A stretch of DNA of 56,313 bases, from positions 1 through 56,313 of the IMG/VR virus record IMGVR_UViG_3300012172_000001. One strand, given 5' to 3'. Of this stretch, positions 1 to 56,313 are shown piece after piece. The position numbers and the translations under genes were made by a program. The notes under the pieces were generated by a model. The model had not been told where the DNA came from, made no database searches, and saw only the letters and a list, made by a program, of their open reading frames with translations. Position 1 is the first letter of the stretch, and each line of letters starts with the position of its first letter. This DNA comes from a virus (lineage: Duplodnaviria; Caudoviricetes).

Positions 1-123
1 CCTCTGCGACATGCGGGTAAAGCTCAATGTGCAGCTCATGGAAATCGCCGCCCGCAGGTTGCAGGCGCAGCAGGGCACGTCTCAGGCCGAACTCGAATTG
101 ATGAAGTACCAAGTCGATAGCCG
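1..123 (+). repeat. Terminal direct repeat, left copy (circularity overlap)
   Basis: cctctgcgac...gtcgatagccg is identical to 56191-56313. Confidence 0.98.
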
Positions 124-250
124 TCAAAATTTCCTGGTGGGGATGTTTCGCGTGATTCAGGACCGCAGCGACGAATATCCCGACCTCTCCGAGATGTCCA
201 AGCTGGCATTCTCTTTAGGAGATGCCGGCTCGGGCTGGGTGGCGCCTTAA
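1..250 (+). CDS. 3' end of the 665-aa coiled-coil protein that starts at 54443 and crosses the circular junction
   Basis: ATG at 11 corresponds to 56201, which is in frame with ATG 54443; stop TAA at 248-250. Confidence 0.85.
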   Translation, partial: LCDMRVKLNVQLMEIAARRLQAQQGTSQAELELMKYQVDSRQNFLVGMFRVIQDRSDEYPDLSEMSKLAFSLGDAGSGWVAP

Positions 251-1317
251 TGTTCAGAAAGAAGCGACAACCAGCGCCGTATTTCAGGATGCCGGGTTCG
301 CCCTACAACCCGGCTACTGGTGAACGTGCGCCCTTGGGTCGCTACGCCAACTCAGGGACCACGCTGGCGACGTTTCAGGTGATTGGCGACGATCCTAACG
401 ACCCAGATCAGGCAGACAACCACGTCAACTACATCGTCTGCCGCGGGTTTGATCCAGACGCCGACCCGAATTTCCGCTACCTGCACGACCCGTACACGGC
501 GGAGGACTCGACGCCGATCAACGTGGCCAAACCTTATTTTGTGCGCGGCACGTTTCCTTACAAACGCGGGCAGATCGTGGTGGCGGCCAAGATTCGCACG
601 CGGCTGGGCCAGAACGCAGGCGTATCTGCGGATTTCGTCGGCCAGCCAGAGGACTTAGACGAAGAAATTGGTCTCCTGACTGACGATAACGGCGTGGGGA
701 TCGCGTGGTTGGATATGTGCTGCTTGCCGCGCCCTGGAATTCCGTTTCTCAATGACTCGGGCGAAACGGCCCCGGCCTATGCGGTGATGAAGATCACAGA
801 TGACATTGCGAAAGCCGCTGGCCAGCCATTCAGCCTGGTGATCGACAAAGCGGACAATAATTGGAGCGGGTTGTATTTGGTCAACGGCCCGCGTGCCATT
901 GCTGATGGAGGGACTGGGACTGGTTATTTCTACACCGGAGACTACCCAGATCAACTCGCGCTCTACAACAGCGCCAACACGCCAGCTCCTGGAGAGCAAT
1001 GGTCCCCGGTTCCTGATTCGTGGCTGCTGCACAAAAACGGTCCCGGCTTTTTTATTCTGGGCGGCGCTGACGGCACGAAGGTCAACATCATCCAGAGGAT
1101 TCCGGGCCAGATTCTCGTGAAGAACGACAGCGGCGGGGCGATTGCTGGAGGCGGAACTGGCACGGTAGCTGTCTTTGGCGGCGCGGCTGGCAGCGAATCG
1201 GACTCCGGGTTCAATGTCAGCGTTTACAACCGCTCGTCGGTGTCTTGGGCAAGCAATAAGTACGGCTTCGTCGAAGTCGTCAACGGTCAAGCCTACGTTT
1301 CTCCGCACCAAACATGA
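250..1317 (+). CDS. Putative virion/tail-associated structural protein (355 aa)
   Basis: Coupled to neighbours by overlapping stop/start codons; Gly-rich, beta-strand-like composition; two related N-D-S-G motifs (FLNDSGETAP, VKNDSGGAI). Confidence 0.6.
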   Translation: MFRKKRQPAPYFRMPGSPYNPATGERAPLGRYANSGTTLATFQVIGDDPNDPDQADNHVNYIVCRGFDPDADPNFRYLHDPYTAEDSTPINVAKPYFVRGTFPYKRGQIVVAAKIRTRLGQNAGVSADFVGQPEDLDEEIGLLTDDNGVGIAWLDMCCLPRPGIPFLNDSGETAPAYAVMKITDDIAKAAGQPFSLVIDKADNNWSGLYLVNGPRAIADGGTGTGYFYTGDYPDQLALYNSANTPAPGEQWSPVPDSWLLHKNGPGFFILGGADGTKVNIIQRIPGQILVKNDSGGAIAGGGTGTVAVFGGAAGSESDSGFNVSVYNRSSVSWASNKYGFVEVVNGQAYVSPHQT

Positions 1318-1895
1318 CCGAGCATCGCGTTCGCCAGCTCCGCTTCTACTTCTGGGCGTTCGCCTGCTGCCTGTTCGCGCTCTGGAATCCGTGGTTTTCG
1401 GCTGGCTTGGCGTGGCTGCCGCTGGCGTTGTTTATGCCGGAGTTTGCTGCGGCCCCCCCCATGTGCTCACGCTGCACGTCCGCCACAGATACTCACAACA
1501 CAGTTCAAATCGACATCATCGGGGCTGTGGATAAAACTGCGGGGGCGATTTGCGGCGACTGTTCCTACGTCAACGTAAGCACGGCCGTTCTTACCTGGAC
1601 GGCTCTTGGGTTCCCGGCCTGCACTTGGAAGCTCAGCGTTACCACCGACAGTCCTGGCTCGTGCTGGGAAAACTTTGAGTTGGAGTTTCATAGGAACAAT
1701 CCGGGTCAGAATACGCTATGGTTGACCTCATTCACCTCACCATTCCCAGACTCTCAGCAATGGGAATTGACAGGCAGTGGCGGGACGCAGGATTGCGATG
1801 ATACGGAAACTGAGAATTCTGCCGGTGTCCAGGTTCCGGGTGGCGGTCACGGCTGCGACCTCAGCGGAGCATCGGTGACGATGACACCGCTATGA
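1314..1895 (+). CDS. Cys-rich protein with hydrophobic N-terminus (193 aa)
   Basis: Hydrophobic aromatic N-terminal segment, then CSRC, CGDC and further Cys; ATGA overlaps on both sides. Confidence 0.6.
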   Translation: MTEHRVRQLRFYFWAFACCLFALWNPWFSAGLAWLPLALFMPEFAAAPPMCSRCTSATDTHNTVQIDIIGAVDKTAGAICGDCSYVNVSTAVLTWTALGFPACTWKLSVTTDSPGSCWENFELEFHRNNPGQNTLWLTSFTSPFPDSQQWELTGSGGTQDCDDTETENSAGVQVPGGGHGCDLSGASVTMTPL

Positions 1896-2203
1896 TGCAG
1901 TGCATCCAATACGAAACCGGCGAGGTTCACGAATCAGGCCGCAAGATTCTGCGGTGCCGGCGGCGAGGGTGCGACCTGATTCAACTCGTTGAGTTGCCCG
2001 GCAGCAGAAGAATTCCAAGGGACTGTGGCGGCTTCCCGTTCTGGTGGGAGTTCGGTTGGTGGATTGAAGGATGGCTGAGAGGCCACGGCATCACCAAGGC
2101 CCGCGTCGAAGCCGTAGTCGGACATTGCAACTGCGACGAGCGGATTGAGGCGGCAAATGAGGCCGGTTCCGCAGCGGCAAAGACACTAGGCCTGAAGGAA
2201 TAA
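1892..2203 (+). CDS. Small Cys-containing hypothetical protein (103 aa)
   Basis: Coupled ORF; CRRRGC and CNCDER motifs. Confidence 0.55.
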   Translation: MMQCIQYETGEVHESGRKILRCRRRGCDLIQLVELPGSRRIPRDCGGFPFWWEFGWWIEGWLRGHGITKARVEAVVGHCNCDERIEAANEAGSAAAKTLGLKE

Positions 2204-2206
2204 CCA

Positions 2207-3601
2207 ATGGCAATCGTTCTGAAATACGGCGCTCCTGGCCCGATCCTGCTCGCTGGGGCCGCGGGCGGCAGAGGGCATCGCGAAAACGAATACCAGGACG
2301 ACGCGCTCAAGCTGTGGCAGCAGCAGCAGCAGCAGAATTTCCAGTCCCGTCAACTGTCGCAGCAGCAATCTTTCGCAGGTGGGCAGGCGGCCCTCGACCG
2401 GGAGTACAGGTCGGAACTGCAAGGCGCGGCGTTGAAGGAATCGCAGACGGAACGCGATTACAGGGCAGGGCAGCAGAAGAGCGCGCAGGATTTCCAGGCG
2501 GGACAACAGAAGGGCGTGCTTGAAGCTCGCGCCGGAGAGTCAGTCTTGGATCGCGAGCAGCGAGCCTTGGCGGATAGGCAGCGACAGGAATTCGTCGCCG
2601 ATCAAAACACGCTGACCGGCTTGCGGAGGGGCGAGCTGGAACTTCCGCAAGCGGCGCAGAGGCGGCTACAGCAACTCGATGCGGGGCTGGTCGAGGCGAT
2701 GAAGCTGTCGCCGGCCGAGCAAGGAGAGTTTCGGCAGAAGTACGAAGCCGAGAAGCGCAATCTGCTACGGCTGGCCACTCCGTCGCAGGAGATGTCTTAC
2801 GAAGATCGGGTACGGAAGAACCTGGGTACCAACTACGAGCAATACAAGAGCCTGCCGTGGCAGTTCAATAATCAGGGCGAGATGTCGCTGCCTACCGGGT
2901 TCAAGTTGCCGGGCAACGATCAGGAAAAGTCCAAGCAGCAGCTCACCGAGGATTTCGTGACGCGGTACGAAAAGCATCGGAAGGAACTGGACGAAGAAAC
3001 CGGCCTGCCGATTTCCGATGAAGTGGCCAGGAAAAAGGCGCTCGACGATCAGATGGCGACTGGACGGGCTACTCAGTGGTATTCGGGGCGCGGTTCGCAG
3101 GCAACGGCCTCTGCACAGCAGCCGGCCGGGGAAGACGCGATTTGGGGCGCAAGAGCGGCGGAGGGTGCTCGTGCGCAATCCCAGGCCATATCAGCGGCGG
3201 CCGGTCGTCCTGCACAGCAACCGCAGTCAGCAGCCCTGCCTGCGACACAGACTGCGCAGCAAGCCCAGGCTCGCAAGGATGGAATGTACAGAATTTCCGA
3301 TGACACGCTGCTTATGATTCATGGCGGAAAAGAAGAAAGGCAGAAGATCACCAGCGAGAACAAAGATGGCGTCTCCTACGGAACTGGTTCTGTCCGTGGT
3401 GCGGCTTCTAGCTCACAAATAATTGACGAAAGACCAAAAGCAGGTCCGCAAACGCAAATGCAACCAGCCTCGCAGTTGACGCCCGCACAGCAGCCGCTGT
3501 CGCTGGCGATTCCCCAGCCGAAGACGGTCGAAGAAGCGTCCAAACTGCCACGCGGCTCAACCTTCCGCTGGACAGACGGTTCGATTCGCAAAGTACCGTA
3601 A
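2207..3601 (+). CDS. Putative internal virion (ejection) protein, Gln/Ala-rich (464 aa)
   Basis: Helical Q/E/R/A-rich sequence; lies just upstream of the giant protein, as ejection genes do in podoviruses. Confidence 0.55.
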   Translation: MAIVLKYGAPGPILLAGAAGGRGHRENEYQDDALKLWQQQQQQNFQSRQLSQQQSFAGGQAALDREYRSELQGAALKESQTERDYRAGQQKSAQDFQAGQQKGVLEARAGESVLDREQRALADRQRQEFVADQNTLTGLRRGELELPQAAQRRLQQLDAGLVEAMKLSPAEQGEFRQKYEAEKRNLLRLATPSQEMSYEDRVRKNLGTNYEQYKSLPWQFNNQGEMSLPTGFKLPGNDQEKSKQQLTEDFVTRYEKHRKELDEETGLPISDEVARKKALDDQMATGRATQWYSGRGSQATASAQQPAGEDAIWGARAAEGARAQSQAISAAAGRPAQQPQSAALPATQTAQQAQARKDGMYRISDDTLLMIHGGKEERQKITSENKDGVSYGTGSVRGAASSSQIIDERPKAGPQTQMQPASQLTPAQQPLSLAIPQPKTVEEASKLPRGSTFRWTDGSIRKVP

Positions 3602-3763
3602 CTATGTTCCCGCTTTCCAAATAGACATTCCGCTCGCAAAAACAGCCGTGGCGGCGAGATACATTCCCATGCTCTCCCAGAAGGACAGTTGGAGCGATGT
3701 TGACAGCGAGGCGATTACACAGCCAAGGATGCAGACCGCGACGGCGATGCTCTTGCGGGCCAT
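3602..3763 (-). CDS. Small two-transmembrane protein (53 aa), possible superinfection-exclusion moron
   Basis: MARKSIAVAVCILGCVIASL...MYLAATAVFASGMSIWK; fills the gap between two plus-strand genes on the opposite strand. Confidence 0.5.
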   Translation of the reverse strand: MARKSIAVAVCILGCVIASLSTSLQLSFWESMGMYLAATAVFASGMSIWKAGT

Positions 3764-3797
3764 TGAAAAATCGTAGCAACTACGTGAGGCAAAAGAA

Positions 3798-6700
3798 ATG
3801 CCACCGCTGACCATTGATGACTTCCCATTGGCCGAGGAAGCTGATACTCCGAAGCCGCTTTCGATCGACGACTTCCCGATGGCGAGCGGGAAGGATTTAG
3901 AGCAGAGCGTTTCTCCCAGCCGGGCACTGGGGGCCGTGATGCAGCTTATGGACGATCAGGAGCAGGACGACCCACAGCTTGCCGTCGCACGCTGGGGGCA
4001 CGGCGAATTGAGCAAATGGGCCGGACGGATGCCGTTCCTGGGTCACGCTTTCAAAGCCAGTAACTCCCTGACCACGGCACGCTCTGCCAATCGGATCAAG
4101 GACGGCAAGGGGGACCAGAGGGATTACGTCAACGTGGCCATTTACTTGCGGCAGCAGCGGGAGTTAGGCAACCGCGGGTTCGGCAACAAGCTACTCGATT
4201 CAGTGCTCGATATTCCTGGTTTCGCCCAGGAGTTCATTATGACCACGGGCGCTTTCACCGCCGCGAAAGGCGTGGTCGGCAAGGCGCTTGGTGGCCTGGG
4301 AACGGGAACAGCCGCGAAGGCCGTGCAGGCGATCGTGCCATCGGCCGCTGGCGTGGTGGCGCAAACGGCAGCCAACCCAACATTAACGACCGAGATCGCA
4401 GCCGCCAACACCGTCCCTGACATCGGGATGACCACGGCTGACGGCGAGCAGTTTGCAACGATTGGCGACGAACGGAGTTTTTTGGCCGCCCTGCCGCCCG
4501 CGTTTCTCGACACGATGATCGAACTTGGCTCGGAGCGGGCAGGCGGGGTGATCGTCGGGGCGCTGGGAAAGATTCCAGGCGCGACGCGGATCGCGGCGCT
4601 AAAGAACGGAATCGTCAACCGCTGGCTGTCGAAGCCCGGTCGCAATCCCGGAATGCTTGCGGAGACGCTGAAGCAGGCCGGCTGGAATGGTGTCATTGGC
4701 GAAGTGCTCGAAGAGCGCGTCGGTGACGTTGCGCGACTTGCGACCGGGCTGGAGTCGGCGGAAGAAAACGTGACCGGCCAACTCGCGACTGGGAGGTACA
4801 AAGAGGCGCTGGAGCAACTGGCTATCGAGGGATTGGCCTTCAGCGTGCCGGGGGCGATCAATGTTGCCTCGCGCGCCGTGCCCGATGGAAGGGCGGAGCG
4901 GCTGGCCGAACTCAAGGCCGTTCGCGCCAAGGGCTACGTCTCCGCAGACGACGGCCAGGCCGCAGGAATCGAGGGCGAGACACGGAAGGAACGATTGACC
5001 AACACGGACGCTGAAATTCAACAACTCGAACAGGAGATTCAAAATGCCGGCACAGTACCAAGCCCTGAAGCGGAAGTACGGCAAGAGCAAGGCGGCGCGG
5101 ATATTCGTGGGGAAGGGCAAGTCGAAGTACCAGCGGAGCCAGCGGGCGAAGTCGCTCCAGCACAATCGGAAATACTGACTTCGCAGGAACTGCGCGACTA
5201 TTTAGCGCAAGCCGAAGCCGCCGCGCCGGAAGCGTCTGAGCAGCCGGAGCAGGACGGCGAACCCCCGGTCCCCGATGGATACGTTCGTGTCTATCACAGC
5301 GGCGGACCTCAAGACGGAGGCGGCCGGTGGGTAAGTACCGACAAGACATACGCCTCGGACTACCGCCCCGACCTGCCGCTTAGCTACATGGACATCCCTG
5401 AGAGCGATCCGCGTGTAAATAACCCGGACTATGCGGAGCAAGGGGTTAAACAGGGATTCACCTTCAATTTCGAGACGACGCCAGAAGAAGCGGCAAAGCT
5501 GACTGAAATCCCGCGCGACCAGCAGGCCGAACAGCCGCGCGACGTCGCCGCCGAAATCCGATCCGCTCTCACCAGCGGTCCCGTCACCGTCACCACGCCG
5601 CAAGTCCAGGCCGGCTTCCAGGTCGCCAAAGTCCGCGACGACGGGAAGGTGGTTACGAAGAAGGGGCGTGTTATGACGCCGGACGAGACGTGGGAAATTC
5701 AGAAGCCACAGGAGCAACCAAGTGCCCAGCCTGAGCCAGTTCGTGAAGCAGTACCTCCAGTCCCCGAAGCCGCACCATTGCCAGCAGCCGCCGCGGAAGC
5801 TGTTCCGCAAGCCGGGCAAAGTGAAGCCGCCGCACCGGCCAAAACCCGGATGGACTTGATTCTCGATGAGGTGGAGAGGTCCGGGAAAGAAATGAACGTG
5901 CAACTCGAAGGGGCAACTCCCGACGTGTTAAAAAGGGCAATTCAAGCAGCGAGCGATCGTGGGCTGTGGGCAACAACAGACGGAAACAACCTGCTTATCA
6001 GGCCCGAAGCCCCGTCGCCAACCGCGGCAGCAGTTGAGCCAGTGGCTTCGCCGCTTGCAGCCGAACAGCCTGGCGTCGAACCGCCAGCCATTCCAGCGCC
6101 CGAAGCGGCCCTGCCAGCTCCACAAACCCAGCCTCCAGACACCACGGGCACGAAGAACGTCAAGACCGACGGGCTTCGCCAGAAGGCCGGCATGGCGGAA
6201 CGCCCGCCAGTCGAGCCGGAGACGCGCGACGAGTGGGATTCCAAAGCGGCGAAGCGCATTGCCGACGATCCGCAATACGCCGGCAAGCTGGCCGCAGAGT
6301 TGGCCGCGAAGCCGCGGGCACTCGATCCGGTCGAAGAGATGACCCTGAACAGACATCTGCGCGACCTGGAGAACCGGCGCCAGTCCGGGGAAGACGTTGC
6401 CGACGAAATGGCTACCGCTGTCGAGGCTTCCGAGCGGGCCGGAACTATCTGGGGACGGGCTGGCGTTTCCCGGCAAGCTGAACGCGCTGCCGATTTCTCG
6501 CTGGAAGGAATCGTCCGCCAGCACCTTCGTTCCGTCAACGAGAAACCGTCCGACGAGCAACTGGCCAAGTATGCGGAGATGGCCGACAGGATCTCGAAAC
6601 TGGAAGGCGAGTTGAACGAAGAGAGACAGAAGCGTGTCCAGGCCGAGATCGACAAGCAAATTGCCGAGAGCAAGAAGCCGGAAGTCGAGCCGGCGGCCAA

Positions 6701-9572
6701 ACGCCCCAAGAAAACGACGGAACGCAGGCAGGCAGCAGAGAAGAAGGTTGCCGATGCTTGGGAGAACTTCCGCAAGGCGATGCAGACCACGGCGGGATCA
6801 TCCGGGGCGAATCTTATTGGACCGGCTGTGGATGTCGCTAAGGCTTACGTCGAGCTGGGGTACGTGAAGTTTTCTGAATTCATTGCCGAAGTCCGCACGA
6901 ACATGAAAGACGCGGACGAGAATCTGTTCCGACAGGCATGGGTCCAGGCACAGCCGAAGATGGAACCCGACAAGCTCGATGCGTCAGGCATCGGCGTACT
7001 GGCCCGCAAACTCACCCGCTGGGTGGTCGAGTCCGGCATCACGGAGCGCGAAGCGGCGGTTGATGCTGTCCACGAGCACCTGACCACAATGGGATTCGAT
7101 CTCAGCCGCTCGGAGACGATGACGGCGATTTCGGGCTACGGTGAGTTCAGTGAACTCTCCAAAGACGAAGTGAGCGTCAAGATTCGTGGGATCAAGGGCG
7201 AGCTGCAACAGCTTCTCAAGCTGGAAGATATGCAGGCCGGTCAGGCCCCGAAGAAAACGGGCGTCGAACGCCGCGAACCGACAGACGAAGAACGGCGGCT
7301 TATCAAGGAGGTCAACGAGGCCAAGAAGCGCGGCGGGTACACCGTCACCGACCCGGACACGCAACTGAAGTCGGCGCTGGCGTCGGCAAAAACGGCCGCC
7401 CGCAACCGGATTACCGACTTGGAGAAAGCGATCGCCGCTCGCGAGAAGATCGTCAGCGGGCAGACGGCGCTCAAGGCCGACGCGGAATTGACGGACCTGC
7501 GCAAGCGACGCGACGCACTGAACGAGGAATACAGGAAGATATTCCCGCCGAAGAAGAACGGACTCTCGGATGCCCGCCGCCTGAAGATGGCCGAGAAGAT
7601 GCTGGACCGACAGCTTAGCGATTTGCAGGCGGACCTGGCCGCCGGCCGGCTGGGGCCGAAGGAGAAGAAGGCTCCGCTGACCTCTCCCGCCCTGGAAGAG
7701 AAGCGCCAGCAGCTCAAGTCTCTCAAAGAGGTTCGCGAACAAGCCCGCGCCGCAAGCCCTGAGTATCAAGCTCAAGAGGCCGCCAAGCAGAACACCAGGT
7801 ACAAGAAGACTTTGGAGCGATCACTGGCGTTCTGGGAGAAGCGGCGAGACGACGCCGTGCAAGGCAAGTTGCCGGCGAAGCGCAAGCCGACTCCGGTGGA
7901 CGACGCGATTCTGGAGAAGAAGTACCAGATCGAACTGGTCAAGCGTCACGCCCGAGCCGAGATCGAAGAGGCGGAGCGTGCCGCGCGCGGTCGAGCGGGC
8001 AAGGCTCTGGGCTTCGGCGGCGACCTGCTCGACCTGTCGCGGGCCGTGATGACGGGCTACGAAATGTCGGCAGTCTTGCGCCAGGGGGCGTTTTACACGC
8101 TGGGGTTCCCGAAGCAGGCATTTCCGGCCGTGTGGAAGTCGATCCAAGCGGCCTTCAGTCGGCGGGCTGACTTCGCGCTGCACGACGATCTGATGAAGCG
8201 TCCGAACCACGCCGACTATGTGCGCGGCGGGCTGGAAACTACAGCCTCCGATGGCCCGCTGTCGCACCGCGAGGAGCTTCTGCGGTCAAGGATCGCCTCG
8301 TGGCTGGCGAAGCAGCAAGGCGTTGCAGCAGCCCTGCCGAGATGGGCTTCCGAGGGGCTGCTGGGAAGCGAACGGGCCTTCCGATCGTTCCTGAACACGA
8401 TGCGAGCCGATCTGTTCGATTACATGAAGGACAGCGTTGAAGCGTCCCGGCCGGGAACCTGGTCAGAGGAGGACGCGAAGACGGTTGCGCATGGGGCCAA
8501 TGTATTCAGCGGTCGGGGTAAGCTGCCTTACAACCAGAGCGGCGTCGGCTGGTCGCGGATTTTCTACGCGCCGCGGTGGGTCTGGTCGCGTGGACAGTTG
8601 CTCGTCGGTGAACCGCTCTGGAAGGGGGACCGGGCGACGCGCGTGGCAATCGGCAAGGTGTACGTTCGCGCGGCGCTTGGTTTATCGGCGTACACGATGC
8701 TTCGGCACGCTGTCTATGCGATGCTCGCTGGGGACGACGACGAACATGAGCCGGAATACGAACTCGACCCGCGTTCCAGCGACTTCGGAAAAATGCGGGT
8801 AGGTGAAACCAGAATCGACTCTGGAGCCGGTTTTAATCAGCTCGTGACGCTGGCGGCTCGGATCATCACAGGGGAAGCCAAGCGGTCGTCGGGAAAGATC
8901 GTGCCAATTCGCGGGGACGACGTGCCATACGGCGGGGACGACACCGGAGATGTGATCCATCGCTTCCTGGACACGAAACTGGCGCCGCTGCCGTCTGCGG
9001 TGATGGATTTCATTCGTGGAAAGAACGTCGTGGGCGAGAAGGCCACCGTGGGGAAGGTCGTCGGGGACCGGGTTACGCCGATGACGTGGCGCGATATTTG
9101 GGACGCCGAGAAGGAATTGAACGTGCCCCAGGGAACCGTCGCGGCCCTGGAAGCGTTCTTCGGGGCTGGCGTCTCGACCTACGGCTCACGAAATGAGTAC
9201 CGCGACTCCAGCGAGGAGCAGCGCAAGGAGATGGTCGCGAAAGACCTGAAGAACATGAAATGGGACTCCCCAGAGCCAGCCTACGGCGAGTTCCTGACTA
9301 CTGGGCAGTTGAAGCAGTTCGACGCCAGACGGCAGGAGAAACGCGGCCTAGTCGTTTACAACGCGACGTACACCGGCAAGAACGAGGACGAACTGAAGAC
9401 GCGCGATAGGAACCGAGAATACCTCTCTGAGATGGGCATTTCCTTCGAGGAAGCCCGTGATTTCCTGAAGGACTACTACCGCCGGCCGGACGAAAAAGGC
9501 AGGCCGGGCAGGATTACGGAGGGCTATTTCCCGAAGCTCCGGGCCCTGAAGCGGATTTACGACCGCCAGTAG
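3798..9572 (+). CDS. Giant internal virion/ejection (polyvalent-type) protein (1924 aa)
   Basis: Largest ORF and last gene of the structural operon; Ala/Gly-rich N-terminal region, acidic Pro-rich linkers, long coiled coils; ART-like insert near nt 5270-5500. Confidence 0.7.
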   Translation: MPPLTIDDFPLAEEADTPKPLSIDDFPMASGKDLEQSVSPSRALGAVMQLMDDQEQDDPQLAVARWGHGELSKWAGRMPFLGHAFKASNSLTTARSANRIKDGKGDQRDYVNVAIYLRQQRELGNRGFGNKLLDSVLDIPGFAQEFIMTTGAFTAAKGVVGKALGGLGTGTAAKAVQAIVPSAAGVVAQTAANPTLTTEIAAANTVPDIGMTTADGEQFATIGDERSFLAALPPAFLDTMIELGSERAGGVIVGALGKIPGATRIAALKNGIVNRWLSKPGRNPGMLAETLKQAGWNGVIGEVLEERVGDVARLATGLESAEENVTGQLATGRYKEALEQLAIEGLAFSVPGAINVASRAVPDGRAERLAELKAVRAKGYVSADDGQAAGIEGETRKERLTNTDAEIQQLEQEIQNAGTVPSPEAEVRQEQGGADIRGEGQVEVPAEPAGEVAPAQSEILTSQELRDYLAQAEAAAPEASEQPEQDGEPPVPDGYVRVYHSGGPQDGGGRWVSTDKTYASDYRPDLPLSYMDIPESDPRVNNPDYAEQGVKQGFTFNFETTPEEAAKLTEIPRDQQAEQPRDVAAEIRSALTSGPVTVTTPQVQAGFQVAKVRDDGKVVTKKGRVMTPDETWEIQKPQEQPSAQPEPVREAVPPVPEAAPLPAAAAEAVPQAGQSEAAAPAKTRMDLILDEVERSGKEMNVQLEGATPDVLKRAIQAASDRGLWATTDGNNLLIRPEAPSPTAAAVEPVASPLAAEQPGVEPPAIPAPEAALPAPQTQPPDTTGTKNVKTDGLRQKAGMAERPPVEPETRDEWDSKAAKRIADDPQYAGKLAAELAAKPRALDPVEEMTLNRHLRDLENRRQSGEDVADEMATAVEASERAGTIWGRAGVSRQAERAADFSLEGIVRQHLRSVNEKPSDEQLAKYAEMADRISKLEGELNEERQKRVQAEIDKQIAESKKPEVEPAAKRPKKTTERRQAAEKKVADAWENFRKAMQTTAGSSGANLIGPAVDVAKAYVELGYVKFSEFIAEVRTNMKDADENLFRQAWVQAQPKMEPDKLDASGIGVLARKLTRWVVESGITEREAAVDAVHEHLTTMGFDLSRSETMTAISGYGEFSELSKDEVSVKIRGIKGELQQLLKLEDMQAGQAPKKTGVERREPTDEERRLIKEVNEAKKRGGYTVTDPDTQLKSALASAKTAARNRITDLEKAIAAREKIVSGQTALKADAELTDLRKRRDALNEEYRKIFPPKKNGLSDARRLKMAEKMLDRQLSDLQADLAAGRLGPKEKKAPLTSPALEEKRQQLKSLKEVREQARAASPEYQAQEAAKQNTRYKKTLERSLAFWEKRRDDAVQGKLPAKRKPTPVDDAILEKKYQIELVKRHARAEIEEAERAARGRAGKALGFGGDLLDLSRAVMTGYEMSAVLRQGAFYTLGFPKQAFPAVWKSIQAAFSRRADFALHDDLMKRPNHADYVRGGLETTASDGPLSHREELLRSRIASWLAKQQGVAAALPRWASEGLLGSERAFRSFLNTMRADLFDYMKDSVEASRPGTWSEEDAKTVAHGANVFSGRGKLPYNQSGVGWSRIFYAPRWVWSRGQLLVGEPLWKGDRATRVAIGKVYVRAALGLSAYTMLRHAVYAMLAGDDDEHEPEYELDPRSSDFGKMRVGETRIDSGAGFNQLVTLAARIITGEAKRSSGKIVPIRGDDVPYGGDDTGDVIHRFLDTKLAPLPSAVMDFIRGKNVVGEKATVGKVVGDRVTPMTWRDIWDAEKELNVPQGTVAALEAFFGAGVSTYGSRNEYRDSSEEQRKEMVAKDLKNMKWDSPEPAYGEFLTTGQLKQFDARRQEKRGLVVYNATYTGKNEDELKTRDRNREYLSEMGISFEEARDFLKDYYRRPDEKGRPGRITEGYFPKLRALKRIYDRQ

Positions 9573-9574
9573 GC

Positions 9575-9790
9575 CTACGGAACCTGGCAGGTGGCACAGG
9601 CCGAATACGTGCGGCCGTAACTGGCCTGCCGGCTGGCTCGCCGCTCTTGCCGCCGCTGGACGCCCAGCACTTGGCCGGCGCGGGCCTTGGCTCGCTGGAG
9701 CAAGTTGCACAGCGGACCAGCCTCGGCCGAGACTGGGGCGACAAACAACACGCTGGAGATGACCAGCAGGGCGATGGTGAGACGTTTCAT
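9575..9790 (-). CDS. Small secreted protein (71 aa)
   Basis: Signal peptide MKRLTIALLVISSVLFVAPVSAEA; basic core; C-terminal CATC. Confidence 0.6.
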   Translation of the reverse strand: MKRLTIALLVISSVLFVAPVSAEAGPLCNLLQRAKARAGQVLGVQRRQERRASRQASYGRTYSACATCQVP

Positions 9791-9791
9791 T

Positions 9792-9959
9792 TCAACACTT
9801 TCCTTTCAGGCCAGCCGCTTCTACGCGGCGATGCCATTTCGAGTTACCGGACACACATTTGCCAGACTTGCGACGACTGCGGACAAGTCCCTTGCGGGCC
9901 GGGCTGACGGCGACAGACGACGTGAACAAAGAAACCAAAAAATCAATTCCGAGTTTCAT
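9792..9959 (-). CDS. Small basic hypothetical protein (55 aa; below the ORF-track cut-off)
   Basis: MKLGIDFLVSLFTSS...AAGLKGKC; GAGGA upstream; fills the gap in the operon. Confidence 0.4.
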   Translation of the reverse strand: MKLGIDFLVSLFTSSVAVSPARKGLVRSRRKSGKCVSGNSKWHRRVEAAGLKGKC

Positions 9960-9963
9960 TTGG

Positions 9964-10815
9964 CTATTTCCTCAACTTCCACCGCGTGTACTGCCGCGCC
10001 CCGACAACAAAACTCCGATGCGTCCGCGTGCCAACGAGGCCAGCGAACAAACCAACCGCCGTCCGCAAGCCCAACGGGGCACGGGCCTGGATCAATTCAC
10101 GCTTGCGGGCGTCGTCAAGTTCCAAGGCTCGCAGCACGCCGGGGGTCAAATCCTCGCGCTCGACGCGCATAAATCCCGCCTCATGCAACTGCTGGCCGAG
10201 TGCCAAATTGACCCCCGCTTCATGGAGATCGGCGAAGCAAAACGTGCCGCCGGGCTTCAGGACGCGGTAGACTTCGGCGAAGAACTTGGCTCGCGACGGG
10301 TAGCAGTGACTCGATTCGACGTTCACTACGCAATCGAACATCGCATCGTCGTAGGGCAGCGCCAGCGCATCGCCGAGTCTGAATTGCAGATTGAACCCGG
10401 CCTGATGGCGGTTCTGGCAGAAGGCAATCGCCCGCGGCGACAGGTCGCAGCCGCGAGTTGGCCCCGGCCCGCGATAGCGGTGCAGGTACGACAACCCGCC
10501 CCCGCGCCCGCAACCGACTTCCAATAGCGACTTACCGCGCAGGTCCACGCCGGCCGTGACTCGTTCATAGAGCTGAATGCAATAGCGGTCGGGCTCATCG
10601 TCGGCTTTCAATTCGAGCAGCGTTTCATCGTCCGGCCCGGCAAAGCCGTAGTTCATAAACGTCCAGTCGGCGAACGTGAACCCGGCCAAGTACTGATACA
10701 GCCGATTGAAGGCCCACTGCTTGAACCGCGGGAACCATTCGAGGGGATGCGTCCAAAGGAACATCCGCGGCTTGGTGGCCGGGCGTTGAATCGCGATGGT
10801 GCGGAGGGCGGTCAT
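9964..10815 (-). CDS. Class I SAM-dependent O-methyltransferase, Rv2952/Fmt-like (283 aa)
   Basis: FMNYG, RYCIQLY, LLEVGCGRGGG, GDALALPY, VVNVESSHCYP, EVYRVLKPGG motifs; ATG 10815 overlaps the upstream stop. Confidence 0.85.
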   Translation of the reverse strand: MTALRTIAIQRPATKPRMFLWTHPLEWFPRFKQWAFNRLYQYLAGFTFADWTFMNYGFAGPDDETLLELKADDEPDRYCIQLYERVTAGVDLRGKSLLEVGCGRGGGLSYLHRYRGPGPTRGCDLSPRAIAFCQNRHQAGFNLQFRLGDALALPYDDAMFDCVVNVESSHCYPSRAKFFAEVYRVLKPGGTFCFADLHEAGVNLALGQQLHEAGFMRVEREDLTPGVLRALELDDARKRELIQARAPLGLRTAVGLFAGLVGTRTHRSFVVGARQYTRWKLRK

Positions 10816-11873
10816 ACGTTGGGCTTGGTGATGACGCGATAGCGGCCAGCTACGCCGTCGGGTGCGACGACATACCGATAAGTGACGTTGTTCAGCGTGA
10901 GCGACAAGTCGCCACGAATGGCGATACCAGCGGCGAATGTCTCGGCGAAAATACTGCCCGTGATCGGTGGGTTGGTCGGGGTCGGTCCAGGGCCGGGGCC
11001 TGGAATCGGTTCGCCGCCGAAATACGCTCGCTTGCGTGAGAAACTGGTATCGCCCACCCAGCTCGGGCGCTTCGTGGGGCTGCCGATCGACGGGTTCATA
11101 ATCCCGCCGTTGGTGTGCGAGAGGCCGTCGCTGTGCCCCTTGTATTCGTGGGTCAGCAATTCGGCCAGCGTGAACTTGCCGGGGTTGAATCCGTTGTCGA
11201 TCCGCGCCGTGACCGTCTGGTTGCACGTGTTGGGCGTCGGGAAGTAGGCGTAGCCAATGACACTGCCGGGAATTGATTCAAACTTGACATCGTGCTGCGG
11301 ATTGGCAAACGATCCATCTCGCACGTGGCGCACCGCCTGCCCGATCTCCGCTTCCGTCTCCTCGACAAACCGCAGCACTTCATCGAGCATCGCCTTTTGC
11401 GTGGACGAGGCTCGGCTATCGTCGAGCCCCACGACGACACTGTGAACGTCCTTGCGGTTGGGATCGCAGCCGACGGGCCACGATCCGCTGCCGGTGGCTT
11501 GTGCCTCGGCTTGATGAGCGGCCCACGTCTGGTAACTGAGCACGGCCGAATTCAAACCGGGGTGGCCGTAATCGAAGCTGGCGTTGGGCGGCGGAGCATG
11601 GTCGGGCATCGCACACCGCGGCCACTCCATCAGCGCATTCGTTGCCGGACCGCAAAGACCATCGCACACAGCTTCACGGCGATGAAACAAACGAGCCAGC
11701 ACGCCAAAGTTAGCATCCGCTTCCTGCCAGGATTGAATCGCCTGCTGGGCGATGGGGTGATCGACGGCCAGCTTTTCGACGCTTGACCGATCGACGTTGC
11801 GCACGTCGGACTTGGCCGGGTTCCAGAAGTGCCCGTAGCGGTAGGCCAGCAGCAGTTTTTCGGAGTCGTTCAT
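10812..11873 (-). CDS. Matrixin-like (M10/metzincin) zinc metalloprotease with prodomain (353 aa)
   Basis: Cysteine-switch-like PRCAMPD; VIGYAYFP; zinc motif HEYKGHSDGLSH; Met-turn GIMNP. Confidence 0.8.
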   Translation of the reverse strand: MNDSEKLLLAYRYGHFWNPAKSDVRNVDRSSVEKLAVDHPIAQQAIQSWQEADANFGVLARLFHRREAVCDGLCGPATNALMEWPRCAMPDHAPPPNASFDYGHPGLNSAVLSYQTWAAHQAEAQATGSGSWPVGCDPNRKDVHSVVVGLDDSRASSTQKAMLDEVLRFVEETEAEIGQAVRHVRDGSFANPQHDVKFESIPGSVIGYAYFPTPNTCNQTVTARIDNGFNPGKFTLAELLTHEYKGHSDGLSHTNGGIMNPSIGSPTKRPSWVGDTSFSRKRAYFGGEPIPGPGPGPTPTNPPITGSIFAETFAAGIAIRGDLSLTLNNVTYRYVVAPDGVAGRYRVITKPNV

Positions 11874-13171
11874 AGCACGGGCTTGGGCACCGGGCGATAC
11901 TTGCCGCTCCCATCGGGGGCGATGATGTACTGGTATTTGCCGGGCGGCTGATTGGGCGCGACCGTCACTTCGAATCCGCCGCGGATGGCTATGCCGTTGT
12001 CGGCCTGTTCGGCGTGAAGCGTGCCGGCGACGGCCGGACCTGCCGGACCGGGACCAGGTGTAGGGCCAGTGCCCGGAAATCCCTTGGCCCACGGCAGCCA
12101 GGCGTACTCGACATCGGAGAGCCACCACTTGGCTGAACACACCCATGCGCCTTGCGGCTTCGGACCCCATAGATGTTTGGGCCAGTAGGTGTCGGCGCAT
12201 TCGCCGCTCCACCCCGAGCCCCACGTTTGATGGTTGATCAGCGGGAAATCGTCGGCAGCCCAAGTGAGGCGGTGATTATCCGCAAACCACTTCCGGCACT
12301 CCTCGGTGTCGTCGTAAGCGACCGTGCTCTGCATGTGGGCGCCGGTCGAGCCTCTGGTGAACGGCTTGGACCCGCCGCTGGTGCGGACCCCGCCGGCATG
12401 GAGCACGCCGCCGGCCTTCATTACCTTTTTGAAGCCGACATGGTCCCCGTTGTATTGCGTGATCGCGCCGTCCGCGTAGCCGTGCTTGGCCTGGGTGTGC
12501 TCGACCATCCAGCCGGGAATTCCGCGGCTGCACCACTGGCGAGCAACGATCTGTTCGTTCTGGTCGTCGTCCGTGAAATCGACCGTCCCACCAGGCAGCT
12601 CGTACTTCGTCCGAAACGCACAGCCGACCTTGCGAGCGACTGAGGAAATTCCCGAACCGCTCCACCCGTCACTACAGTAGCCGCGGTTCGCGTATTTATA
12701 CCAAGCGGCCGAATGCAAAAAGGTTTCCGAGACGCCCGTGATCGATGGATGCATCACCCGCCAGCCAAACATCGTGGTTTCGTGCTCGGCACAAGAGCAA
12801 TCGACACATGAGCCGTAATCCTGCTCATTGCTGTACGGCTCTGGCCCCTTGCGCCCGCCGGCTTCCCACAATTCCAAAGCGTGCCGGCAGTTGATATGTC
12901 GCTCGCCGTCGCCGTCGGCCAGTTGGCTGGCTACGTCACTAAACAGCTTTTTGGTTCCCGGCGTGTCCCGCTTGAATTCATCGGCCAGGTACTGCGCTGC
13001 TTTTCGCGCCCAAGCCGGCTGATCATCGCGGTCGATAAACGCTCCCACAAATCCAGCCCGATAAGCCGACTCCATGAACTTCGCCTTGTTGCCGAAATCG
13101 GCTAAGCGCGCAAACCTGCCTTCCAGCCGGTTGCTGTCAGGAATGATCGACTGCAAATATGTGTCGCTCAT
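11870..13171 (-). CDS. Papain-like (C1-type) cysteine peptidase (433 aa)
   Basis: EQDYGSCV (oxyanion Gln and catalytic Cys), GAHMQSTVAYDD (His), HQTWGSGW (equivalent of NSWG). Confidence 0.72.
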   Translation of the reverse strand: MSDTYLQSIIPDSNRLEGRFARLADFGNKAKFMESAYRAGFVGAFIDRDDQPAWARKAAQYLADEFKRDTPGTKKLFSDVASQLADGDGERHINCRHALELWEAGGRKGPEPYSNEQDYGSCVDCSCAEHETTMFGWRVMHPSITGVSETFLHSAAWYKYANRGYCSDGWSGSGISSVARKVGCAFRTKYELPGGTVDFTDDDQNEQIVARQWCSRGIPGWMVEHTQAKHGYADGAITQYNGDHVGFKKVMKAGGVLHAGGVRTSGGSKPFTRGSTGAHMQSTVAYDDTEECRKWFADNHRLTWAADDFPLINHQTWGSGWSGECADTYWPKHLWGPKPQGAWVCSAKWWLSDVEYAWLPWAKGFPGTGPTPGPGPAGPAVAGTLHAEQADNGIAIRGGFEVTVAPNQPPGKYQYIIAPDGSGKYRPVPKPVL

Positions 13172-13899
13172 TGCCGCGGCGCAACTCCCTTTTGAATCGG
13201 AGCGGTGGTCGGCGGCTTCGGTGGCGTGGTCGGCGCGAGAACTGGAGCGGGCGGGCCAGGCACGGGCTGCGGCGGGAGCATTTGCAGGATGATTTCGATG
13301 ATGGCCTTGATCAGCGTCAACATTTGCCGGATGTCGATCGCGTGATATTCCCGATTGGGGATCGAGGCCCCGAGCCCGTCGGACACTTCACGCAGCAGCT
13401 TCGAAAACGCGGCGTCGTTGCCGCCCTCTTGAACCAGTGCCGTGAATTGTGCGTTGAGCGTGTCGCGAAACGGCTTCCAGGCGAGCGTGTTGGCGCCGAT
13501 CAGCGCGTCGGCTCCGGCTTTGGCGATGAACGCGATGGCGTCAAAGCCCTTCACTTGCCCGGCGTCGATTTTGTTGGCGACTTCGGTGTACAGCAGAGAG
13601 AGCTTAACCGCGGTATCGGCGCGCGCCGGATCGGCCGTGGCTTTTAGCGCCGAGTCCCGGATGGCGATCGCCCGCTGGGTCAGTGCCGGGTCGGGATTGG
13701 GCAGCGGATCGTCGAGTACGATCACCTGCTTGAAGTGAGTCGTGATCGGAGACAGCGTGGGAATCCCGGTGATCGGGTCGGTGGCCAGGATGTAGTAGCC
13801 CTGCTTGGAAACGACCAGCACGCCGTTGTGATCGGCGAACGCCGGCGCAGCACAGCACCACGCGACAACCGCCAAGAGGGCCAGGCGAAGAGGGGACAC
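13168..13899 (-). CDS. Secreted/periplasmic protein with Pro-rich tail (243 aa)
   Basis: Signal peptide ending APAFA; helical core; amphipathic helix followed by a Pro/Thr-rich tail; first gene of the protease cassette. Confidence 0.65.
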   Translation of the reverse strand: MSPLRLALLAVVAWCCAAPAFADHNGVLVVSKQGYYILATDPITGIPTLSPITTHFKQVIVLDDPLPNPDPALTQRAIAIRDSALKATADPARADTAVKLSLLYTEVANKIDAGQVKGFDAIAFIAKAGADALIGANTLAWKPFRDTLNAQFTALVQEGGNDAAFSKLLREVSDGLGASIPNREYHAIDIRQMLTLIKAIIEIILQMLPPQPVPGPPAPVLAPTTPPKPPTTAPIQKGVAPRQ

Positions 13900-14015
13900 G
13901 GCGGAACCCTTATGGATTCACTGCCGGACCCTCCAGGGGAGGTGAGCCAGAAGTGGCGAGATTTTAACGCGACCCTCCGTGGGAGGTGCCGCGGTCAAGC
14001 CTGACGCCGCAAATC

Positions 14016-14201
14016 CTAGCGATTGGGCTCCTGATTGTCAATTTCGGCCGACACTTCGACAACGACGTAAAACGCACCGTCCCGCTTCGTGAGCTTTGGT
14101 GCTGGCGTGCCGGGGTGGAGCTGGCTAATTGCATAGTCGATCAACTGACGCAAGGTGTACCGCTTCCGCTTTTTTCGTTTCGTCTTCCCCTTCTCAGCCA
14201 T
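14016..14201 (-). CDS. Small basic hypothetical protein (61 aa)
   Basis: Open frame on the operon strand; K/R-rich N-terminus. Confidence 0.45.
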   Translation of the reverse strand: MAEKGKTKRKKRKRYTLRQLIDYAISQLHPGTPAPKLTKRDGAFYVVVEVSAEIDNQEPNR

Positions 14202-14674
14202 TCCCTGCCTCCCGGTTCACAAGAGCGCCGGCTACAAGCCAGTCGCACTTAATGAACCATTACCCGATTTTCAACGAAGGCAATCCGATTGGAATCAGCA
14301 ACTCCTCCCGGTTCGTCACTTGGCCCTCGCTTTCAATGCTCGATCTTTCCAAACCGACACCACGAATTTTAGGTGAGCCACCTGCGCCTTGAGGCTGCGG
14401 TTCTCGGCATCCAGAGTTTTGTAACTAGGCCGCTTACTAGGGGTCATTGCTCGCCTCCGGACTTCAGGGCCGCTATCTCCGCCTCACGTTCGGCCAGTAG
14501 GGCCTCGGCCAGCTTCCTCGCGCCGAACACTAGGGCATGGTCGCTCATTCGGTAGTCCTTTTGGTTGGGTGACAAATCCGCTCAAAATATCCCTTTTAGG
14601 CGACTCGTTAAGCTCGTCTATTCAAAGAACACGTCTGCTGCCTTAGTGCCGCCGTCCTTGGCGTAGCCAGAAAA

Positions 14675-15430
14675 CTACAGGTCGCGGGTATCGATAAACC
14701 AGCCGATTAGGAAACTGAGCATCTTGCCCTTGGGGCCTCGGATGCGGCCGATGATCATGGGGTCGGCCTTTTGGCGCTGTACGGTGCGCGGGCCGTCTAC
14801 AGTGCAAATCTCGTCGAACACCTTGCGGGCCATCGCCGCCTGGGTCGCGTCCAGTAGCCGGGGCTTTATGAACTTCACGGGCAGGGCCACGGCGCGGAAT
14901 TTGTTGGCAACGCACCAGTCGCCGTCTTGTTCCCGCTCCCCTTTGTTGTTGGTCACATAATTGGTCCGCTTCCTGATCGTGGGGATCGGCGAGACAAACT
15001 GGCCTTCGCCGATGTCCAGTGATTCGGACTGCTGGGGAAGATTGGGGTTGCCATAATGCGATACGGCGCCGCCGCTCGGCCTCTCCTGCGAAGTCCTGAT
15101 GGCCACCACGTCGCCGGGGAAGTTGGGCACAAGGCAATGGCCATCCTCTAAGGCGGCCTGGACCTTTTCGTAGTAGGTGATTTCAGTGTTCAGACGCCCT
15201 ATCATCCCGCTGAGTCCCGTCGTCCGAATGCCGTAACCGGTGGCCTGGGCGACCTGCTCGTCGAGCGTGTTTCGGTCGGCATTGAGCGCTGCGACCTTGG
15301 CCTTGGCCCACTCGATTAGCGCCTCTTGAGCGGCGCCCATTTCTGCGGGGTTTTCGGCAATCACCAGGAGCTGGCCGGCTGGCTCCGTTGCGATTTCTGA
15401 CGGCTGAACGGTGGCTAGTTCGGTACTCAT
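14675..15430 (-). CDS. Hypothetical protein with N-terminal coiled coil (251 aa)
   Basis: AAGGTG ribosome-binding site; plausible composition. Confidence 0.6.
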   Translation of the reverse strand: MSTELATVQPSEIATEPAGQLLVIAENPAEMGAAQEALIEWAKAKVAALNADRNTLDEQVAQATGYGIRTTGLSGMIGRLNTEITYYEKVQAALEDGHCLVPNFPGDVVAIRTSQERPSGGAVSHYGNPNLPQQSESLDIGEGQFVSPIPTIRKRTNYVTNNKGEREQDGDWCVANKFRAVALPVKFIKPRLLDATQAAMARKVFDEICTVDGPRTVQRQKADPMIIGRIRGPKGKMLSFLIGWFIDTRDL

Positions 15431-15471
15431 TTTTCACCTTTGGGGTTGGCTGGGACTTTGAAAACAGTGAT

Positions 15472-15786
15472 TCATAAATGGACCGCCTTCTCGCTCTGCT
15501 CAAGGGCCACAAAAAAAGCGCAGCACATTTGGTTATAGGACAGCTCGTACGACCGTTCGGATAGCCACAGGTCGAAGGCTTCTTTAGTGAGTGACTTCCA
15601 CGGTTCAGGGATCACGTCCACGCCCCTGATGCGCATATGGGGAGTGACTTCGAAGATTCCCAAGGTCCGAAGTTTGATTTCGAACCATTCGGTTAGGTCG
15701 GCGATCTGCTGGTGATAGAGCGATTGGCCTCCGCCAGTGCGTCCGAGGACGATTTCCAATTTCGCCATTACGTCTCGATCGTTCAT
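15472..15786 (-). CDS. Hypothetical protein (104 aa)
   Basis: ATGA-coupled to the DUF1643 gene. Confidence 0.5.
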   Translation of the reverse strand: MNDRDVMAKLEIVLGRTGGGQSLYHQQIADLTEWFEIKLRTLGIFEVTPHMRIRGVDVIPEPWKSLTKEAFDLWLSERSYELSYNQMCCAFFVALEQSEKAVHL

Positions 15787-16286
15787 AGCCGGTATTCCTC
15801 CAACTGAGCCGAGTAGGGAAGGCGCACGGGGTGCCGGGGAGCGCCGCCGGCGGTGCGCCCCAGGCAGTGCAACTTGACCTTGGCGATGGCGAACGAATTG
15901 ACCACCACTTCGACGCGCTCAAGCCCGTTGGCATCTGCGCCCCAGGCCGCGACGGTCAAATCGCACAAGCCGGCGTAGCGGCCGATCGTCGCGTCGTTCA
16001 TCGGGCCGATCGGATCTTCTGCCTTCCACAAGTCCCGCGGATAGGTCGCGCGGAAGGCAAACAGGTTCAGCATGACCAGCGAGTCATGGCCCCAGAGCCG
16101 CGCGAATCCGATGCAGCGCCGTATCGTGGCGTCGTCTTCGATCTCGTCGGCTTTCGAGGGGTTCAGGCCGATGAAGGCCACGGAGCTATTGCGCGGTCCC
16201 CAGCGGCGCCAGAGCGCATAGCGCCAAGTACGGCACGGGGAAAGCAGGGCGGAATTGCCGACGGGAAATAGCATATTCATGGGCAT
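15783..16286 (-). CDS. DUF1643 family protein
   Basis: RYALWRRW, FIGLNPSKAD, DATIRRC, NLFAFRATYP, AAWG, PRHP motifs. Confidence 0.88.
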   Translation of the reverse strand: MPMNMLFPVGNSALLSPCRTWRYALWRRWGPRNSSVAFIGLNPSKADEIEDDATIRRCIGFARLWGHDSLVMLNLFAFRATYPRDLWKAEDPIGPMNDATIGRYAGLCDLTVAAWGADANGLERVEVVVNSFAIAKVKLHCLGRTAGGAPRHPVRLPYSAQLEEYRL

Positions 16287-16819
16287 TCCTTCCTGAGACC
16301 CTCAGTACCACCGTTCCACCAAACGTAGGCGACACCGACTGGCCGGCGGTCCTGAGTGCGGCGTTTGAATTGGGCGGCAAAAGCCTGTTTCCAGCGGTGA
16401 AAGTCGTCGCGGTTTCCTCGCCAATCGACTGAATCATCTTCAAACCGAATGACCAACGGGAAGAGCTTCATAAGCTGGCCGCGCAACCACTCTCTATCTC
16501 GATCGATCCAATGCCGATCGTCGCGGTTCTCGATAAATGCCTGCCAGCCGCCCATTAGGAATTGATCGAAGTAGGCCACCCAAACCTTGTATGCCTTCCA
16601 CTCGTTGACGTAGCGTTTTTGGCGCAGTCTCTGCCGCTGCTGCTCGCGGCGCCTCTCGATGATTTCGGCCCATGTCACCATCCGATGGCCGTTGACTCCG
16701 CTGCATTCGACGTAGGCCAGCTCGCGCGGCACGAGGCGGCCCTCGCGGTACGCAATCCCGCCCGGCATCAGCGCGCCGCGTGAGATAATCGCGTTGTACG
16801 TTCCATCCAACATGCTCAT
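16277..16819 (-). CDS. Hypothetical protein (180 aa)
   Basis: Coupled ORF in the operon; Trp/Arg-rich. Confidence 0.55.
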   Translation of the reverse strand: MSMLDGTYNAIISRGALMPGGIAYREGRLVPRELAYVECSGVNGHRMVTWAEIIERRREQQRQRLRQKRYVNEWKAYKVWVAYFDQFLMGGWQAFIENRDDRHWIDRDREWLRGQLMKLFPLVIRFEDDSVDWRGNRDDFHRWKQAFAAQFKRRTQDRRPVGVAYVWWNGGTEGLRKECP

Positions 16820-16825
16820 AGGTTC

Positions 16826-17671
16826 TTATTGCGCGTAACTGGGGCCGTTGATGAGGAGGACTTCGGGGGCGTCGTCGTTCGATTGCTTGCGGCCTTTTAG
16901 TCGCACCCACGTCCAATGCGGCTCCGGGTACAACTCGCGAATCAGCGGATGGTCATAGAACCGGCAGACGATGCGGCAGGTTGTGAATTGCCCAAGTCGG
17001 CTGGCAAGCTGCTTGTGCTGCTGCTCAGTGAACTTGTGCTTGTAGTCGTCGCCGGGGCCTGGAAACGGCGGGTCGAGATACAGCGCGTGACCTTCCAAAT
17101 CCTTCACGTTATCCAGAAACTCAAACACGTCTTGAACAACGAAATTGCACCGCCGCATGATCTCGCCCCAAGCATCGAGCGATTCGATTGCGGAGCGGTA
17201 TCTCGTGTTGCTGTCGCCGCCAGTTGCGGACCAACGAACCGGCAGACTGCCCTTAAATTCGTCGTCGGTCCCGGCCTTAGCAGAGCGTCCCATCCAGCAG
17301 CAAGTGAAGTAACACAGGGCTCTCAAGTTTGTGTCGTCCGGGGAAAACCGGCTGCAAAGTGCCTGGGCCGCGGCCAAAACTTCTGGATCGAACATTTGCG
17401 CGTCGGCTTCTTGAGCTAACCAGGATCTGCGCTTTGGGTCAGCTACGACCCTCGCAAGATTGATGATGTCGCGGTGCAGGTCGCTCACCACAATCGTTGA
17501 CGCCTTGATATGCGCCAACTCGCTCATGCCGCCCGCGAACGGCACGCCCACCCATTTGCAGCCGCGTAGTTCCTGACCGACGGTATGGCCCAGCATCCGA
17601 TTGCTCCCGAACCACGGCGCGAGGGCTGTGGTTTTCATCTTGGGTTCAGTATCAAACAGGGTCTCGCTCAT
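16826..17671 (-). CDS. Dam-like (D12 class) DNA adenine methyltransferase
   Basis: PWFGSN (motif X), PFAGG (motif I), SDL (motif II), LYLDPPF (motif IV). Confidence 0.82.
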   Translation of the reverse strand: MSETLFDTEPKMKTTALAPWFGSNRMLGHTVGQELRGCKWVGVPFAGGMSELAHIKASTIVVSDLHRDIINLARVVADPKRRSWLAQEADAQMFDPEVLAAAQALCSRFSPDDTNLRALCYFTCCWMGRSAKAGTDDEFKGSLPVRWSATGGDSNTRYRSAIESLDAWGEIMRRCNFVVQDVFEFLDNVKDLEGHALYLDPPFPGPGDDYKHKFTEQQHKQLASRLGQFTTCRIVCRFYDHPLIRELYPEPHWTWVRLKGRKQSNDDAPEVLLINGPSYAQ

Positions 17672-17717
17672 CGCTCTTTACTCCGTCGTAAGGGAACGCT
17701 GAATGGGTGGGGGTGGA

Positions 17718-18113
17718 CTATAATCCAGGTTTGATTAGCGATGCCACTTTCTGTCGCATGTACGCCCATCGCTTCTCTGGGTCAGTTGGGGCATATTCGT
17801 CGTTCAGGGCTTCAATCTCCCGAATCAGACACGGCGCGACGTTCAGGACGTTGCCCAGTGCATCGTGATCCTCGGGGTCGTACTTGTCCGGGTCAGCACC
17901 CTTCGCAACCAACACCGCTCCCAAAGTGCATACCTCGCCGTCCGCACGTAGCTCCCATGCGATCAACCGCTTGTCAGGCATAGCGTCCAATGCGGCAAGT
18001 GTGTCGCGTAGCAACTGCTGCCCGCGTGAGCCTCGAATGGCACTAGCCACGCGACCGCGCCAACGTCCAAGAACGAGTGGTTCTAAATCATCGTGGTATC
18101 CGCTTCTACTCAT
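17718..18113 (-). CDS. Phage hypothetical protein (131 aa)
   Basis: AAAGGA ribosome-binding site; MSRSGY...RGQQLLR...CTLGAV...EIEALND. Confidence 0.65.
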   Translation of the reverse strand: MSRSGYHDDLEPLVLGRWRGRVASAIRGSRGQQLLRDTLAALDAMPDKRLIAWELRADGEVCTLGAVLVAKGADPDKYDPEDHDALGNVLNVAPCLIREIEALNDEYAPTDPEKRWAYMRQKVASLIKPGL

Positions 18114-18439
18114 CTGAACGTCCTTTCGTGTTTAAGGGTCCGCCAAGTCGGTGTCATCAGAACCGTGTCTCTCTGTGCGTATTCCAGATACCGTCGCGCA
18201 ATCCCCGCCACCCACTCCGGTTATTTAACGAGGTTCCAGCGCCGAACGAACGGCCCCATCCTCGCAGAACTACATTTGCCTCCCGGCGCCGTCCGGCGCG
18301 TCCCTCGGCGGTGTCGTCGGCTTCCTTGCGACTACCATCGCTTAGGCGGGTGTAGGTCTTTGTCGCACAGCCTTTGTCGCCTCAGCGGTCGGTAGCTGTA
18401 CTGTTTAACCGTTTGCCAGTCGGGGGCTATGTTCGTTTC
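18114..18439. other. Structured 326-bp intergenic region (candidate ncRNA or origin)
   Basis: No credible ORF on the operon strand; imperfect stem 18332-18395 enclosing two CTTTGTCGC repeats. Confidence 0.35.
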
Positions 18440-18760
18440 TTAAACATCTTCTTCTGACCGTCTAGAGCAGAGGAAATCGGTTTGATTCCGCAAGAACTTC
18501 GGTGACTTCGGTTCCTCGATCAGCAGCCTGGCGAATTCACGCGGCTCCATGTCAACCGGGGCGCGAGTCTCTGGCAGTTCATCGAAGGCATGGCTCAGTG
18601 CCCTTACGGCATCACCGAGACGCAGGCTCCATTCCTTTTGCTTATTGTCGGACAGGTTGCCGCCGAGGCGTTTCTCGGCGGCAAGTATCTCGCGATAGGC
18701 TTGCTTGATTCTGGTGAGAATCGCGTCCCTGACCTGTTTTTGTGTCATGTGGGCGCTCAT
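18440..18760 (-). CDS. Hypothetical helical protein (106 aa)
   Basis: ATGA-coupled ORF. Confidence 0.55.
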   Translation of the reverse strand: MSAHMTQKQVRDAILTRIKQAYREILAAEKRLGGNLSDNKQKEWSLRLGDAVRALSHAFDELPETRAPVDMEPREFARLLIEEPKSPKFLRNQTDFLCSRRSEEDV

Positions 18761-19056
18761 GTTTTCTGCCCTTTCGCCTTGTTCAGGAATTCAGCCATCC
18801 GTTCCACTCGTCCCTGAAGCTCTCCGATCTTCGCTCGGTCGTTTATTTGCTCCAGTTGGAGAGCCTGAACTGCCAAGCGGAGTTCCTCGATCGCCTCGTA
18901 AGCGTCTTCGCCGTCCGCCAGAGCCCGGTTGATTCCGTGGGTCGCCCCCCGGTAGCCCTTCAGGACTTCCTGGAAGCGCTCCTCCCACCAAGCCAGCGTC
19001 CACTGGTCTGGCTTGGTGGCGAGTCGTTTCTTGAGTTCTTCCGTGAGGTCGGTCAT
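18757..19056 (-). CDS. Coiled-coil hypothetical protein (99 aa)
   Basis: Directly follows the helicase gene; heptad-like pattern. Confidence 0.55.
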   Translation of the reverse strand: MTDLTEELKKRLATKPDQWTLAWWEERFQEVLKGYRGATHGINRALADGEDAYEAIEELRLAVQALQLEQINDRAKIGELQGRVERMAEFLNKAKGQKT

Positions 19057-19059
19057 GGG

Positions 19060-20649
19060 TCAAAACGCCGCTCCTGCTGTCTCGGACTCGCGAACCTCAT
19101 ACTCCCCGCCATGCCCCTGATTCACCGTGAACGGGTAAAGCTGGGCCACGCGCCGATTCGAGTCGTCAGAGCCGTATCTGGGGCATCTGTAACGGTGCCC
19201 ACCGATAGTCACATGAGCCGGAACGCGGTCCTTCGTCCCCTGCTTCTCGCACAAGCTGCGGAAGATCCCACAAGCCTGCTTCCACGTCCGGCCGCGCTTC
19301 CCGGCCATGTAGATAGCGCTAATCATCAACTGCTCAGCGGAACGAACCTTGGCAGGCTTCTCCTCGCGCGTGACCTCTTTCAATTCGCTGCCGTCGAATT
19401 CCAACCCCTGCCCGCGCCGTTCGGAATGACTCGGTTCGTAGCCGCAGTTCCGGCACTTCCCGCCACGGTAAATGCTGCTGCACTTCGGACATTCGATCGT
19501 CGGGCGTGATTTGTGCTCGCCTGGTTCTTTGGTGGTGATGTCCAGGGTCCAGTGACGCTCATCTTCAAAAAAACCGTGGCGAGCTATATTGCCGCCGTGG
19601 TCCAATATGATCGCGTCTGTTTTTCCTGCGTGGGTGCGCGATGCCCGACCGACCATTTGGCAATACCGAACGACGCTTCCCACGGCCACGCAGAGTTGCA
19701 CGCAGCCGATCGCCGGGATGTCGGTTCCCCGCTCGACCACCTGGACGTTGCACAGATAATCAATCTGGTGGTGATTGAGCTGCGAGAAGATCGTCTTCCG
19801 GGCGACGTCCTCCGTTTCCCCGTCCACGTAACCCACGCGCAGGCCGGCGGCTTCAAGCTGGGCCATCGCGTCCTTCGCGTGCGACCTCCTGGGGAAGAAT
19901 CCGACTGTTGGCCTGCCGTCCGCAAACTGCTTCCAGTCCCTGACCAGATCCCCAGCCAGGCCCTCCATCGCCGCCGCTTCGGAGTCGCTGGTGAATTCCG
20001 AACCGCGCTTCACGAGGAGCCCCAGCTTCCCCTGCGTCGCCCGGAAGTACCGGAACGGACTGAGGAAGTGGTTGTCGATGAGCCACTGGGTTGACGGGCC
20101 CAGGACGATTTCCTTGTAAACATCCGCCAGCCCCTTCGCCTGCGGAGTTGCCGTCAGGCCGATGACGTAAGCGGGATGGAGCCCCAGCGATTCTCTTCGC
20201 GCGTCGTGGTATTGCAAGAAGCGGGCGTATTTTTCGTGGTGAGAATGAGCCTCGTCCACGACGACCAAATCGAACGTGATGTCAGTGGCGTACTGGTTGT
20301 TTTTAATAAACCAACTCAGCAGGGAATCGATCGACGCAACCTGAACCCGTCGGCCGTAAGCCGTTTCCCGCCCCGACATGATGACGGCGCACGGAACCGA
20401 TGGTTCCTCGGCGAATGAATCCACCGCGTTATCAACCAGCCCGCGCCGATGAACAGTGAACAGACTCCGGCCGGTCTGGTTAGCGAGCGGTTCCCGGTTC
20501 GCCGATGCCCCCAGAATCCACTTCGCGCAGCGCGTTTTGCCGAACCCTGGATTCGCGCACAGAATCACCCGCCCGTGCTTCGCCAGGGCGGAGCGCGTCC
20601 TGTCGCGCAGGTCGATTTGGTGTTCGTAGAGGGAGGGTAGAGAGATCAT
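19060..20649 (-). CDS. Superfamily 2 DExH-box helicase with C-terminal Zn ribbon (529 aa)
   Basis: LYEHQ, PGFGKT, VVDEAH, GLTATP, RGTDIP, QMVGRASR, LDHGGN, CPKC...CRNCG. Confidence 0.92.
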   Translation of the reverse strand: MISLPSLYEHQIDLRDRTRSALAKHGRVILCANPGFGKTRCAKWILGASANREPLANQTGRSLFTVHRRGLVDNAVDSFAEEPSVPCAVIMSGRETAYGRRVQVASIDSLLSWFIKNNQYATDITFDLVVVDEAHSHHEKYARFLQYHDARRESLGLHPAYVIGLTATPQAKGLADVYKEIVLGPSTQWLIDNHFLSPFRYFRATQGKLGLLVKRGSEFTSDSEAAAMEGLAGDLVRDWKQFADGRPTVGFFPRRSHAKDAMAQLEAAGLRVGYVDGETEDVARKTIFSQLNHHQIDYLCNVQVVERGTDIPAIGCVQLCVAVGSVVRYCQMVGRASRTHAGKTDAIILDHGGNIARHGFFEDERHWTLDITTKEPGEHKSRPTIECPKCSSIYRGGKCRNCGYEPSHSERRGQGLEFDGSELKEVTREEKPAKVRSAEQLMISAIYMAGKRGRTWKQACGIFRSLCEKQGTKDRVPAHVTIGGHRYRCPRYGSDDSNRRVAQLYPFTVNQGHGGEYEVRESETAGAAF

Positions 20650-20855
20650 GGCAATCCCAACGCCTCGCGAATCTTCGTTAGCTCTGAGTCCATCGAAACT
20701 TGGGACATGGCAATGGCATGGTACACGGCCCGCTTCCATTTCCGTGACCCATAGCCCTCCGCGTCGCCGAGGCGTTTCAAGCTCCGCGCGAGGTTATTGG
20801 TTTCTGCAAGTTCGATTTGCCTGGTTTCTCGCTCTTGTTTGGTTTCAAGGTTCAT
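20646..20855 (-). CDS. Small hypothetical protein (69 aa)
   Basis: ATGA-coupled on both sides. Confidence 0.5.
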   Translation of the reverse strand: MNLETKQERETRQIELAETNNLARSLKRLGDAEGYGSRKWKRAVYHAIAMSQVSMDSELTKIREALGLP

Positions 20856-21769
20856 TTCCACGCCCTCGCTGTCTTGAGTAAGAACTTGCACGAAGCAATC
20901 GCTTCCGTATGCTCATCCGGCTTCGCCAGCAGATAGTTCAGGTCATCGAACGCGCGCATCAGGGCTTCCGCTGTTTTGACAGTCTTGCTTCGCTGAACCC
21001 CGATTCGGTCCTCGTCCGCGCCACCTGTTGGCTCCCCATGCGGATGGTGGCACTTGGCGCAGACGACGCACCCGAAGTCGTCTTTCGTCCACTTCGTTGA
21101 CGCGCAATTCGGGCACTTGCCGAGCTTGTCAGAAGCGACCCCCGGCTTCTCCTTGCCGCTCCTCGGCGGCCGGGGGCCTTGCTCCTGGGGCTTCGTGCCC
21201 GTTCGGTCTTCCTCTCCTGAAGGATCAGCGGCCTCGCCCGTGGCCGGGCCGGGCGAGACAGGGGCGGATGATGACGACGCGCGAACGCCGCCCGGCTTCC
21301 CCTTGTCGCTGAGTTTTGCAATCAGGTCCAGGGCTTCCTTCCTTGTCATCCCCTTTCCGGACTGCGCAATCTGAATCGCCTTAGTCAGTGCTTGTTTCGG
21401 CGTCGAAGGCTTGGCCAGTTCGTCAAGGGCCGAGTCCTCAAACTGAGCAAAACAGAGGAACCCCCCAAATGGCGGCGGTTGTCCCACGCTGGGGCGCGTG
21501 TCCGTAAGTATGTGCGGCGCAATGATTTCCCACCGCGAGATTGCGCGATAGGCGCTTGATCGCGAGATTCCGAGACCTTCAACCCACTCCCCAAAGGACG
21601 TTTCGCTGTCGTGTTCCAGGCAGGTATTGCGAGCCTGGAACAGCTCGTAAGACAGCTTGAAAAGCACGTCCTTCCCATGACGGAGTAGCTTCAGCACGTC
21701 GGTCTTGTGCCGATCGAGCTTGCTTTCCAGTGTCTTGTCGATCAGTACAGCTCTGGTTGCGCCAGCCAC
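20852..21769 (-). CDS. HTH- and Zn-ribbon-containing DNA-binding protein (305 aa)
   Basis: FGEWVEGLGISRSSAYRAI (HTH, DUF3102-like); CPNC...CAKC. Confidence 0.55.
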   Translation of the reverse strand: MAGATRAVLIDKTLESKLDRHKTDVLKLLRHGKDVLFKLSYELFQARNTCLEHDSETSFGEWVEGLGISRSSAYRAISRWEIIAPHILTDTRPSVGQPPPFGGFLCFAQFEDSALDELAKPSTPKQALTKAIQIAQSGKGMTRKEALDLIAKLSDKGKPGGVRASSSSAPVSPGPATGEAADPSGEEDRTGTKPQEQGPRPPRSGKEKPGVASDKLGKCPNCASTKWTKDDFGCVVCAKCHHPHGEPTGGADEDRIGVQRSKTVKTAEALMRAFDDLNYLLAKPDEHTEAIASCKFLLKTARAWK

Positions 21770-22503
21770 GCTTCGATCTCCTTATTGGACTGCGGGAGTC
21801 CCTTCGGCCACGGGTCGCAATTCCACTTGTCGGCGGTGAATTCGGGGATGCCTTCCAAGGTCACGTCAGGCGCTCGCCGGTCGCAGGCCCAGCGAATGAA
21901 CTCTACGATCGCGGCGGTGAACTGAAACCACTCGCCGCGAATCCTCTGTTCCTGAAAATGCGCGTGCAGGAACATTTCCGTGTACCGCTCATCCGCTGGC
22001 ATGTATCCGAGAAGCAGCAGCGGTTCAGGCGTGCCGATCTGAAGCTGAAGCAGCCGCAGAGCGCAGCCATTTGCCGTGTAGCCGATCTTCACCGCCAGGC
22101 TGTGCGGTGCGAGGATGAAATAGACGTGCCCGGTTGGATCGGTTGGGCACCACATTGCCTGAAAGTGTTTGCGGAACGCTTCGGCGTGTTGCTTCGGTGG
22201 ATCGGGGAAAAGCAGGCTGATGGCCCGCATGATTCCGACCTGAAACAGCCCCCAGAGCCGGGCGTACTGCCTCATCTCGCGCTCTTCGACGTTCCCCCGC
22301 AGGTACTCCGGCACAACGTCGAACCAGCGCTCGGTCATCGGCGAGACGGAGCCGCGAATGATGTCCAAGGCATTCCCAGTTTCCTCCGCACGTTCGACGG
22401 CATGTGAGAAAATGTCGCATAGCGCATCTGCTCGCGGCTTGGCCAGGGATTGCTCCCCGGCCTTCTTGAGCTTCAGGCACTCGACTTCTGGATCGTTAGG
22501 CAC
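21742..22503 (-). CDS. T5orf172/MUG113 (GIY-YIG-like) domain protein
   Basis: VYFI...VKIGYT...RLLQLQIG...E..LH..F...RIRGEWF; likely GTG start overlapping the end of csrA. Confidence 0.82.
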   Translation of the reverse strand: MPNDPEVECLKLKKAGEQSLAKPRADALCDIFSHAVERAEETGNALDIIRGSVSPMTERWFDVVPEYLRGNVEEREMRQYARLWGLFQVGIMRAISLLFPDPPKQHAEAFRKHFQAMWCPTDPTGHVYFILAPHSLAVKIGYTANGCALRLLQLQIGTPEPLLLLGYMPADERYTEMFLHAHFQEQRIRGEWFQFTAAIVEFIRWACDRRAPDVTLEGIPEFTADKWNCDPWPKGLPQSNKEIEAWLAQPELY

Positions 22504-22675
22504 TGGCTTTCCCCTCCCGCTGAATCGCCTCGAACACTTCCTGGCGATGCACTGGAACATCGCTTGGGGCTTCAATTCCCAGCCGCACCTTGTCGCCGCG
22601 GATTTCGACGACGGTAATTACGATGTCCTTGCCGATCATGACCTTTTCGTTCTTGTGTCTCGAAAGCACGAGCAT
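22496..22675 (-). CDS. csrA: Carbon storage regulator CsrA/RsmA homologue (59 aa; not in the ORF track)
   Basis: Translation MLVLSRHKNEKVMIGKDIVITVVEIRGDKVRLGIEAPSDVPVHRQEVFEAIQREGKASA; GGAGG ribosome-binding site. Confidence 0.95.
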   Translation of the reverse strand: MLVLSRHKNEKVMIGKDIVITVVEIRGDKVRLGIEAPSDVPVHRQEVFEAIQREGKASA

Positions 22676-22692
22676 TGAATTTCCTCCGTGGG

Positions 22693-23148
22693 TTAAACCA
22701 ACTTTCGGGCGAATTTCACGCCCACGATTCGCTCAAAATCATCCGGCTCCACGTACTCCCGCAGCGTTTGAATCACGCCGCAGTAATACGCAGGTGTTTT
22801 CTGGCCCTCGAACTTCGGCCGGCAATGCTCGAAGTACCATTCGGCCAAAGTCGGGTGATGCCATTCCAGCCACCGAATCCAACCGGCGGAATTCTGGTGG
22901 GGCGACAGGTCGCGGTCGAACTGGTGGCAACTGGCGCAAAGGGCAATGCCGTTCCGCAGTTCGTAGCGCGTGGCTTCGTGCTGCCGTGGAACGAGGTGAT
23001 GGGCTTCGCAGTCTCGCGCCCCGCAGACGGCGCACTTGTTCGCCCAATCGTCGCGAACGGCCAGCGACCAGAGACGATCGGCCATATCCCTGAGCCGTCC
23101 TTTGGCTGGCAATCCGCCGGCAGACTTTTTCCTTTGTTTAACCGCCAT
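22693..23148 (-). CDS. HNH endonuclease, NinG/Rap-like (151 aa)
   Basis: CAVCG...EAHHL...RYELRNGIALCASCH. Confidence 0.85.
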   Translation of the reverse strand: MAVKQRKKSAGGLPAKGRLRDMADRLWSLAVRDDWANKCAVCGARDCEAHHLVPRQHEATRYELRNGIALCASCHQFDRDLSPHQNSAGWIRWLEWHHPTLAEWYFEHCRPKFEGQKTPAYYCGVIQTLREYVEPDDFERIVGVKFARKLV

Positions 23149-23383
23149 ACTTCAGCCTCCGCGCAGCCAGAATCCTCGCCGCCATCCTCGTCATCGTCTC
23201 GTCGCTTAGAAGCGAATAGTCAGACAAACCCCTCACGTCTTCCGGTTTAAGCGGCGCAATCGCGTCCAGCTCATCCGCGGTAAACGTCAAGCAAACGTTC
23301 GTTTCGAGCTGCCCTTCCCGACCTCGGAAGGGAACGATGGTGGCTGGAGTGTTGAGCATTGCGTCCTCCTTGAAATCGAGCAT
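23138..23383 (-). CDS. Hypothetical protein
   Basis: ORF on the operon strand; AGGAGG precedes the second Met. Confidence 0.5.
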   Translation of the reverse strand: MLDFKEDAMLNTPATIVPFRGREGQLETNVCLTFTADELDAIAPLKPEDVRGLSDYSLLSDETMTRMAARILAARRLKYGG

Positions 23384-23400
23384 GAATCACGTCAACAGAA

Positions 23401-23712
23401 TTAGGTCTTGGCCGCCTCCGCATTCGTTTTCTTCGCCGTCTGAACCAGCCCGCGCCACGGGTTCGGACGGGCCTCGCCGCTGAGCCGATTCAGGTGAACC
23501 CAAATCGCGGCCCAGTAGCCGAACATTTGGAACTTGTAGCGGGCCAGCGAATCCCAGGCCTTCGCCTCGGCCTCGGCAAGATCGGCCAGCACTTTGTCTT
23601 TCACGGTGTCGGGTGTTATTTGCACAGGTTCAAACCTCTCCCTCTTGTAGCGCATCACTTCCCGGTCAATCGCCCTGTTGTCGCGTTCGATCCAGGCGTC
23701 GTCGTCACGCAT
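23401..23712 (-). CDS. Phage hypothetical protein (103 aa)
   Basis: KAWDSLARYKFQMFGYWAAIWVHLN...NPW. Confidence 0.6.
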   Translation of the reverse strand: MRDDDAWIERDNRAIDREVMRYKRERFEPVQITPDTVKDKVLADLAEAEAKAWDSLARYKFQMFGYWAAIWVHLNRLSGEARPNPWRGLVQTAKKTNAEAAKT

Positions 23713-23881
23713 GGCAGAACTCCGCCGCAATGATTTCCTTCACACGCTCCGCGTCGATTCGCCGCACCAGGGCAATGAGGTTTGTCATGTCGATGCGGAG
23801 GTCAAGCCGCTGCAAGTCCGTCAGCGGGTACTTGTCGGCTATCTCCTCGATGCGGTCGTTGATGGGGTCGATTGCGATCAT
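23705..23881 (-). CDS. Small hypothetical protein (58 aa; not in the ORF track)
   Basis: MIAIDPINDRIEEIADKYP...AEFCHA; overlaps both neighbours; GAGG ribosome-binding site. Confidence 0.5.
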   Translation of the reverse strand: MIAIDPINDRIEEIADKYPLTDLQRLDLRIDMTNLIALVRRIDAERVKEIIAAEFCHA

Positions 23882-25050
23882 GTGATCCTCGTGGTATTGG
23901 GTAGAGTCAAATCCGTTCGCAGCCTGACAAGTTTGCGCGTCACTTCGAGCTTGCTCTCGAATTCGATCAGCGCCTTGCGCTTGGCCGGCTTGATTCGTTC
24001 GTCGTCGGCCTTGGCCGCGGCGATGGCCGCTTCCACCGTGCCGAACAGCTTGACCAGATCAGCGGAACCCTTCTCCCCGATTCCGATGACTCCCTTAATC
24101 CCGTCAGTCGCGTCACCCATGATCGTTTGGTACTCGACCCACTGGCCCGGCGGAATTCCAGTCGCTTCGGTGTGCTGTTTCGCGGTGAGCCACTTGTAAT
24201 CGGGTAGGTGTTCGCCGGTCGTTTCGTCTTCGGCCCACTTGATGTCGAGAAGCATGTTGCACTTCTCACTGAGGCACTGACGGCAATCCTTGTCTTGGGT
24301 GAGCAGCGTCACGCGGCCTTCGAACTGCTTCGCAAAGGACGCCATCACGTCGTCCGCTTCCATGCCCTCGACCACAACGCAGGCGAAGCCACGCCCCTCC
24401 AGCAGCTCATGCACGAGATTCAACTGCTGCACGAGTTCGGCATCCTTTGGGGGCCTGTCCTTGTAGCGGTCCTCCCAATCCTTTGTGAATTCCTTGCGGT
24501 GGTTGATCTTCGAGTCGAAGCAACAAGCGCAGTCCGTGAGCCCTTTTTCCTTCAGGCGTTCGACCGTCCGCTGAATCCAGGTCGCCACCCCGACCGCTGC
24601 CTCGACCCCGGCGCCGCTGAACCAGAACCTATGGAGGAAGTAGTTACAGTCGATACACAAAATCCACCGCGGCCGGTCGCGTTCCTGCTTGTCGGCGGCG
24701 CGTGATTCGTCGGACGTGAGCCCCTTGTCAACGATCTGGGCCAGGCGCGTCAGCCGATCCGGCTTCCCGGCGTTCTGGGTGTACTGTGAGTAGGTCGCTT
24801 CGCTCTCCCGATCCGATTCGTTCGGGTAGGCCCGGCACACCCCCGCGGCCCGTGCGATCAGTCCGGGCGAGGTCCATTCAGGGAACACCTGCTGCCAAGT
24901 GTCAGGCCATTTCGCTTCCGCGTAGCGGGCCAAATCCCCAAGCATGAACATCACGTCCCTTTGCTGTTCGCACAGCCCAGTCCCGAACGACTGGCACTGC
25001 TCCATCTCCAGGCCGGAACAATCGAGGAATCGCTTGCGCATCCGTGTCAT
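23878..25050 (-). CDS. 5'-3' exonuclease/flap endonuclease (Pol I N-terminal-like) with extra N-terminal domain (390 aa)
   Basis: IDCNYFLHR, FDS, RK...YKDR, EADDVMAS, TQDKDCRQ, MGDATDGIKGVIGIGEKGS (H3TH). Confidence 0.92.
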   Translation of the reverse strand: MTRMRKRFLDCSGLEMEQCQSFGTGLCEQQRDVMFMLGDLARYAEAKWPDTWQQVFPEWTSPGLIARAAGVCRAYPNESDRESEATYSQYTQNAGKPDRLTRLAQIVDKGLTSDESRAADKQERDRPRWILCIDCNYFLHRFWFSGAGVEAAVGVATWIQRTVERLKEKGLTDCACCFDSKINHRKEFTKDWEDRYKDRPPKDAELVQQLNLVHELLEGRGFACVVVEGMEADDVMASFAKQFEGRVTLLTQDKDCRQCLSEKCNMLLDIKWAEDETTGEHLPDYKWLTAKQHTEATGIPPGQWVEYQTIMGDATDGIKGVIGIGEKGSADLVKLFGTVEAAIAAAKADDERIKPAKRKALIEFESKLEVTRKLVRLRTDLTLPNTTRIT

Positions 25051-25052
25051 TG

Positions 25053-25292
25053 CTACTTTCCGTGAACGTCCCGAATGTGCTGCTCCAGCCCAACGGCCTT
25101 AACGCGCTTGCCGCACGTTGGGCATCTTGCCTTGGCTGTCTTCGGTGAAGTCGCGTCGTTCAGGAGACGGCGCAGCTTCCTTCGGCTGCCCTCGGAACCG
25201 CTTCGGGGATAGCCCGGCGCATCGCCGTCGATCAGCTCGCCCGTCTCTCCGTCAATCAGTCCCTCTAGCACCATGTCTGAGTACTCGCCCAT
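25053..25292 (-). CDS. Small C2H2 zinc-finger protein (79 aa)
   Basis: CPTCGK...LEQHIRDVH; GAGGTG ribosome-binding site. Confidence 0.6.
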   Translation of the reverse strand: MGEYSDMVLEGLIDGETGELIDGDAPGYPRSGSEGSRRKLRRLLNDATSPKTAKARCPTCGKRVKAVGLEQHIRDVHGK

Positions 25293-25300
25293 GATTCACC

Positions 25301-26056
25301 TCACTCAAAAGGAACATCTCCAGAAACGCCACTCGCATCTTTCGTGTCCGCGATCCGCTTCTGGCACTTCTCCAAAGCATCCCGCGTCCAGCACTTTGAA
25401 TCCGCGCTCGGGAATTCCCCGACAACACCTGTGACGAATCGCGCGAAGCCTTCCCGCAAATCCTTGGGGTTCTTCGTGCCGGCCGCGAACTTCAAACGCC
25501 ACGACTGCTTGAGGGCTGCAAGGTCCGCGTCGGTAACTTCGTCGTCATGCTCGTCCTTAGGCAGCGCCCACGCGGGAAGGCCGGGCGTTTTCCACCAGTA
25601 TTCGGCTCCGCCCTTGTCCTTCGGAAGTTTCGCCCAATTCCACTGGCGGCCGTCCTGTTTTTTTTCTTCCGTGTCGGCGTACACTTCGTCCAGGTAGTAC
25701 AAATATCTGCCGATGCCCCACTGCGCCCCGGCCCGCTTCATGGCCCCGCTGAATCCGCCCTTAGCTGGCTCGATGTTCGTGGGCTCGCTCACGTCCCATT
25801 TCGTGATCCACTCGTTGTTGATCCGAATGGAAATGCCAACCGCGAAGGCGCTCTTGCCGTTGACCTCGATGATCCGCGGTTCTTCGATCTGCCAGTTCTC
25901 AGCGCCGCAAACGTCGTCCAGGCGTTTCTGCACGGCGCGATTGGTGATGTAGGCCAACACTGAGCACCAGATTCCACGCTGGGCAGTTCCAGCGCGGGAA
26001 ACGCGCCACTCGATGTCGCTCGCTTCAAAAGGCTCGCTGAGTCGTGATAGATTCAT
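25301..26056 (-). CDS. Rad52/Sak-family single-strand annealing protein
   Basis: LSEPF..DIEWRV, LAYITNRAVQKRLDDVCG..NW, KGGFSGAMKRAGAQWGIGRYLY. Confidence 0.9.
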   Translation of the reverse strand: MNLSRLSEPFEASDIEWRVSRAGTAQRGIWCSVLAYITNRAVQKRLDDVCGAENWQIEEPRIIEVNGKSAFAVGISIRINNEWITKWDVSEPTNIEPAKGGFSGAMKRAGAQWGIGRYLYYLDEVYADTEEKKQDGRQWNWAKLPKDKGGAEYWWKTPGLPAWALPKDEHDDEVTDADLAALKQSWRLKFAAGTKNPKDLREGFARFVTGVVGEFPSADSKCWTRDALEKCQKRIADTKDASGVSGDVPFE

Positions 26057-26346
26057 GCCGTCCTCCCCAGAATCGCCAGCGTCTTTCGATACTCCGCCTC
26101 GAACGCTTCTCGCTCAGCCTTGTTCGCAAAGCCGAAGTCGCTGATGGGCCTGCCGGCAATCGCCGCTTCCTGCCCGGCTCGTTCGGCCTCGGCGATGGAA
26201 TCGCATTCGGCGCAGTGAACCGCCGTGGGCGTGCCTTCGAGCGCGTCAATCACGCAAGGCAGGCGGCAATCGTCGTAGAGCAGCCTTCGCCCGCAGCGCG
26301 AGCAGCCGCAGAGAATCAGCAATTCGATGGCGCGGGTAGCCGCCAT
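26053..26346 (-). CDS. Cys-rich small protein (97 aa)
   Basis: CSRC and CAEC pairs; ATGA-coupled to the Sak gene. Confidence 0.5.
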   Translation of the reverse strand: MAATRAIELLILCGCSRCGRRLLYDDCRLPCVIDALEGTPTAVHCAECDSIAEAERAGQEAAIAGRPISDFGFANKAEREAFEAEYRKTLAILGRTA

Positions 26347-26488
26347 AACTGCACTCCGTTGCCACGTCCATGCGTGGCGTGTCGCTCCAGAATCCGAATT
26401 GCGACTGACGGGCTAGAAATCGCTGCCCAAGAGTCGCTGTGTTACTTCGTCGTTGGCCTTGGGTTCGACGCCTCAGCCAACACGGGAG

Positions 26489-26516
26489 ACTTTAGCAAAT
26501 GCTAACAAGCCGTCAA
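26489..26516 (-). promoter_or_regulatory. Candidate sigma70 promoter of the leftward operon with palindromic operator
   Basis: TTGACG-N16-TAAAGT; palindrome TTAGCAAATGCTAA at 26492-26505. Confidence 0.55.
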
Positions 26517-26755
26517 GATGCCTTGGCCATTTTTCTGGCCGCTTTTTCGGAAATAAGTTCCGAGGGCTGAATTTCCAAGGCTTTTGCGAAATCTTCCAGG
26601 GAATTTAGGCCGGGATTTCTATGGCCCGAAAGCATCTGAGAGATAAACGACGCTGTGACTTTCATTCGATGCGCCAGGTCGTCTTGAGACAATCCAAGCG
26701 TGGCCATTCGTTCGCGGACATTGGCCCTAAAAGCGTTCGCCAGTCTTGCCGACAT
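26513..26755 (-). CDS. XRE-family HTH regulator, repressor/Cro-like (80 aa)
   Basis: LSQDDLAHRMKVTASFISQMLSGHRNPGLNSLEDFAKALEI. Confidence 0.9.
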   Translation of the reverse strand: MSARLANAFRANVRERMATLGLSQDDLAHRMKVTASFISQMLSGHRNPGLNSLEDFAKALEIQPSELISEKAARKMAKAS

Positions 26756-26771
26756 ACTTCCCATGCCTTGC

Positions 26772-26799
26772 AGTTTAGCAACTGCTGTAGTAATGTCAA
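26772..26799 (-). promoter_or_regulatory. Candidate promoter of the XRE gene with operator
   Basis: TTGACA-N16-TAAACT; contains TTAGCAACTGCTGT, related to the 26492 palindrome. Confidence 0.55.
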
Positions 26800-26869
26800 A
26801 GGCGCGGCAAAGGCCGGGTCGAACAGGAATCACACAGCGTCGATCCCAACCGGCCCCTGCCGCGTCAAA

Positions 26870-26923
26870 TACACCCAGGAGGGCTCGAACCTCCAACCTT
26901 CGGTTCCGTAGACCGATGCTCTA
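26870..26923 (-). other. attP core candidate: 3' part of a tRNA-Arg(ACG) gene
   Basis: TAGAGC-A-TCGGT-CTACGGA-ACCGA-AGGTT-GGAGG-TTCGAGC-CCTCC-TGGGTGT-A: anticodon arm, T arm and 3' acceptor strand; 5' D-arm missing; about 150 bp upstream of the integrase. Confidence 0.85.
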
Positions 26924-27073
26924 GGGCGCTAGCAAGCCTTGCCTATTTAGCCCATGCGGAAACTTGCGATTCCGGCCAATCCCGTCAGAACGGCGGGTCG
27001 ATACCAACACCTTGACGGACAACTCGGATTCCGGCGGAGACCGCGGTTGACACACGGACGGCGTTGACTCGTT

Positions 27074-27907
27074 TTGAAACGAGCCGCCATGATCGCTGCC
27101 ACGCTGAAAGGCGCACTCAACCACTACACGCTCTATCGAACGCTCGCCCCTGAAACCGTCGCGTGGTATTCCCGCGCGGTGAGCGTCTATTGCACCTGGG
27201 CTGGCGGCGACGTGCCGCTGGCCTCGTTCAACGGGCAGACGATCAGCGAAATGCTCTTGGCTAAACAGCGGGCCGGGCGTTCGGCCTATTACGTCAAGAG
27301 CTTGCGGGGCGGCCTGGTTGCTCTGCTCCGCGAGGTGCGCGGGGATGCGCCGGTAGAGCGGGTCAGGTCGGTCAAAACGCCGCCGCTCGATCCCCACGGC
27401 CTAACGCCGGCAGAAGTCGAAAGGCTGGTCAAGCAATGCGATTCGCTCCCGCCTGAAGCCCGCTGGCGGTATCGACTTATGATCCTGCTCGGCTATTACA
27501 CCGCCCTGGATGCCGCCGACATTTGGCGGCTGGAGCGGAAGCATATCGACCGCCGGGGCTGGATTGCGTTTCGCCGCGGCAAAACCGGATCGCTGATCTT
27601 CGTCGCCATTCCTCCCGAAGTTGTGGCGGAGATCGACCGGCATTGCCCGCGCAAAGGTCCGCTGATTCGCATGGGCGTGAGCAAGGAATGGTTCCGTCGC
27701 GTGATAGCCGGTCTGTTCGCGCGGGCCGGGTTGCAAGGCACGTTCAAGACGCTGCGCAAGACTTCTGCCTCGCTGGTCGAATCAGAACAACCAGGCATGG
27801 GCCATAAACACGCTGGGAACACGCGGGCCATTTTTGAGAAGCATTACGACGTGAGGCGGCTGACGCGAGAGAAGCCGACGATGCCGCCGAAGATAAAGCT
27901 ACCTTGA
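27074..27907 (+). CDS. int: Tyrosine recombinase/integrase with atypical catalytic residues
   Basis: LLGYYTALDAADIWRL (box I), RGKTG, FKTLRKT, HAGNT...FEKHY (box II); adjacent tRNA fragment; probable ATG at 27089. Confidence 0.8.
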   Translation: MKRAAMIAATLKGALNHYTLYRTLAPETVAWYSRAVSVYCTWAGGDVPLASFNGQTISEMLLAKQRAGRSAYYVKSLRGGLVALLREVRGDAPVERVRSVKTPPLDPHGLTPAEVERLVKQCDSLPPEARWRYRLMILLGYYTALDAADIWRLERKHIDRRGWIAFRRGKTGSLIFVAIPPEVVAEIDRHCPRKGPLIRMGVSKEWFRRVIAGLFARAGLQGTFKTLRKTSASLVESEQPGMGHKHAGNTRAIFEKHYDVRRLTREKPTMPPKIKLP

Positions 27908-27948
27908 CCAGGCCCGACGAACGGCAGCTATTTCGGCCGTGGTGACTG

Positions 27949-28185
27949 TCAGGTCAGTTCCTTTTGCAGCATTTTTTCAAGGTCAGCGACATATCCCTCC
28001 TGTGCGGCCACTGATTTCCTGGCATCTTCGAGCCGCTTTCGGCAGCCGACGAGCGCCGACTCGATTACCTTCCGCTTCGTCGTTCGGTGCAGCATATAGC
28101 GGCGGTCTGCCTGCGAAGCCTTTTCAACGACCGGTACCTCTCGCCCGCGGCGAATTCGCCAGCGCAATACCCAACAGTCTTCCAT
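27949..28185 (-). CDS. Hypothetical protein (78 aa)
   Basis: GGAGG upstream; C-terminal coiled coil. Confidence 0.45.
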   Translation of the reverse strand: MEDCWVLRWRIRRGREVPVVEKASQADRRYMLHRTTKRKVIESALVGCRKRLEDARKSVAAQEGYVADLEKMLQKELT

Positions 28186-28239
28186 AGTCGAGCCCTCCAA
28201 CCCCAGCCGCCGGCACTGACCGGGGTAAGGGTGAATCGG

Positions 28240-28638
28240 CTAGCGAATATCACGAGTCACGCCGCCATTGGTCAGCGTGATTCGCCAGCCATCAGCCGTC
28301 TTGGACTCGCCGCAAATGTCGTCGCAGGTCAGGCCGGCGCGAAGCATTGCGCGATAGTAATCCACTGGCGTGCGCTCATTGACCTGCCCGACTCGCCCAG
28401 CCAAGCGGCAGACCTCGGCGGCTGGCAGAGCATTGATTTCGCGGTCAGTCAGTTTCGTGGTTGCAGTCAACTCGTCAGCGTATTCCTTCGCCTCTCGGCG
28501 CGTCTCGAATGGCTGGCTGGTGCGGTTCAGTCCGCAGTCGCGTCCCTGCCCCTCGACCCACTCGTAGTAGCTGACCGTATAGCCGGTTTTGTCGTTGCCG
28601 CTGATTTTCACGTCTTCAATAATCTTGGTCATTGTCAT
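28240..28638 (-). CDS. Hypothetical protein (132 aa)
   Basis: AGGGG ribosome-binding site; part of the leftward small-gene cluster. Confidence 0.55.
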   Translation of the reverse strand: MTMTKIIEDVKISGNDKTGYTVSYYEWVEGQGRDCGLNRTSQPFETRREAKEYADELTATTKLTDREINALPAAEVCRLAGRVGQVNERTPVDYYRAMLRAGLTCDDICGESKTADGWRITLTNGGVTRDIR

Positions 28639-28790
28639 TCCCCTGTTATTAAGGTTTGCGGCACAAGCACCACACTTGCGCCTCTACAGCCCCAGCGTCA
28701 CGGCTCGAACGTGACTGCCTGCCCGCGCTGGTGGCGCCACTGTTTCCAGGTTGACCGCCCTGCCGTGGCCGCAGGGTGGGAGTGCGGGGG

Positions 28791-29321
28791 TTAGTAATCT
28801 TGGACGGCTTCGCGGAGCGTGGCCAAGCCCTGCTCGCCCAAGGCATTGCGGAGCTTCAGTGCGATGTCGAGGCAGGCCCGATATGTGGCCTCAGCCTTGC
28901 GGCTGTCGGTGTCGTATCCGAGATCGCTGGCCCATTCTTCAAAGCCGCCAGCGTCCAAAACGTCAGAATCGGACGCCAACGAGTGCAGCACGTCCGCAAA
29001 CTCTGGCAAAATCGGCGATTTGGTTTTCGCTGGCTTCATGCCGTCGATGCGATGAGCGTAGCCGGTTTCGCACTCAGCTTCGACCGCCATGGCGCGGGGG
29101 GCGTTGCTGTTTCCCTGCTGGTAGCTTGGGCAATGCCCGCATCCCGCGCCGTAATCAGTCGTCAGAACCTCGCGACTGTTCTTGCGCAGCGTGACTGTCC
29201 AATTCAGGCTGGGCGATTTCTCGCCCGCATTGCGGCTCTTGGACCAGGGCACAAATTCCGAATGAAGCGTAAGCCCCAATTCGGCGGCCACAGCCTCGAT
29301 GGATTCTTTCGTTGCGTTCAT
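28791..29321 (-). CDS. Phage hypothetical protein (176 aa)
   Basis: DVLHSLASD...FEEWASDLGYDTDSRKAE.TY..C; GGGAG ribosome-binding site. Confidence 0.7.
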   Translation of the reverse strand: MNATKESIEAVAAELGLTLHSEFVPWSKSRNAGEKSPSLNWTVTLRKNSREVLTTDYGAGCGHCPSYQQGNSNAPRAMAVEAECETGYAHRIDGMKPAKTKSPILPEFADVLHSLASDSDVLDAGGFEEWASDLGYDTDSRKAEATYRACLDIALKLRNALGEQGLATLREAVQDY

Positions 29322-29437
29322 CGTTCTCTCCCTTTCAGGTTAGGCGCGGCCCTGGAAAAGCCGCATAAGGTGTTTCGCCGCGACGTTGCGGCCGATGCTG
29401 GCCTAGCTCACACACTAGGCCGCGCAGGGCCGAAACG

Positions 29438-29842
29438 TCACTCGGAGATAATCTGGCCGCCTTCCTCAAGTTCCAGCGCGGCAATGCTCAATTCATCGCG
29501 GTTGTAGGCAGCCCACTCCGCCACGTAGCGGGGGAATAGATCGGCGTTTTCGGACTCATGGCCAGAGTGGTCGGAATAAGCAAGCGCTTCCCCGCAGGCG
29601 CTCAAAAATGAGATAAGCGATTCCAGGCCGGATTGCAGATTGCCGCCTTGGCAGCCGCTCTTTAGATCGTCGCCGCTGAACTCGCCTGCTGGGATGTCGA
29701 GATACCAGCGATAGCGCGTGCGGCCGTCTGCATCACTGCCGGCGTATTCAATGGAGATTGTCCCATCGGCTACGCGCAGCCCAGGCAGCAATCGAGATGT
29801 GATTTCGCAAGGTGAGGCAATACGCATTTCAGATACTCCCAA
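29438..29842 (-). CDS. Phage hypothetical protein
   Basis: DDLKSG...SLISFLSACGE...ENADLFP..VAEWA. Confidence 0.6.
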   Translation of the reverse strand: MGVSEMRIASPCEITSRLLPGLRVADGTISIEYAGSDADGRTRYRWYLDIPAGEFSGDDLKSGCQGGNLQSGLESLISFLSACGEALAYSDHSGHESENADLFPRYVAEWAAYNRDELSIAALELEEGGQIISE

Positions 29843-29885
29843 ATTCGGTGATTAGTCGGCCTGCCCTGGAAAAGCAGGAGAGCGA

Positions 29886-29957
29886 TTGACGTAACTGCTC
29901 GTTGCTGTAGTATTAAACAGTATCGGCGTGTCCGGATTACTGTCAATACCTACAGCA
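29886..29957. promoter_or_regulatory. Overlapping opposed promoters inside a long imperfect palindrome
   Basis: Plus strand TTGACG-N16-TAGTAT (29886-29913); minus strand TTGACA-N16-GATACT (29946-29919); arms TGCTGTAG/CTACAGCA and ACAGTA/TACTGT. Confidence 0.5.
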
Positions 29958-29974
29958 CAAGAATTCGGCAAATA

Positions 29975-30199
29975 GTGATGAAACCCAGTAAAAACACAGA
30001 CGGAAATTGGGCAGATATTTTGCGTGAGGCTGTTCGCGCGGCTGGGAAAACGCAGTACCGAATGGCGCTTGACGCAGGCATGGGCGAGACGCAGTTGGCC
30101 CGATTCATGGCTGGCACGCACGGCCTGAGCCTGGCGACTGCGAACCGGCTTGGCGCCTCGCTGGGGCTGGCGCTCGATTCTGGGCCCGCTCCCCGCTAA
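29975..30199 (+). CDS. Second XRE/Cro-like HTH protein (74 aa)
   Basis: TQYRMALDAGMGETQLARFMAGTHGLSLATANRL. Confidence 0.8.
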   Translation: MMKPSKNTDGNWADILREAVRAAGKTQYRMALDAGMGETQLARFMAGTHGLSLATANRLGASLGLALDSGPAPR

Positions 30200-30209
30200 A
30201 CTGGCCGTC

Positions 30210-30953
30210 ATGGCCAGAAAACGCACAGCAGCAGAGCAGGCGCCACAGCCCGATTCGCACGCTGCCCCTCTAACCGACAGCCAGGCACAGCCGCAAGAGC
30301 CGCCGCTGAAGGTCACGCTGAAACGCCGCTTCGAGCGCGAAGGCCGCTGGAAGGACGTTGAGCCAGTTCGTGACTTCATGATGCGAGAATGCCGCCAAAA
30401 GGGCATGAGCAAGGAAGAGGCGCAGGCATGGACTTACTCCGAGCTGGACCGGCTCTATCCACCGCTTCCACCCCAAGAGCCAATAGCAGAGGCCACAGAA
30501 GCCACAGACGACCCACCGAAAGATAGTAACTCCGAAGCCCAGCAGGAGACAGGGAACGTCCCGCAGGCCAGTGAAGCGGCGGAGCAGCCAGCCCCGTCGC
30601 CGGCTGATGCCACCTCCCGCCCGCGCGAGGGCCTGGGTCAGGTTCCTGCGGATTGGCCTGAATTGCCGCCAAACGCCTCACTGGCCGCTGAAATCGCGTG
30701 GGTTCAGGCTGAACGCCTGCGGATCGTCGAGGAGCGGCCGAACGGCTCAATTGTCGTGCGGCTGGAGCGGGCCCGATCTCCAGCTCCGAGCTGGTCTGCC
30801 CTGTCGTGGCTGGAGACCAGCATCAGGAGCTATGCCAAGTATGTGGAAGTCGCAGCCAAGGCCACGAGCACAGCACAGGATGAACAGGACATGGTGAGGC
30901 GCGAACGCATGGCGCTGGACGAGGTGAGGGCGCTGCTGGATGAGATGACGTAA
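30210..30953 (+). CDS. Putative terminase small subunit (247 aa)
   Basis: Position upstream of terL and helical C-terminus only; no diagnostic motif. Confidence 0.4.
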   Translation: MARKRTAAEQAPQPDSHAAPLTDSQAQPQEPPLKVTLKRRFEREGRWKDVEPVRDFMMRECRQKGMSKEEAQAWTYSELDRLYPPLPPQEPIAEATEATDDPPKDSNSEAQQETGNVPQASEAAEQPAPSPADATSRPREGLGQVPADWPELPPNASLAAEIAWVQAERLRIVEERPNGSIVVRLERARSPAPSWSALSWLETSIRSYAKYVEVAAKATSTAQDEQDMVRRERMALDEVRALLDEMT

Positions 30954-31013
30954 CGCATAGGACTGATAGCGCTGGCACAGCGCATTTACTGCGATTTGTG
31001 GGCCTTCTGCGGC

Positions 31014-31041
31014 TTGACAGCAGCAACGATTAGGGTAAACT
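31014..31041 (+). promoter_or_regulatory. Candidate promoter for the resolvase-terL operon
   Basis: TTGACA-N16-TAAACT, the same hexamers and spacing as 26772-26799. Confidence 0.5.
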
Positions 31042-31159
31042 CTAACCGTAGGCGATGCGGCCGGAAATCGGACCGGACCGGGCCGGCTCGGCGGGGGCCC
31101 CGCCGCGTATATCCCTTCCGCACAAACCTCCATTTTCCCTGTTAAGATAGGCAATAACC

Positions 31160-31801
31160 ATGTCCAATCCCGTGTCCGAGGCTCTTGTCGCTGTGTACGT
31201 CAGGGTATCGACGCATTCCCAGAACGAAGCTGGGCAGCGGGAGGCGGTCTCCGCCTGGCTGCGTGGAAACGGGCTCCCTGCGGAGCGGGTGCTGTGGTTC
31301 ACGGATAAGCAGACGGGTGACAACTTGAAGCGGCCTGGTTTTGAGCGTCTGCATAAGGCGATTTTTGACGGGAAGGTGGGAACGGTGGTGGTGTTTAAGC
31401 TGGACCGCCTGAGCCGGAAGCTGAGCGACGGGATTAAGACGCTGTGCGATTGGTGTGAGCGGGGGATTCGGGTGGTAAGTGTCACTCAGCAACTGGACTT
31501 TTCCGGAACTGTCGGAAGGCTGGTGGCGAGCGTGCTCTTCGCGGTGGCGGAGATGGAGCAGGAGACTCGTCGTGAGCGGCAGGCGGTGGGGATCGAGGTC
31601 GCGAAGCGGGCAGGGAAGTACAAAGGACGGAAGCCGGGGACGACGAAGGCCAGTCCCGAGCGGGCTAGGGAGCTGAAGGCGCAGGGGTTCTCGCACGGCG
31701 AGATTGGCAACGCCCTGGGTGTCAGTAAGATGGCGGTGTCGAGGTATTTGAAATATGACGACGAGGCTCGTCTGGAGCGAATGAGAAACCGGGAGTGGTG
31801 A
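31160..31801 (+). CDS. Small serine recombinase (resolvase/invertase family) with C-terminal HTH
   Basis: YVRVST..Q, RPGF, VFKLDRLSR, RERQ..GI..AK..G...GRK, HTH. Confidence 0.95.
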   Translation: MSNPVSEALVAVYVRVSTHSQNEAGQREAVSAWLRGNGLPAERVLWFTDKQTGDNLKRPGFERLHKAIFDGKVGTVVVFKLDRLSRKLSDGIKTLCDWCERGIRVVSVTQQLDFSGTVGRLVASVLFAVAEMEQETRRERQAVGIEVAKRAGKYKGRKPGTTKASPERARELKAQGFSHGEIGNALGVSKMAVSRYLKYDDEARLERMRNREW

Positions 31802-33735
31802 TGGCTGTTTCGAGTTACTACGACCTTTATCCGAAAGACCCGGTGGAGAATCTGAAATGGCGCATTCGCTGCCGTGAGCGGGCGCTGGTTGATCTGAGAT
31901 TTCGGGCTGCTCTGTACCAGGCGTGCATGGAGGACGTGCTGTTCTTCATGGCGTTTGCCTGCTGGTCGTTTGAGCCGCGGGCCAAGGTGAAGGTCCGGCC
32001 GTTCATCCCGTGGTGCCACCAAGAGTCGGTCTTCGTGGCAATAGACGAAGCGATGGACCGCGCCGAGCGTGAGGAAATTGCGATCGACGTCATCGTGGAC
32101 AAAGCCCGCGCTCAGGGCGGGACGTTCGGTTATCTGTGGATCGACCTCCGCCGGTGGCTCAGGGATTCGATGTTCTCCGCGGGCTACGTGACCAGGAACG
32201 AATCCCTCGTGGATTCCAAGACCGACCCCGACACGCTGTTCTGGAAATTGGACTGGGCGATTGGTCGCCTGCCATTCTGGATGGTGCCGAAGGGCTTGGA
32301 CTGGAAGCAGCATCGCAGTTACACGAACCACTCGTGGCTGAACCCGCAGACTGGCGGCTCTCTTGTGGGTTACGCGGCTGGTCAGGACGCCGGCACAGGA
32401 GGCCGCAAGAGCGTGTTTACGGTGGACGAAGCCGGCGCGCGGGATTTCGTCTCTGGCGGCAAGGACGAAATGATTCAGGAATCGCTGCATGACGTGACCA
32501 ACGTGCTGAGGATGGTCTCGGCCCGTTACGTCGATAGCGGCGTCTTCCACGAAGCCTGCGAGAACCGTGATGCTTCCAAAAGCAGCGTCTATCTCGTTCT
32601 CGACTGGAAGGATAACCCGATTCACGGGAAGCATTCCTACGTCGTTCGAGACGGCGTTGTGACCGCGGTGCACAAGGAAGACCAGCCGGCGGTTGACAAG
32701 TACCATGCTGAGAACCCGGATCTGCGGGCGAGGCTGGAGCGGAAGGGATTCAAGTTTGAGGGCCGGGTCAGGTCTCCCTGGTACGACATGCGCTGCCTCC
32801 GCCCGACGAGCACACCCAGGCTGATCGCTTCGCAGCTCGACCGCGACCCGCGCGGCGCGGTGGGCAAGGTCTTTACTTCCGACCTGCTCGATCGGATGAA
32901 GCGGGAGAGGGTGAAGAAGCCGGTTTGGCAAGGTGATCCCGTCTTCGATTCCGAGACGCTGAAGCTCAAGGGACTGATTCCCAGAGAAGACGGGAAGCTG
33001 AAGCTGTGGTTCAAGCCGGGGATTGATAACTCCTGCCCGCTGGGTCCGTTCACGGTGGGCTGCGATATGGCCGCCGGATCGGACGGAGCCTACGCGAGCA
33101 ATTCGGTCGCGAGCGGAATCGACGACCGGACTGGCGAGCAAGCCTTGGAATACGCAGTCAAAGGCATGGAGCTGATTAAGTTCGCGCGGGTCGTGGTGGG
33201 CTTGTGTCTCTGGCTGAGGAATGCGTTTCTCGGCTGGGAAGATTCGGGCATGGCTGCGCCATTCGCCAAGGAGATCATGGAAGTCATTTACTACGGGAAT
33301 GTGTTCTACCGCGAAGTGCCGGAGATTGGCTCGCGCAGAAAGTCCCGCAAGGCCGGCTGGTCTAACCGAAGCAACGAGGACAAAGCGGAACTGTTTGAGA
33401 AAATGGCGCTGGCGATGGAGACGGGCGAGTTCACGGTCAGGTCCGAAGATTTAATTCGCGAGTGCGGCGAATACGAGTGGGAGAAGGGGAAAATCATTCA
33501 CGCGCCGACGAAAAACCGGAACGCGGTCGAGACGAATCACGGCGATCGCTGCGTGGCGGCAGGAGTTGCCTGGCTGGTCTATTCCTCGGACAATACCCCA
33601 GGCAAGATTGACACCAGCGAGGAAACGGGGGAAACTCCTGAGTATGGGAGCTTCCTGTGGCGTGAGCAGCAGGAACGACGGATGGCGAGTTCCGCCGGGC
33701 CGGAATTTGGGATTCGGGATGTGGTATCATTTTGA
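31801..33735 (+). CDS. terL: Terminase large subunit
   Basis: PFIPW.HQ, KARAQGGT (Walker A), FTVDEAG (Walker B), VGCDMAAG and HGDRCVA (RNase H-like nuclease). Confidence 0.88.
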   Translation: MAVSSYYDLYPKDPVENLKWRIRCRERALVDLRFRAALYQACMEDVLFFMAFACWSFEPRAKVKVRPFIPWCHQESVFVAIDEAMDRAEREEIAIDVIVDKARAQGGTFGYLWIDLRRWLRDSMFSAGYVTRNESLVDSKTDPDTLFWKLDWAIGRLPFWMVPKGLDWKQHRSYTNHSWLNPQTGGSLVGYAAGQDAGTGGRKSVFTVDEAGARDFVSGGKDEMIQESLHDVTNVLRMVSARYVDSGVFHEACENRDASKSSVYLVLDWKDNPIHGKHSYVVRDGVVTAVHKEDQPAVDKYHAENPDLRARLERKGFKFEGRVRSPWYDMRCLRPTSTPRLIASQLDRDPRGAVGKVFTSDLLDRMKRERVKKPVWQGDPVFDSETLKLKGLIPREDGKLKLWFKPGIDNSCPLGPFTVGCDMAAGSDGAYASNSVASGIDDRTGEQALEYAVKGMELIKFARVVVGLCLWLRNAFLGWEDSGMAAPFAKEIMEVIYYGNVFYREVPEIGSRRKSRKAGWSNRSNEDKAELFEKMALAMETGEFTVRSEDLIRECGEYEWEKGKIIHAPTKNRNAVETNHGDRCVAAGVAWLVYSSDNTPGKIDTSEETGETPEYGSFLWREQQERRMASSAGPEFGIRDVVSF

Positions 33736-33837
33736 CGCGGCGAGATGCCCGGTTCCAAACTCCACCGCGAATGGGGTTCCATATGGCCCATATCTCGCCG
33801 CATTTCTTTCGGAGGTAAAACCCGATGGACGAAAAGC

Positions 33838-34077
33838 ATGAAAGCGCCTGAAAAGCTGGGGTATTACTGGATCAAGTTCGTTGACGACGACCATGCCGAC
33901 GTTGACTGGGAGGTGTGTTTGTGGAACGGCGAGTTTTGGTTCCGTTGCATGGAAGGCGACCTGACATCCGAAGTTGGCATGCGCCACATAGCAGTTCTGG
34001 GGCCATACATTCCTGAACCATCAGCGATAAAACCTGAAGGAGAACCCGATGGACGAGAAGATCGACCAAGCCATTGA
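33838..34077 (+). CDS. Small hypothetical protein (79 aa)
   Basis: PEKLGYYWIK...GPYIPEP. Confidence 0.5.
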   Translation: MKAPEKLGYYWIKFVDDDHADVDWEVCLWNGEFWFRCMEGDLTSEVGMRHIAVLGPYIPEPSAIKPEGEPDGREDRPSH

Positions 34078-34213
34078 GAAGATGGCGGACCAAGCGAAGT
34101 CCTGCCAAGACTCGCAGAAGGCGCTGCACTATTCGCAGGCCGCTCTGAACTTGGCACACGCGAAGCAAATCCTGGAGGGCAAGTCAGTAAGGAAGCAGGG
34201 GGCTGGCGCTTAA
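34049..34213 (+). CDS. Small helical protein (54 aa; not in the ORF track)
   Basis: MDEKIDQAIEKMADQAK...ALHYSQAALNLAHAK; AAGGAG ribosome-binding site. Confidence 0.6.
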   Translation: MDEKIDQAIEKMADQAKSCQDSQKALHYSQAALNLAHAKQILEGKSVRKQGAGA

Positions 34214-34279
34214 CGGCGTCGGCTACAAAAAGGCACAGATAGCTGATCCCTATCGAGATGCCTCAACATCGCAGCCTTT

Positions 34280-34321
34280 GAGGGGGCCGCGCCGAATTGG
34301 CGTTGGCCCCCTCTTTCTTTT
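34280..34321 (+). terminator. Intrinsic terminator directly upstream of the portal gene
   Basis: GAGGGGGCC-GCGCC-GAATT-GGCGT-T-GGCCCCCTC followed by TTTCTTTT. Confidence 0.7.
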
Positions 34322-34329
34322 GGCGAGCG

Positions 34330-36114
34330 ATGATCGACCTGGCCAACGACGAGAAACGCGGCCGGCTACTCAAGGCGATCAAGTCTTCGCGCGACGCCCT
34401 GGAACCGTTTCGCCGGGTGCGGAAGGAACTCATTAAGGATTACGTCGGTTCGTGGTATTCGACATCAGGCGCTACGAACAAAACCCTCGTCAACCTGATG
34501 AACCAGACGGCGCGGATTTACACCGTCGCCCTGGCCGCGAACAACCCGCAAGTCCTCGTCTCGACGCCGAATTTCGAGTCGCTGCCCTTCGCCCGGAGGT
34601 TCGAGGTCAATCTGAACAAGCTGATCTCGGACATGGCCCTGGACGTGACGTTCCGGGCAATCGTGCTCGATGCGTTTTTCTGTATCGGGTGCGGCGTGGT
34701 GATGATGCGCGACACCGACACGCGCTTTCACGGACTCTTGGAATCAGAGGAAGACGTGTGGCTCGATCCGGGCGAACCGTGGCTGAACCGGGTTTCGCTC
34801 GACGATCTGATTCTGGACATGCCCGCCAAAGAACTGACGAAGATGCGCTACTGCGGGCATCGGTATCGGGCGGATTACGAAAAAGTCATGGACGAGCCCG
34901 GTTATTCCAAAAAGGTCAAGGACAAGCTGAAGCCGACGAGCCGGGAGCATCACGATTCGACCGGCGCGACACGGGACATTGCTTCGGACGACGCCCAGGA
35001 CGACGACCTGAAGGACATGATCTGGCTTCAGGACGTGTGGATCGCGGAGAACAAGTCGGTCGTCACGATGCCTTGCGATCAGGACTTGGAACCGCTGATC
35101 GAACGCGATTGGACCGGCTCGCAAGCGGGGCCGTACAAATTTCTCTCGCTGGGCGATACCCCAGATAACGTGATTCCCACTTCCCCGGCGATGAACCTGA
35201 AGGGAATGCACGATCTTCAGAACCGTCTGCACAGACGCATGGAGGAGGATTCCGACGCGCATCGCGTGGTCAACGTCTATCCGCCATCGGGCGCGGACGA
35301 CGCGGAGAGAATTCGCACTGCCGAGCGAAACTCCTGGCACAAGATGAACGATCCGAAGTCGATCAACCAGGTCGAAGTCGGCGGCATCGACCAGCGAGAC
35401 ATGGCGCTGGCGACGTTTATTCAGGATGAATTCGACCGGCTGGCAGGAAACCTTCAGGCAATGGGCGGACTCGGCCCGCAGGCTTCGACCTTGGGGCAGG
35501 AGGAACTGATTCACGGTCAGCTCTCCCGGAACGTCGCGGACATGCGGATGAGCGTGGTGAATTTTGCGGCGGATTGCATTCTCGATCTGGGTCGCTTGAT
35601 GTGGGAGGACCAAACGCTTGAGCTTCAGTCGTCGATCCCCGTTGGAAATAGTGGAATCCAGGTGCGATCTGACTGGACGCCTGATCTACGCATGGGTGCG
35701 TTTGAAGATTACGAGTTCAGGGTTGAGCCCTACTCGACGGTCTTCAAAACTCCCGAACAGAAGCTCCAGGAACTTTTTCAAACCCTCCAGCAGATTGCAC
35801 CTCTTTGGCCGATGTTCCAGGCGTCTGGGGCGACATTGGACGCAGAAGCAATCGTCGATGAGATCGCGCGACTCAAGAACCGGCCGGAGTTCAAGCGGTT
35901 CATCACGTTCGCCACTCCCGCCATGATGCTCGGCGGCGACGAGAACACCGTCAAGCAATCGCCGGTCACTTCGCGAGAGACGGTGCGCAGAAACGTGAGC
36001 ACCGGCGGGACCGCTGAAAATAGAAGCAGTTCTATGATTCAGTCCTTGCTCGGCGGGAGTAGTTCGCGGTTGAACGGCCAGCAAAAGGCTGCCATGACGA
36101 GGAGACCAGCATGA
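34330..36114 (+). CDS. Portal protein (594 aa)
   Basis: Size and position between terL and scaffold; P22-like layout (VNLMNQ, RVSLDDLILD, TLGQEELI, EFRVEPYS). Confidence 0.8.
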   Translation: MIDLANDEKRGRLLKAIKSSRDALEPFRRVRKELIKDYVGSWYSTSGATNKTLVNLMNQTARIYTVALAANNPQVLVSTPNFESLPFARRFEVNLNKLISDMALDVTFRAIVLDAFFCIGCGVVMMRDTDTRFHGLLESEEDVWLDPGEPWLNRVSLDDLILDMPAKELTKMRYCGHRYRADYEKVMDEPGYSKKVKDKLKPTSREHHDSTGATRDIASDDAQDDDLKDMIWLQDVWIAENKSVVTMPCDQDLEPLIERDWTGSQAGPYKFLSLGDTPDNVIPTSPAMNLKGMHDLQNRLHRRMEEDSDAHRVVNVYPPSGADDAERIRTAERNSWHKMNDPKSINQVEVGGIDQRDMALATFIQDEFDRLAGNLQAMGGLGPQASTLGQEELIHGQLSRNVADMRMSVVNFAADCILDLGRLMWEDQTLELQSSIPVGNSGIQVRSDWTPDLRMGAFEDYEFRVEPYSTVFKTPEQKLQELFQTLQQIAPLWPMFQASGATLDAEAIVDEIARLKNRPEFKRFITFATPAMMLGGDENTVKQSPVTSRETVRRNVSTGGTAENRSSSMIQSLLGGSSSRLNGQQKAAMTRRPA

Positions 36115-36242
36115 AAATCAGTGCCGTATTCGCAGTTCTGGCGGTGGTGTTTTTGGTGCTCTCGATTTTCACCGCCGTTCCGCTGTGGGTGGCGCTGGCC
36201 TGCCTGTGCGTGGCCGTCTTCACTCTGGCGGTCGGGCATTAG
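36111..36242 (+). CDS. Very small two-TM membrane protein (43 aa; not in the ORF track)
   Basis: MKISAVFAVLAVVFLVLSIFTAVPLWVALACLCVAVFTLAVGH; AGGAG ribosome-binding site. Confidence 0.55.
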   Translation: MKISAVFAVLAVVFLVLSIFTAVPLWVALACLCVAVFTLAVGH

Positions 36243-36251
36243 GAGCAAGCG

Positions 36252-36587
36252 GTGGGCAAGACCATTTACACGCTGAGCGGCCGGGAAGTCTCCGCGGAGG
36301 AATTCCGCGCGGGGGCCAAGAGCGATTGGCTCGAAGGCCCGCCGATGACGGCGAACACGTACACCGAACACGATCCCCTGATTTCCGAGGGCTTGGGCTG
36401 CATGAAAAAGCAAGTCCCGGCCATGCGTCAGATGCTCAAGTCCGAAGGCATTCAGGGCGTGCAGATCATGGACAACGGGCAGGCACGAATCACCAGCCGT
36501 CGCGGGCGCAACCAATTGATGCGCGCCCTCAGCGAGATTCGCGGCTACAAGCATCATGACATTGATGGAGGTTATTCCGATGGCTGA
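36252..36587 (+). CDS. Hypothetical head-module protein (111 aa)
   Basis: AGGAG ribosome-binding site; between portal and scaffold. Confidence 0.6.
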   Translation: MGKTIYTLSGREVSAEEFRAGAKSDWLEGPPMTANTYTEHDPLISEGLGCMKKQVPAMRQMLKSEGIQGVQIMDNGQARITSRRGRNQLMRALSEIRGYKHHDIDGGYSDG

Positions 36588-37632
36588 AGCGATTGCAGAA
36601 CTGACCGAACAAAGCACTTCCGACGAAGTGAAGGAGTACGCCGAGCGGGTCGTCAAGGAAGTAGAAGCGGAGCGCGCCGGAGAAGAAAAGGGCGACGCGC
36701 GAATCACGGCCGAACACGCCGACAACGAACACAAGCCCGAAAGGGCCAAAGAAACACTCGCCGAGAAGAAGTCCGGCGAGGGCAAATCCGCCGACGCTAA
36801 AAGCGAAGGCGAGAGTTCGGCGAAAGCCGAGAAAGCCGGTGAGGAGTCCTGGTTCGACGAGGACTTGAAAGCCGAGGCAACCGCGCTTGGTCTTGAGGAA
36901 TCGGAGCTTGCCGATTTCGCCAGTCGCGAGGAGTTCGATCGGGCGCTGCGACTTTTCGACAAGATCGCACTCGTTGCCGGCCAAAAGGCAATGGCAGAAG
37001 AGGAAAAGGGTGCGACAGGCCGCGATGAAAAGGGCCGGTTCTTGAAGAAGGACGAGAAGCCCAAGGCCGAACCTAAGCCAGAGGAGAAATCCGAAGCTGC
37101 GGACGGCAAGTATGAGATCAAGTTGGACAAGGCCGTGTATGACGAGGAAATCGTCAGTGAGTTCACGCGGATGCGCGATCACTACGAAGACCGTCTGAAA
37201 GCGTTTGAAACGCTCGAAACGCGATTCAAAGCCCTGGAAGACCGATTCCACGAATCGGATGCCAAGGCGGAAGAGGACCGCTTCGATTCAGCCATCGACA
37301 AACTCGACATGCCCAAGCTGTTCGGAGTGACCGGCAAGGAGACGCCGGACGAACTGAAGAAGCGTGAAGAGGTTATGGCGCAGGCCCGTGTGCTCCAGGC
37401 AGGCTACCGAACTTTCGGCCGCGATGTCGAACTTGGTTCGATGGTCAGCCGAGCCGCTCCAATGGTCTTCTCATCGGAGTTTGAAAAGCACAACCTCAAA
37501 AACCGAACCCGCAAGATTTCCAAACAAGCAGACGGCCGACAAGGCGGCGGGGCGACCCGTCCGCAAGACCCACGGGAAGACCCGCGGGACGAATTTGACC
37601 GAAAGTTCAAGGAAATGGGCGGGCATCTATAA
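36580..37632 (+). CDS. Capsid scaffolding protein
   Basis: Highly charged E/K/A helical protein with RDEKGRF motif, immediately before the capsid gene. Confidence 0.75.
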   Translation: MAEAIAELTEQSTSDEVKEYAERVVKEVEAERAGEEKGDARITAEHADNEHKPERAKETLAEKKSGEGKSADAKSEGESSAKAEKAGEESWFDEDLKAEATALGLEESELADFASREEFDRALRLFDKIALVAGQKAMAEEEKGATGRDEKGRFLKKDEKPKAEPKPEEKSEAADGKYEIKLDKAVYDEEIVSEFTRMRDHYEDRLKAFETLETRFKALEDRFHESDAKAEEDRFDSAIDKLDMPKLFGVTGKETPDELKKREEVMAQARVLQAGYRTFGRDVELGSMVSRAAPMVFSSEFEKHNLKNRTRKISKQADGRQGGGATRPQDPREDPRDEFDRKFKEMGGHL

Positions 37633-37643
37633 AGGATCGCCTG

Positions 37644-38759
37644 ATGGCACTCGGCATTGAACAAATCGACGATTTCGTGAACTCGATTCACCAGCGCTAC
37701 GTTGGTGAGGAGGAGCGGGCGGCGCAGGATATTTCCTTGCCGCTCCAGCACTACAAGTACGCCTCGCGTCTCTTCGACCCGGCCGGGAAGAACGTGATGA
37801 GCACTTCCCAGTGCAAGTTCAAGATCAAGGTGCGGACCAACGACAACTTCCAGGTTGTCGGCCTGTACCACCGGGATTCCTCGGATCGCGTGAACGTCCT
37901 GGACGAAGGCTCACTCAAGTGGGGGTTGACGACCAACAACTACCACTACGACATCGACGAGGAAATCTTCCGCACCGGCGGCCGGCAGATTTACGATTAC
38001 ATCGAGTCTCTGGAACGAGACCTGATGACTTCGTTCTACACCGGCATGGAAGACCTGATGTTCGGGCCGGGGCCTTCCAGTCCCGTGCAGTCTCCCTTCC
38101 CGCCCGTCTCGCTGCTCTGGTGGATCACCTCCACGGACGACAGCACGACGGAGAACAACTCGGAAGAGGGCTTCGACGGTTACGAGCCTCTGGGATGGGG
38201 TTCCAACGGCGTCGGTGGAATCTCGGCTGGCACGTATGACCAGTGGCGGAACCGGACGTTCCCCTACACGGTCGTTGATCGGGACGACTTCGTGGAGAAG
38301 GTCATCGATTCTATGGACCTTTGCGAATTCGAGCCGCCGGTCCAGCGCCCGGACATCGTGGCGCAGGGCAAGCCGAACTGGGAACTCTTGACCACGCACT
38401 CGCGCCTGGCCGCCGCGCGTCGCTTGCTCCAACTGGGCAACGACAATATCGGCGACGACATGGCGGCGCACAGCGGAACGGTCTATATCCGCGGGGTGCC
38501 TTTGAACTGGGTTTCCGCCTGGACGAACGCCGCTTCGCAGAACGCCCGCACGGACGGGATCATCCTGGGCGTCAACTGGAGCACCTTCAAGTGCTACTAC
38601 GCAGCCGGGCGCCGGATGCGGAAGCGCAAGGCGTTTCAGCACAAGGACATGAGCAACGTCCGCGTCCGCTGCATGGACGACTCCGTTCAGCTCGTGTGCT
38701 TCAACCGCCGGGCCAACTTCCGCGGCTACTGCACCGAAACCGTGACCGAAACCACGTAG
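37644..38759 (+). CDS. Major capsid protein (371 aa)
   Basis: Position after scaffold; size; GGI...YDQWRNRT and YIRGVPLNW features of HK97-fold capsids. Confidence 0.8.
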   Translation: MALGIEQIDDFVNSIHQRYVGEEERAAQDISLPLQHYKYASRLFDPAGKNVMSTSQCKFKIKVRTNDNFQVVGLYHRDSSDRVNVLDEGSLKWGLTTNNYHYDIDEEIFRTGGRQIYDYIESLERDLMTSFYTGMEDLMFGPGPSSPVQSPFPPVSLLWWITSTDDSTTENNSEEGFDGYEPLGWGSNGVGGISAGTYDQWRNRTFPYTVVDRDDFVEKVIDSMDLCEFEPPVQRPDIVAQGKPNWELLTTHSRLAAARRLLQLGNDNIGDDMAAHSGTVYIRGVPLNWVSAWTNAASQNARTDGIILGVNWSTFKCYYAAGRRMRKRKAFQHKDMSNVRVRCMDDSVQLVCFNRRANFRGYCTETVTETT

Positions 38760-38902
38760 CCCTACTCTTTGAGTACGGCCGTAGCGTCGTAAACGGGGCG
38801 CGACGGAAAACAAGAGCCCCGACCTTACTTGAGGGACTGTTTTTCACAGGGACAAGGCCCACCCTTGGCTGGGACACTCCCGCTAACCAAAAGGAATAAA
38901 CC

Positions 38903-39748
38903 ATGCACCTCACGTTCGACGATTTCGATTCCAGACTGCCTTCCGGTCGTCTGTGGAAAGCGTTCGCGCCGCCGGCTTCGATGGGGCCGCTCGGCACTCA
39001 CTTCACGACCCCCAGCGGGAATCCCGCCTTCGGGTTCTTCGACAACTTCCACACCTTCAATGCGACGACGCTCGACGGCCCGTATGCCACGCTCCTGACT
39101 TCGGGAGGCACGCTGGCTCTGGCCGCCGACACGGCGACGGAGAAGGGCATCTTGGGAATGACGCTGGTTGGCGACACACAGGAGGACGAGGTGATCGTCA
39201 AGTGGGGCGGGACGTTGACCGCTCCGTTCAAGCTGGCCGACAAAGACCTCGTGTTCGAGGCCCGTCTGGCAGTGTCGGCGATCACGGCGGCGAAGTGGGA
39301 CATCGGCGTCGGCCTGGGTCAGGCCGACATGATTACCACCGATCTGCTGTTCACGGATTCGGACGCCCTCGCCGACAAGAACTTCCTCGGCTTCGTGAAG
39401 CTGGCGGCGGAAGGCGCGGCCTGGGACGGGGCCTACAAGGCTGACGGCCAGACGTACCAGGACGGTGCGACCAAGACGAAGTTGAACGCCCTGCACACCG
39501 CAGTCGCGACCACATACTTCAAGATCGGTTTCCGCTATCGGGCTCACCCGAAGACGGTGGAGTGGTACGTCAACAACGCTCTGCCTGGCGGGAATATCAC
39601 GCCAGCCCGCCTGACGACTTCGGAGGTTGACGCGGCCACGTTCCCGGACGACGTGCTCTTGGCTCCGATTATCGGAATCAAGGATTCGGCGGGCGACACG
39701 GCGTTGACGCTGAGCCTCGACTGGTGGGGCGCTGCTCAGCTCCTGTAG
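38903..39748 (+). CDS. Putative capsid decoration/minor structural beta-sandwich protein (281 aa)
   Basis: Follows the capsid gene; FFDNF...FEARL...VEWYVNN...LSLDW lectin-like pattern. Confidence 0.55.
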   Translation: MHLTFDDFDSRLPSGRLWKAFAPPASMGPLGTHFTTPSGNPAFGFFDNFHTFNATTLDGPYATLLTSGGTLALAADTATEKGILGMTLVGDTQEDEVIVKWGGTLTAPFKLADKDLVFEARLAVSAITAAKWDIGVGLGQADMITTDLLFTDSDALADKNFLGFVKLAAEGAAWDGAYKADGQTYQDGATKTKLNALHTAVATTYFKIGFRYRAHPKTVEWYVNNALPGGNITPARLTTSEVDAATFPDDVLLAPIIGIKDSAGDTALTLSLDWWGAAQLL

Positions 39749-39763
39749 TCCATTGCTGGCAAC

Positions 39764-39795
39764 TCCGGGGGCGGGCGAATTGACCCGCCCCCGGA
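39764..39795 (+). terminator. Perfect 12-bp GC hairpin without U tract (pause or stability element)
   Basis: TCCGGGGGCGGG-cgaattga-CCCGCCCCCGGA. Confidence 0.45.
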
Positions 39796-39807
39796 CAGGG
39801 ACTTCCC

Positions 39808-40767
39808 ATGCCTGACGCGCTGACAGCGAGTTACGCGACGCTTCTCGAAAGGGTAGGGCACTACCTGTTCGGGATTCGCGCGAGCTATTCGTCCGACCAG
39901 ACGGCGGACATCGAGCAGTGTATTGAAGACGGCCTGCGCGACGTTTACGCGGCGCATCCGTGGTCATTCTTCAGGCCGATCGAGGACATCACGACGACCG
40001 CACCGTATGCCACCGGGACGGTCACGATCGCAGCCGGCGTGGTGACGCTGGTTGGCGGCACGTTCCCAAGTTGGGCGGCTGACGGAATTCTGAAGGTCAG
40101 CAACAGCTACTATTCCGTCGCCAGCAGAGACGGGAACACCCAGATCACGCTGGACGATACTTCGGTCACAGTGGCCTCGGCCAGTGCTTTTGAACTGGGG
40201 CGGCCGGAGATACCACTATCCGATTCCTTTATGGACCTCAGCGGCGATCGGCAGTTGACCTACTACCCAGACCAAAATGATTGTTATCCGCCTGTCCGCG
40301 AGAAGCACGATCAAGCTATTCGTACATTCCAGCAAAACAACCCGTACTATGATCGCCCCATCTTCTTCTCGATAAGAACTGCGGAATTCGATCCGACAGT
40401 GGGAAGCCGGAAGCGGTTGGCGTTCTACCCCACGCCCGATGCGGCCTACGTCCTGCGCGTCCCGATGATCCTCCGGCCAACGATGATCGACGCGACCAAT
40501 CTCTATCCCGTGGGCGGAGAGACGTTAGCCCAAGTCATCACGGAAGCCTGCCTTGCTGCGGCGGAGCGGAATTTCGACGAGCAGGAGAAGCAGCACACGA
40601 AGCGCTTCATAGAGTTGCTTCCGCTGGCAATCCAGGCGGACTTGGAAGAATCCGCCCCCACCAGCCTTGGGCCGGACATGCCCAGGGGCGAGCGCGCACA
40701 CGATTCCGAATACTGGTCCCGCGCTGCTCGCATTGGCGTCATCACTCTCGATGGAGATGTGCTTTGA
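39808..40767 (+). CDS. Putative head-tail adaptor with inserted beta domain (319 aa)
   Basis: HPWSFFR, LAFYPTPDAAY and C-terminal helices typical of podoviral adaptors; TGTVT...GGTF insert. Confidence 0.6.
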   Translation: MPDALTASYATLLERVGHYLFGIRASYSSDQTADIEQCIEDGLRDVYAAHPWSFFRPIEDITTTAPYATGTVTIAAGVVTLVGGTFPSWAADGILKVSNSYYSVASRDGNTQITLDDTSVTVASASAFELGRPEIPLSDSFMDLSGDRQLTYYPDQNDCYPPVREKHDQAIRTFQQNNPYYDRPIFFSIRTAEFDPTVGSRKRLAFYPTPDAAYVLRVPMILRPTMIDATNLYPVGGETLAQVITEACLAAAERNFDEQEKQHTKRFIELLPLAIQADLEESAPTSLGPDMPRGERAHDSEYWSRAARIGVITLDGDVL

Positions 40768-40973
40768 CCGTGTTGCGGCGATCGTACATATACGACCCAG
40801 AACGAAAGGCCCGCGTTGAGGCTCACGCAGCCCGCGTGCAGGCCAGCCGGGCGTACCAATCCGAGAAGAAGCAGCTACGTCGTAGCGTGCCTCCGAAGCG
40901 GGATTGGACGCAACACTGGCTGGCGAAGATCGACCGCATCAACGCAATGGGGAATTGGGGGTGGAGTACTTAG
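40764..40973 (+). CDS. Small basic hypothetical protein (69 aa)
   Basis: TTGA-coupled; GGAG ribosome-binding site. Confidence 0.4.
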   Translation: MTVLRRSYIYDPERKARVEAHAARVQASRAYQSEKKQLRRSVPPKRDWTQHWLAKIDRINAMGNWGWST

Positions 40974-41086
40974 TTGATGACTTGAATCATGTACGCATTG
41001 CTACTCATAGCCGCCATGCCAATCGAACTAGGATCATCTGGTAAAATCAGAGCTGTATCGTTTCCGCCTGCAGGATTAGACGATCA

Positions 41087-41389
41087 ATGAGCGAAATTCA
41101 ATACGATTGGATGGGGCGGCCAATTCGTCGGTATGTTCCGATCGGCAAAGTCTTGCTGGACAAGCAGTGGTACGAGGAAAACAAGCACAAATATTCTGGC
41201 CAATCGGGGGTAATTCTGCACGCGATGAAAGCACTTGGGATTGAGGTACGGGACGACCTCGACGATGACCAGCTTTGCTTTTCTTTCTGCGCCCCTGACT
41301 GGGCCAACGACCTGAAAAACATTCCACTTTCGGCTTTTGAACCAGTTTTAACAAAGGGAGAAAACAAGCTAAGGCATGTTTTCAACTAA
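41087..41389 (+). CDS. Small protein paralogous to an internal segment of the next gene (100 aa)
   Basis: QWYEENKHKYSGQSGVIL and NIPLSAFEPV align with VWYEAHKGEYTGQARVIL and NIPVTAFEVI. Confidence 0.6.
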   Translation: MSEIQYDWMGRPIRRYVPIGKVLLDKQWYEENKHKYSGQSGVILHAMKALGIEVRDDLDDDQLCFSFCAPDWANDLKNIPLSAFEPVLTKGENKLRHVFN

Positions 41390-42795
41390 TGCAGCCCCAA
41401 ACAAAAACTCTCTGGCTAACAATCAGCGCCATGCTAGTGAGCCTTGCCGCTGCGCTGACGCTGTGGGTAAATAGTTTCGACGTTCCCCCTCCGCCCACCC
41501 CACCGCCATCCACGGGCAAGGTGCAAGTCGGCAAGTCGGGAATGCGGCCGTCTGACGGGATAACTGCGGCGGGAAACATTCACCCCTCATTCGGCGGCTG
41601 GACGCCATTTGCTAACGGGTTTTATTGGCAATGGTTCGCGCACGACTGCCGCACCGAGCCAGTTGACGAAAACTCAGATTACATCCTGCAAGAGCAGTGG
41701 GGGCCGTTTGGTGCCAAGCTGCACATTGATTTTTCCAGCACGGGCGTAGGTTACGTCTCGCGGCCCTACGGCTACCCGTTCAATGTAGTTCCCCACGATC
41801 AACCGCTGCTGGCGTTCGACCCGCCATACTACCCAAGCGATGCCGGCCCATTGCGGATGCCACCCCTGGGTTCATACGAGAATGAAGTCGAACCGCTTGC
41901 CGGCCCTCCAGGGATGATGGTTGGGGACTACGACCGGCATATTTCGTTCTACGTCCTTGACTCTGTGACCGGGGTGCCGCATGAACTGTGCGAGGTCTAT
42001 CAGGTTCGCACGAACGACGGAGGCACGAACTGGCAATCGTCCTCGATTGCTCGCTGGAATCTCGTCACCGGAGAAATGCGGCAAGAGGCCGGGAAGTTCG
42101 GCGCCGATGCAGCGGCTTTGCCGATAGCGCCGCTACTACTGAAGTACGACGACGTGGCCAGCGGCGATGTAGGTCACGTCATTCGGGCGACGTTCCCAGT
42201 TGGCATAATCTACGGGCGATACGTTTTTCCAGCTCGATCGTCAGTCGCTGCGGCAGGCGACACTCGCTTACTTCGGTTTGGCGTGAGGCTACGACTGCAA
42301 CAGGTTTGGTACGAGGCGCATAAGGGAGAGTACACCGGGCAAGCGCGCGTCATCCTCGATGGCATGTACAAGTATGGGCTAATTAACACCGACATCACCG
42401 GGACGGGTTTGGGCTCTGGTCCCTACATTGGAGGCGTGCCGGATGACCGTTGGGACCAAAACAACCTCCTTACCCTCCAGAACATTCCAGTGACGGCGTT
42501 TGAGGTCATTAAGCAGTACCCGGCTTTCACGGTTACGGGACCGACCACGATTGCTGCCGGCGAGACGGCGGTTTTCACTGTCACAAAGTACCCGCCCGGC
42601 GAGACGAACTTTGGCGGCGGCGTTTATGCCTATGCCAACGGCGTTTACTTCGCGAGCGGCGGACTGATTGACGCCACCAACCCCCTGAAGCTGTCGTTTG
42701 ATACCCCGGCAACTCCCGGCGTGTTCACGATCAGCTTTCAGCACGGCGACCAATCTTGGACAGTACCTCCTGATTTAGTTTTGACCACGAATTGA
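41389..42795 (+). CDS. Membrane-anchored/secreted protein of an uncharacterised family with C-terminal Ig-like domain (468 aa)
   Basis: N-terminal hydrophobic helix, poly-Pro linker, DRH, ADAAALPI..LLKYDDV..G.V.H, RLRL, KYG, PDDRW motifs. Confidence 0.65.
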   Translation: MQPQTKTLWLTISAMLVSLAAALTLWVNSFDVPPPPTPPPSTGKVQVGKSGMRPSDGITAAGNIHPSFGGWTPFANGFYWQWFAHDCRTEPVDENSDYILQEQWGPFGAKLHIDFSSTGVGYVSRPYGYPFNVVPHDQPLLAFDPPYYPSDAGPLRMPPLGSYENEVEPLAGPPGMMVGDYDRHISFYVLDSVTGVPHELCEVYQVRTNDGGTNWQSSSIARWNLVTGEMRQEAGKFGADAAALPIAPLLLKYDDVASGDVGHVIRATFPVGIIYGRYVFPARSSVAAAGDTRLLRFGVRLRLQQVWYEAHKGEYTGQARVILDGMYKYGLINTDITGTGLGSGPYIGGVPDDRWDQNNLLTLQNIPVTAFEVIKQYPAFTVTGPTTIAAGETAVFTVTKYPPGETNFGGGVYAYANGVYFASGGLIDATNPLKLSFDTPATPGVFTISFQHGDQSWTVPPDLVLTTN

Positions 42796-42798
42796 AAA

Positions 42799-44763
42799 AT
42801 GGCATTTCCAATTGGCTGGGCATATCGACGAGAGCTAACGGACGGGGCCGCTACAGCGGTCACGGACCATCAGGTTTTGATCGTCCTTACGTCGGCCAAC
42901 TTCGATTTCTCCCACGCGCAGGCCAACGGCGACGATATCCGCGTGTGGGACGCAACAGCCGCCGCCCTTGTGCCGCACTGGATTGAGGCATGGGACGCCA
43001 ACGCTCAGACGGCGCGTATTTGGTTTAAGACCACCGACATCACTAACGAGCACTGGCTGTACTTCGGGAACGGATCGGCCACTGATGCTTCCGACGGCGA
43101 CGAAGTGTTCCTGTTCTTCGATGACTTTGGCACGCGGCGAGTCAATGAAGGAACATGGGAAACGCTCACCGATTTTCCAATAGCCATCGGGCAGGGGGCG
43201 GCGGCAGTTCTGGGCGATTATCTTTACGCTGGGGCCGGCGGGATTGCAGGTGCGCTGACTCCTAACTTTTACCGCTACGATTTAACACAAGGGCTTGGTG
43301 GCGTATGGGAGGAGTTGGCAGATATTCCGGCACCAAATGAGGCCGCAACGGGTGTTGAGAGTCCCACCTTAGATGCCGTTAGCGGCAAGCTCTATTTCAT
43401 GGGCGGGCAAGACGGTGGCGTTCAGTACACAAACTGTTACGAGTACGACCCAGACTTAGACACGTGGACCACTAAGGCGGACATGCCGCAGGCGCGCGAG
43501 GATATGGGCTCGGCGGTTATCAGCAACCAAATCTACCTATTTGGAGGCCGGCTCCCGGACTTCATAGCTCCTGTTGATTTCTATACTCCCGCCTCAAACA
43601 CATGGGACAGCACCACGGCCACAAACTGGCCGGCACCTCGGCAGCTTGGAAATTTCGCCTGCGCCTATAACGACATAGCCTACTGCATATCCGGCAGCAA
43701 TAGCATGGTCGGGTATTCAAATGTGACCAACCCACAGTTGCGCTGTGATAGTTACACGCCCGCCACAGACACATGGGCGCAAATTGCCGACATTCCATTC
43801 GGAGTTAATTACAAGGAGGTCAACGAAGTCAACGCCAACCTGTACGTGATTGGCGGAACTAGGGAAGATGCATCCTCGGCTTGCCCTTATTTGCAAATCT
43901 ACGATGTGGCCGGGAATTCGTGGGTGTATGGCACGGCGAGGCTAATTGCCCAGAATTGCACGGGCGTACACAACGGCAAAATATACACGGTATCTGGCAA
44001 CACTGGCGTCCTCCTAGTCCCAAAGGTTGCCAGATTCACGCCTAACGCGAGCTTCGCACCCACCTCCGCTGCTGCGTCACTGGACGCCGCCAAGTGGACG
44101 CTCGACACCAAGGGCAGCGGCGGAGTGAATACCCAACTCAATAATAGCTCTACGTCGCTGCTGCCGACGAATCTGACGAATAGCTCGGTCACGCTAATCA
44201 GCGTGCCGACTTTCACCAACGGCGTCGTGATTGAGTTTTCCCGCATTTGCGGTTCGAACTATTCGCACTTTGGATTAGGGGCTGGGGTGATGGTCGATGG
44301 TGCCGGTGGCACAACCAACTGGTTCAGCAACATGAAGCGGGATGGTTACGCGGTCTACCATCAGGGCATTCAGCAAACGGCTGCGAATATGGCGTTTCTG
44401 TACGAAGTCCCAACGGCTGGAGCGCCCGCTGCGATTGGGGCCGGGATCGCTGGGCCGCTTGACGACGGTGGGCGACACCGCATGTCGCTGTCGTATAGCG
44501 CAGCCGGTGCAATCGTAGTGAAGAGAAACGATACGCAGTGGTTTTCGGCCAGTGACTCGACGTTCCTATCGACTGCCAAAAATTTCTGGATCACTCAAGG
44601 GAAGTTCACGAATGGTGCCGGCCAGCAGCAGGTAATCGACTGGGTGTTTGCCCGCACGTTGGCGGCCACTGAGCCGAGCATCAGCTTGGGGGCGGAGGAG
44701 GCAGCGCCGGCGAGTGGGGGCAGCAGCAGCCATTCCCGCATGATGCGGCTGCTAAGGCCATAA
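42799..44763 (+). CDS. DUF2341 + Kelch beta-propeller + lectin-like protein, candidate receptor-binding appendage (654 aa)
   Basis: WAYRR...GDDIR...HWIE...LYFGN...FLFFDDF; Kelch repeats LYFMGG, IYLFGG, LYVIGG with YDP...W; IDWVFAR..EP. Confidence 0.8.
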   Translation: MAFPIGWAYRRELTDGAATAVTDHQVLIVLTSANFDFSHAQANGDDIRVWDATAAALVPHWIEAWDANAQTARIWFKTTDITNEHWLYFGNGSATDASDGDEVFLFFDDFGTRRVNEGTWETLTDFPIAIGQGAAAVLGDYLYAGAGGIAGALTPNFYRYDLTQGLGGVWEELADIPAPNEAATGVESPTLDAVSGKLYFMGGQDGGVQYTNCYEYDPDLDTWTTKADMPQAREDMGSAVISNQIYLFGGRLPDFIAPVDFYTPASNTWDSTTATNWPAPRQLGNFACAYNDIAYCISGSNSMVGYSNVTNPQLRCDSYTPATDTWAQIADIPFGVNYKEVNEVNANLYVIGGTREDASSACPYLQIYDVAGNSWVYGTARLIAQNCTGVHNGKIYTVSGNTGVLLVPKVARFTPNASFAPTSAAASLDAAKWTLDTKGSGGVNTQLNNSSTSLLPTNLTNSSVTLISVPTFTNGVVIEFSRICGSNYSHFGLGAGVMVDGAGGTTNWFSNMKRDGYAVYHQGIQQTAANMAFLYEVPTAGAPAAIGAGIAGPLDDGGRHRMSLSYSAAGAIVVKRNDTQWFSASDSTFLSTAKNFWITQGKFTNGAGQQQVIDWVFARTLAATEPSISLGAEEAAPASGGSSSHSRMMRLLRP

Positions 44764-44783
44764 CTTTTTGAAAGTTTAAGCAT

Positions 44784-45137
44784 ATGACCACAAAACGCAT
44801 TGGAAGTTCTGGAATGAACGACGGACTGGCCCGCAAATGGGGAACGGTGTCGTTGGCTATCAATTCCACGATCGGCAGTTGCGACGTGCTGGACGTGCGC
44901 TCGGGGGCAGACTGTTTAATCGAGATTCCGACCGGCGTTACCTCAATTACGTTCTGGGCCTGCGATACGGAAGGCGGAACGTATCGGGCTGTTTACGATC
45001 ACGAGGGCAACGCCGCCACGATCGCGACCACGGCGGATCGGTGGTACTCGTTCCCGCCGTCCTGCTTCGCCGCAGGGTTCGTGAAGATTGTTTCAGCCGG
45101 CGCTAATGGCACGGCTAAGGTGCAGGGCAAAAGCTAA
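44784..45137 (+). CDS. Small beta-rich structural protein (117 aa)
   Basis: Position in the virion module; beta-strand pattern. Confidence 0.55.
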   Translation: MTTKRIGSSGMNDGLARKWGTVSLAINSTIGSCDVLDVRSGADCLIEIPTGVTSITFWACDTEGGTYRAVYDHEGNAATIATTADRWYSFPPSCFAAGFVKIVSAGANGTAKVQGKS

Positions 45138-45163
45138 TTCCTCTTTTCCGAAAGGAAATGTTC
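45138..45163 (+). repeat. 26-bp leader repeat, copy 1
   Basis: TTCCTCTTTTCCGAAAGGAAATGTTC, identical to 45545-45570. Confidence 0.95.
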
Positions 45164-45544
45164 ATGGACCCGCATAATGTCCACCGCGATCTGTACGAAT
45201 CGGATCACCTGCTGCCGGACCCCGGAAATGGCAGGACGATTCGCGTGGATGGCGACCTGCAAATCTGCGAGATGGTCTCCACCGCCGCTGAGACTCGGAC
45301 GCTGGCTGCTCCGACCAAGCCGGGAATCCGGTTCGCCCTGCGCCTAATGACGGATGGCGGCGACATCCTCGTAACCGCCGAGAACGGATTCAACGTCGAA
45401 GGCGATACGGTCGCGCGTTTCGCCGACGCCAGCGATCTGCTGCAACTCATGTCGGTGGAGTACACCGCGCCCACTGCTACTGCCAGGGCGACTTACCGCT
45501 GGCAGGTCATGGAAGGCAACGTCGGCGTTTCGATTTCTGCTTAG
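45164..45544 (+). CDS. Small structural protein, paralogue A (no Ser-rich tail)
   Basis: DPGN, DLQICEMVS, ETRTLA.PTKPGIRF, TDGG, FADASD, EGNVG shared with the next gene. Confidence 0.75.
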   Translation: MDPHNVHRDLYESDHLLPDPGNGRTIRVDGDLQICEMVSTAAETRTLAAPTKPGIRFALRLMTDGGDILVTAENGFNVEGDTVARFADASDLLQLMSVEYTAPTATARATYRWQVMEGNVGVSISA

Positions 45545-45570
45545 TTCCTCTTTTCCGAAAGGAAATGTTC
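45545..45570 (+). repeat. 26-bp leader repeat, copy 2
   Basis: Identical to 45138-45163. Confidence 0.95.
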
Positions 45571-45572
45571 CT

Positions 45573-46070
45573 ATGTCAACTTCCCTCAACATCCACCATC
45601 ATCTTTATCGCGGGCCGAAGATCCTCACCGATCCAGGCAACGCGGGGATCATTCGCGCCAACGCGGACTTGCAGATTTGCGAGATGGTGTCCGGCGCTTC
45701 CGGTGAAACCAGAACCCTCGCCACGCCCACGAAGCCAGGAATCCGCTTCACGCTTCGGTTAAAGACGGACGGAGGCGGCGATGTGGTTGTAACGGCTCCC
45801 GCCGGCCTGAACGTGGCCCTGGAAACGCAGGCGACGTTTGCGGACGCAAGCGATTTCCTGTCGCTGATTTCGGTCACGATCTCCGCTGGGTCACACCGCT
45901 GGGAAGTTTTGGAGGGCAATGTCGGGACGGTGGTTTCGTCCACGTCGCCGTCCAGTTCCCCATCCACGTCGCCATCGGCTTCCACGTCCAGTTCGCCGTC
46001 GAGTTCCGTGTCGAGTTCGCCGTCGAGTTCTCCGTCCGCGTCGGTTTCGAGTTCTCCTTCGGCAACGTAG
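45573..46070 (+). CDS. Small structural protein, paralogue B, with mucin-like Ser/Pro/Thr tail (165 aa)
   Basis: Same domain as paralogue A plus about 44 aa of SSTSPSSSPS... ending SSSPSAT. Confidence 0.8.
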   Translation: MSTSLNIHHHLYRGPKILTDPGNAGIIRANADLQICEMVSGASGETRTLATPTKPGIRFTLRLKTDGGGDVVVTAPAGLNVALETQATFADASDFLSLISVTISAGSHRWEVLEGNVGTVVSSTSPSSSPSTSPSASTSSSPSSSVSSSPSSSPSASVSSSPSAT

Positions 46071-46072
46071 CC

Positions 46073-46807
46073 ATGCCAGACCTGACCATCATTTTCCTGA
46101 CAACAAACGCCCTTCCTTCCAGGTGGGAGAAAGTTCACCTGGAGCATCTGCTGCGCGCAGCAGACGGGCGGCCGATGGTGGTCATTTCCAAGGAGGGGAT
46201 GGAACTGGACCGGCCGAACACGACGTACCTCATTCAAGAGGGGCCGTTCTGCGCCTGGAACGTGTACCGACAGCTTTTGCGCGGGGCGAAGCTGGCCGAA
46301 ACGAAGTACGTGGCGGTCGCGGAGGACGACACGCTCTATCCCGCGAGGCACTTCAACGACTTCCGACCGCCGGATGATGCGGTGGCCTATGATATGTCGC
46401 GTTGGTCCGTATTTTCTTGGGCGCAGAGGCCGTTCTTCTCGGCGATTCGGAAGTACGGCAACTTCACGATGATCGGGCCGCGGCAGTTGGTGATCGACGC
46501 CCTGGAGGAGCGCGAGAAGAAGTACCCCAACGGGAAGGACTACACAGGGGAGATCGGGCGGTCGGAAGTGGAGCGGATTCTGGGGGTCAAACGGAACAAG
46601 CTCGTGGAGTGGCACTGCATCGAGCCGATGGTGAACCTCTGCCACCCGCAAGGGCTTTCGCCTACCTACGTCAACACGCCGGGCCTGGAACGGAAGCCGG
46701 GAGAACTGAAAGCGTGGGATATTCCGGTGTGGGGCAAAGCCTCGGACATCGCAGCCATTTACAACCAGGGGGTAGCGGAAGATGCTCGATCTTCGGAAAC
46801 ACCTTGA
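46073..46807 (+). CDS. GT-A fold glycosyltransferase (244 aa)
   Basis: LTIIFLT beta1; GAKLAETKYVAVAEDDTLY (DxD-like motif). Confidence 0.72.
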   Translation: MPDLTIIFLTTNALPSRWEKVHLEHLLRAADGRPMVVISKEGMELDRPNTTYLIQEGPFCAWNVYRQLLRGAKLAETKYVAVAEDDTLYPARHFNDFRPPDDAVAYDMSRWSVFSWAQRPFFSAIRKYGNFTMIGPRQLVIDALEEREKKYPNGKDYTGEIGRSEVERILGVKRNKLVEWHCIEPMVNLCHPQGLSPTYVNTPGLERKPGELKAWDIPVWGKASDIAAIYNQGVAEDARSSETP

Positions 46808-47408
46808 GAAGCACTTTCGCTTCATGGGCGGCAAGGACAACCTACCGCTCTTGGCGACTCCCCTCTCGCGCCGGGAAGGCGGCCGGGTGGCCCTGGCGCG
46901 AACGATGCGCGACATGGGGCTTGTGAAAGCTGTCGAAGTGGGCTGCCGCTACGGGGCTTCCGCGAAGCTCTGGCGCGAGCATATCCCAGACTTGGACATC
47001 ACCTGCATCGACCCGTACCGGGCCTATCACCGGGTTTCGCAGGAGCGGCAGGACTTGATCTACGCCGGGGCACAGGAAAACGCCGCGAACTATGGGTTCA
47101 AGATTCTCCGCAAGCCCAGCCTCGACGCGGTGGACGATTTCGCGGACGGTTCGCTCGATTGGGTCCATATCGACGGGGACCATTCGTTCGACGCCGCGGT
47201 GCGTGACATCATCCAGTGGGCGGCGAAGGTCCGCGAGGGTGGGCTGGTACTGGTTCACGATTATTGCTCATTCGCCATGTCGGGCGTCATTCCGGCGGTG
47301 GACTCCTACACGCACTGCCACTGGATTGACCCGTGGTACGTGACGCGGGATATGGAACCGACCGCCTTCTGGCAGCGGGGAGCGGAAAGGGCGGGGCTGG
47401 GATCGTGA
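46782..47408 (+). CDS. Class I SAM methyltransferase, Methyltransf_24-like (208 aa)
   Basis: VEVGCRYGAS, CIDPY, SLDWVHIDGDHSF, VREGGLVLVHDY. Confidence 0.88.
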   Translation: MLDLRKHLEKHFRFMGGKDNLPLLATPLSRREGGRVALARTMRDMGLVKAVEVGCRYGASAKLWREHIPDLDITCIDPYRAYHRVSQERQDLIYAGAQENAANYGFKILRKPSLDAVDDFADGSLDWVHIDGDHSFDAAVRDIIQWAAKVREGGLVLVHDYCSFAMSGVIPAVDSYTHCHWIDPWYVTRDMEPTAFWQRGAERAGLGS

Positions 47409-48157
47409 CGATCAAATTGAGCATTGTCATTCCGGTATTCCAGTCGCACGAAGTCGTGCGCCGGCAACTGCTGCACTTTTACAACATCGGACTGCCTGGT
47501 GACACAGAACTGATTCTGGTGGACGACGGCAGTGACCCGCCGATTGAGAATCACTTCAGTCAGCTCGCGAAGATTCACCGAACCAACGACAGGCGACCGT
47601 GGACCTGGGCGCTGGCTCGGAACGCAGGGGCGCGACTAGCGACTGGCAAATACTTATTGATGTACGACCTGGATCACATTGCCGACCGCAAGCTGCTGGA
47701 CTTCGTGAGGGGATTCACCGGCATTAAAGTGCAGTTCAGCCGTGAGTTCGGCATCCTCGACGAACGCGGGCGATTAACCCAAGACCGGGACGTGCTCGCG
47801 GAGTACGGCCTGCCGAAGAATCAGGGATTGAAGCTCGGCCCACTCCCAAACAACTTCGCCATGCGGCGGGATGTGTTCTGGGAACTGGGTGGCTACCGGG
47901 AAGACCTCGTAGAGAAGCCTTACCCACAAGGCGAGGACCGGGCCTTTCGCAGCGCCTGGCGGACGTATGAGCTGAAGCACGGTGGCGAAGGTTCTATGGT
48001 CTGCGCGCACCGTCCGAAGATGCTCATGTTTCCAAACGGCAAGTACGTCGGCGACGTGGACGCCGACCCGAAAGGGCTGTTCCACAAGCTGACGCGCAAG
48101 ACCAAGCGAAATTTCTGGCATCAAGAGCAAGAGAGGAAAGAGCGTGTCGAAAGCTAA
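47405..48157 (+). CDS. GT2-type glycosyltransferase with GT7-C-like C-terminal motif (250 aa)
   Basis: LSIVIPVF, ELILVDDGSD, ARNAGA, YDLDH, FWELGGYREDL...GEDR. Confidence 0.88.
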   Translation: MTIKLSIVIPVFQSHEVVRRQLLHFYNIGLPGDTELILVDDGSDPPIENHFSQLAKIHRTNDRRPWTWALARNAGARLATGKYLLMYDLDHIADRKLLDFVRGFTGIKVQFSREFGILDERGRLTQDRDVLAEYGLPKNQGLKLGPLPNNFAMRRDVFWELGGYREDLVEKPYPQGEDRAFRSAWRTYELKHGGEGSMVCAHRPKMLMFPNGKYVGDVDADPKGLFHKLTRKTKRNFWHQEQERKERVES

Positions 48158-49085
48158 GCTTCTGTCCGTGATTGTGCCGGGGCGCAATGAGGAATTCATG
48201 CGGCACACAGTCGAGGACGTGCTTGCGCACAGTCGCGAGGACACCGAGGTAATCGCAATCAACGATGGCTATTGGTGCAATCCGCCACTGGTTCAGAACC
48301 CACGATTGCAGGTTGTCCACTTTGGTGAGTCAGTAGGTCAGCGAGCGGCGACGAATTACGGTGCAGCGCTCAGCCGGGCGAAATATATCTGCAAGCTCGA
48401 TGCCCACTGCGCCGTGGAGGACGGCTTCGACGTGAAGCTGATCGCGGACATGCAGCCCGACATGACGATGATTCCATCGATGCACCGCCTGCACGTCTTC
48501 GACTGGCACTGCAACGGCTGCGGCGAGAGGGAGTATCAGGGAACCCGCCCCAAGGAATGCAAGGAGTGCAATGGGACGGATTTTACGATGGCGATGGTCT
48601 GGAATCCGCGGTTTGAGTATCCCGCCACGACCGTCTGGCGATTCGACAAGGCGCTGCACTTTCAATACTGGCGCGGGTACAGGCACACCGACGCATACAA
48701 AAAGCAGGAACCGAGCGGCGTTGTCGAGACGATGAGTTGCATCGGGGCCTGTTTCCTGATGGAACGCGAGCGGTTCTGGAAACTTGGCGGCATGGACGAG
48801 GGGCACGGTTCCTGGGGGCAGTACGGAACCGAACTGGCCTGCAAGGCATGGCTCTCCGGGGGCCGGATGGTCACTTCGCTCAAGACCTGGTTCGCCCACC
48901 TGTTCCGCACCGGGAACTTCGGCAAGGACGGCGAATCATCCTGGCCTTACCCGATCAACCAGAGGCAGATCGACGCAGCGCGGGCGTACTCGCGCGAACT
49001 ATGGCTAAATGGCAAGTGGCCCCACGCAGAGCGTCCTCTGTCCTGGTTGATCGAACATTTCCGTCCCATTCCTGATTGGCATTAA
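48144..49085 (+). CDS. Glycosyltransferase resembling polypeptide GalNAc-transferases (GT27-like/GT2), with Zn-ribbon insert (313 aa)
   Basis: SVIVPGRNE, KLDAHC, GACFLMERERFWKLGGMDEG...WG...ELACKAWLSGG...AHLFR...PY. Confidence 0.85.
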   Translation: MSKAKLLSVIVPGRNEEFMRHTVEDVLAHSREDTEVIAINDGYWCNPPLVQNPRLQVVHFGESVGQRAATNYGAALSRAKYICKLDAHCAVEDGFDVKLIADMQPDMTMIPSMHRLHVFDWHCNGCGEREYQGTRPKECKECNGTDFTMAMVWNPRFEYPATTVWRFDKALHFQYWRGYRHTDAYKKQEPSGVVETMSCIGACFLMERERFWKLGGMDEGHGSWGQYGTELACKAWLSGGRMVTSLKTWFAHLFRTGNFGKDGESSWPYPINQRQIDAARAYSRELWLNGKWPHAERPLSWLIEHFRPIPDWH

Positions 49086-49131
49086 GGAATCCAATGGCAC
49101 CTATATACCTGACTCAGCAAGGGAGCAAGTC

Positions 49132-49323
49132 ATGCCTGAAAAAAAGAAAAAGTTGACCAAAAAGCAGGAAGAACGCCGCGAAACACTGCGTTGGATTCTG
49201 CAGGATCAGGATTGTGGCCGTTTCTACTCGCATGAGCAGCGAATGGCGATGACCGACGAGCTTGAAAAGTTGGAAGGTGTCAAGATTCCAAGCAACGGAC
49301 TATGGGCCGCTGGACCTAGATGA
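49132..49323 (+). CDS. Small hypothetical protein (63 aa)
   Basis: GGGAG ribosome-binding site. Confidence 0.45.
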   Translation: MPEKKKKLTKKQEERRETLRWILQDQDCGRFYSHEQRMAMTDELEKLEGVKIPSNGLWAAGPR

Positions 49324-49347
49324 GCCAAGTATATAGGTGCCAATCCA

Positions 49348-49791
49348 ATGCTATTCGCCCAAATCGCTGATCCGGTCACGATTACCGTGCTCATGGAAGA
49401 AATCAAAAAGCAGGCCGCAAAGTCCGACCAGAGCGGAGTGATTTACCTGTTTGTGTTGGTGATGGTCGTGGCTGGGATTGGAGCATTTTTCGTGCTGCGG
49501 TACATGCTAACGCACGCGCGCGAGATTCACTCCGAAGCGAACAAGACCCTGCTGGACATCAGCGCCAAGCATGAATCGCGTTGCTCATCGCTGACCGACG
49601 CGTTTTCCACGGAGTGTGCAGAACTGCGAAGGGTGATTCTGCGGATTATGAGCGATGCCCGCGATATGGTTCACGCTGCGCGAGACATCGCTGGCGTAGC
49701 CGTCAACCAGAAGGAATTGCTTGAGCGCATGAGTAAAGCCGAAGCAGAAGCGAAGAACAAACGCGACCGGGACAGCCCGGTTGATCCGTGA
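49348..49791 (+). CDS. Single-TM membrane protein with C-terminal coiled coil, holin-like (147 aa)
   Basis: GVIYLFVLVMVVAGIGAFFVL hydrophobic helix followed by charged helices. Confidence 0.5.
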   Translation: MLFAQIADPVTITVLMEEIKKQAAKSDQSGVIYLFVLVMVVAGIGAFFVLRYMLTHAREIHSEANKTLLDISAKHESRCSSLTDAFSTECAELRRVILRIMSDARDMVHAARDIAGVAVNQKELLERMSKAEAEAKNKRDRDSPVDP

Positions 49792-51341
49792 TGCCAACCA
49801 AGGACATCCTATTCCCGATGCGGGGAGTGGTTCGACGCGAATCGCTTCGATCCACTCCCGATTCGCGCGGACCGTGGCCGAGTCCGTGGGCAGTCAATGT
49901 CCGCGTGGAAGATGCTCTCGACCGTCGCATGAGAGGCGGCAGTCGTCCTGGTCTGACCAAGTTCGTCAACGACGACCTGGGGACCACGATCTCCGATATG
50001 GTTTCGATCAACGTATCGAGCGCAGCCGGCGGGGCCAGCGAAGTCCTGCTCGTGCTGGTGGATTCTTCGATCAAGGTCGTCGAGAACGGCACGGTAACAG
50101 CGCTGGTCGCTTACCTCACGAACGAAGCCGGCCAGACCATCACCAACGAAGACGAAGTGCCGATCACCGTTGGCGAAGGCTCTGTTCCTGCCACTGGGTT
50201 TCTCGTCGCGGGCCAGCAGAAGGTGTTCGCGGTGACGACCAGCGGAGTCACCAAGATCGACCCCAAGACCGGGCAGGTGGATAGCCTGGCGGCCAGTGCC
50301 GGCACGATTCCCACGAGTTGCACGTTCGGGGCGATTTACCGCGACCGGCTCTGTCTCTCCGGGCAGGATAACGCCATCTACATGAGCCGGCAGGGGGTTT
50401 ACGGCGACTTCGACTTCGGGGTTGATTTCTCTGACCAGCAACGGGCGATTCCATTTCAACTGGCGCTGAGCGCCGACGTCGGGGCGAGGCCCACGGCGAT
50501 GATTCCGTGCATGGACGCCTACCTGATCTGCGCCACGGCCCGCAGTCTGTGGGTGGTTCAGGGCGACCCGACCAGCGGAGCTTTGCGCAGGATTTCCGAA
50601 ACGGTGGGGATCATCGGTTCTAAAGCCTGGGTCAAGGTGGATGGCACGATCATCTTTCTGTCCGAAGACGGGCTGTATCAGGTGCAGGCTGATGGCTCCG
50701 GCCTGACGCCCCTGACGCTGAACGCGATTCCCGACGAACTGCGGGACATCGACACGAGCACGACGACAGTTTCGTTGGGTTGGGAGCAGGACCGGCGAGC
50801 ATTTCACATCTATCTCCGCACCGCAGGCGGAAGTGACACCCACTGGGTTTACGAGACCGTTCCGCAAGCGTTCTGGCCAACGTGGCTTCAGGACAACCAT
50901 TCTCCCCGCGTGGTCTGCCAGCACGACGGCGAACTGCTGCTGGCCGGTGGGGACGGTTACATTCGCAAAGTCACTGGAGACAACGACGATGGCGCGGCGA
51001 TTACATCGCACGTCGTCTTCGGCCCGATCCGCCTGGGAATCAAAGGGTTCTATGGCCGCATGATAAATCTGCACGCCAGCCTTGCGGCCGGTGGCGGACA
51101 GGTCAACTGGCGCATTCTGACGGGGGACACGGCGGAAGAAGCGGCCGATAACGCGAAGACGGCCATCGAGTCCTTCCGCAGCGGCGCGAGCTATTCGAGC
51201 CTGGTAAAACAGAGCGGCAACTGGAAGGCCGGGCGGTCGATCATGGTCTATCCGCGAGTGCGGGGAATCTGGTGTTGTCTGTGGTTGCAATCCACGGACA
51301 AGTGGGCCTTTGAAAGCATGATGTTCGATACGACGAGTTGA
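49788..51341 (+). CDS. Putative tail nozzle/tubular protein (P22 gp10/T7 gp12-like beta-propeller, 517 aa)
   Basis: NVR...RPGL N-terminus, YRDRL, IYMS, GIIG, IFLSEDGLY, WVY, DGYIR pattern; position in the tail module. Confidence 0.65.
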   Translation: MMPTKDILFPMRGVVRRESLRSTPDSRGPWPSPWAVNVRVEDALDRRMRGGSRPGLTKFVNDDLGTTISDMVSINVSSAAGGASEVLLVLVDSSIKVVENGTVTALVAYLTNEAGQTITNEDEVPITVGEGSVPATGFLVAGQQKVFAVTTSGVTKIDPKTGQVDSLAASAGTIPTSCTFGAIYRDRLCLSGQDNAIYMSRQGVYGDFDFGVDFSDQQRAIPFQLALSADVGARPTAMIPCMDAYLICATARSLWVVQGDPTSGALRRISETVGIIGSKAWVKVDGTIIFLSEDGLYQVQADGSGLTPLTLNAIPDELRDIDTSTTTVSLGWEQDRRAFHIYLRTAGGSDTHWVYETVPQAFWPTWLQDNHSPRVVCQHDGELLLAGGDGYIRKVTGDNDDGAAITSHVVFGPIRLGIKGFYGRMINLHASLAAGGGQVNWRILTGDTAEEAADNAKTAIESFRSGASYSSLVKQSGNWKAGRSIMVYPRVRGIWCCLWLQSTDKWAFESMMFDTTS

Positions 51342-51342
51342 A

Positions 51343-52140
51343 ATGGCACGATCAGGACAATGGCGCGGCGGTGACGACGGGGTAGTTCCGGGCGGCGTGG
51401 TGTCTCAGTCGAGCAGCCCGTCCGCTTCGCCTTCCACGTCGCCTTCGGCTTCCGTGTCAGCCTCTCCCTCAACTTCGCCTTCGTCTTCGGCATCCGTAAC
51501 GCCATCCTCGTCACCGTCTCGTTCGCCGTCGTCCTCCAAATCCTCGTCGCCATCGGTTTCACGATCAAGTTCGCCTTCGCATTCGCCCTCAGCCTCCAGG
51601 TCAAGCAGTCCGTCGCGCTCGGCTTCCTCGTCACCGTCAGCGTCCGCGTCGGTATCGCCTTCAGGCACGCCGTCCAGTTCTACGTCGTCGTCTCTCTCCG
51701 CAAGCCCGTCGCACAGCCCTTCAGCGTCACCTTCGGCGAGTTCATCGAGCACTCCGTCGCCTTCCTCATCGCGTTCCAGCAGCCCGTCGAAAAGCACGTC
51801 CGCTTCGCCGTCTGCCACGGCGTCCAGCAGCCCGTCCGCGTCATCGTCACCCTCTGGCTCAGTTTCCAGCAGTCCGTCCACGTCACGCTCGGCGTCGGTG
51901 TCGAGTTCGCCGTCGAGCAGTCCGTCTCCTTCAGCCTCGGTATCCTCGTCTCCTTCGGGAACGCCATCGTCCAGTCCTTCAATATCTTCGTCGGTGTCGA
52001 GCACGCCTTCCGCCAGCCCGTCCATATCACCCTCCACGTCGCCATCGACTTCAGTTTCGGCCTCGCCATCGACTTCAGTTTCGGCCTCGCCATCGAGCAC
52101 TCCATCGGCGTCGGCGTCGAGCAGCCCATCCGCAACGTAG
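51343..52140 (+). CDS. Mucin-like serine-rich repeat protein (265 aa)
   Basis: After about 20 aa the sequence is almost entirely alternating S-X (X = S, P, A, T, V, R); ends SSSPSAT; all six Ser codons used. Confidence 0.75.
   Translation: MARSGQWRGGDDGVVPGGVVSQSSSPSASPSTSPSASVSASPSTSPSSSASVTPSSSPSRSPSSSKSSSPSVSRSSSPSHSPSASRSSSPSRSASSSPSASASVSPSGTPSSSTSSSLSASPSHSPSASPSASSSSTPSPSSSRSSSPSKSTSASPSATASSSPSASSSPSGSVSSSPSTSRSASVSSSPSSSPSPSASVSSSPSGTPSSSPSISSSVSSTPSASPSISPSTSPSTSVSASPSTSVSASPSSTPSASASSSPSAT
52039..52096 (+). repeat. 24-bp tandem repeat within the mucin-like gene
   Basis: TCGCCATCGACTTCAGTTTCGGCC twice plus a partial third copy. Confidence 0.85.
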
Positions 52141-52152
52141 GAGCACGAACAG

Positions 52153-54432
52153 ATGCCAAAGTTCAGCGAATTTGTAGGGTCGCTCACGGTCGATACGATC
52201 GGCGGTTCCGAGAAAATCCCCGTCATCGACACGACGCCATTTTACGTGACTCCCGCTCTGCTGTTGACGTACATCAACGCCGCTCAAGTCGCGGCCACTG
52301 CCGAGACACCGACGACCGGGGACATTCTGCACGGGGACCGGGCAGGGACGATCAAGACGTTCGCCTTGGACGACGTGGCCGATTACGCCCTGGAACGGGC
52401 ATTTGATTCGACCGTCGTTGACTCCATCGTGACCGGCGATCTGGTGGTGATTGAGCGTTCTGGCGTGGCGAAGACGATCACGGCCGACGACCTGCAAACC
52501 TTCGTACTTGATGGGATTCAGGCAGACGTGCTCGACCTGTCGGGGCTTGCTGCGGCCACACTGGGAGCGACTGATCTGTTCGTCGTGTGCCAGACGACGA
52601 CGCCGAAACAGGTCTCGCTGGAGGACTTGGAAACGAAGCTCTGGACGGACTTCGCTACCTACGTCGCCGCCCTGACAGAAAACACCGCGGTAGTCGATGG
52701 CGACGTGCTCTACTCGATCCAGGGCGGGGTTCCGAAGTACGTGAACGCAGATACCCTGGCTGCTTACTTCCTGGCAGAAATCGGGGCGGCGGTTATCGAC
52801 TCCGCCTGGGATGCCAGCGTGGTCGATCCCGCTCTAAGTACGGACGTGATGGTGTGTCAGAGGTCGGACGTGCAGAAGACCGTCACGGTGGACACCGTTT
52901 CTGATTTCGTGCTGGCGGCACTGGGGGCCAGTTCCGCAGTCAGCCCGGTTGCGGCCAGCGACAAGTTTACGCTCTACCGCAGTTCCGTCGCCAAGACGGC
53001 TGACATTGCCGACATCGTGGCCTACGTTCTCACTCAAGCCTGGAGCCAAACCAGCGTTGGAACGATCAACACTGGCGACGAATTGGTGATCGGCCGCAGC
53101 GAAGTGAGCAAGACGACCACGGTGGACGCCTTGGCTACGTTCGTATTGGACGGAGTGCAAGCGGACGTGCTGGACATTTCCGGTTTGGATACAGCAACTC
53201 TAGGAGCGACCGACAACTATTTGGTGGTGCAATCCGGCGTCGGCAAAAAGACCACGCTGACGGCCTTGGAGACGAAGTTAAACGCGGACTTCGCCACCTA
53301 CGTCGCGGGCCTGTCTGATACTGGGACGCTCCTCGCCACTGACAAGTTCTACATCCTCGTCTCAGGCGCTCCGAAGTATTGCACCGGCCTGGAAATCGCC
53401 ACCTATGTTGAGGCGACGATGTGGGGCGCAAGCGCTGCCGCATCAGTCGCCGCCACCGACACGTTCTTGATCGACCAAAGCGGCACGAAGAAGGAAGCCG
53501 CTATCAGTCAGTTGCAGACATTCCTACTGACTGGCCTGCAAGCGGACGTGCTCGATATTTCGGGGCTCGACTCCGCCACGGTGGAGGCCGCCGACGATCT
53601 GCTGGTCTGCCAGTCGGGCGTGCCGATGAAGGCGACGGTCGATGACGTGGGAGAAGTGATCCTGGCGGGCGCGGCGACCTACATCGAAACGCTTTCCCAG
53701 GCGGCCCTGGCCGATACCGACAAGCTGCTTGTATCGCAGGGCGGGGTGGCAACGTACACAGCGCTCAGCGCGCTGGCGGATTACATCGTCGCTGCGAGCA
53801 CTGAACCGTCATGGACGACCGTTTCCGGTACGAAATACACGGCCACGCCAGCGAGCACGTCCAGCGTGACCTTCTCCGACACCAGCGACCTCGCCGTAGG
53901 AAGGCCGGTGCGCTACACCTACAACGGGACAACCTATTACGGCATCATCACGGCCGTCTCAGCCAATGCCTCGATGACCGTGGCCGGCGCTCCACTGGAT
54001 GTAGGCCACGACCTCACGGCTTTGGAAATCGGAACCCCGGCTCAAGTGGTTGCGATGGACCTGAAGGTTGCCGGAACCTACGCCGACAACGCCGAGGACA
54101 TTCTTGCCGCAGAGGGGAATCAGTATGTTCGCTGGCGAAGGTCAGCCGCTTATCTCGTGGCGATTTCCGCCACGCACAAGACGGCGGACACCGGCGCGGC
54201 TCAGCCGAAGCTGAACATGAAGGTGGCCGGAAACCTCGTATCCACGCAAGACAGTAACGCGGGGTTGCAGCTTTCGACTGCCGGGGCCTGGGTGGACGGC
54301 TCGGCGGTGGCCATCTCCACCTCGAATTACGACGTGGCTTGGAGCGACGCGATTGAACTGCGCTGCACCGCCCCAGGGACCAATGGGGATGCCTTGGACC
54401 TGAGCGCGTGCTTACTTTTCGTACTGGTGTAA
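52153..54432 (+). CDS. Repetitive fibre-like structural protein (759 aa)
   Basis: Repeats of about 40 aa (D.L/F.V....K..T...L); QADVLD(L/I)SGL occurs three times; distinct beta-rich C-terminal domains. Confidence 0.7.
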   Translation: MPKFSEFVGSLTVDTIGGSEKIPVIDTTPFYVTPALLLTYINAAQVAATAETPTTGDILHGDRAGTIKTFALDDVADYALERAFDSTVVDSIVTGDLVVIERSGVAKTITADDLQTFVLDGIQADVLDLSGLAAATLGATDLFVVCQTTTPKQVSLEDLETKLWTDFATYVAALTENTAVVDGDVLYSIQGGVPKYVNADTLAAYFLAEIGAAVIDSAWDASVVDPALSTDVMVCQRSDVQKTVTVDTVSDFVLAALGASSAVSPVAASDKFTLYRSSVAKTADIADIVAYVLTQAWSQTSVGTINTGDELVIGRSEVSKTTTVDALATFVLDGVQADVLDISGLDTATLGATDNYLVVQSGVGKKTTLTALETKLNADFATYVAGLSDTGTLLATDKFYILVSGAPKYCTGLEIATYVEATMWGASAAASVAATDTFLIDQSGTKKEAAISQLQTFLLTGLQADVLDISGLDSATVEAADDLLVCQSGVPMKATVDDVGEVILAGAATYIETLSQAALADTDKLLVSQGGVATYTALSALADYIVAASTEPSWTTVSGTKYTATPASTSSVTFSDTSDLAVGRPVRYTYNGTTYYGIITAVSANASMTVAGAPLDVGHDLTALEIGTPAQVVAMDLKVAGTYADNAEDILAAEGNQYVRWRRSAAYLVAISATHKTADTGAAQPKLNMKVAGNLVSTQDSNAGLQLSTAGAWVDGSAVAISTSNYDVAWSDAIELRCTAPGTNGDALDLSACLLFVLV

Positions 54433-54442
54433 GGAACAGCAA

Positions 54443-56313
54443 ATGACAACTCCGAATTTGCCGCAGTTTAATCCCGGCGGGCAGATGACCCACAACATCC
54501 CGCCGCAGTCCTATTCATCTCCGTTCGTCCCCGACTGGTTCACGGAGTCGTATGTAACCGGCATCGACCGTGAAATGATGGGCTGGCTGACGGCTCAGGG
54601 ATGGCAGGTGGCGTCAGTCTCTTACGACAGCAGCACTTCACCGCCGACGCCCCAATACTCGATGGCCAAGCGGAGCATGAACAATTGGCTCATCCTCCAG
54701 CAGTTGATGAACACGCTGACGGTCGCCTTCAACGAAGGCCGCGGGATGAACTATCTCCGCTACAGAGATATTGTCACCGTCTGGAATCGCGCCTTTGCGC
54801 AATCGCAGCAGCATTACGACAGCATGAACGCCAAGTCGGATGCCGACGTGGTGGTTTACATGTCCGCGTTCACGAACGATCTGGACGCCATCTCAACCCA
54901 AATAGGACTGGCCCGCAGTGAGGCGCTGGCCGAGTCCGGTAGGGTTGCGGTTCAGCTCGACGCCTATGTAAACAAGCTCACCGAGATTGAAGAAAACTAC
55001 GAGGGCCACTCGGCAACTATCTCGACATTGCTAACGCAGCAGAGTGACGCCTTGGCGGTTTATTTGGCCGATTTCGGCGCTGAACTTGACGCACTGGACG
55101 CGGAATACCTGACACACACGGGAACGCTCGATGATCTTCTGGCCGGAATGACGAGCGACCTGGAAAGTCATATTGCCGAGCAACTGTCCCTGACCGACAC
55201 GCTGCTGACCGACTACACGGCCCACGCTTCCGCCATCAATGCGCTGAAGACCAGCGCCCAAGCGGTGCTGACGGCCCACGGCGCCCAAGTCGAGACGCTA
55301 CTGACCACGATCCTGTCCGACTACAACTCTCTGTCCAGCTCAATCGGTGCGCTGATTACCAGCATCCAAAGCGCCTTCAACAGCCATCAGGTCAGCTACG
55401 AAGAAATCCTGTCCTCGTTGACGGCCGACTTCACGACCCACGCCAGCACGGCCCGCGCCTTTCTGACCGACCTGGGCGTGACGGAACTGGCCAGGATCAA
55501 CGAAGCCTTCGACGCCCGATTGTCGGAAGTCGCGCAAAATCTGGTCGATCGTGGGTTCTATTCGTCGGCAGTCCTGAACGACCACCAGGATCGCGTCGAG
55601 CGGGAGAGGAGCCAGGCCATCGTGGAACTGAACGACCGGCTGGCTCGGGAGAAGCTGACGAACCAGCATCAGCTATTCGAGCAGCAGGACAAGATGCGCG
55701 CCCGCAGCATGGAGGGCCGAGACCGCCTGCATGGAATTCAGCAAGACGTGCTCCGGTATCGAGCCCAGTCAGCGCATCAGTTGTTCGGGGAACTGCAAAC
55801 CGTTAGGGACCGCACGCTGGCGGCGCGAACAACGGTGTACGGACTCAAGGATCAGTTCACCCGCTTCCAAACGGAAGTCGCCTCGAATCTCGAAAGCCGT
55901 CTGACGGCGGTTAGAACCCGGACGATGGAGGCCGTGGATCGCGTCCAGGCGTTGCGGGACGCCCTCGATCGAGTGAAGCTCCAAAACGCAAGCCAGGTAT
56001 TCGCGGAATTGTCCGCCATTCGCCGGCAACAAATCGAGCAGACGGTTCAATCTCACGCCACCGAGCAGGAAGTCACGCGCAACGAGACGGCCCAGCGCGA
56101 TAAGTTGCTGGCCCAACTCAACGAAGCGGTGGCCGGCGTGCTCGACGGCAGGGCGAAATACTCGGCGATGAGCCTGCAAAAAGGACAATACCTCTGCGAC
56201 ATGCGGGTAAAGCTCAATGTGCAGCTCATGGAAATCGCCGCCCGCAGGTTGCAGGCGCAGCAGGGCACGTCTCAGGCCGAACTCGAATTGATGAAGTACC
56301 AAGTCGATAGCCG
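54443..56313 (+). CDS. Long coiled-coil virion protein (665 aa in the circular genome, ending at 250); not in the ORF track
   Basis: AAGGAA ribosome-binding site; frame MTTPNLPQF... reads open to the window end and joins 11..250 through the 123-bp overlap. Confidence 0.85.
   Translation, partial: MTTPNLPQFNPGGQMTHNIPPQSYSSPFVPDWFTESYVTGIDREMMGWLTAQGWQVASVSYDSSTSPPTPQYSMAKRSMNNWLILQQLMNTLTVAFNEGRGMNYLRYRDIVTVWNRAFAQSQQHYDSMNAKSDADVVVYMSAFTNDLDAISTQIGLARSEALAESGRVAVQLDAYVNKLTEIEENYEGHSATISTLLTQQSDALAVYLADFGAELDALDAEYLTHTGTLDDLLAGMTSDLESHIAEQLSLTDTLLTDYTAHASAINALKTSAQAVLTAHGAQVETLLTTILSDYNSLSSSIGALITSIQSAFNSHQVSYEEILSSLTADFTTHASTARAFLTDLGVTELARINEAFDARLSEVAQNLVDRGFYSSAVLNDHQDRVERERSQAIVELNDRLAREKLTNQHQLFEQQDKMRARSMEGRDRLHGIQQDVLRYRAQSAHQLFGELQTVRDRTLAARTTVYGLKDQFTRFQTEVASNLESRLTAVRTRTMEAVDRVQALRDALDRVKLQNASQVFAELSAIRRQQIEQTVQSHATEQEVTRNETAQRDKLLAQLNEAVAGVLDGRAKYSAMSLQKGQYLCDMRVKLNVQLMEIAARRLQAQQGTSQAELELMKYQVDS
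56191..56313 (+). repeat. Terminal direct repeat, right copy
   Basis: Identical to 1-123. Confidence 0.98.

Follow-up and report, generated by a model that had tools for sequence, protein, structure and literature searches.

A GT27-like glycosyltransferase encoded beside serine-repeat proteins in an uncultured phage: putative sugar-coating of virion appendages

Serine-rich repeat glycoproteins (SRRPs) of Gram-positive bacteria (Fap1, GspB, PsrP) are glycosylated by GtfA/GtfB. Their acceptor regions are long tracts with serine at every second residue, to which soluble enzymes add sugars in the cytoplasm. In family GT27, i.e. the polypeptide GalNAc-transferases, the Gal/GalNAc-T motif has the consensus WGGENxE. 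The available excerpts of two papers treat GT27 as a family of animals and apicomplexans (PMC4202792, PMC3417536), and those of the former give D209, H211 and H344 as the Mn ligands of mouse GalNAc-T1. Among phages, mycobacteriophages are described, in excerpts of the sources, as glycosylating C-terminal extensions of their capsid and tail-tube proteins (PMC12619734, PMC12363180), and virion glycosylation is attributed to Che8, Corndog and Myrna (Freeman et al. 2023, as reported in excerpts of PMC12619734, PMC12363180, PMC11256854 and PMC13313380). Within the literature searched, which included such excerpts, phage virion glycosylation was documented only for these few mycobacteriophages, with unrelated enzymes, and no paper on GT27-like enzymes in phages was found.

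Here, we describe a 313-aa enzyme encoded in the complete 56-kb genome of an uncultured phage (hereafter the window, i.e. the whole stretch of 56,313 nucleotides analysed). This phage probably sugar-coats its own appendages, a putative function proposed because a GT27-like enzyme adjoins particle proteins carrying a serine at every second residue. The features discussed below are listed in Table 1.

Table 1. Position of the glycosylation cassette, its motifs and the neighbouring virion-module genes in the window
Feature	Coordinates	Strand	Evidence
128-aa paralogue of the 165-aa protein, without serine tail	45158..45544	+	60% identity (alignment)
165-aa small protein, C-terminal (Ser-X)n tail at about 45936-46067, candidate acceptor	45573..46070	+	SP window, tandem repeat
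244-aa phage-only protein, GT-A/nucleotidyltransferase fold, EDD motif	46073..46807	+	AF2 model, conservation
Methyltransf_24 methyltransferase, 208 aa	46782..47408	+	Pfam PF13578, E 3.2e-18
Second glycosyltransferase, GT2	47405..48157	+	Pfam Glycos_transf_2, E 7.7e-12
GT27-like soluble GT-A glycosyltransferase, 313 aa	48144..49085	+	ORF, Pfam, PDB profile, AF2 model, VIA-align
DxH motif D86-A87-H88, presumed Mn2+ ligands	48399..48407	+	Conservation, alignment to GalNAc-T1
Four-Cys insert C123, C126, C139, C142, presumed zinc ribbon	48510..48569	+	Cys conservation
Gal/GalNAc-T-motif region, residues 201-240, WGQYGTE for WGGENxE	48744..48863	+	Aligned to GalNAc-T1, T10 and others
H252-L-F-R255, third presumed Mn2+ ligand	48897..48908	+	Conservation; alignment to H344 of mouse GalNAc-T1
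517-aa tail-like virion protein	49788..51341	+	phrog_376 'tail protein', E 7.6e-6
265-aa protein, nearly all (Ser-X)n (repeat at about 51409-52137), candidate acceptor	51343..52140	+	Ser/Thr register count

The enzyme gene starts with GTG, preceded by AGGA 8-9 nt upstream, and many homologues of its product are likewise 313 aa long. A first-pass annotation of the letters had read a series of polypeptide GalNAc-transferase motifs in this gene, and each of them is present in the translated ORF: SVIVPGRNE (residues 8-16) and KLDAHC (84-89) in the N-terminal half, CNGC (123-126) and CKEC (139-142) in an insert, then GACFLMERERFWKLGGMDEG (201-220), WGQYGTELACKAWLSGG (224-240) and AHLFR (251-255) followed by PY (268-269). 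Pfam assigned residues 8-108 to Glycos_transf_2 (PF00535; E 5e-12, 46.4 bits for a cut-off of 23.3), a match covering only the nucleotide-binding half, which is common to eukaryotic GalNAc-Ts; Glyco_transf_7C was found at residues 197-242 with 19.0 bits, below its cut-off of 23. No ricin-type lectin domain was detected, either by Pfam or in the AF2 model, which consists of a single domain, and none was found in the 15 longer relatives scanned. A hydropathy scan revealed no membrane anchor (highest 19-residue Kyte-Doolittle mean of 0.78), and in the model the fold already begins with a beta-strand at the N-terminus. That the protein lacks lectin and anchor, as had been read from the sequence, is thus borne out, and the enzyme can be called soluble, as initially proposed, because it is devoid of a transmembrane segment.

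The family placement, i.e. GT27-like rather than polysaccharide GT2, was assessed by profile and fold comparisons. When the single sequence was compared with PDB sequences using phmmer, the best seven of 23 matches were GalNAc-Ts (E 1.5e-8 to 2.3e-5). The family profile placed GalNAc-Ts at the first 15 ranks of its 21 matches (E 2.2e-17 to 4.6e-10), aligned over both domain halves; generic GT2 enzymes appeared in the same search at E 1.4e-8 to 4.7e-8, over the N-terminal half only. The AF2 model (pLDDT 92.6) was searched with Foldseek, a check suggested with the initial reading, and all 30 matches listed (ranks 1-48) were GalNAc-Ts. Across 48,161 chains, VIA-align retrieved mouse GalNAc-T1 with Z 27.1 (rmsd 2.8, 268 residues aligned, 23% identity) and Toxoplasma GalNAc-T3 with Z 25.0, whereas the best non-GT27 fold reached Z 18.3, and GT2-type SpsA, TarP/TarS, K4CP and cellulose/hyaluronan synthases ranged between Z 14 and 18. 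Chance cannot account for so strong a resemblance to pp-GalNAc-transferases, and eukaryotic GT27 has no closer known relative than the catalytic domain of this phage-borne family. The first-pass annotation had left grouping with polysaccharide GT2 enzymes as the outcome that would contradict it; the enzyme does not group with them, because both the family profile and the fold place it next to the GT27 catalytic domains.

Compared with eukaryotic GT27 (GalNAc-T1, T2, T4, T7, T9, T10 and T12 and Toxoplasma GalNAc-T3), the phage enzyme shares the GT-A fold, where the alignment extends over both halves (E down to 2e-17), the DxH motif with a distal His, a conserved region equivalent to the Gal/GalNAc-T motif and a low-confidence loop after the third His (residues 251-270, mean pLDDT down to 72 and 58 following H252). 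Acceptors rich in Ser/Thr/Pro repeats would be another common trait, to judge for the phage enzyme from its neighbouring genes. In contrast, identity is only 17-23%; there is no ricin-type lectin, type II anchor or secretory-pathway/Golgi setting; WGGE is replaced by WGQ[Y/F/M/Q] and a four-Cys insert is added; and the enzyme is phage-encoded, with the cytoplasm of the bacterium as its presumed site of action.

Conservation was examined at the positions expected to matter for catalysis. D86, H88 and H252 are invariant in all 186 aligned family domains and align, in the comparison of the family profile with PDB, with the three metal ligands of mouse GalNAc-T1; R255 is kept in 185 of the 186. 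As presumed metal ligands, the three residues suggest a Mn2+-dependent enzyme, which is further expected to retain the configuration of the transferred sugar. W224, G225, E230 and K234 are near-invariant across the family. Positions 226 and 227, however, are occupied by Q and by Y, F, M or Q, instead of the G and E of WGGE, which contact the sugar in GT27; the WGQY initially read in this enzyme therefore has a WGQ[Y/F/M/Q] counterpart family-wide. The donor may be other than UDP-GalNAc, and the one indication for this is the family-wide change from WGGE to WGQ[Y/F/M]. As for the proposed zinc ribbon, the CNGC...CKEC insert is present, located between two beta-strands, and all 111 close relatives retain its four Cys; the metal is the conjectural part, a putative zinc ribbon being suggested by the Cys pattern. 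Among 75 representatives at 50% identity, all four Cys were found in 46, three Cys in the region in 15 and none in 11, most of these Cys-less representatives missing the insert itself.

The enzyme gene is the last of a conserved operon that encodes, in order, the GT-A-like 244-aa protein, the Methyltransf_24 protein, the GT2 and the 313-aa enzyme. The genes are tightly packed and overlap, and promoter-like sites were not in excess (one found for 1.9 expected from shuffles). This cassette is located inside the virion/tail-gene module, away from the lysogeny genes and the replication module. In related IMG/VR loci, the synteny reads serine-tail protein, 244-aa protein (g244), methyltransferase, GT2, GT27-like enzyme and tail protein, and in three relatives (P0121, P0122 and P0124) a GT27-like domain, two GT2 domains and Methyltransf_24 are fused in one polypeptide. 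PADLOC returned nothing for the four cassette enzymes, and no tRNA gene was found in the window.

The co-operonic genes vary in their occurrence among 80 related loci. The longest ORF of the GT2 gene opens at 47333, but the likely start is the GTG listed in Table 1, in a GTGA overlap with the upstream stop; homologues in most loci align from residue 25-27 of the longest ORF. A GT2 homologue is present in 36 of the 80 loci and missing in 44. The Methyltransf_24 gene, whose product is presumed to be a sugar O-methyltransferase, is found in 63/80, and the 244-aa protein in 59/80. The latter had no Pfam, PHROG or NCBIfam match, and its family profile retrieved nothing meaningful among PDB sequences. 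In its EDD motif, E84 and D86 are invariant and D85 is kept in at least 90% of the sequences. A fold search with its AF2 model (pLDDT 94.0) yielded a best Z of about 13 for a mix of IspD, GlmU and SpsA-type folds, and could not separate a glycosyltransferase from a nucleotidyltransferase, both at Z ~13.

On both sides of the cassette lie genes of the virion module whose products bear strict (Ser-X)n tails. Upstream, the 165-aa protein has Ser/Thr at 23/25 positions (92%) of one register within its last 50 residues, and a tandem repeat (45937-46054) falls in the part of the gene encoding this tail, which is kept in homologues (e.g. in loci L003, L005, L006, L008 and L009). The tandem pair formed with the tail-less 128-aa paralogue is also conserved in related loci. 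The peptide put forward as a test acceptor in the first-pass annotation corresponds to the C-terminus of the 165-aa protein. A complex prediction using the enzyme family alignment and residues 105-165 of this protein gave a score of 0.00 (mark 0.32), which is no verdict either way.

Downstream, the 265-aa protein carries Ser or Thr at 122 of 122 positions of one register, over 244 residues, and its gene starts 1 nt past the stop of the 517-aa gene. In three relatives (L007, L009 and L010), a protein of the 517-aa type and a serine repeat form a single in-frame ORF of 741-808 aa. A programmed +1 frameshift joining the two ORFs in the window was considered; the junction AGT TGA AAT G shows no evident slippery site, and they were therefore treated as two genes. 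Since the long repeat is thus an ORF separate from its presumed carrier, incorporation of the 265-aa protein into the virion is uncertain.

The association between enzyme and serine repeats was evaluated on 80 enzyme loci against 80 control loci centred on TerL, with equal GC (0.515 vs 0.517). SP-repeat ORFs were found in 61/80 enzyme loci vs 9/80 controls, an enrichment that is not to be read as a clean probability because the 80 loci are mutually related and the controls were drawn from around TerL instead of from tail regions. SP stretches of at least 60 aa occurred in 49 of the 61 positive enzyme loci (one in controls), and repeat residues amounted to 24,591 in 1.21 Mb for enzyme loci and 441 in 1.01 Mb for controls. 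Windows with S+T >=0.6 were present in 50/80 enzyme loci vs 5/80 controls; the looser threshold of S+T >=0.5 was not used as evidence because it does not discriminate (70/80 vs 43/80). The repeat ORF nearest to the enzyme gene was at a median of 2.0 kb. Under the strict filter, 19 of the 80 enzyme loci had no SP ORF: eight of them have other Ser/Thr repeats and 11 have none, the latter being mostly short, with the exception of L060, repeat-free despite flanks of ~9.4-9.8 kb on each side. Repeat carriers are diverse (108 non-repeat flanks falling into 66 BLASTP clusters), and such a number of unrelated carriers argues against simple co-inheritance.

Two known systems of protein glycosylation can be set beside this arrangement. 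With Che8, going by the excerpted sources, the window has in common soluble phage transferases that come with a Methyltransf_24 domain and whose presumed targets are C-terminal extensions of virion proteins; C-terminal serine-repeat extensions are present on virion-module proteins of the window and its relatives. In our Pfam searches, Che8 gp108 belongs to the same Methyltransf_24 family as the window methyltransferase (PF13578 E 3.7e-11; TylF E 5.8e-10), and gp110 is a Glyco_transf_25 protein. However, the transferases are unrelated: comparison of Che8 gp108-110 with the four window enzymes gave a best BLASTP E of 0.057, and the family HMMs found nothing. The window cassette moreover sits inside the tail-gene module, and its candidate acceptors are long strict (Ser-X)n repeats, whereas those of the Che8 type are, in the same excerpts, capsid and tail-tube ends. 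The cassette is analogous to Che8 virion glycosylation, a parallel drawn by comparison and involving unrelated transferases. With the SRRP systems, the resemblance lies in the type of acceptor, best seen in the perfect register of the 265-aa protein. On the other hand, no GT-B (GT4) enzyme of the GtfA/GtfB type and no accessory Sec system was detected by Pfam scans of the 68 window ORFs; the presumed initiator here has a GT-A fold, and a phage particle takes the place of the cell-wall adhesin as carrier.

We lean towards a role of the 313-aa enzyme in starting the O-glycosylation of the phage's own serine-repeat tails. A peptide acceptor is suggested by the context, i.e. a conserved operon beside (Ser-X)n proteins and an enriched pairing with serine repeats. 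In the proposed scheme, the enzyme would be a cytoplasmic, Mn2+-dependent GT-A transferase active during infection, and would transfer the first sugar, from a nucleotide sugar made by the host, onto serines of (Ser-X)n virion tails. Its acceptors in the window would be the 165-aa protein and the 265-aa repeat protein, the latter as a partner of the 517-aa tail protein. Extension and methylation of the glycan would then fall to the co-operonic GT2, GT-A-like 244-aa protein and Methyltransf_24 protein, in an order that is likewise presumed, with a glycosylated, mucin-like brush on the particle as the outcome.

The same cassette could glycosylate the serine tails with another division of labour, the 313-aa enzyme extending a sugar already attached by the 244-aa protein or by the GT2. 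We consider this unlikely, though with a claim to attention: three GT-A-type proteins are encoded in one operon, and the phage-specific 244-aa protein, with its conserved E84/D85/D86, often accompanies the enzyme. The GalNAc-contacting WGGE is not conserved in the 313-aa enzyme, and the Gal/GalNAc-T motif is also common to glycan-acting GT7 enzymes. However, the nearest solved relatives of the 313-aa enzyme, by 7-9 Z units, act on polypeptides. The 244-aa protein is equally like nucleotidyltransferases and glycosyltransferases, and the GT2 is absent from more than half of the loci.

A cassette acting on a host envelope glycan (polysaccharide, teichoic acid or LPS), e.g. for superinfection block, would make the serine-repeat proteins unrelated neighbours and leave their pairing with the enzyme unexplained. 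Some phage transferases are known to alter the serotype of the host (PMC12619734, excerpted text), Pfam files the N-terminal half of the enzyme under Glycos_transf_2 and the source databases' own names for relatives include 'involved in cell wall biosynthesis'. The NCBIfam matches, all far below cut-off, also comprise weak ones to polysaccharide synthases such as PgaC (E 1.2e-7). Yet the hydropathy scan detected no transmembrane segment in any of the four cassette enzymes, Pfam scans of the 68 window ORFs revealed no flippase, polymerase or lipid-carrier enzyme, and the position of the cassette is inside the virion module and not near the lysogeny genes, so that we judge this explanation improbable. 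Least probable is a glycosylation of modified bases of the phage DNA for restriction evasion: phage glycosyltransferases often hypermodify DNA (excerpt of PMC12619734, citing Pyle et al. 2024) and the window also encodes DNA methyltransferase-like proteins, but neither a thymidylate-synthase-like hydroxymethylase nor any other enzyme of base modification turned up in Pfam scans of its 68 ORFs, the cassette lies in the structural and not the replication module, and the fold is closest to that of the protein-acting GT27.

Initiation on serine tails, the reading we favour, would concern a large set of phages. A word search retrieved 3,305 relatives of the 313-aa enzyme, the full search gave 1,616 clusters of relatives at 50% identity, and the enzyme was confirmed in at least 656 IMG/VR stretches: the GT27-like family is common in uncultured phages. 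By tblastn against 50,697 GenBank phage records, the enzyme had no match at E <=1e-5, and the neighbouring GT2 had only seven weak ones; the TerL of the window is ~29% identical to those of Rhizobium and Sasha-type phages. In bacterial and archaeal genomes, searched with patterns from a single protein that catch close relatives only, no prophage copy was found, the sole match being 35 residues in a Myxococcales MAG (E 3e-4). Four relatives originating from NCBI were looked up by cluster; one of them, P0064, is named 'hypothetical protein', and no accession was obtained for any.

The closest known relative of the GT27 catalytic domain is thus common in uncultured phages, where it travels with mucin-like serine repeats. 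We put forward tentatively, as conceivable rather than probable, that a large family, carried by phages and sister to the mucin-initiating enzymes of animals, has its founding member in the 313-aa enzyme, i.e. a minimal, soluble and lectin-less polypeptide O-glycosyltransferase with a zinc-ribbon insert, which would build a dense glycan brush on (Ser-X)n 'phage mucins' borne as fusions by dozens of unrelated virion proteins. If this were true, GT27-type initiation of protein O-glycosylation would not be a eukaryotic invention, and a 313-residue enzyme with a portable serine-repeat tag could serve as a simple glycoengineering tool in bacteria. If the proposed function holds, many environmental phages would be coated with glycans, which would bear on their adsorption, stability and recognition, biochemists would have at their disposal a small soluble enzyme together with a defined peptide tag, and the origin of mucin-type O-glycosylation would gain a concrete prokaryotic-virus lineage to test.

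The product of ORF 48144-49085 had been read in the first-pass annotation as a soluble peptide glycosyltransferase resembling polypeptide GalNAc-transferases (GalNAc-Ts, CAZy family GT27), and the motifs quoted for this reading all occur at the residues assigned to them. The likeness gained statistical support from sequence, profile and fold searches. As a single sequence against the PDB, the enzyme retrieved GalNAc-Ts as the top seven of 23 matches (E 1.5e-8 to 2.3e-5). A family profile built from 48 sequences (A2) retrieved them as the first 15 of 21 (E 2.2e-17 to 4.6e-10), with alignments spanning the nucleotide-binding as well as the Gal/GalNAc-T half; generic GT2 proteins, of which 3bcv, 5hea and 6p61 ranked best, reached 1.4e-8 to 4.7e-8 over the N-terminal half only. 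The AlphaFold2 model was confident (mean pLDDT 92.6, pTM 0.91), and all 30 matches listed by Foldseek (ranks 1-48) were GalNAc-T entries. An exhaustive VIA-align run on 48,161 representative chains placed mouse GalNAc-T1 first (Z 27.1, rmsd 2.8 Å, 268 residues aligned, 23 % identity) and Toxoplasma GalNAc-T3 second (Z 25.0), followed after a gap (Z ≤18.3) by a Leptospira GT, K4 chondroitin polymerase, WrtF, SpsA, TarS/TarP and others. Neither profile nor fold grouped the enzyme with polysaccharide GT2 enzymes, the outcome named beforehand as contrary to the annotation, whose interpretation is supported as far as computation reaches.

Conservation was counted over 186 full-length domains of the family, made up of 111 close relatives and 75 representatives at 50 % identity. 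D86, H88, H252 and E16 are the same in all of them, R255 occurs in 185, and W224, G225, E230 and K234 are nearly invariant. Counted along the A2 alignment with chain 8v9q, D86, H88 and H252 correspond to D209, H211 and H344 of mouse GalNAc-T1, named as Mn2+-related residues in PMC4202792. The WGGE motif of GT27 is replaced across the phage family by WGQ followed by Y, F, M or Q, and Pfam Glyco_transf_7C reached 19.0 bits, under its cut-off of 23. The catalytic domain is most similar to that of GT27 and is predicted to work like it. However, two hallmarks of GT27, the lectin domain (searched with Pfam) and the membrane anchor (searched by hydropathy), were not found in the phage enzyme, and the sugar-contacting motif is altered; because of these differences, it is provisionally assigned to a GT27-like sister family rather than to GT27 itself.

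The family also departs from GT27 in an insert of 20 residues that bears a CxxC...CxxC pattern, a putative zinc site, whose four Cys are kept in 111/111 close relatives. Of the 75 more distant representatives, all four Cys occur in 46, three Cys in the region in 15 and none in 11, most of which lack the insert altogether. Model confidence is low at residues 251-270, after the third His, where GalNAc-T2 has its flexible catalytic loop. G228 presumably corresponds to the catalytic-base position of inverting GT7 enzymes, which would fit a retaining, GT27-like mechanism.

At 56,313 bp, the window comprises a complete virus genome from IMG/VR and has direct repeats at its termini. It carries a replication/recombination module (Erf-like annealing protein, 5'-3' exonuclease, helicase, DNA methyltransferase) and, on the + strand, a structural module (TerL-like protein, SU10-type portal, podovirus-type major capsid protein, Kelch/DUF2341 protein, tail-like proteins). 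The gene of the GT27-like enzyme is the final member of a tightly packed run whose neighbours overlap or abut (see table). A simple consensus scan of 44500-52500 found one promoter-like site vs 1.9 expected from shuffles, i.e. no excess, and 11 terminator-like sites vs 6.5 expected, several within the cassette, to which no weight was given.

Features of the phage genome discussed in the text
Coordinates	Strand	Feature	Remarks
3798-9572	+	1,924-aa ORF	no Pfam or PHROG match
9964-11226	-	second methyltransferase	Methyltransf_11/25, E 2.6e-21; overlaps long ORFs 10812-12263 (-) and 9859-10527 (+), gene calls there uncertain
26513-26896	-	Cro/CI-type HTH protein	
27074-27907	+	Phage_integrase match	weak, sub-threshold, E 1.7e-4
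31160-31801	+	resolvase/invertase-type serine recombinase	immediately upstream of TerL
42799-44763	+	654-aa virion-module protein	DUF2341 and Kelch beta-propeller repeats; PHROG 'virion structural protein' match, E 3.7e-17
45158-45544	+	128-aa protein	
45573-46070	+	165-aa protein	60%-identical paralogue of 128-aa protein; 50-residue serine tail
45605-46915	-	436-aa ORF	Asp/Gly/Glu-rich, overlies serine-repeat gene
46073-46807	+	244-aa protein	no family match
46782-47408	+	Methyltransf_24 methyltransferase	
47405-48157	+	GT2 glycosyltransferase	
48144-49085	+	GT27-like enzyme	GTG start, 313 aa
51343-52140		265-aa ORF	serine repeat
51405-52232	-	275-aa ORF	Asp/Gly/Glu-rich, overlies serine-repeat gene

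Since the genome has terminal repeats, the 1,924-aa ORF may continue the tail/injection module exiting the right end of the window. The HTH protein, the weak integrase match and the serine recombinase may point to a phage that is temperate or has an invertible segment; a scan of bacterial and archaeal genomes with the enzyme alone, which catches close relatives only, gave no prophage copy.

Among the cassette partners, the 244-aa protein gave a confident model (pLDDT 94.0) with a GT-A / nucleotidyltransferase superfold, its best fold matches (Z ~13) being distributed over IspD, GlmU, SpsA and other folds. In its motif E84-D85-D86, E84 and D86 are invariant and D85 is present in at least 90 % of sequences; judging from the model, its role may be that of a third transferase or of a nucleotidyltransferase. 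No membrane segment was found in any of the four cassette enzymes.

A six-frame scan of the 56 kb revealed Ser/Pro-rich windows in two ORFs only, the 165-aa protein (in its tail) and the 265-aa ORF, each within 3 kb of the GT27-like gene. The repeat is strictly dipeptidic: over 244 residues of the 265-aa protein, one register is Ser (114) or Thr (8) at 122/122 positions and the other is chiefly Pro, Ser, Ala and Val, while in the 165-aa protein tail one register has Ser or Thr at 23/25 positions. The 265-aa ORF starts one base past the stop of a 517-aa tail-like protein (TGA A ATG, 51339-51345). This split arrangement is shared with the related loci L002, L003 and L004. Because the 517-aa-type protein and the repeat form one in-frame ORF of 741-808 aa in three others (L007, L009 and L010), the serine repeat is best read from sequence as the C-terminal extension of a virion protein that has become a separate ORF in this phage and those most closely related to it. 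The tandem paralogues at 45158-46070, a pair kept in many related loci, differ mainly by the serine tail of the second copy; a protein-atlas lead for them is a phage depolymerase C-terminal beta-sandwich domain (score 0.95; family in 33 % of cluster members). The two opposite-strand ORFs overlying the repeats look like mirror-frame artefacts, not genes.

The pairing of enzyme and repeats extends to other phages. Fourteen related IMG/VR loci, examined first, share the gene order, and convincing +-strand serine-repeat ORFs occur in 12 of them, with none in the available parts of L012 and L014. A wider, overlapping set of 80 loci (enzyme 48-90% identical) was compared with 80 TerL-centred loci from unrelated phages, none of which has the enzyme. 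Strict SP-repeat ORFs were found in 61/80 enzyme loci, which are mutually related, vs 9/80 control loci, which cover head-gene neighbourhoods and not tail regions. Stretches of at least 60 aa occurred in 49/80 vs 1/80, and repeat residues totalled 24,591 in 1.21 Mb vs 441 in 1.01 Mb, at a mean GC of 0.515 vs 0.517. Windows of 30 aa with S+T ≥0.6 were present in 50/80 vs 5/80 loci, and with S+T ≥0.7 in 27/80 vs 2/80; the ≥0.5 threshold was non-discriminating (70/80 vs 43/80). The enzyme gene and the nearest +-strand repeat ORF are separated by a median distance of 2.0 kb (within 3 kb in 45/60). Eight of the 19 loci failing the strict filter have other Ser/Thr repeats, e.g. of TPSHTVS or TSTSTA types. 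The remaining 11 have no repeats; most are short, but one of them, L060, has a flank of ~9.4-9.8 kb on either side. Carriers are diverse, 108 non-repeat flanks falling into 66 BLASTP clusters, which weakens the objection that the pairing merely reflects shared ancestry. Partners across the 80 loci are Methyltransf_24 (63), the 244-aa protein (59) and GT2 (36). One locus (L093) has a 2,192-aa ORF at 4732-11307 with ~1,700 repeat-rich residues; such very long proteins and the varied repeat flavours (TPSHTVS in L024 and L026, TSTSTA-type in L040 and L042) suggest that the acceptor tag diversifies quickly.

The family is widespread. A word-index search gave 3,305 relatives, the best 120 of which are 67-90% identical, and an exhaustive search of 1.84 billion cluster representatives gave 1,616 at E ≤1e-3, 605 at ≤1e-10 and 229 at ≤1e-30. 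At least 656 IMG/VR stretches were confirmed among 686 candidates of a profile scan. tblastn against 50,697 GenBank phage records had zero matches at E ≤1e-5, and a scan of bacterial and archaeal genomes with the one protein yielded a single trivial match. Three distant relatives (P0121, P0122 and P0124) are single-chain fusions of GT27-like, GT2, GT2 and Methyltransf_24 domains (1,200-1,260 residues). In other copies, among them P0141 and P0189, an intein (Hint/LAGLIDADG) interrupts the protein or a GIY-YIG/NUMOD3 homing endonuclease follows the enzyme. A distant locus (L015) has two GT27-like copies (2013-2675 and 6001-6933), which share 48% and 30% identity with the enzyme, and next to them two long serine-repeat ORFs.

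The cassette likely glycosylates virion proteins, whatever the enzyme order. We also lean, with less assurance, towards initiation on the (Ser-X)n tails by the GT27-like enzyme, with its partners extending and methylating the glycan. During infection, the soluble enzyme would bind a host nucleotide sugar via Mn2+ on D86, H88 and H252 and move the first sugar to tail serines in the cytoplasm; GT2, and perhaps the 244-aa protein, would extend the glycan, the Methyltransf_24 enzyme would methylate it, and the decorated proteins would then join the tail apparatus. Fold, ligand triad, operon and pairing with repeats rest on what was observed, whereas acceptor, enzyme order, stereochemistry, zinc and donor are inferred. 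That the enzyme extends rather than initiates a glycan seems unlikely, and modification of the host envelope by the cassette improbable. DNA glycosylation seems very improbable; Pfam scans of 68 window ORFs found no base-modifying enzyme.

Serine-rich repeat glycoproteins of Gram-positive bacteria offer an acceptor resembling the phage repeats, but Pfam scans of the 68 window ORFs found neither the GT-B enzymes nor the accessory Sec system that go with them. Virion glycosylation of mycobacteriophages such as Che8, as described in PMC12619734, PMC12363180, PMC11256854 and PMC13313380, is an analogous system. The Methyltransf_24 family is common to Che8 (gp108) and the cassette, whereas the Che8 transferases (GT2, weak GT2 and GT25) have no similarity to it. 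The literature searches turned up no account of GT27-like phage enzymes; subscription papers or supplements may contain one. Taken together, genes and models support a phage virion glycosylation system whose enzyme family and acceptor type appear new for phages in the searchable literature. The hypothesis can be reduced to one 313-residue protein and one peptide, and is directly testable. Glycobiologists would be surprised to meet a minimal relative of the mucin-initiating enzymes that is widespread and carried by phages.
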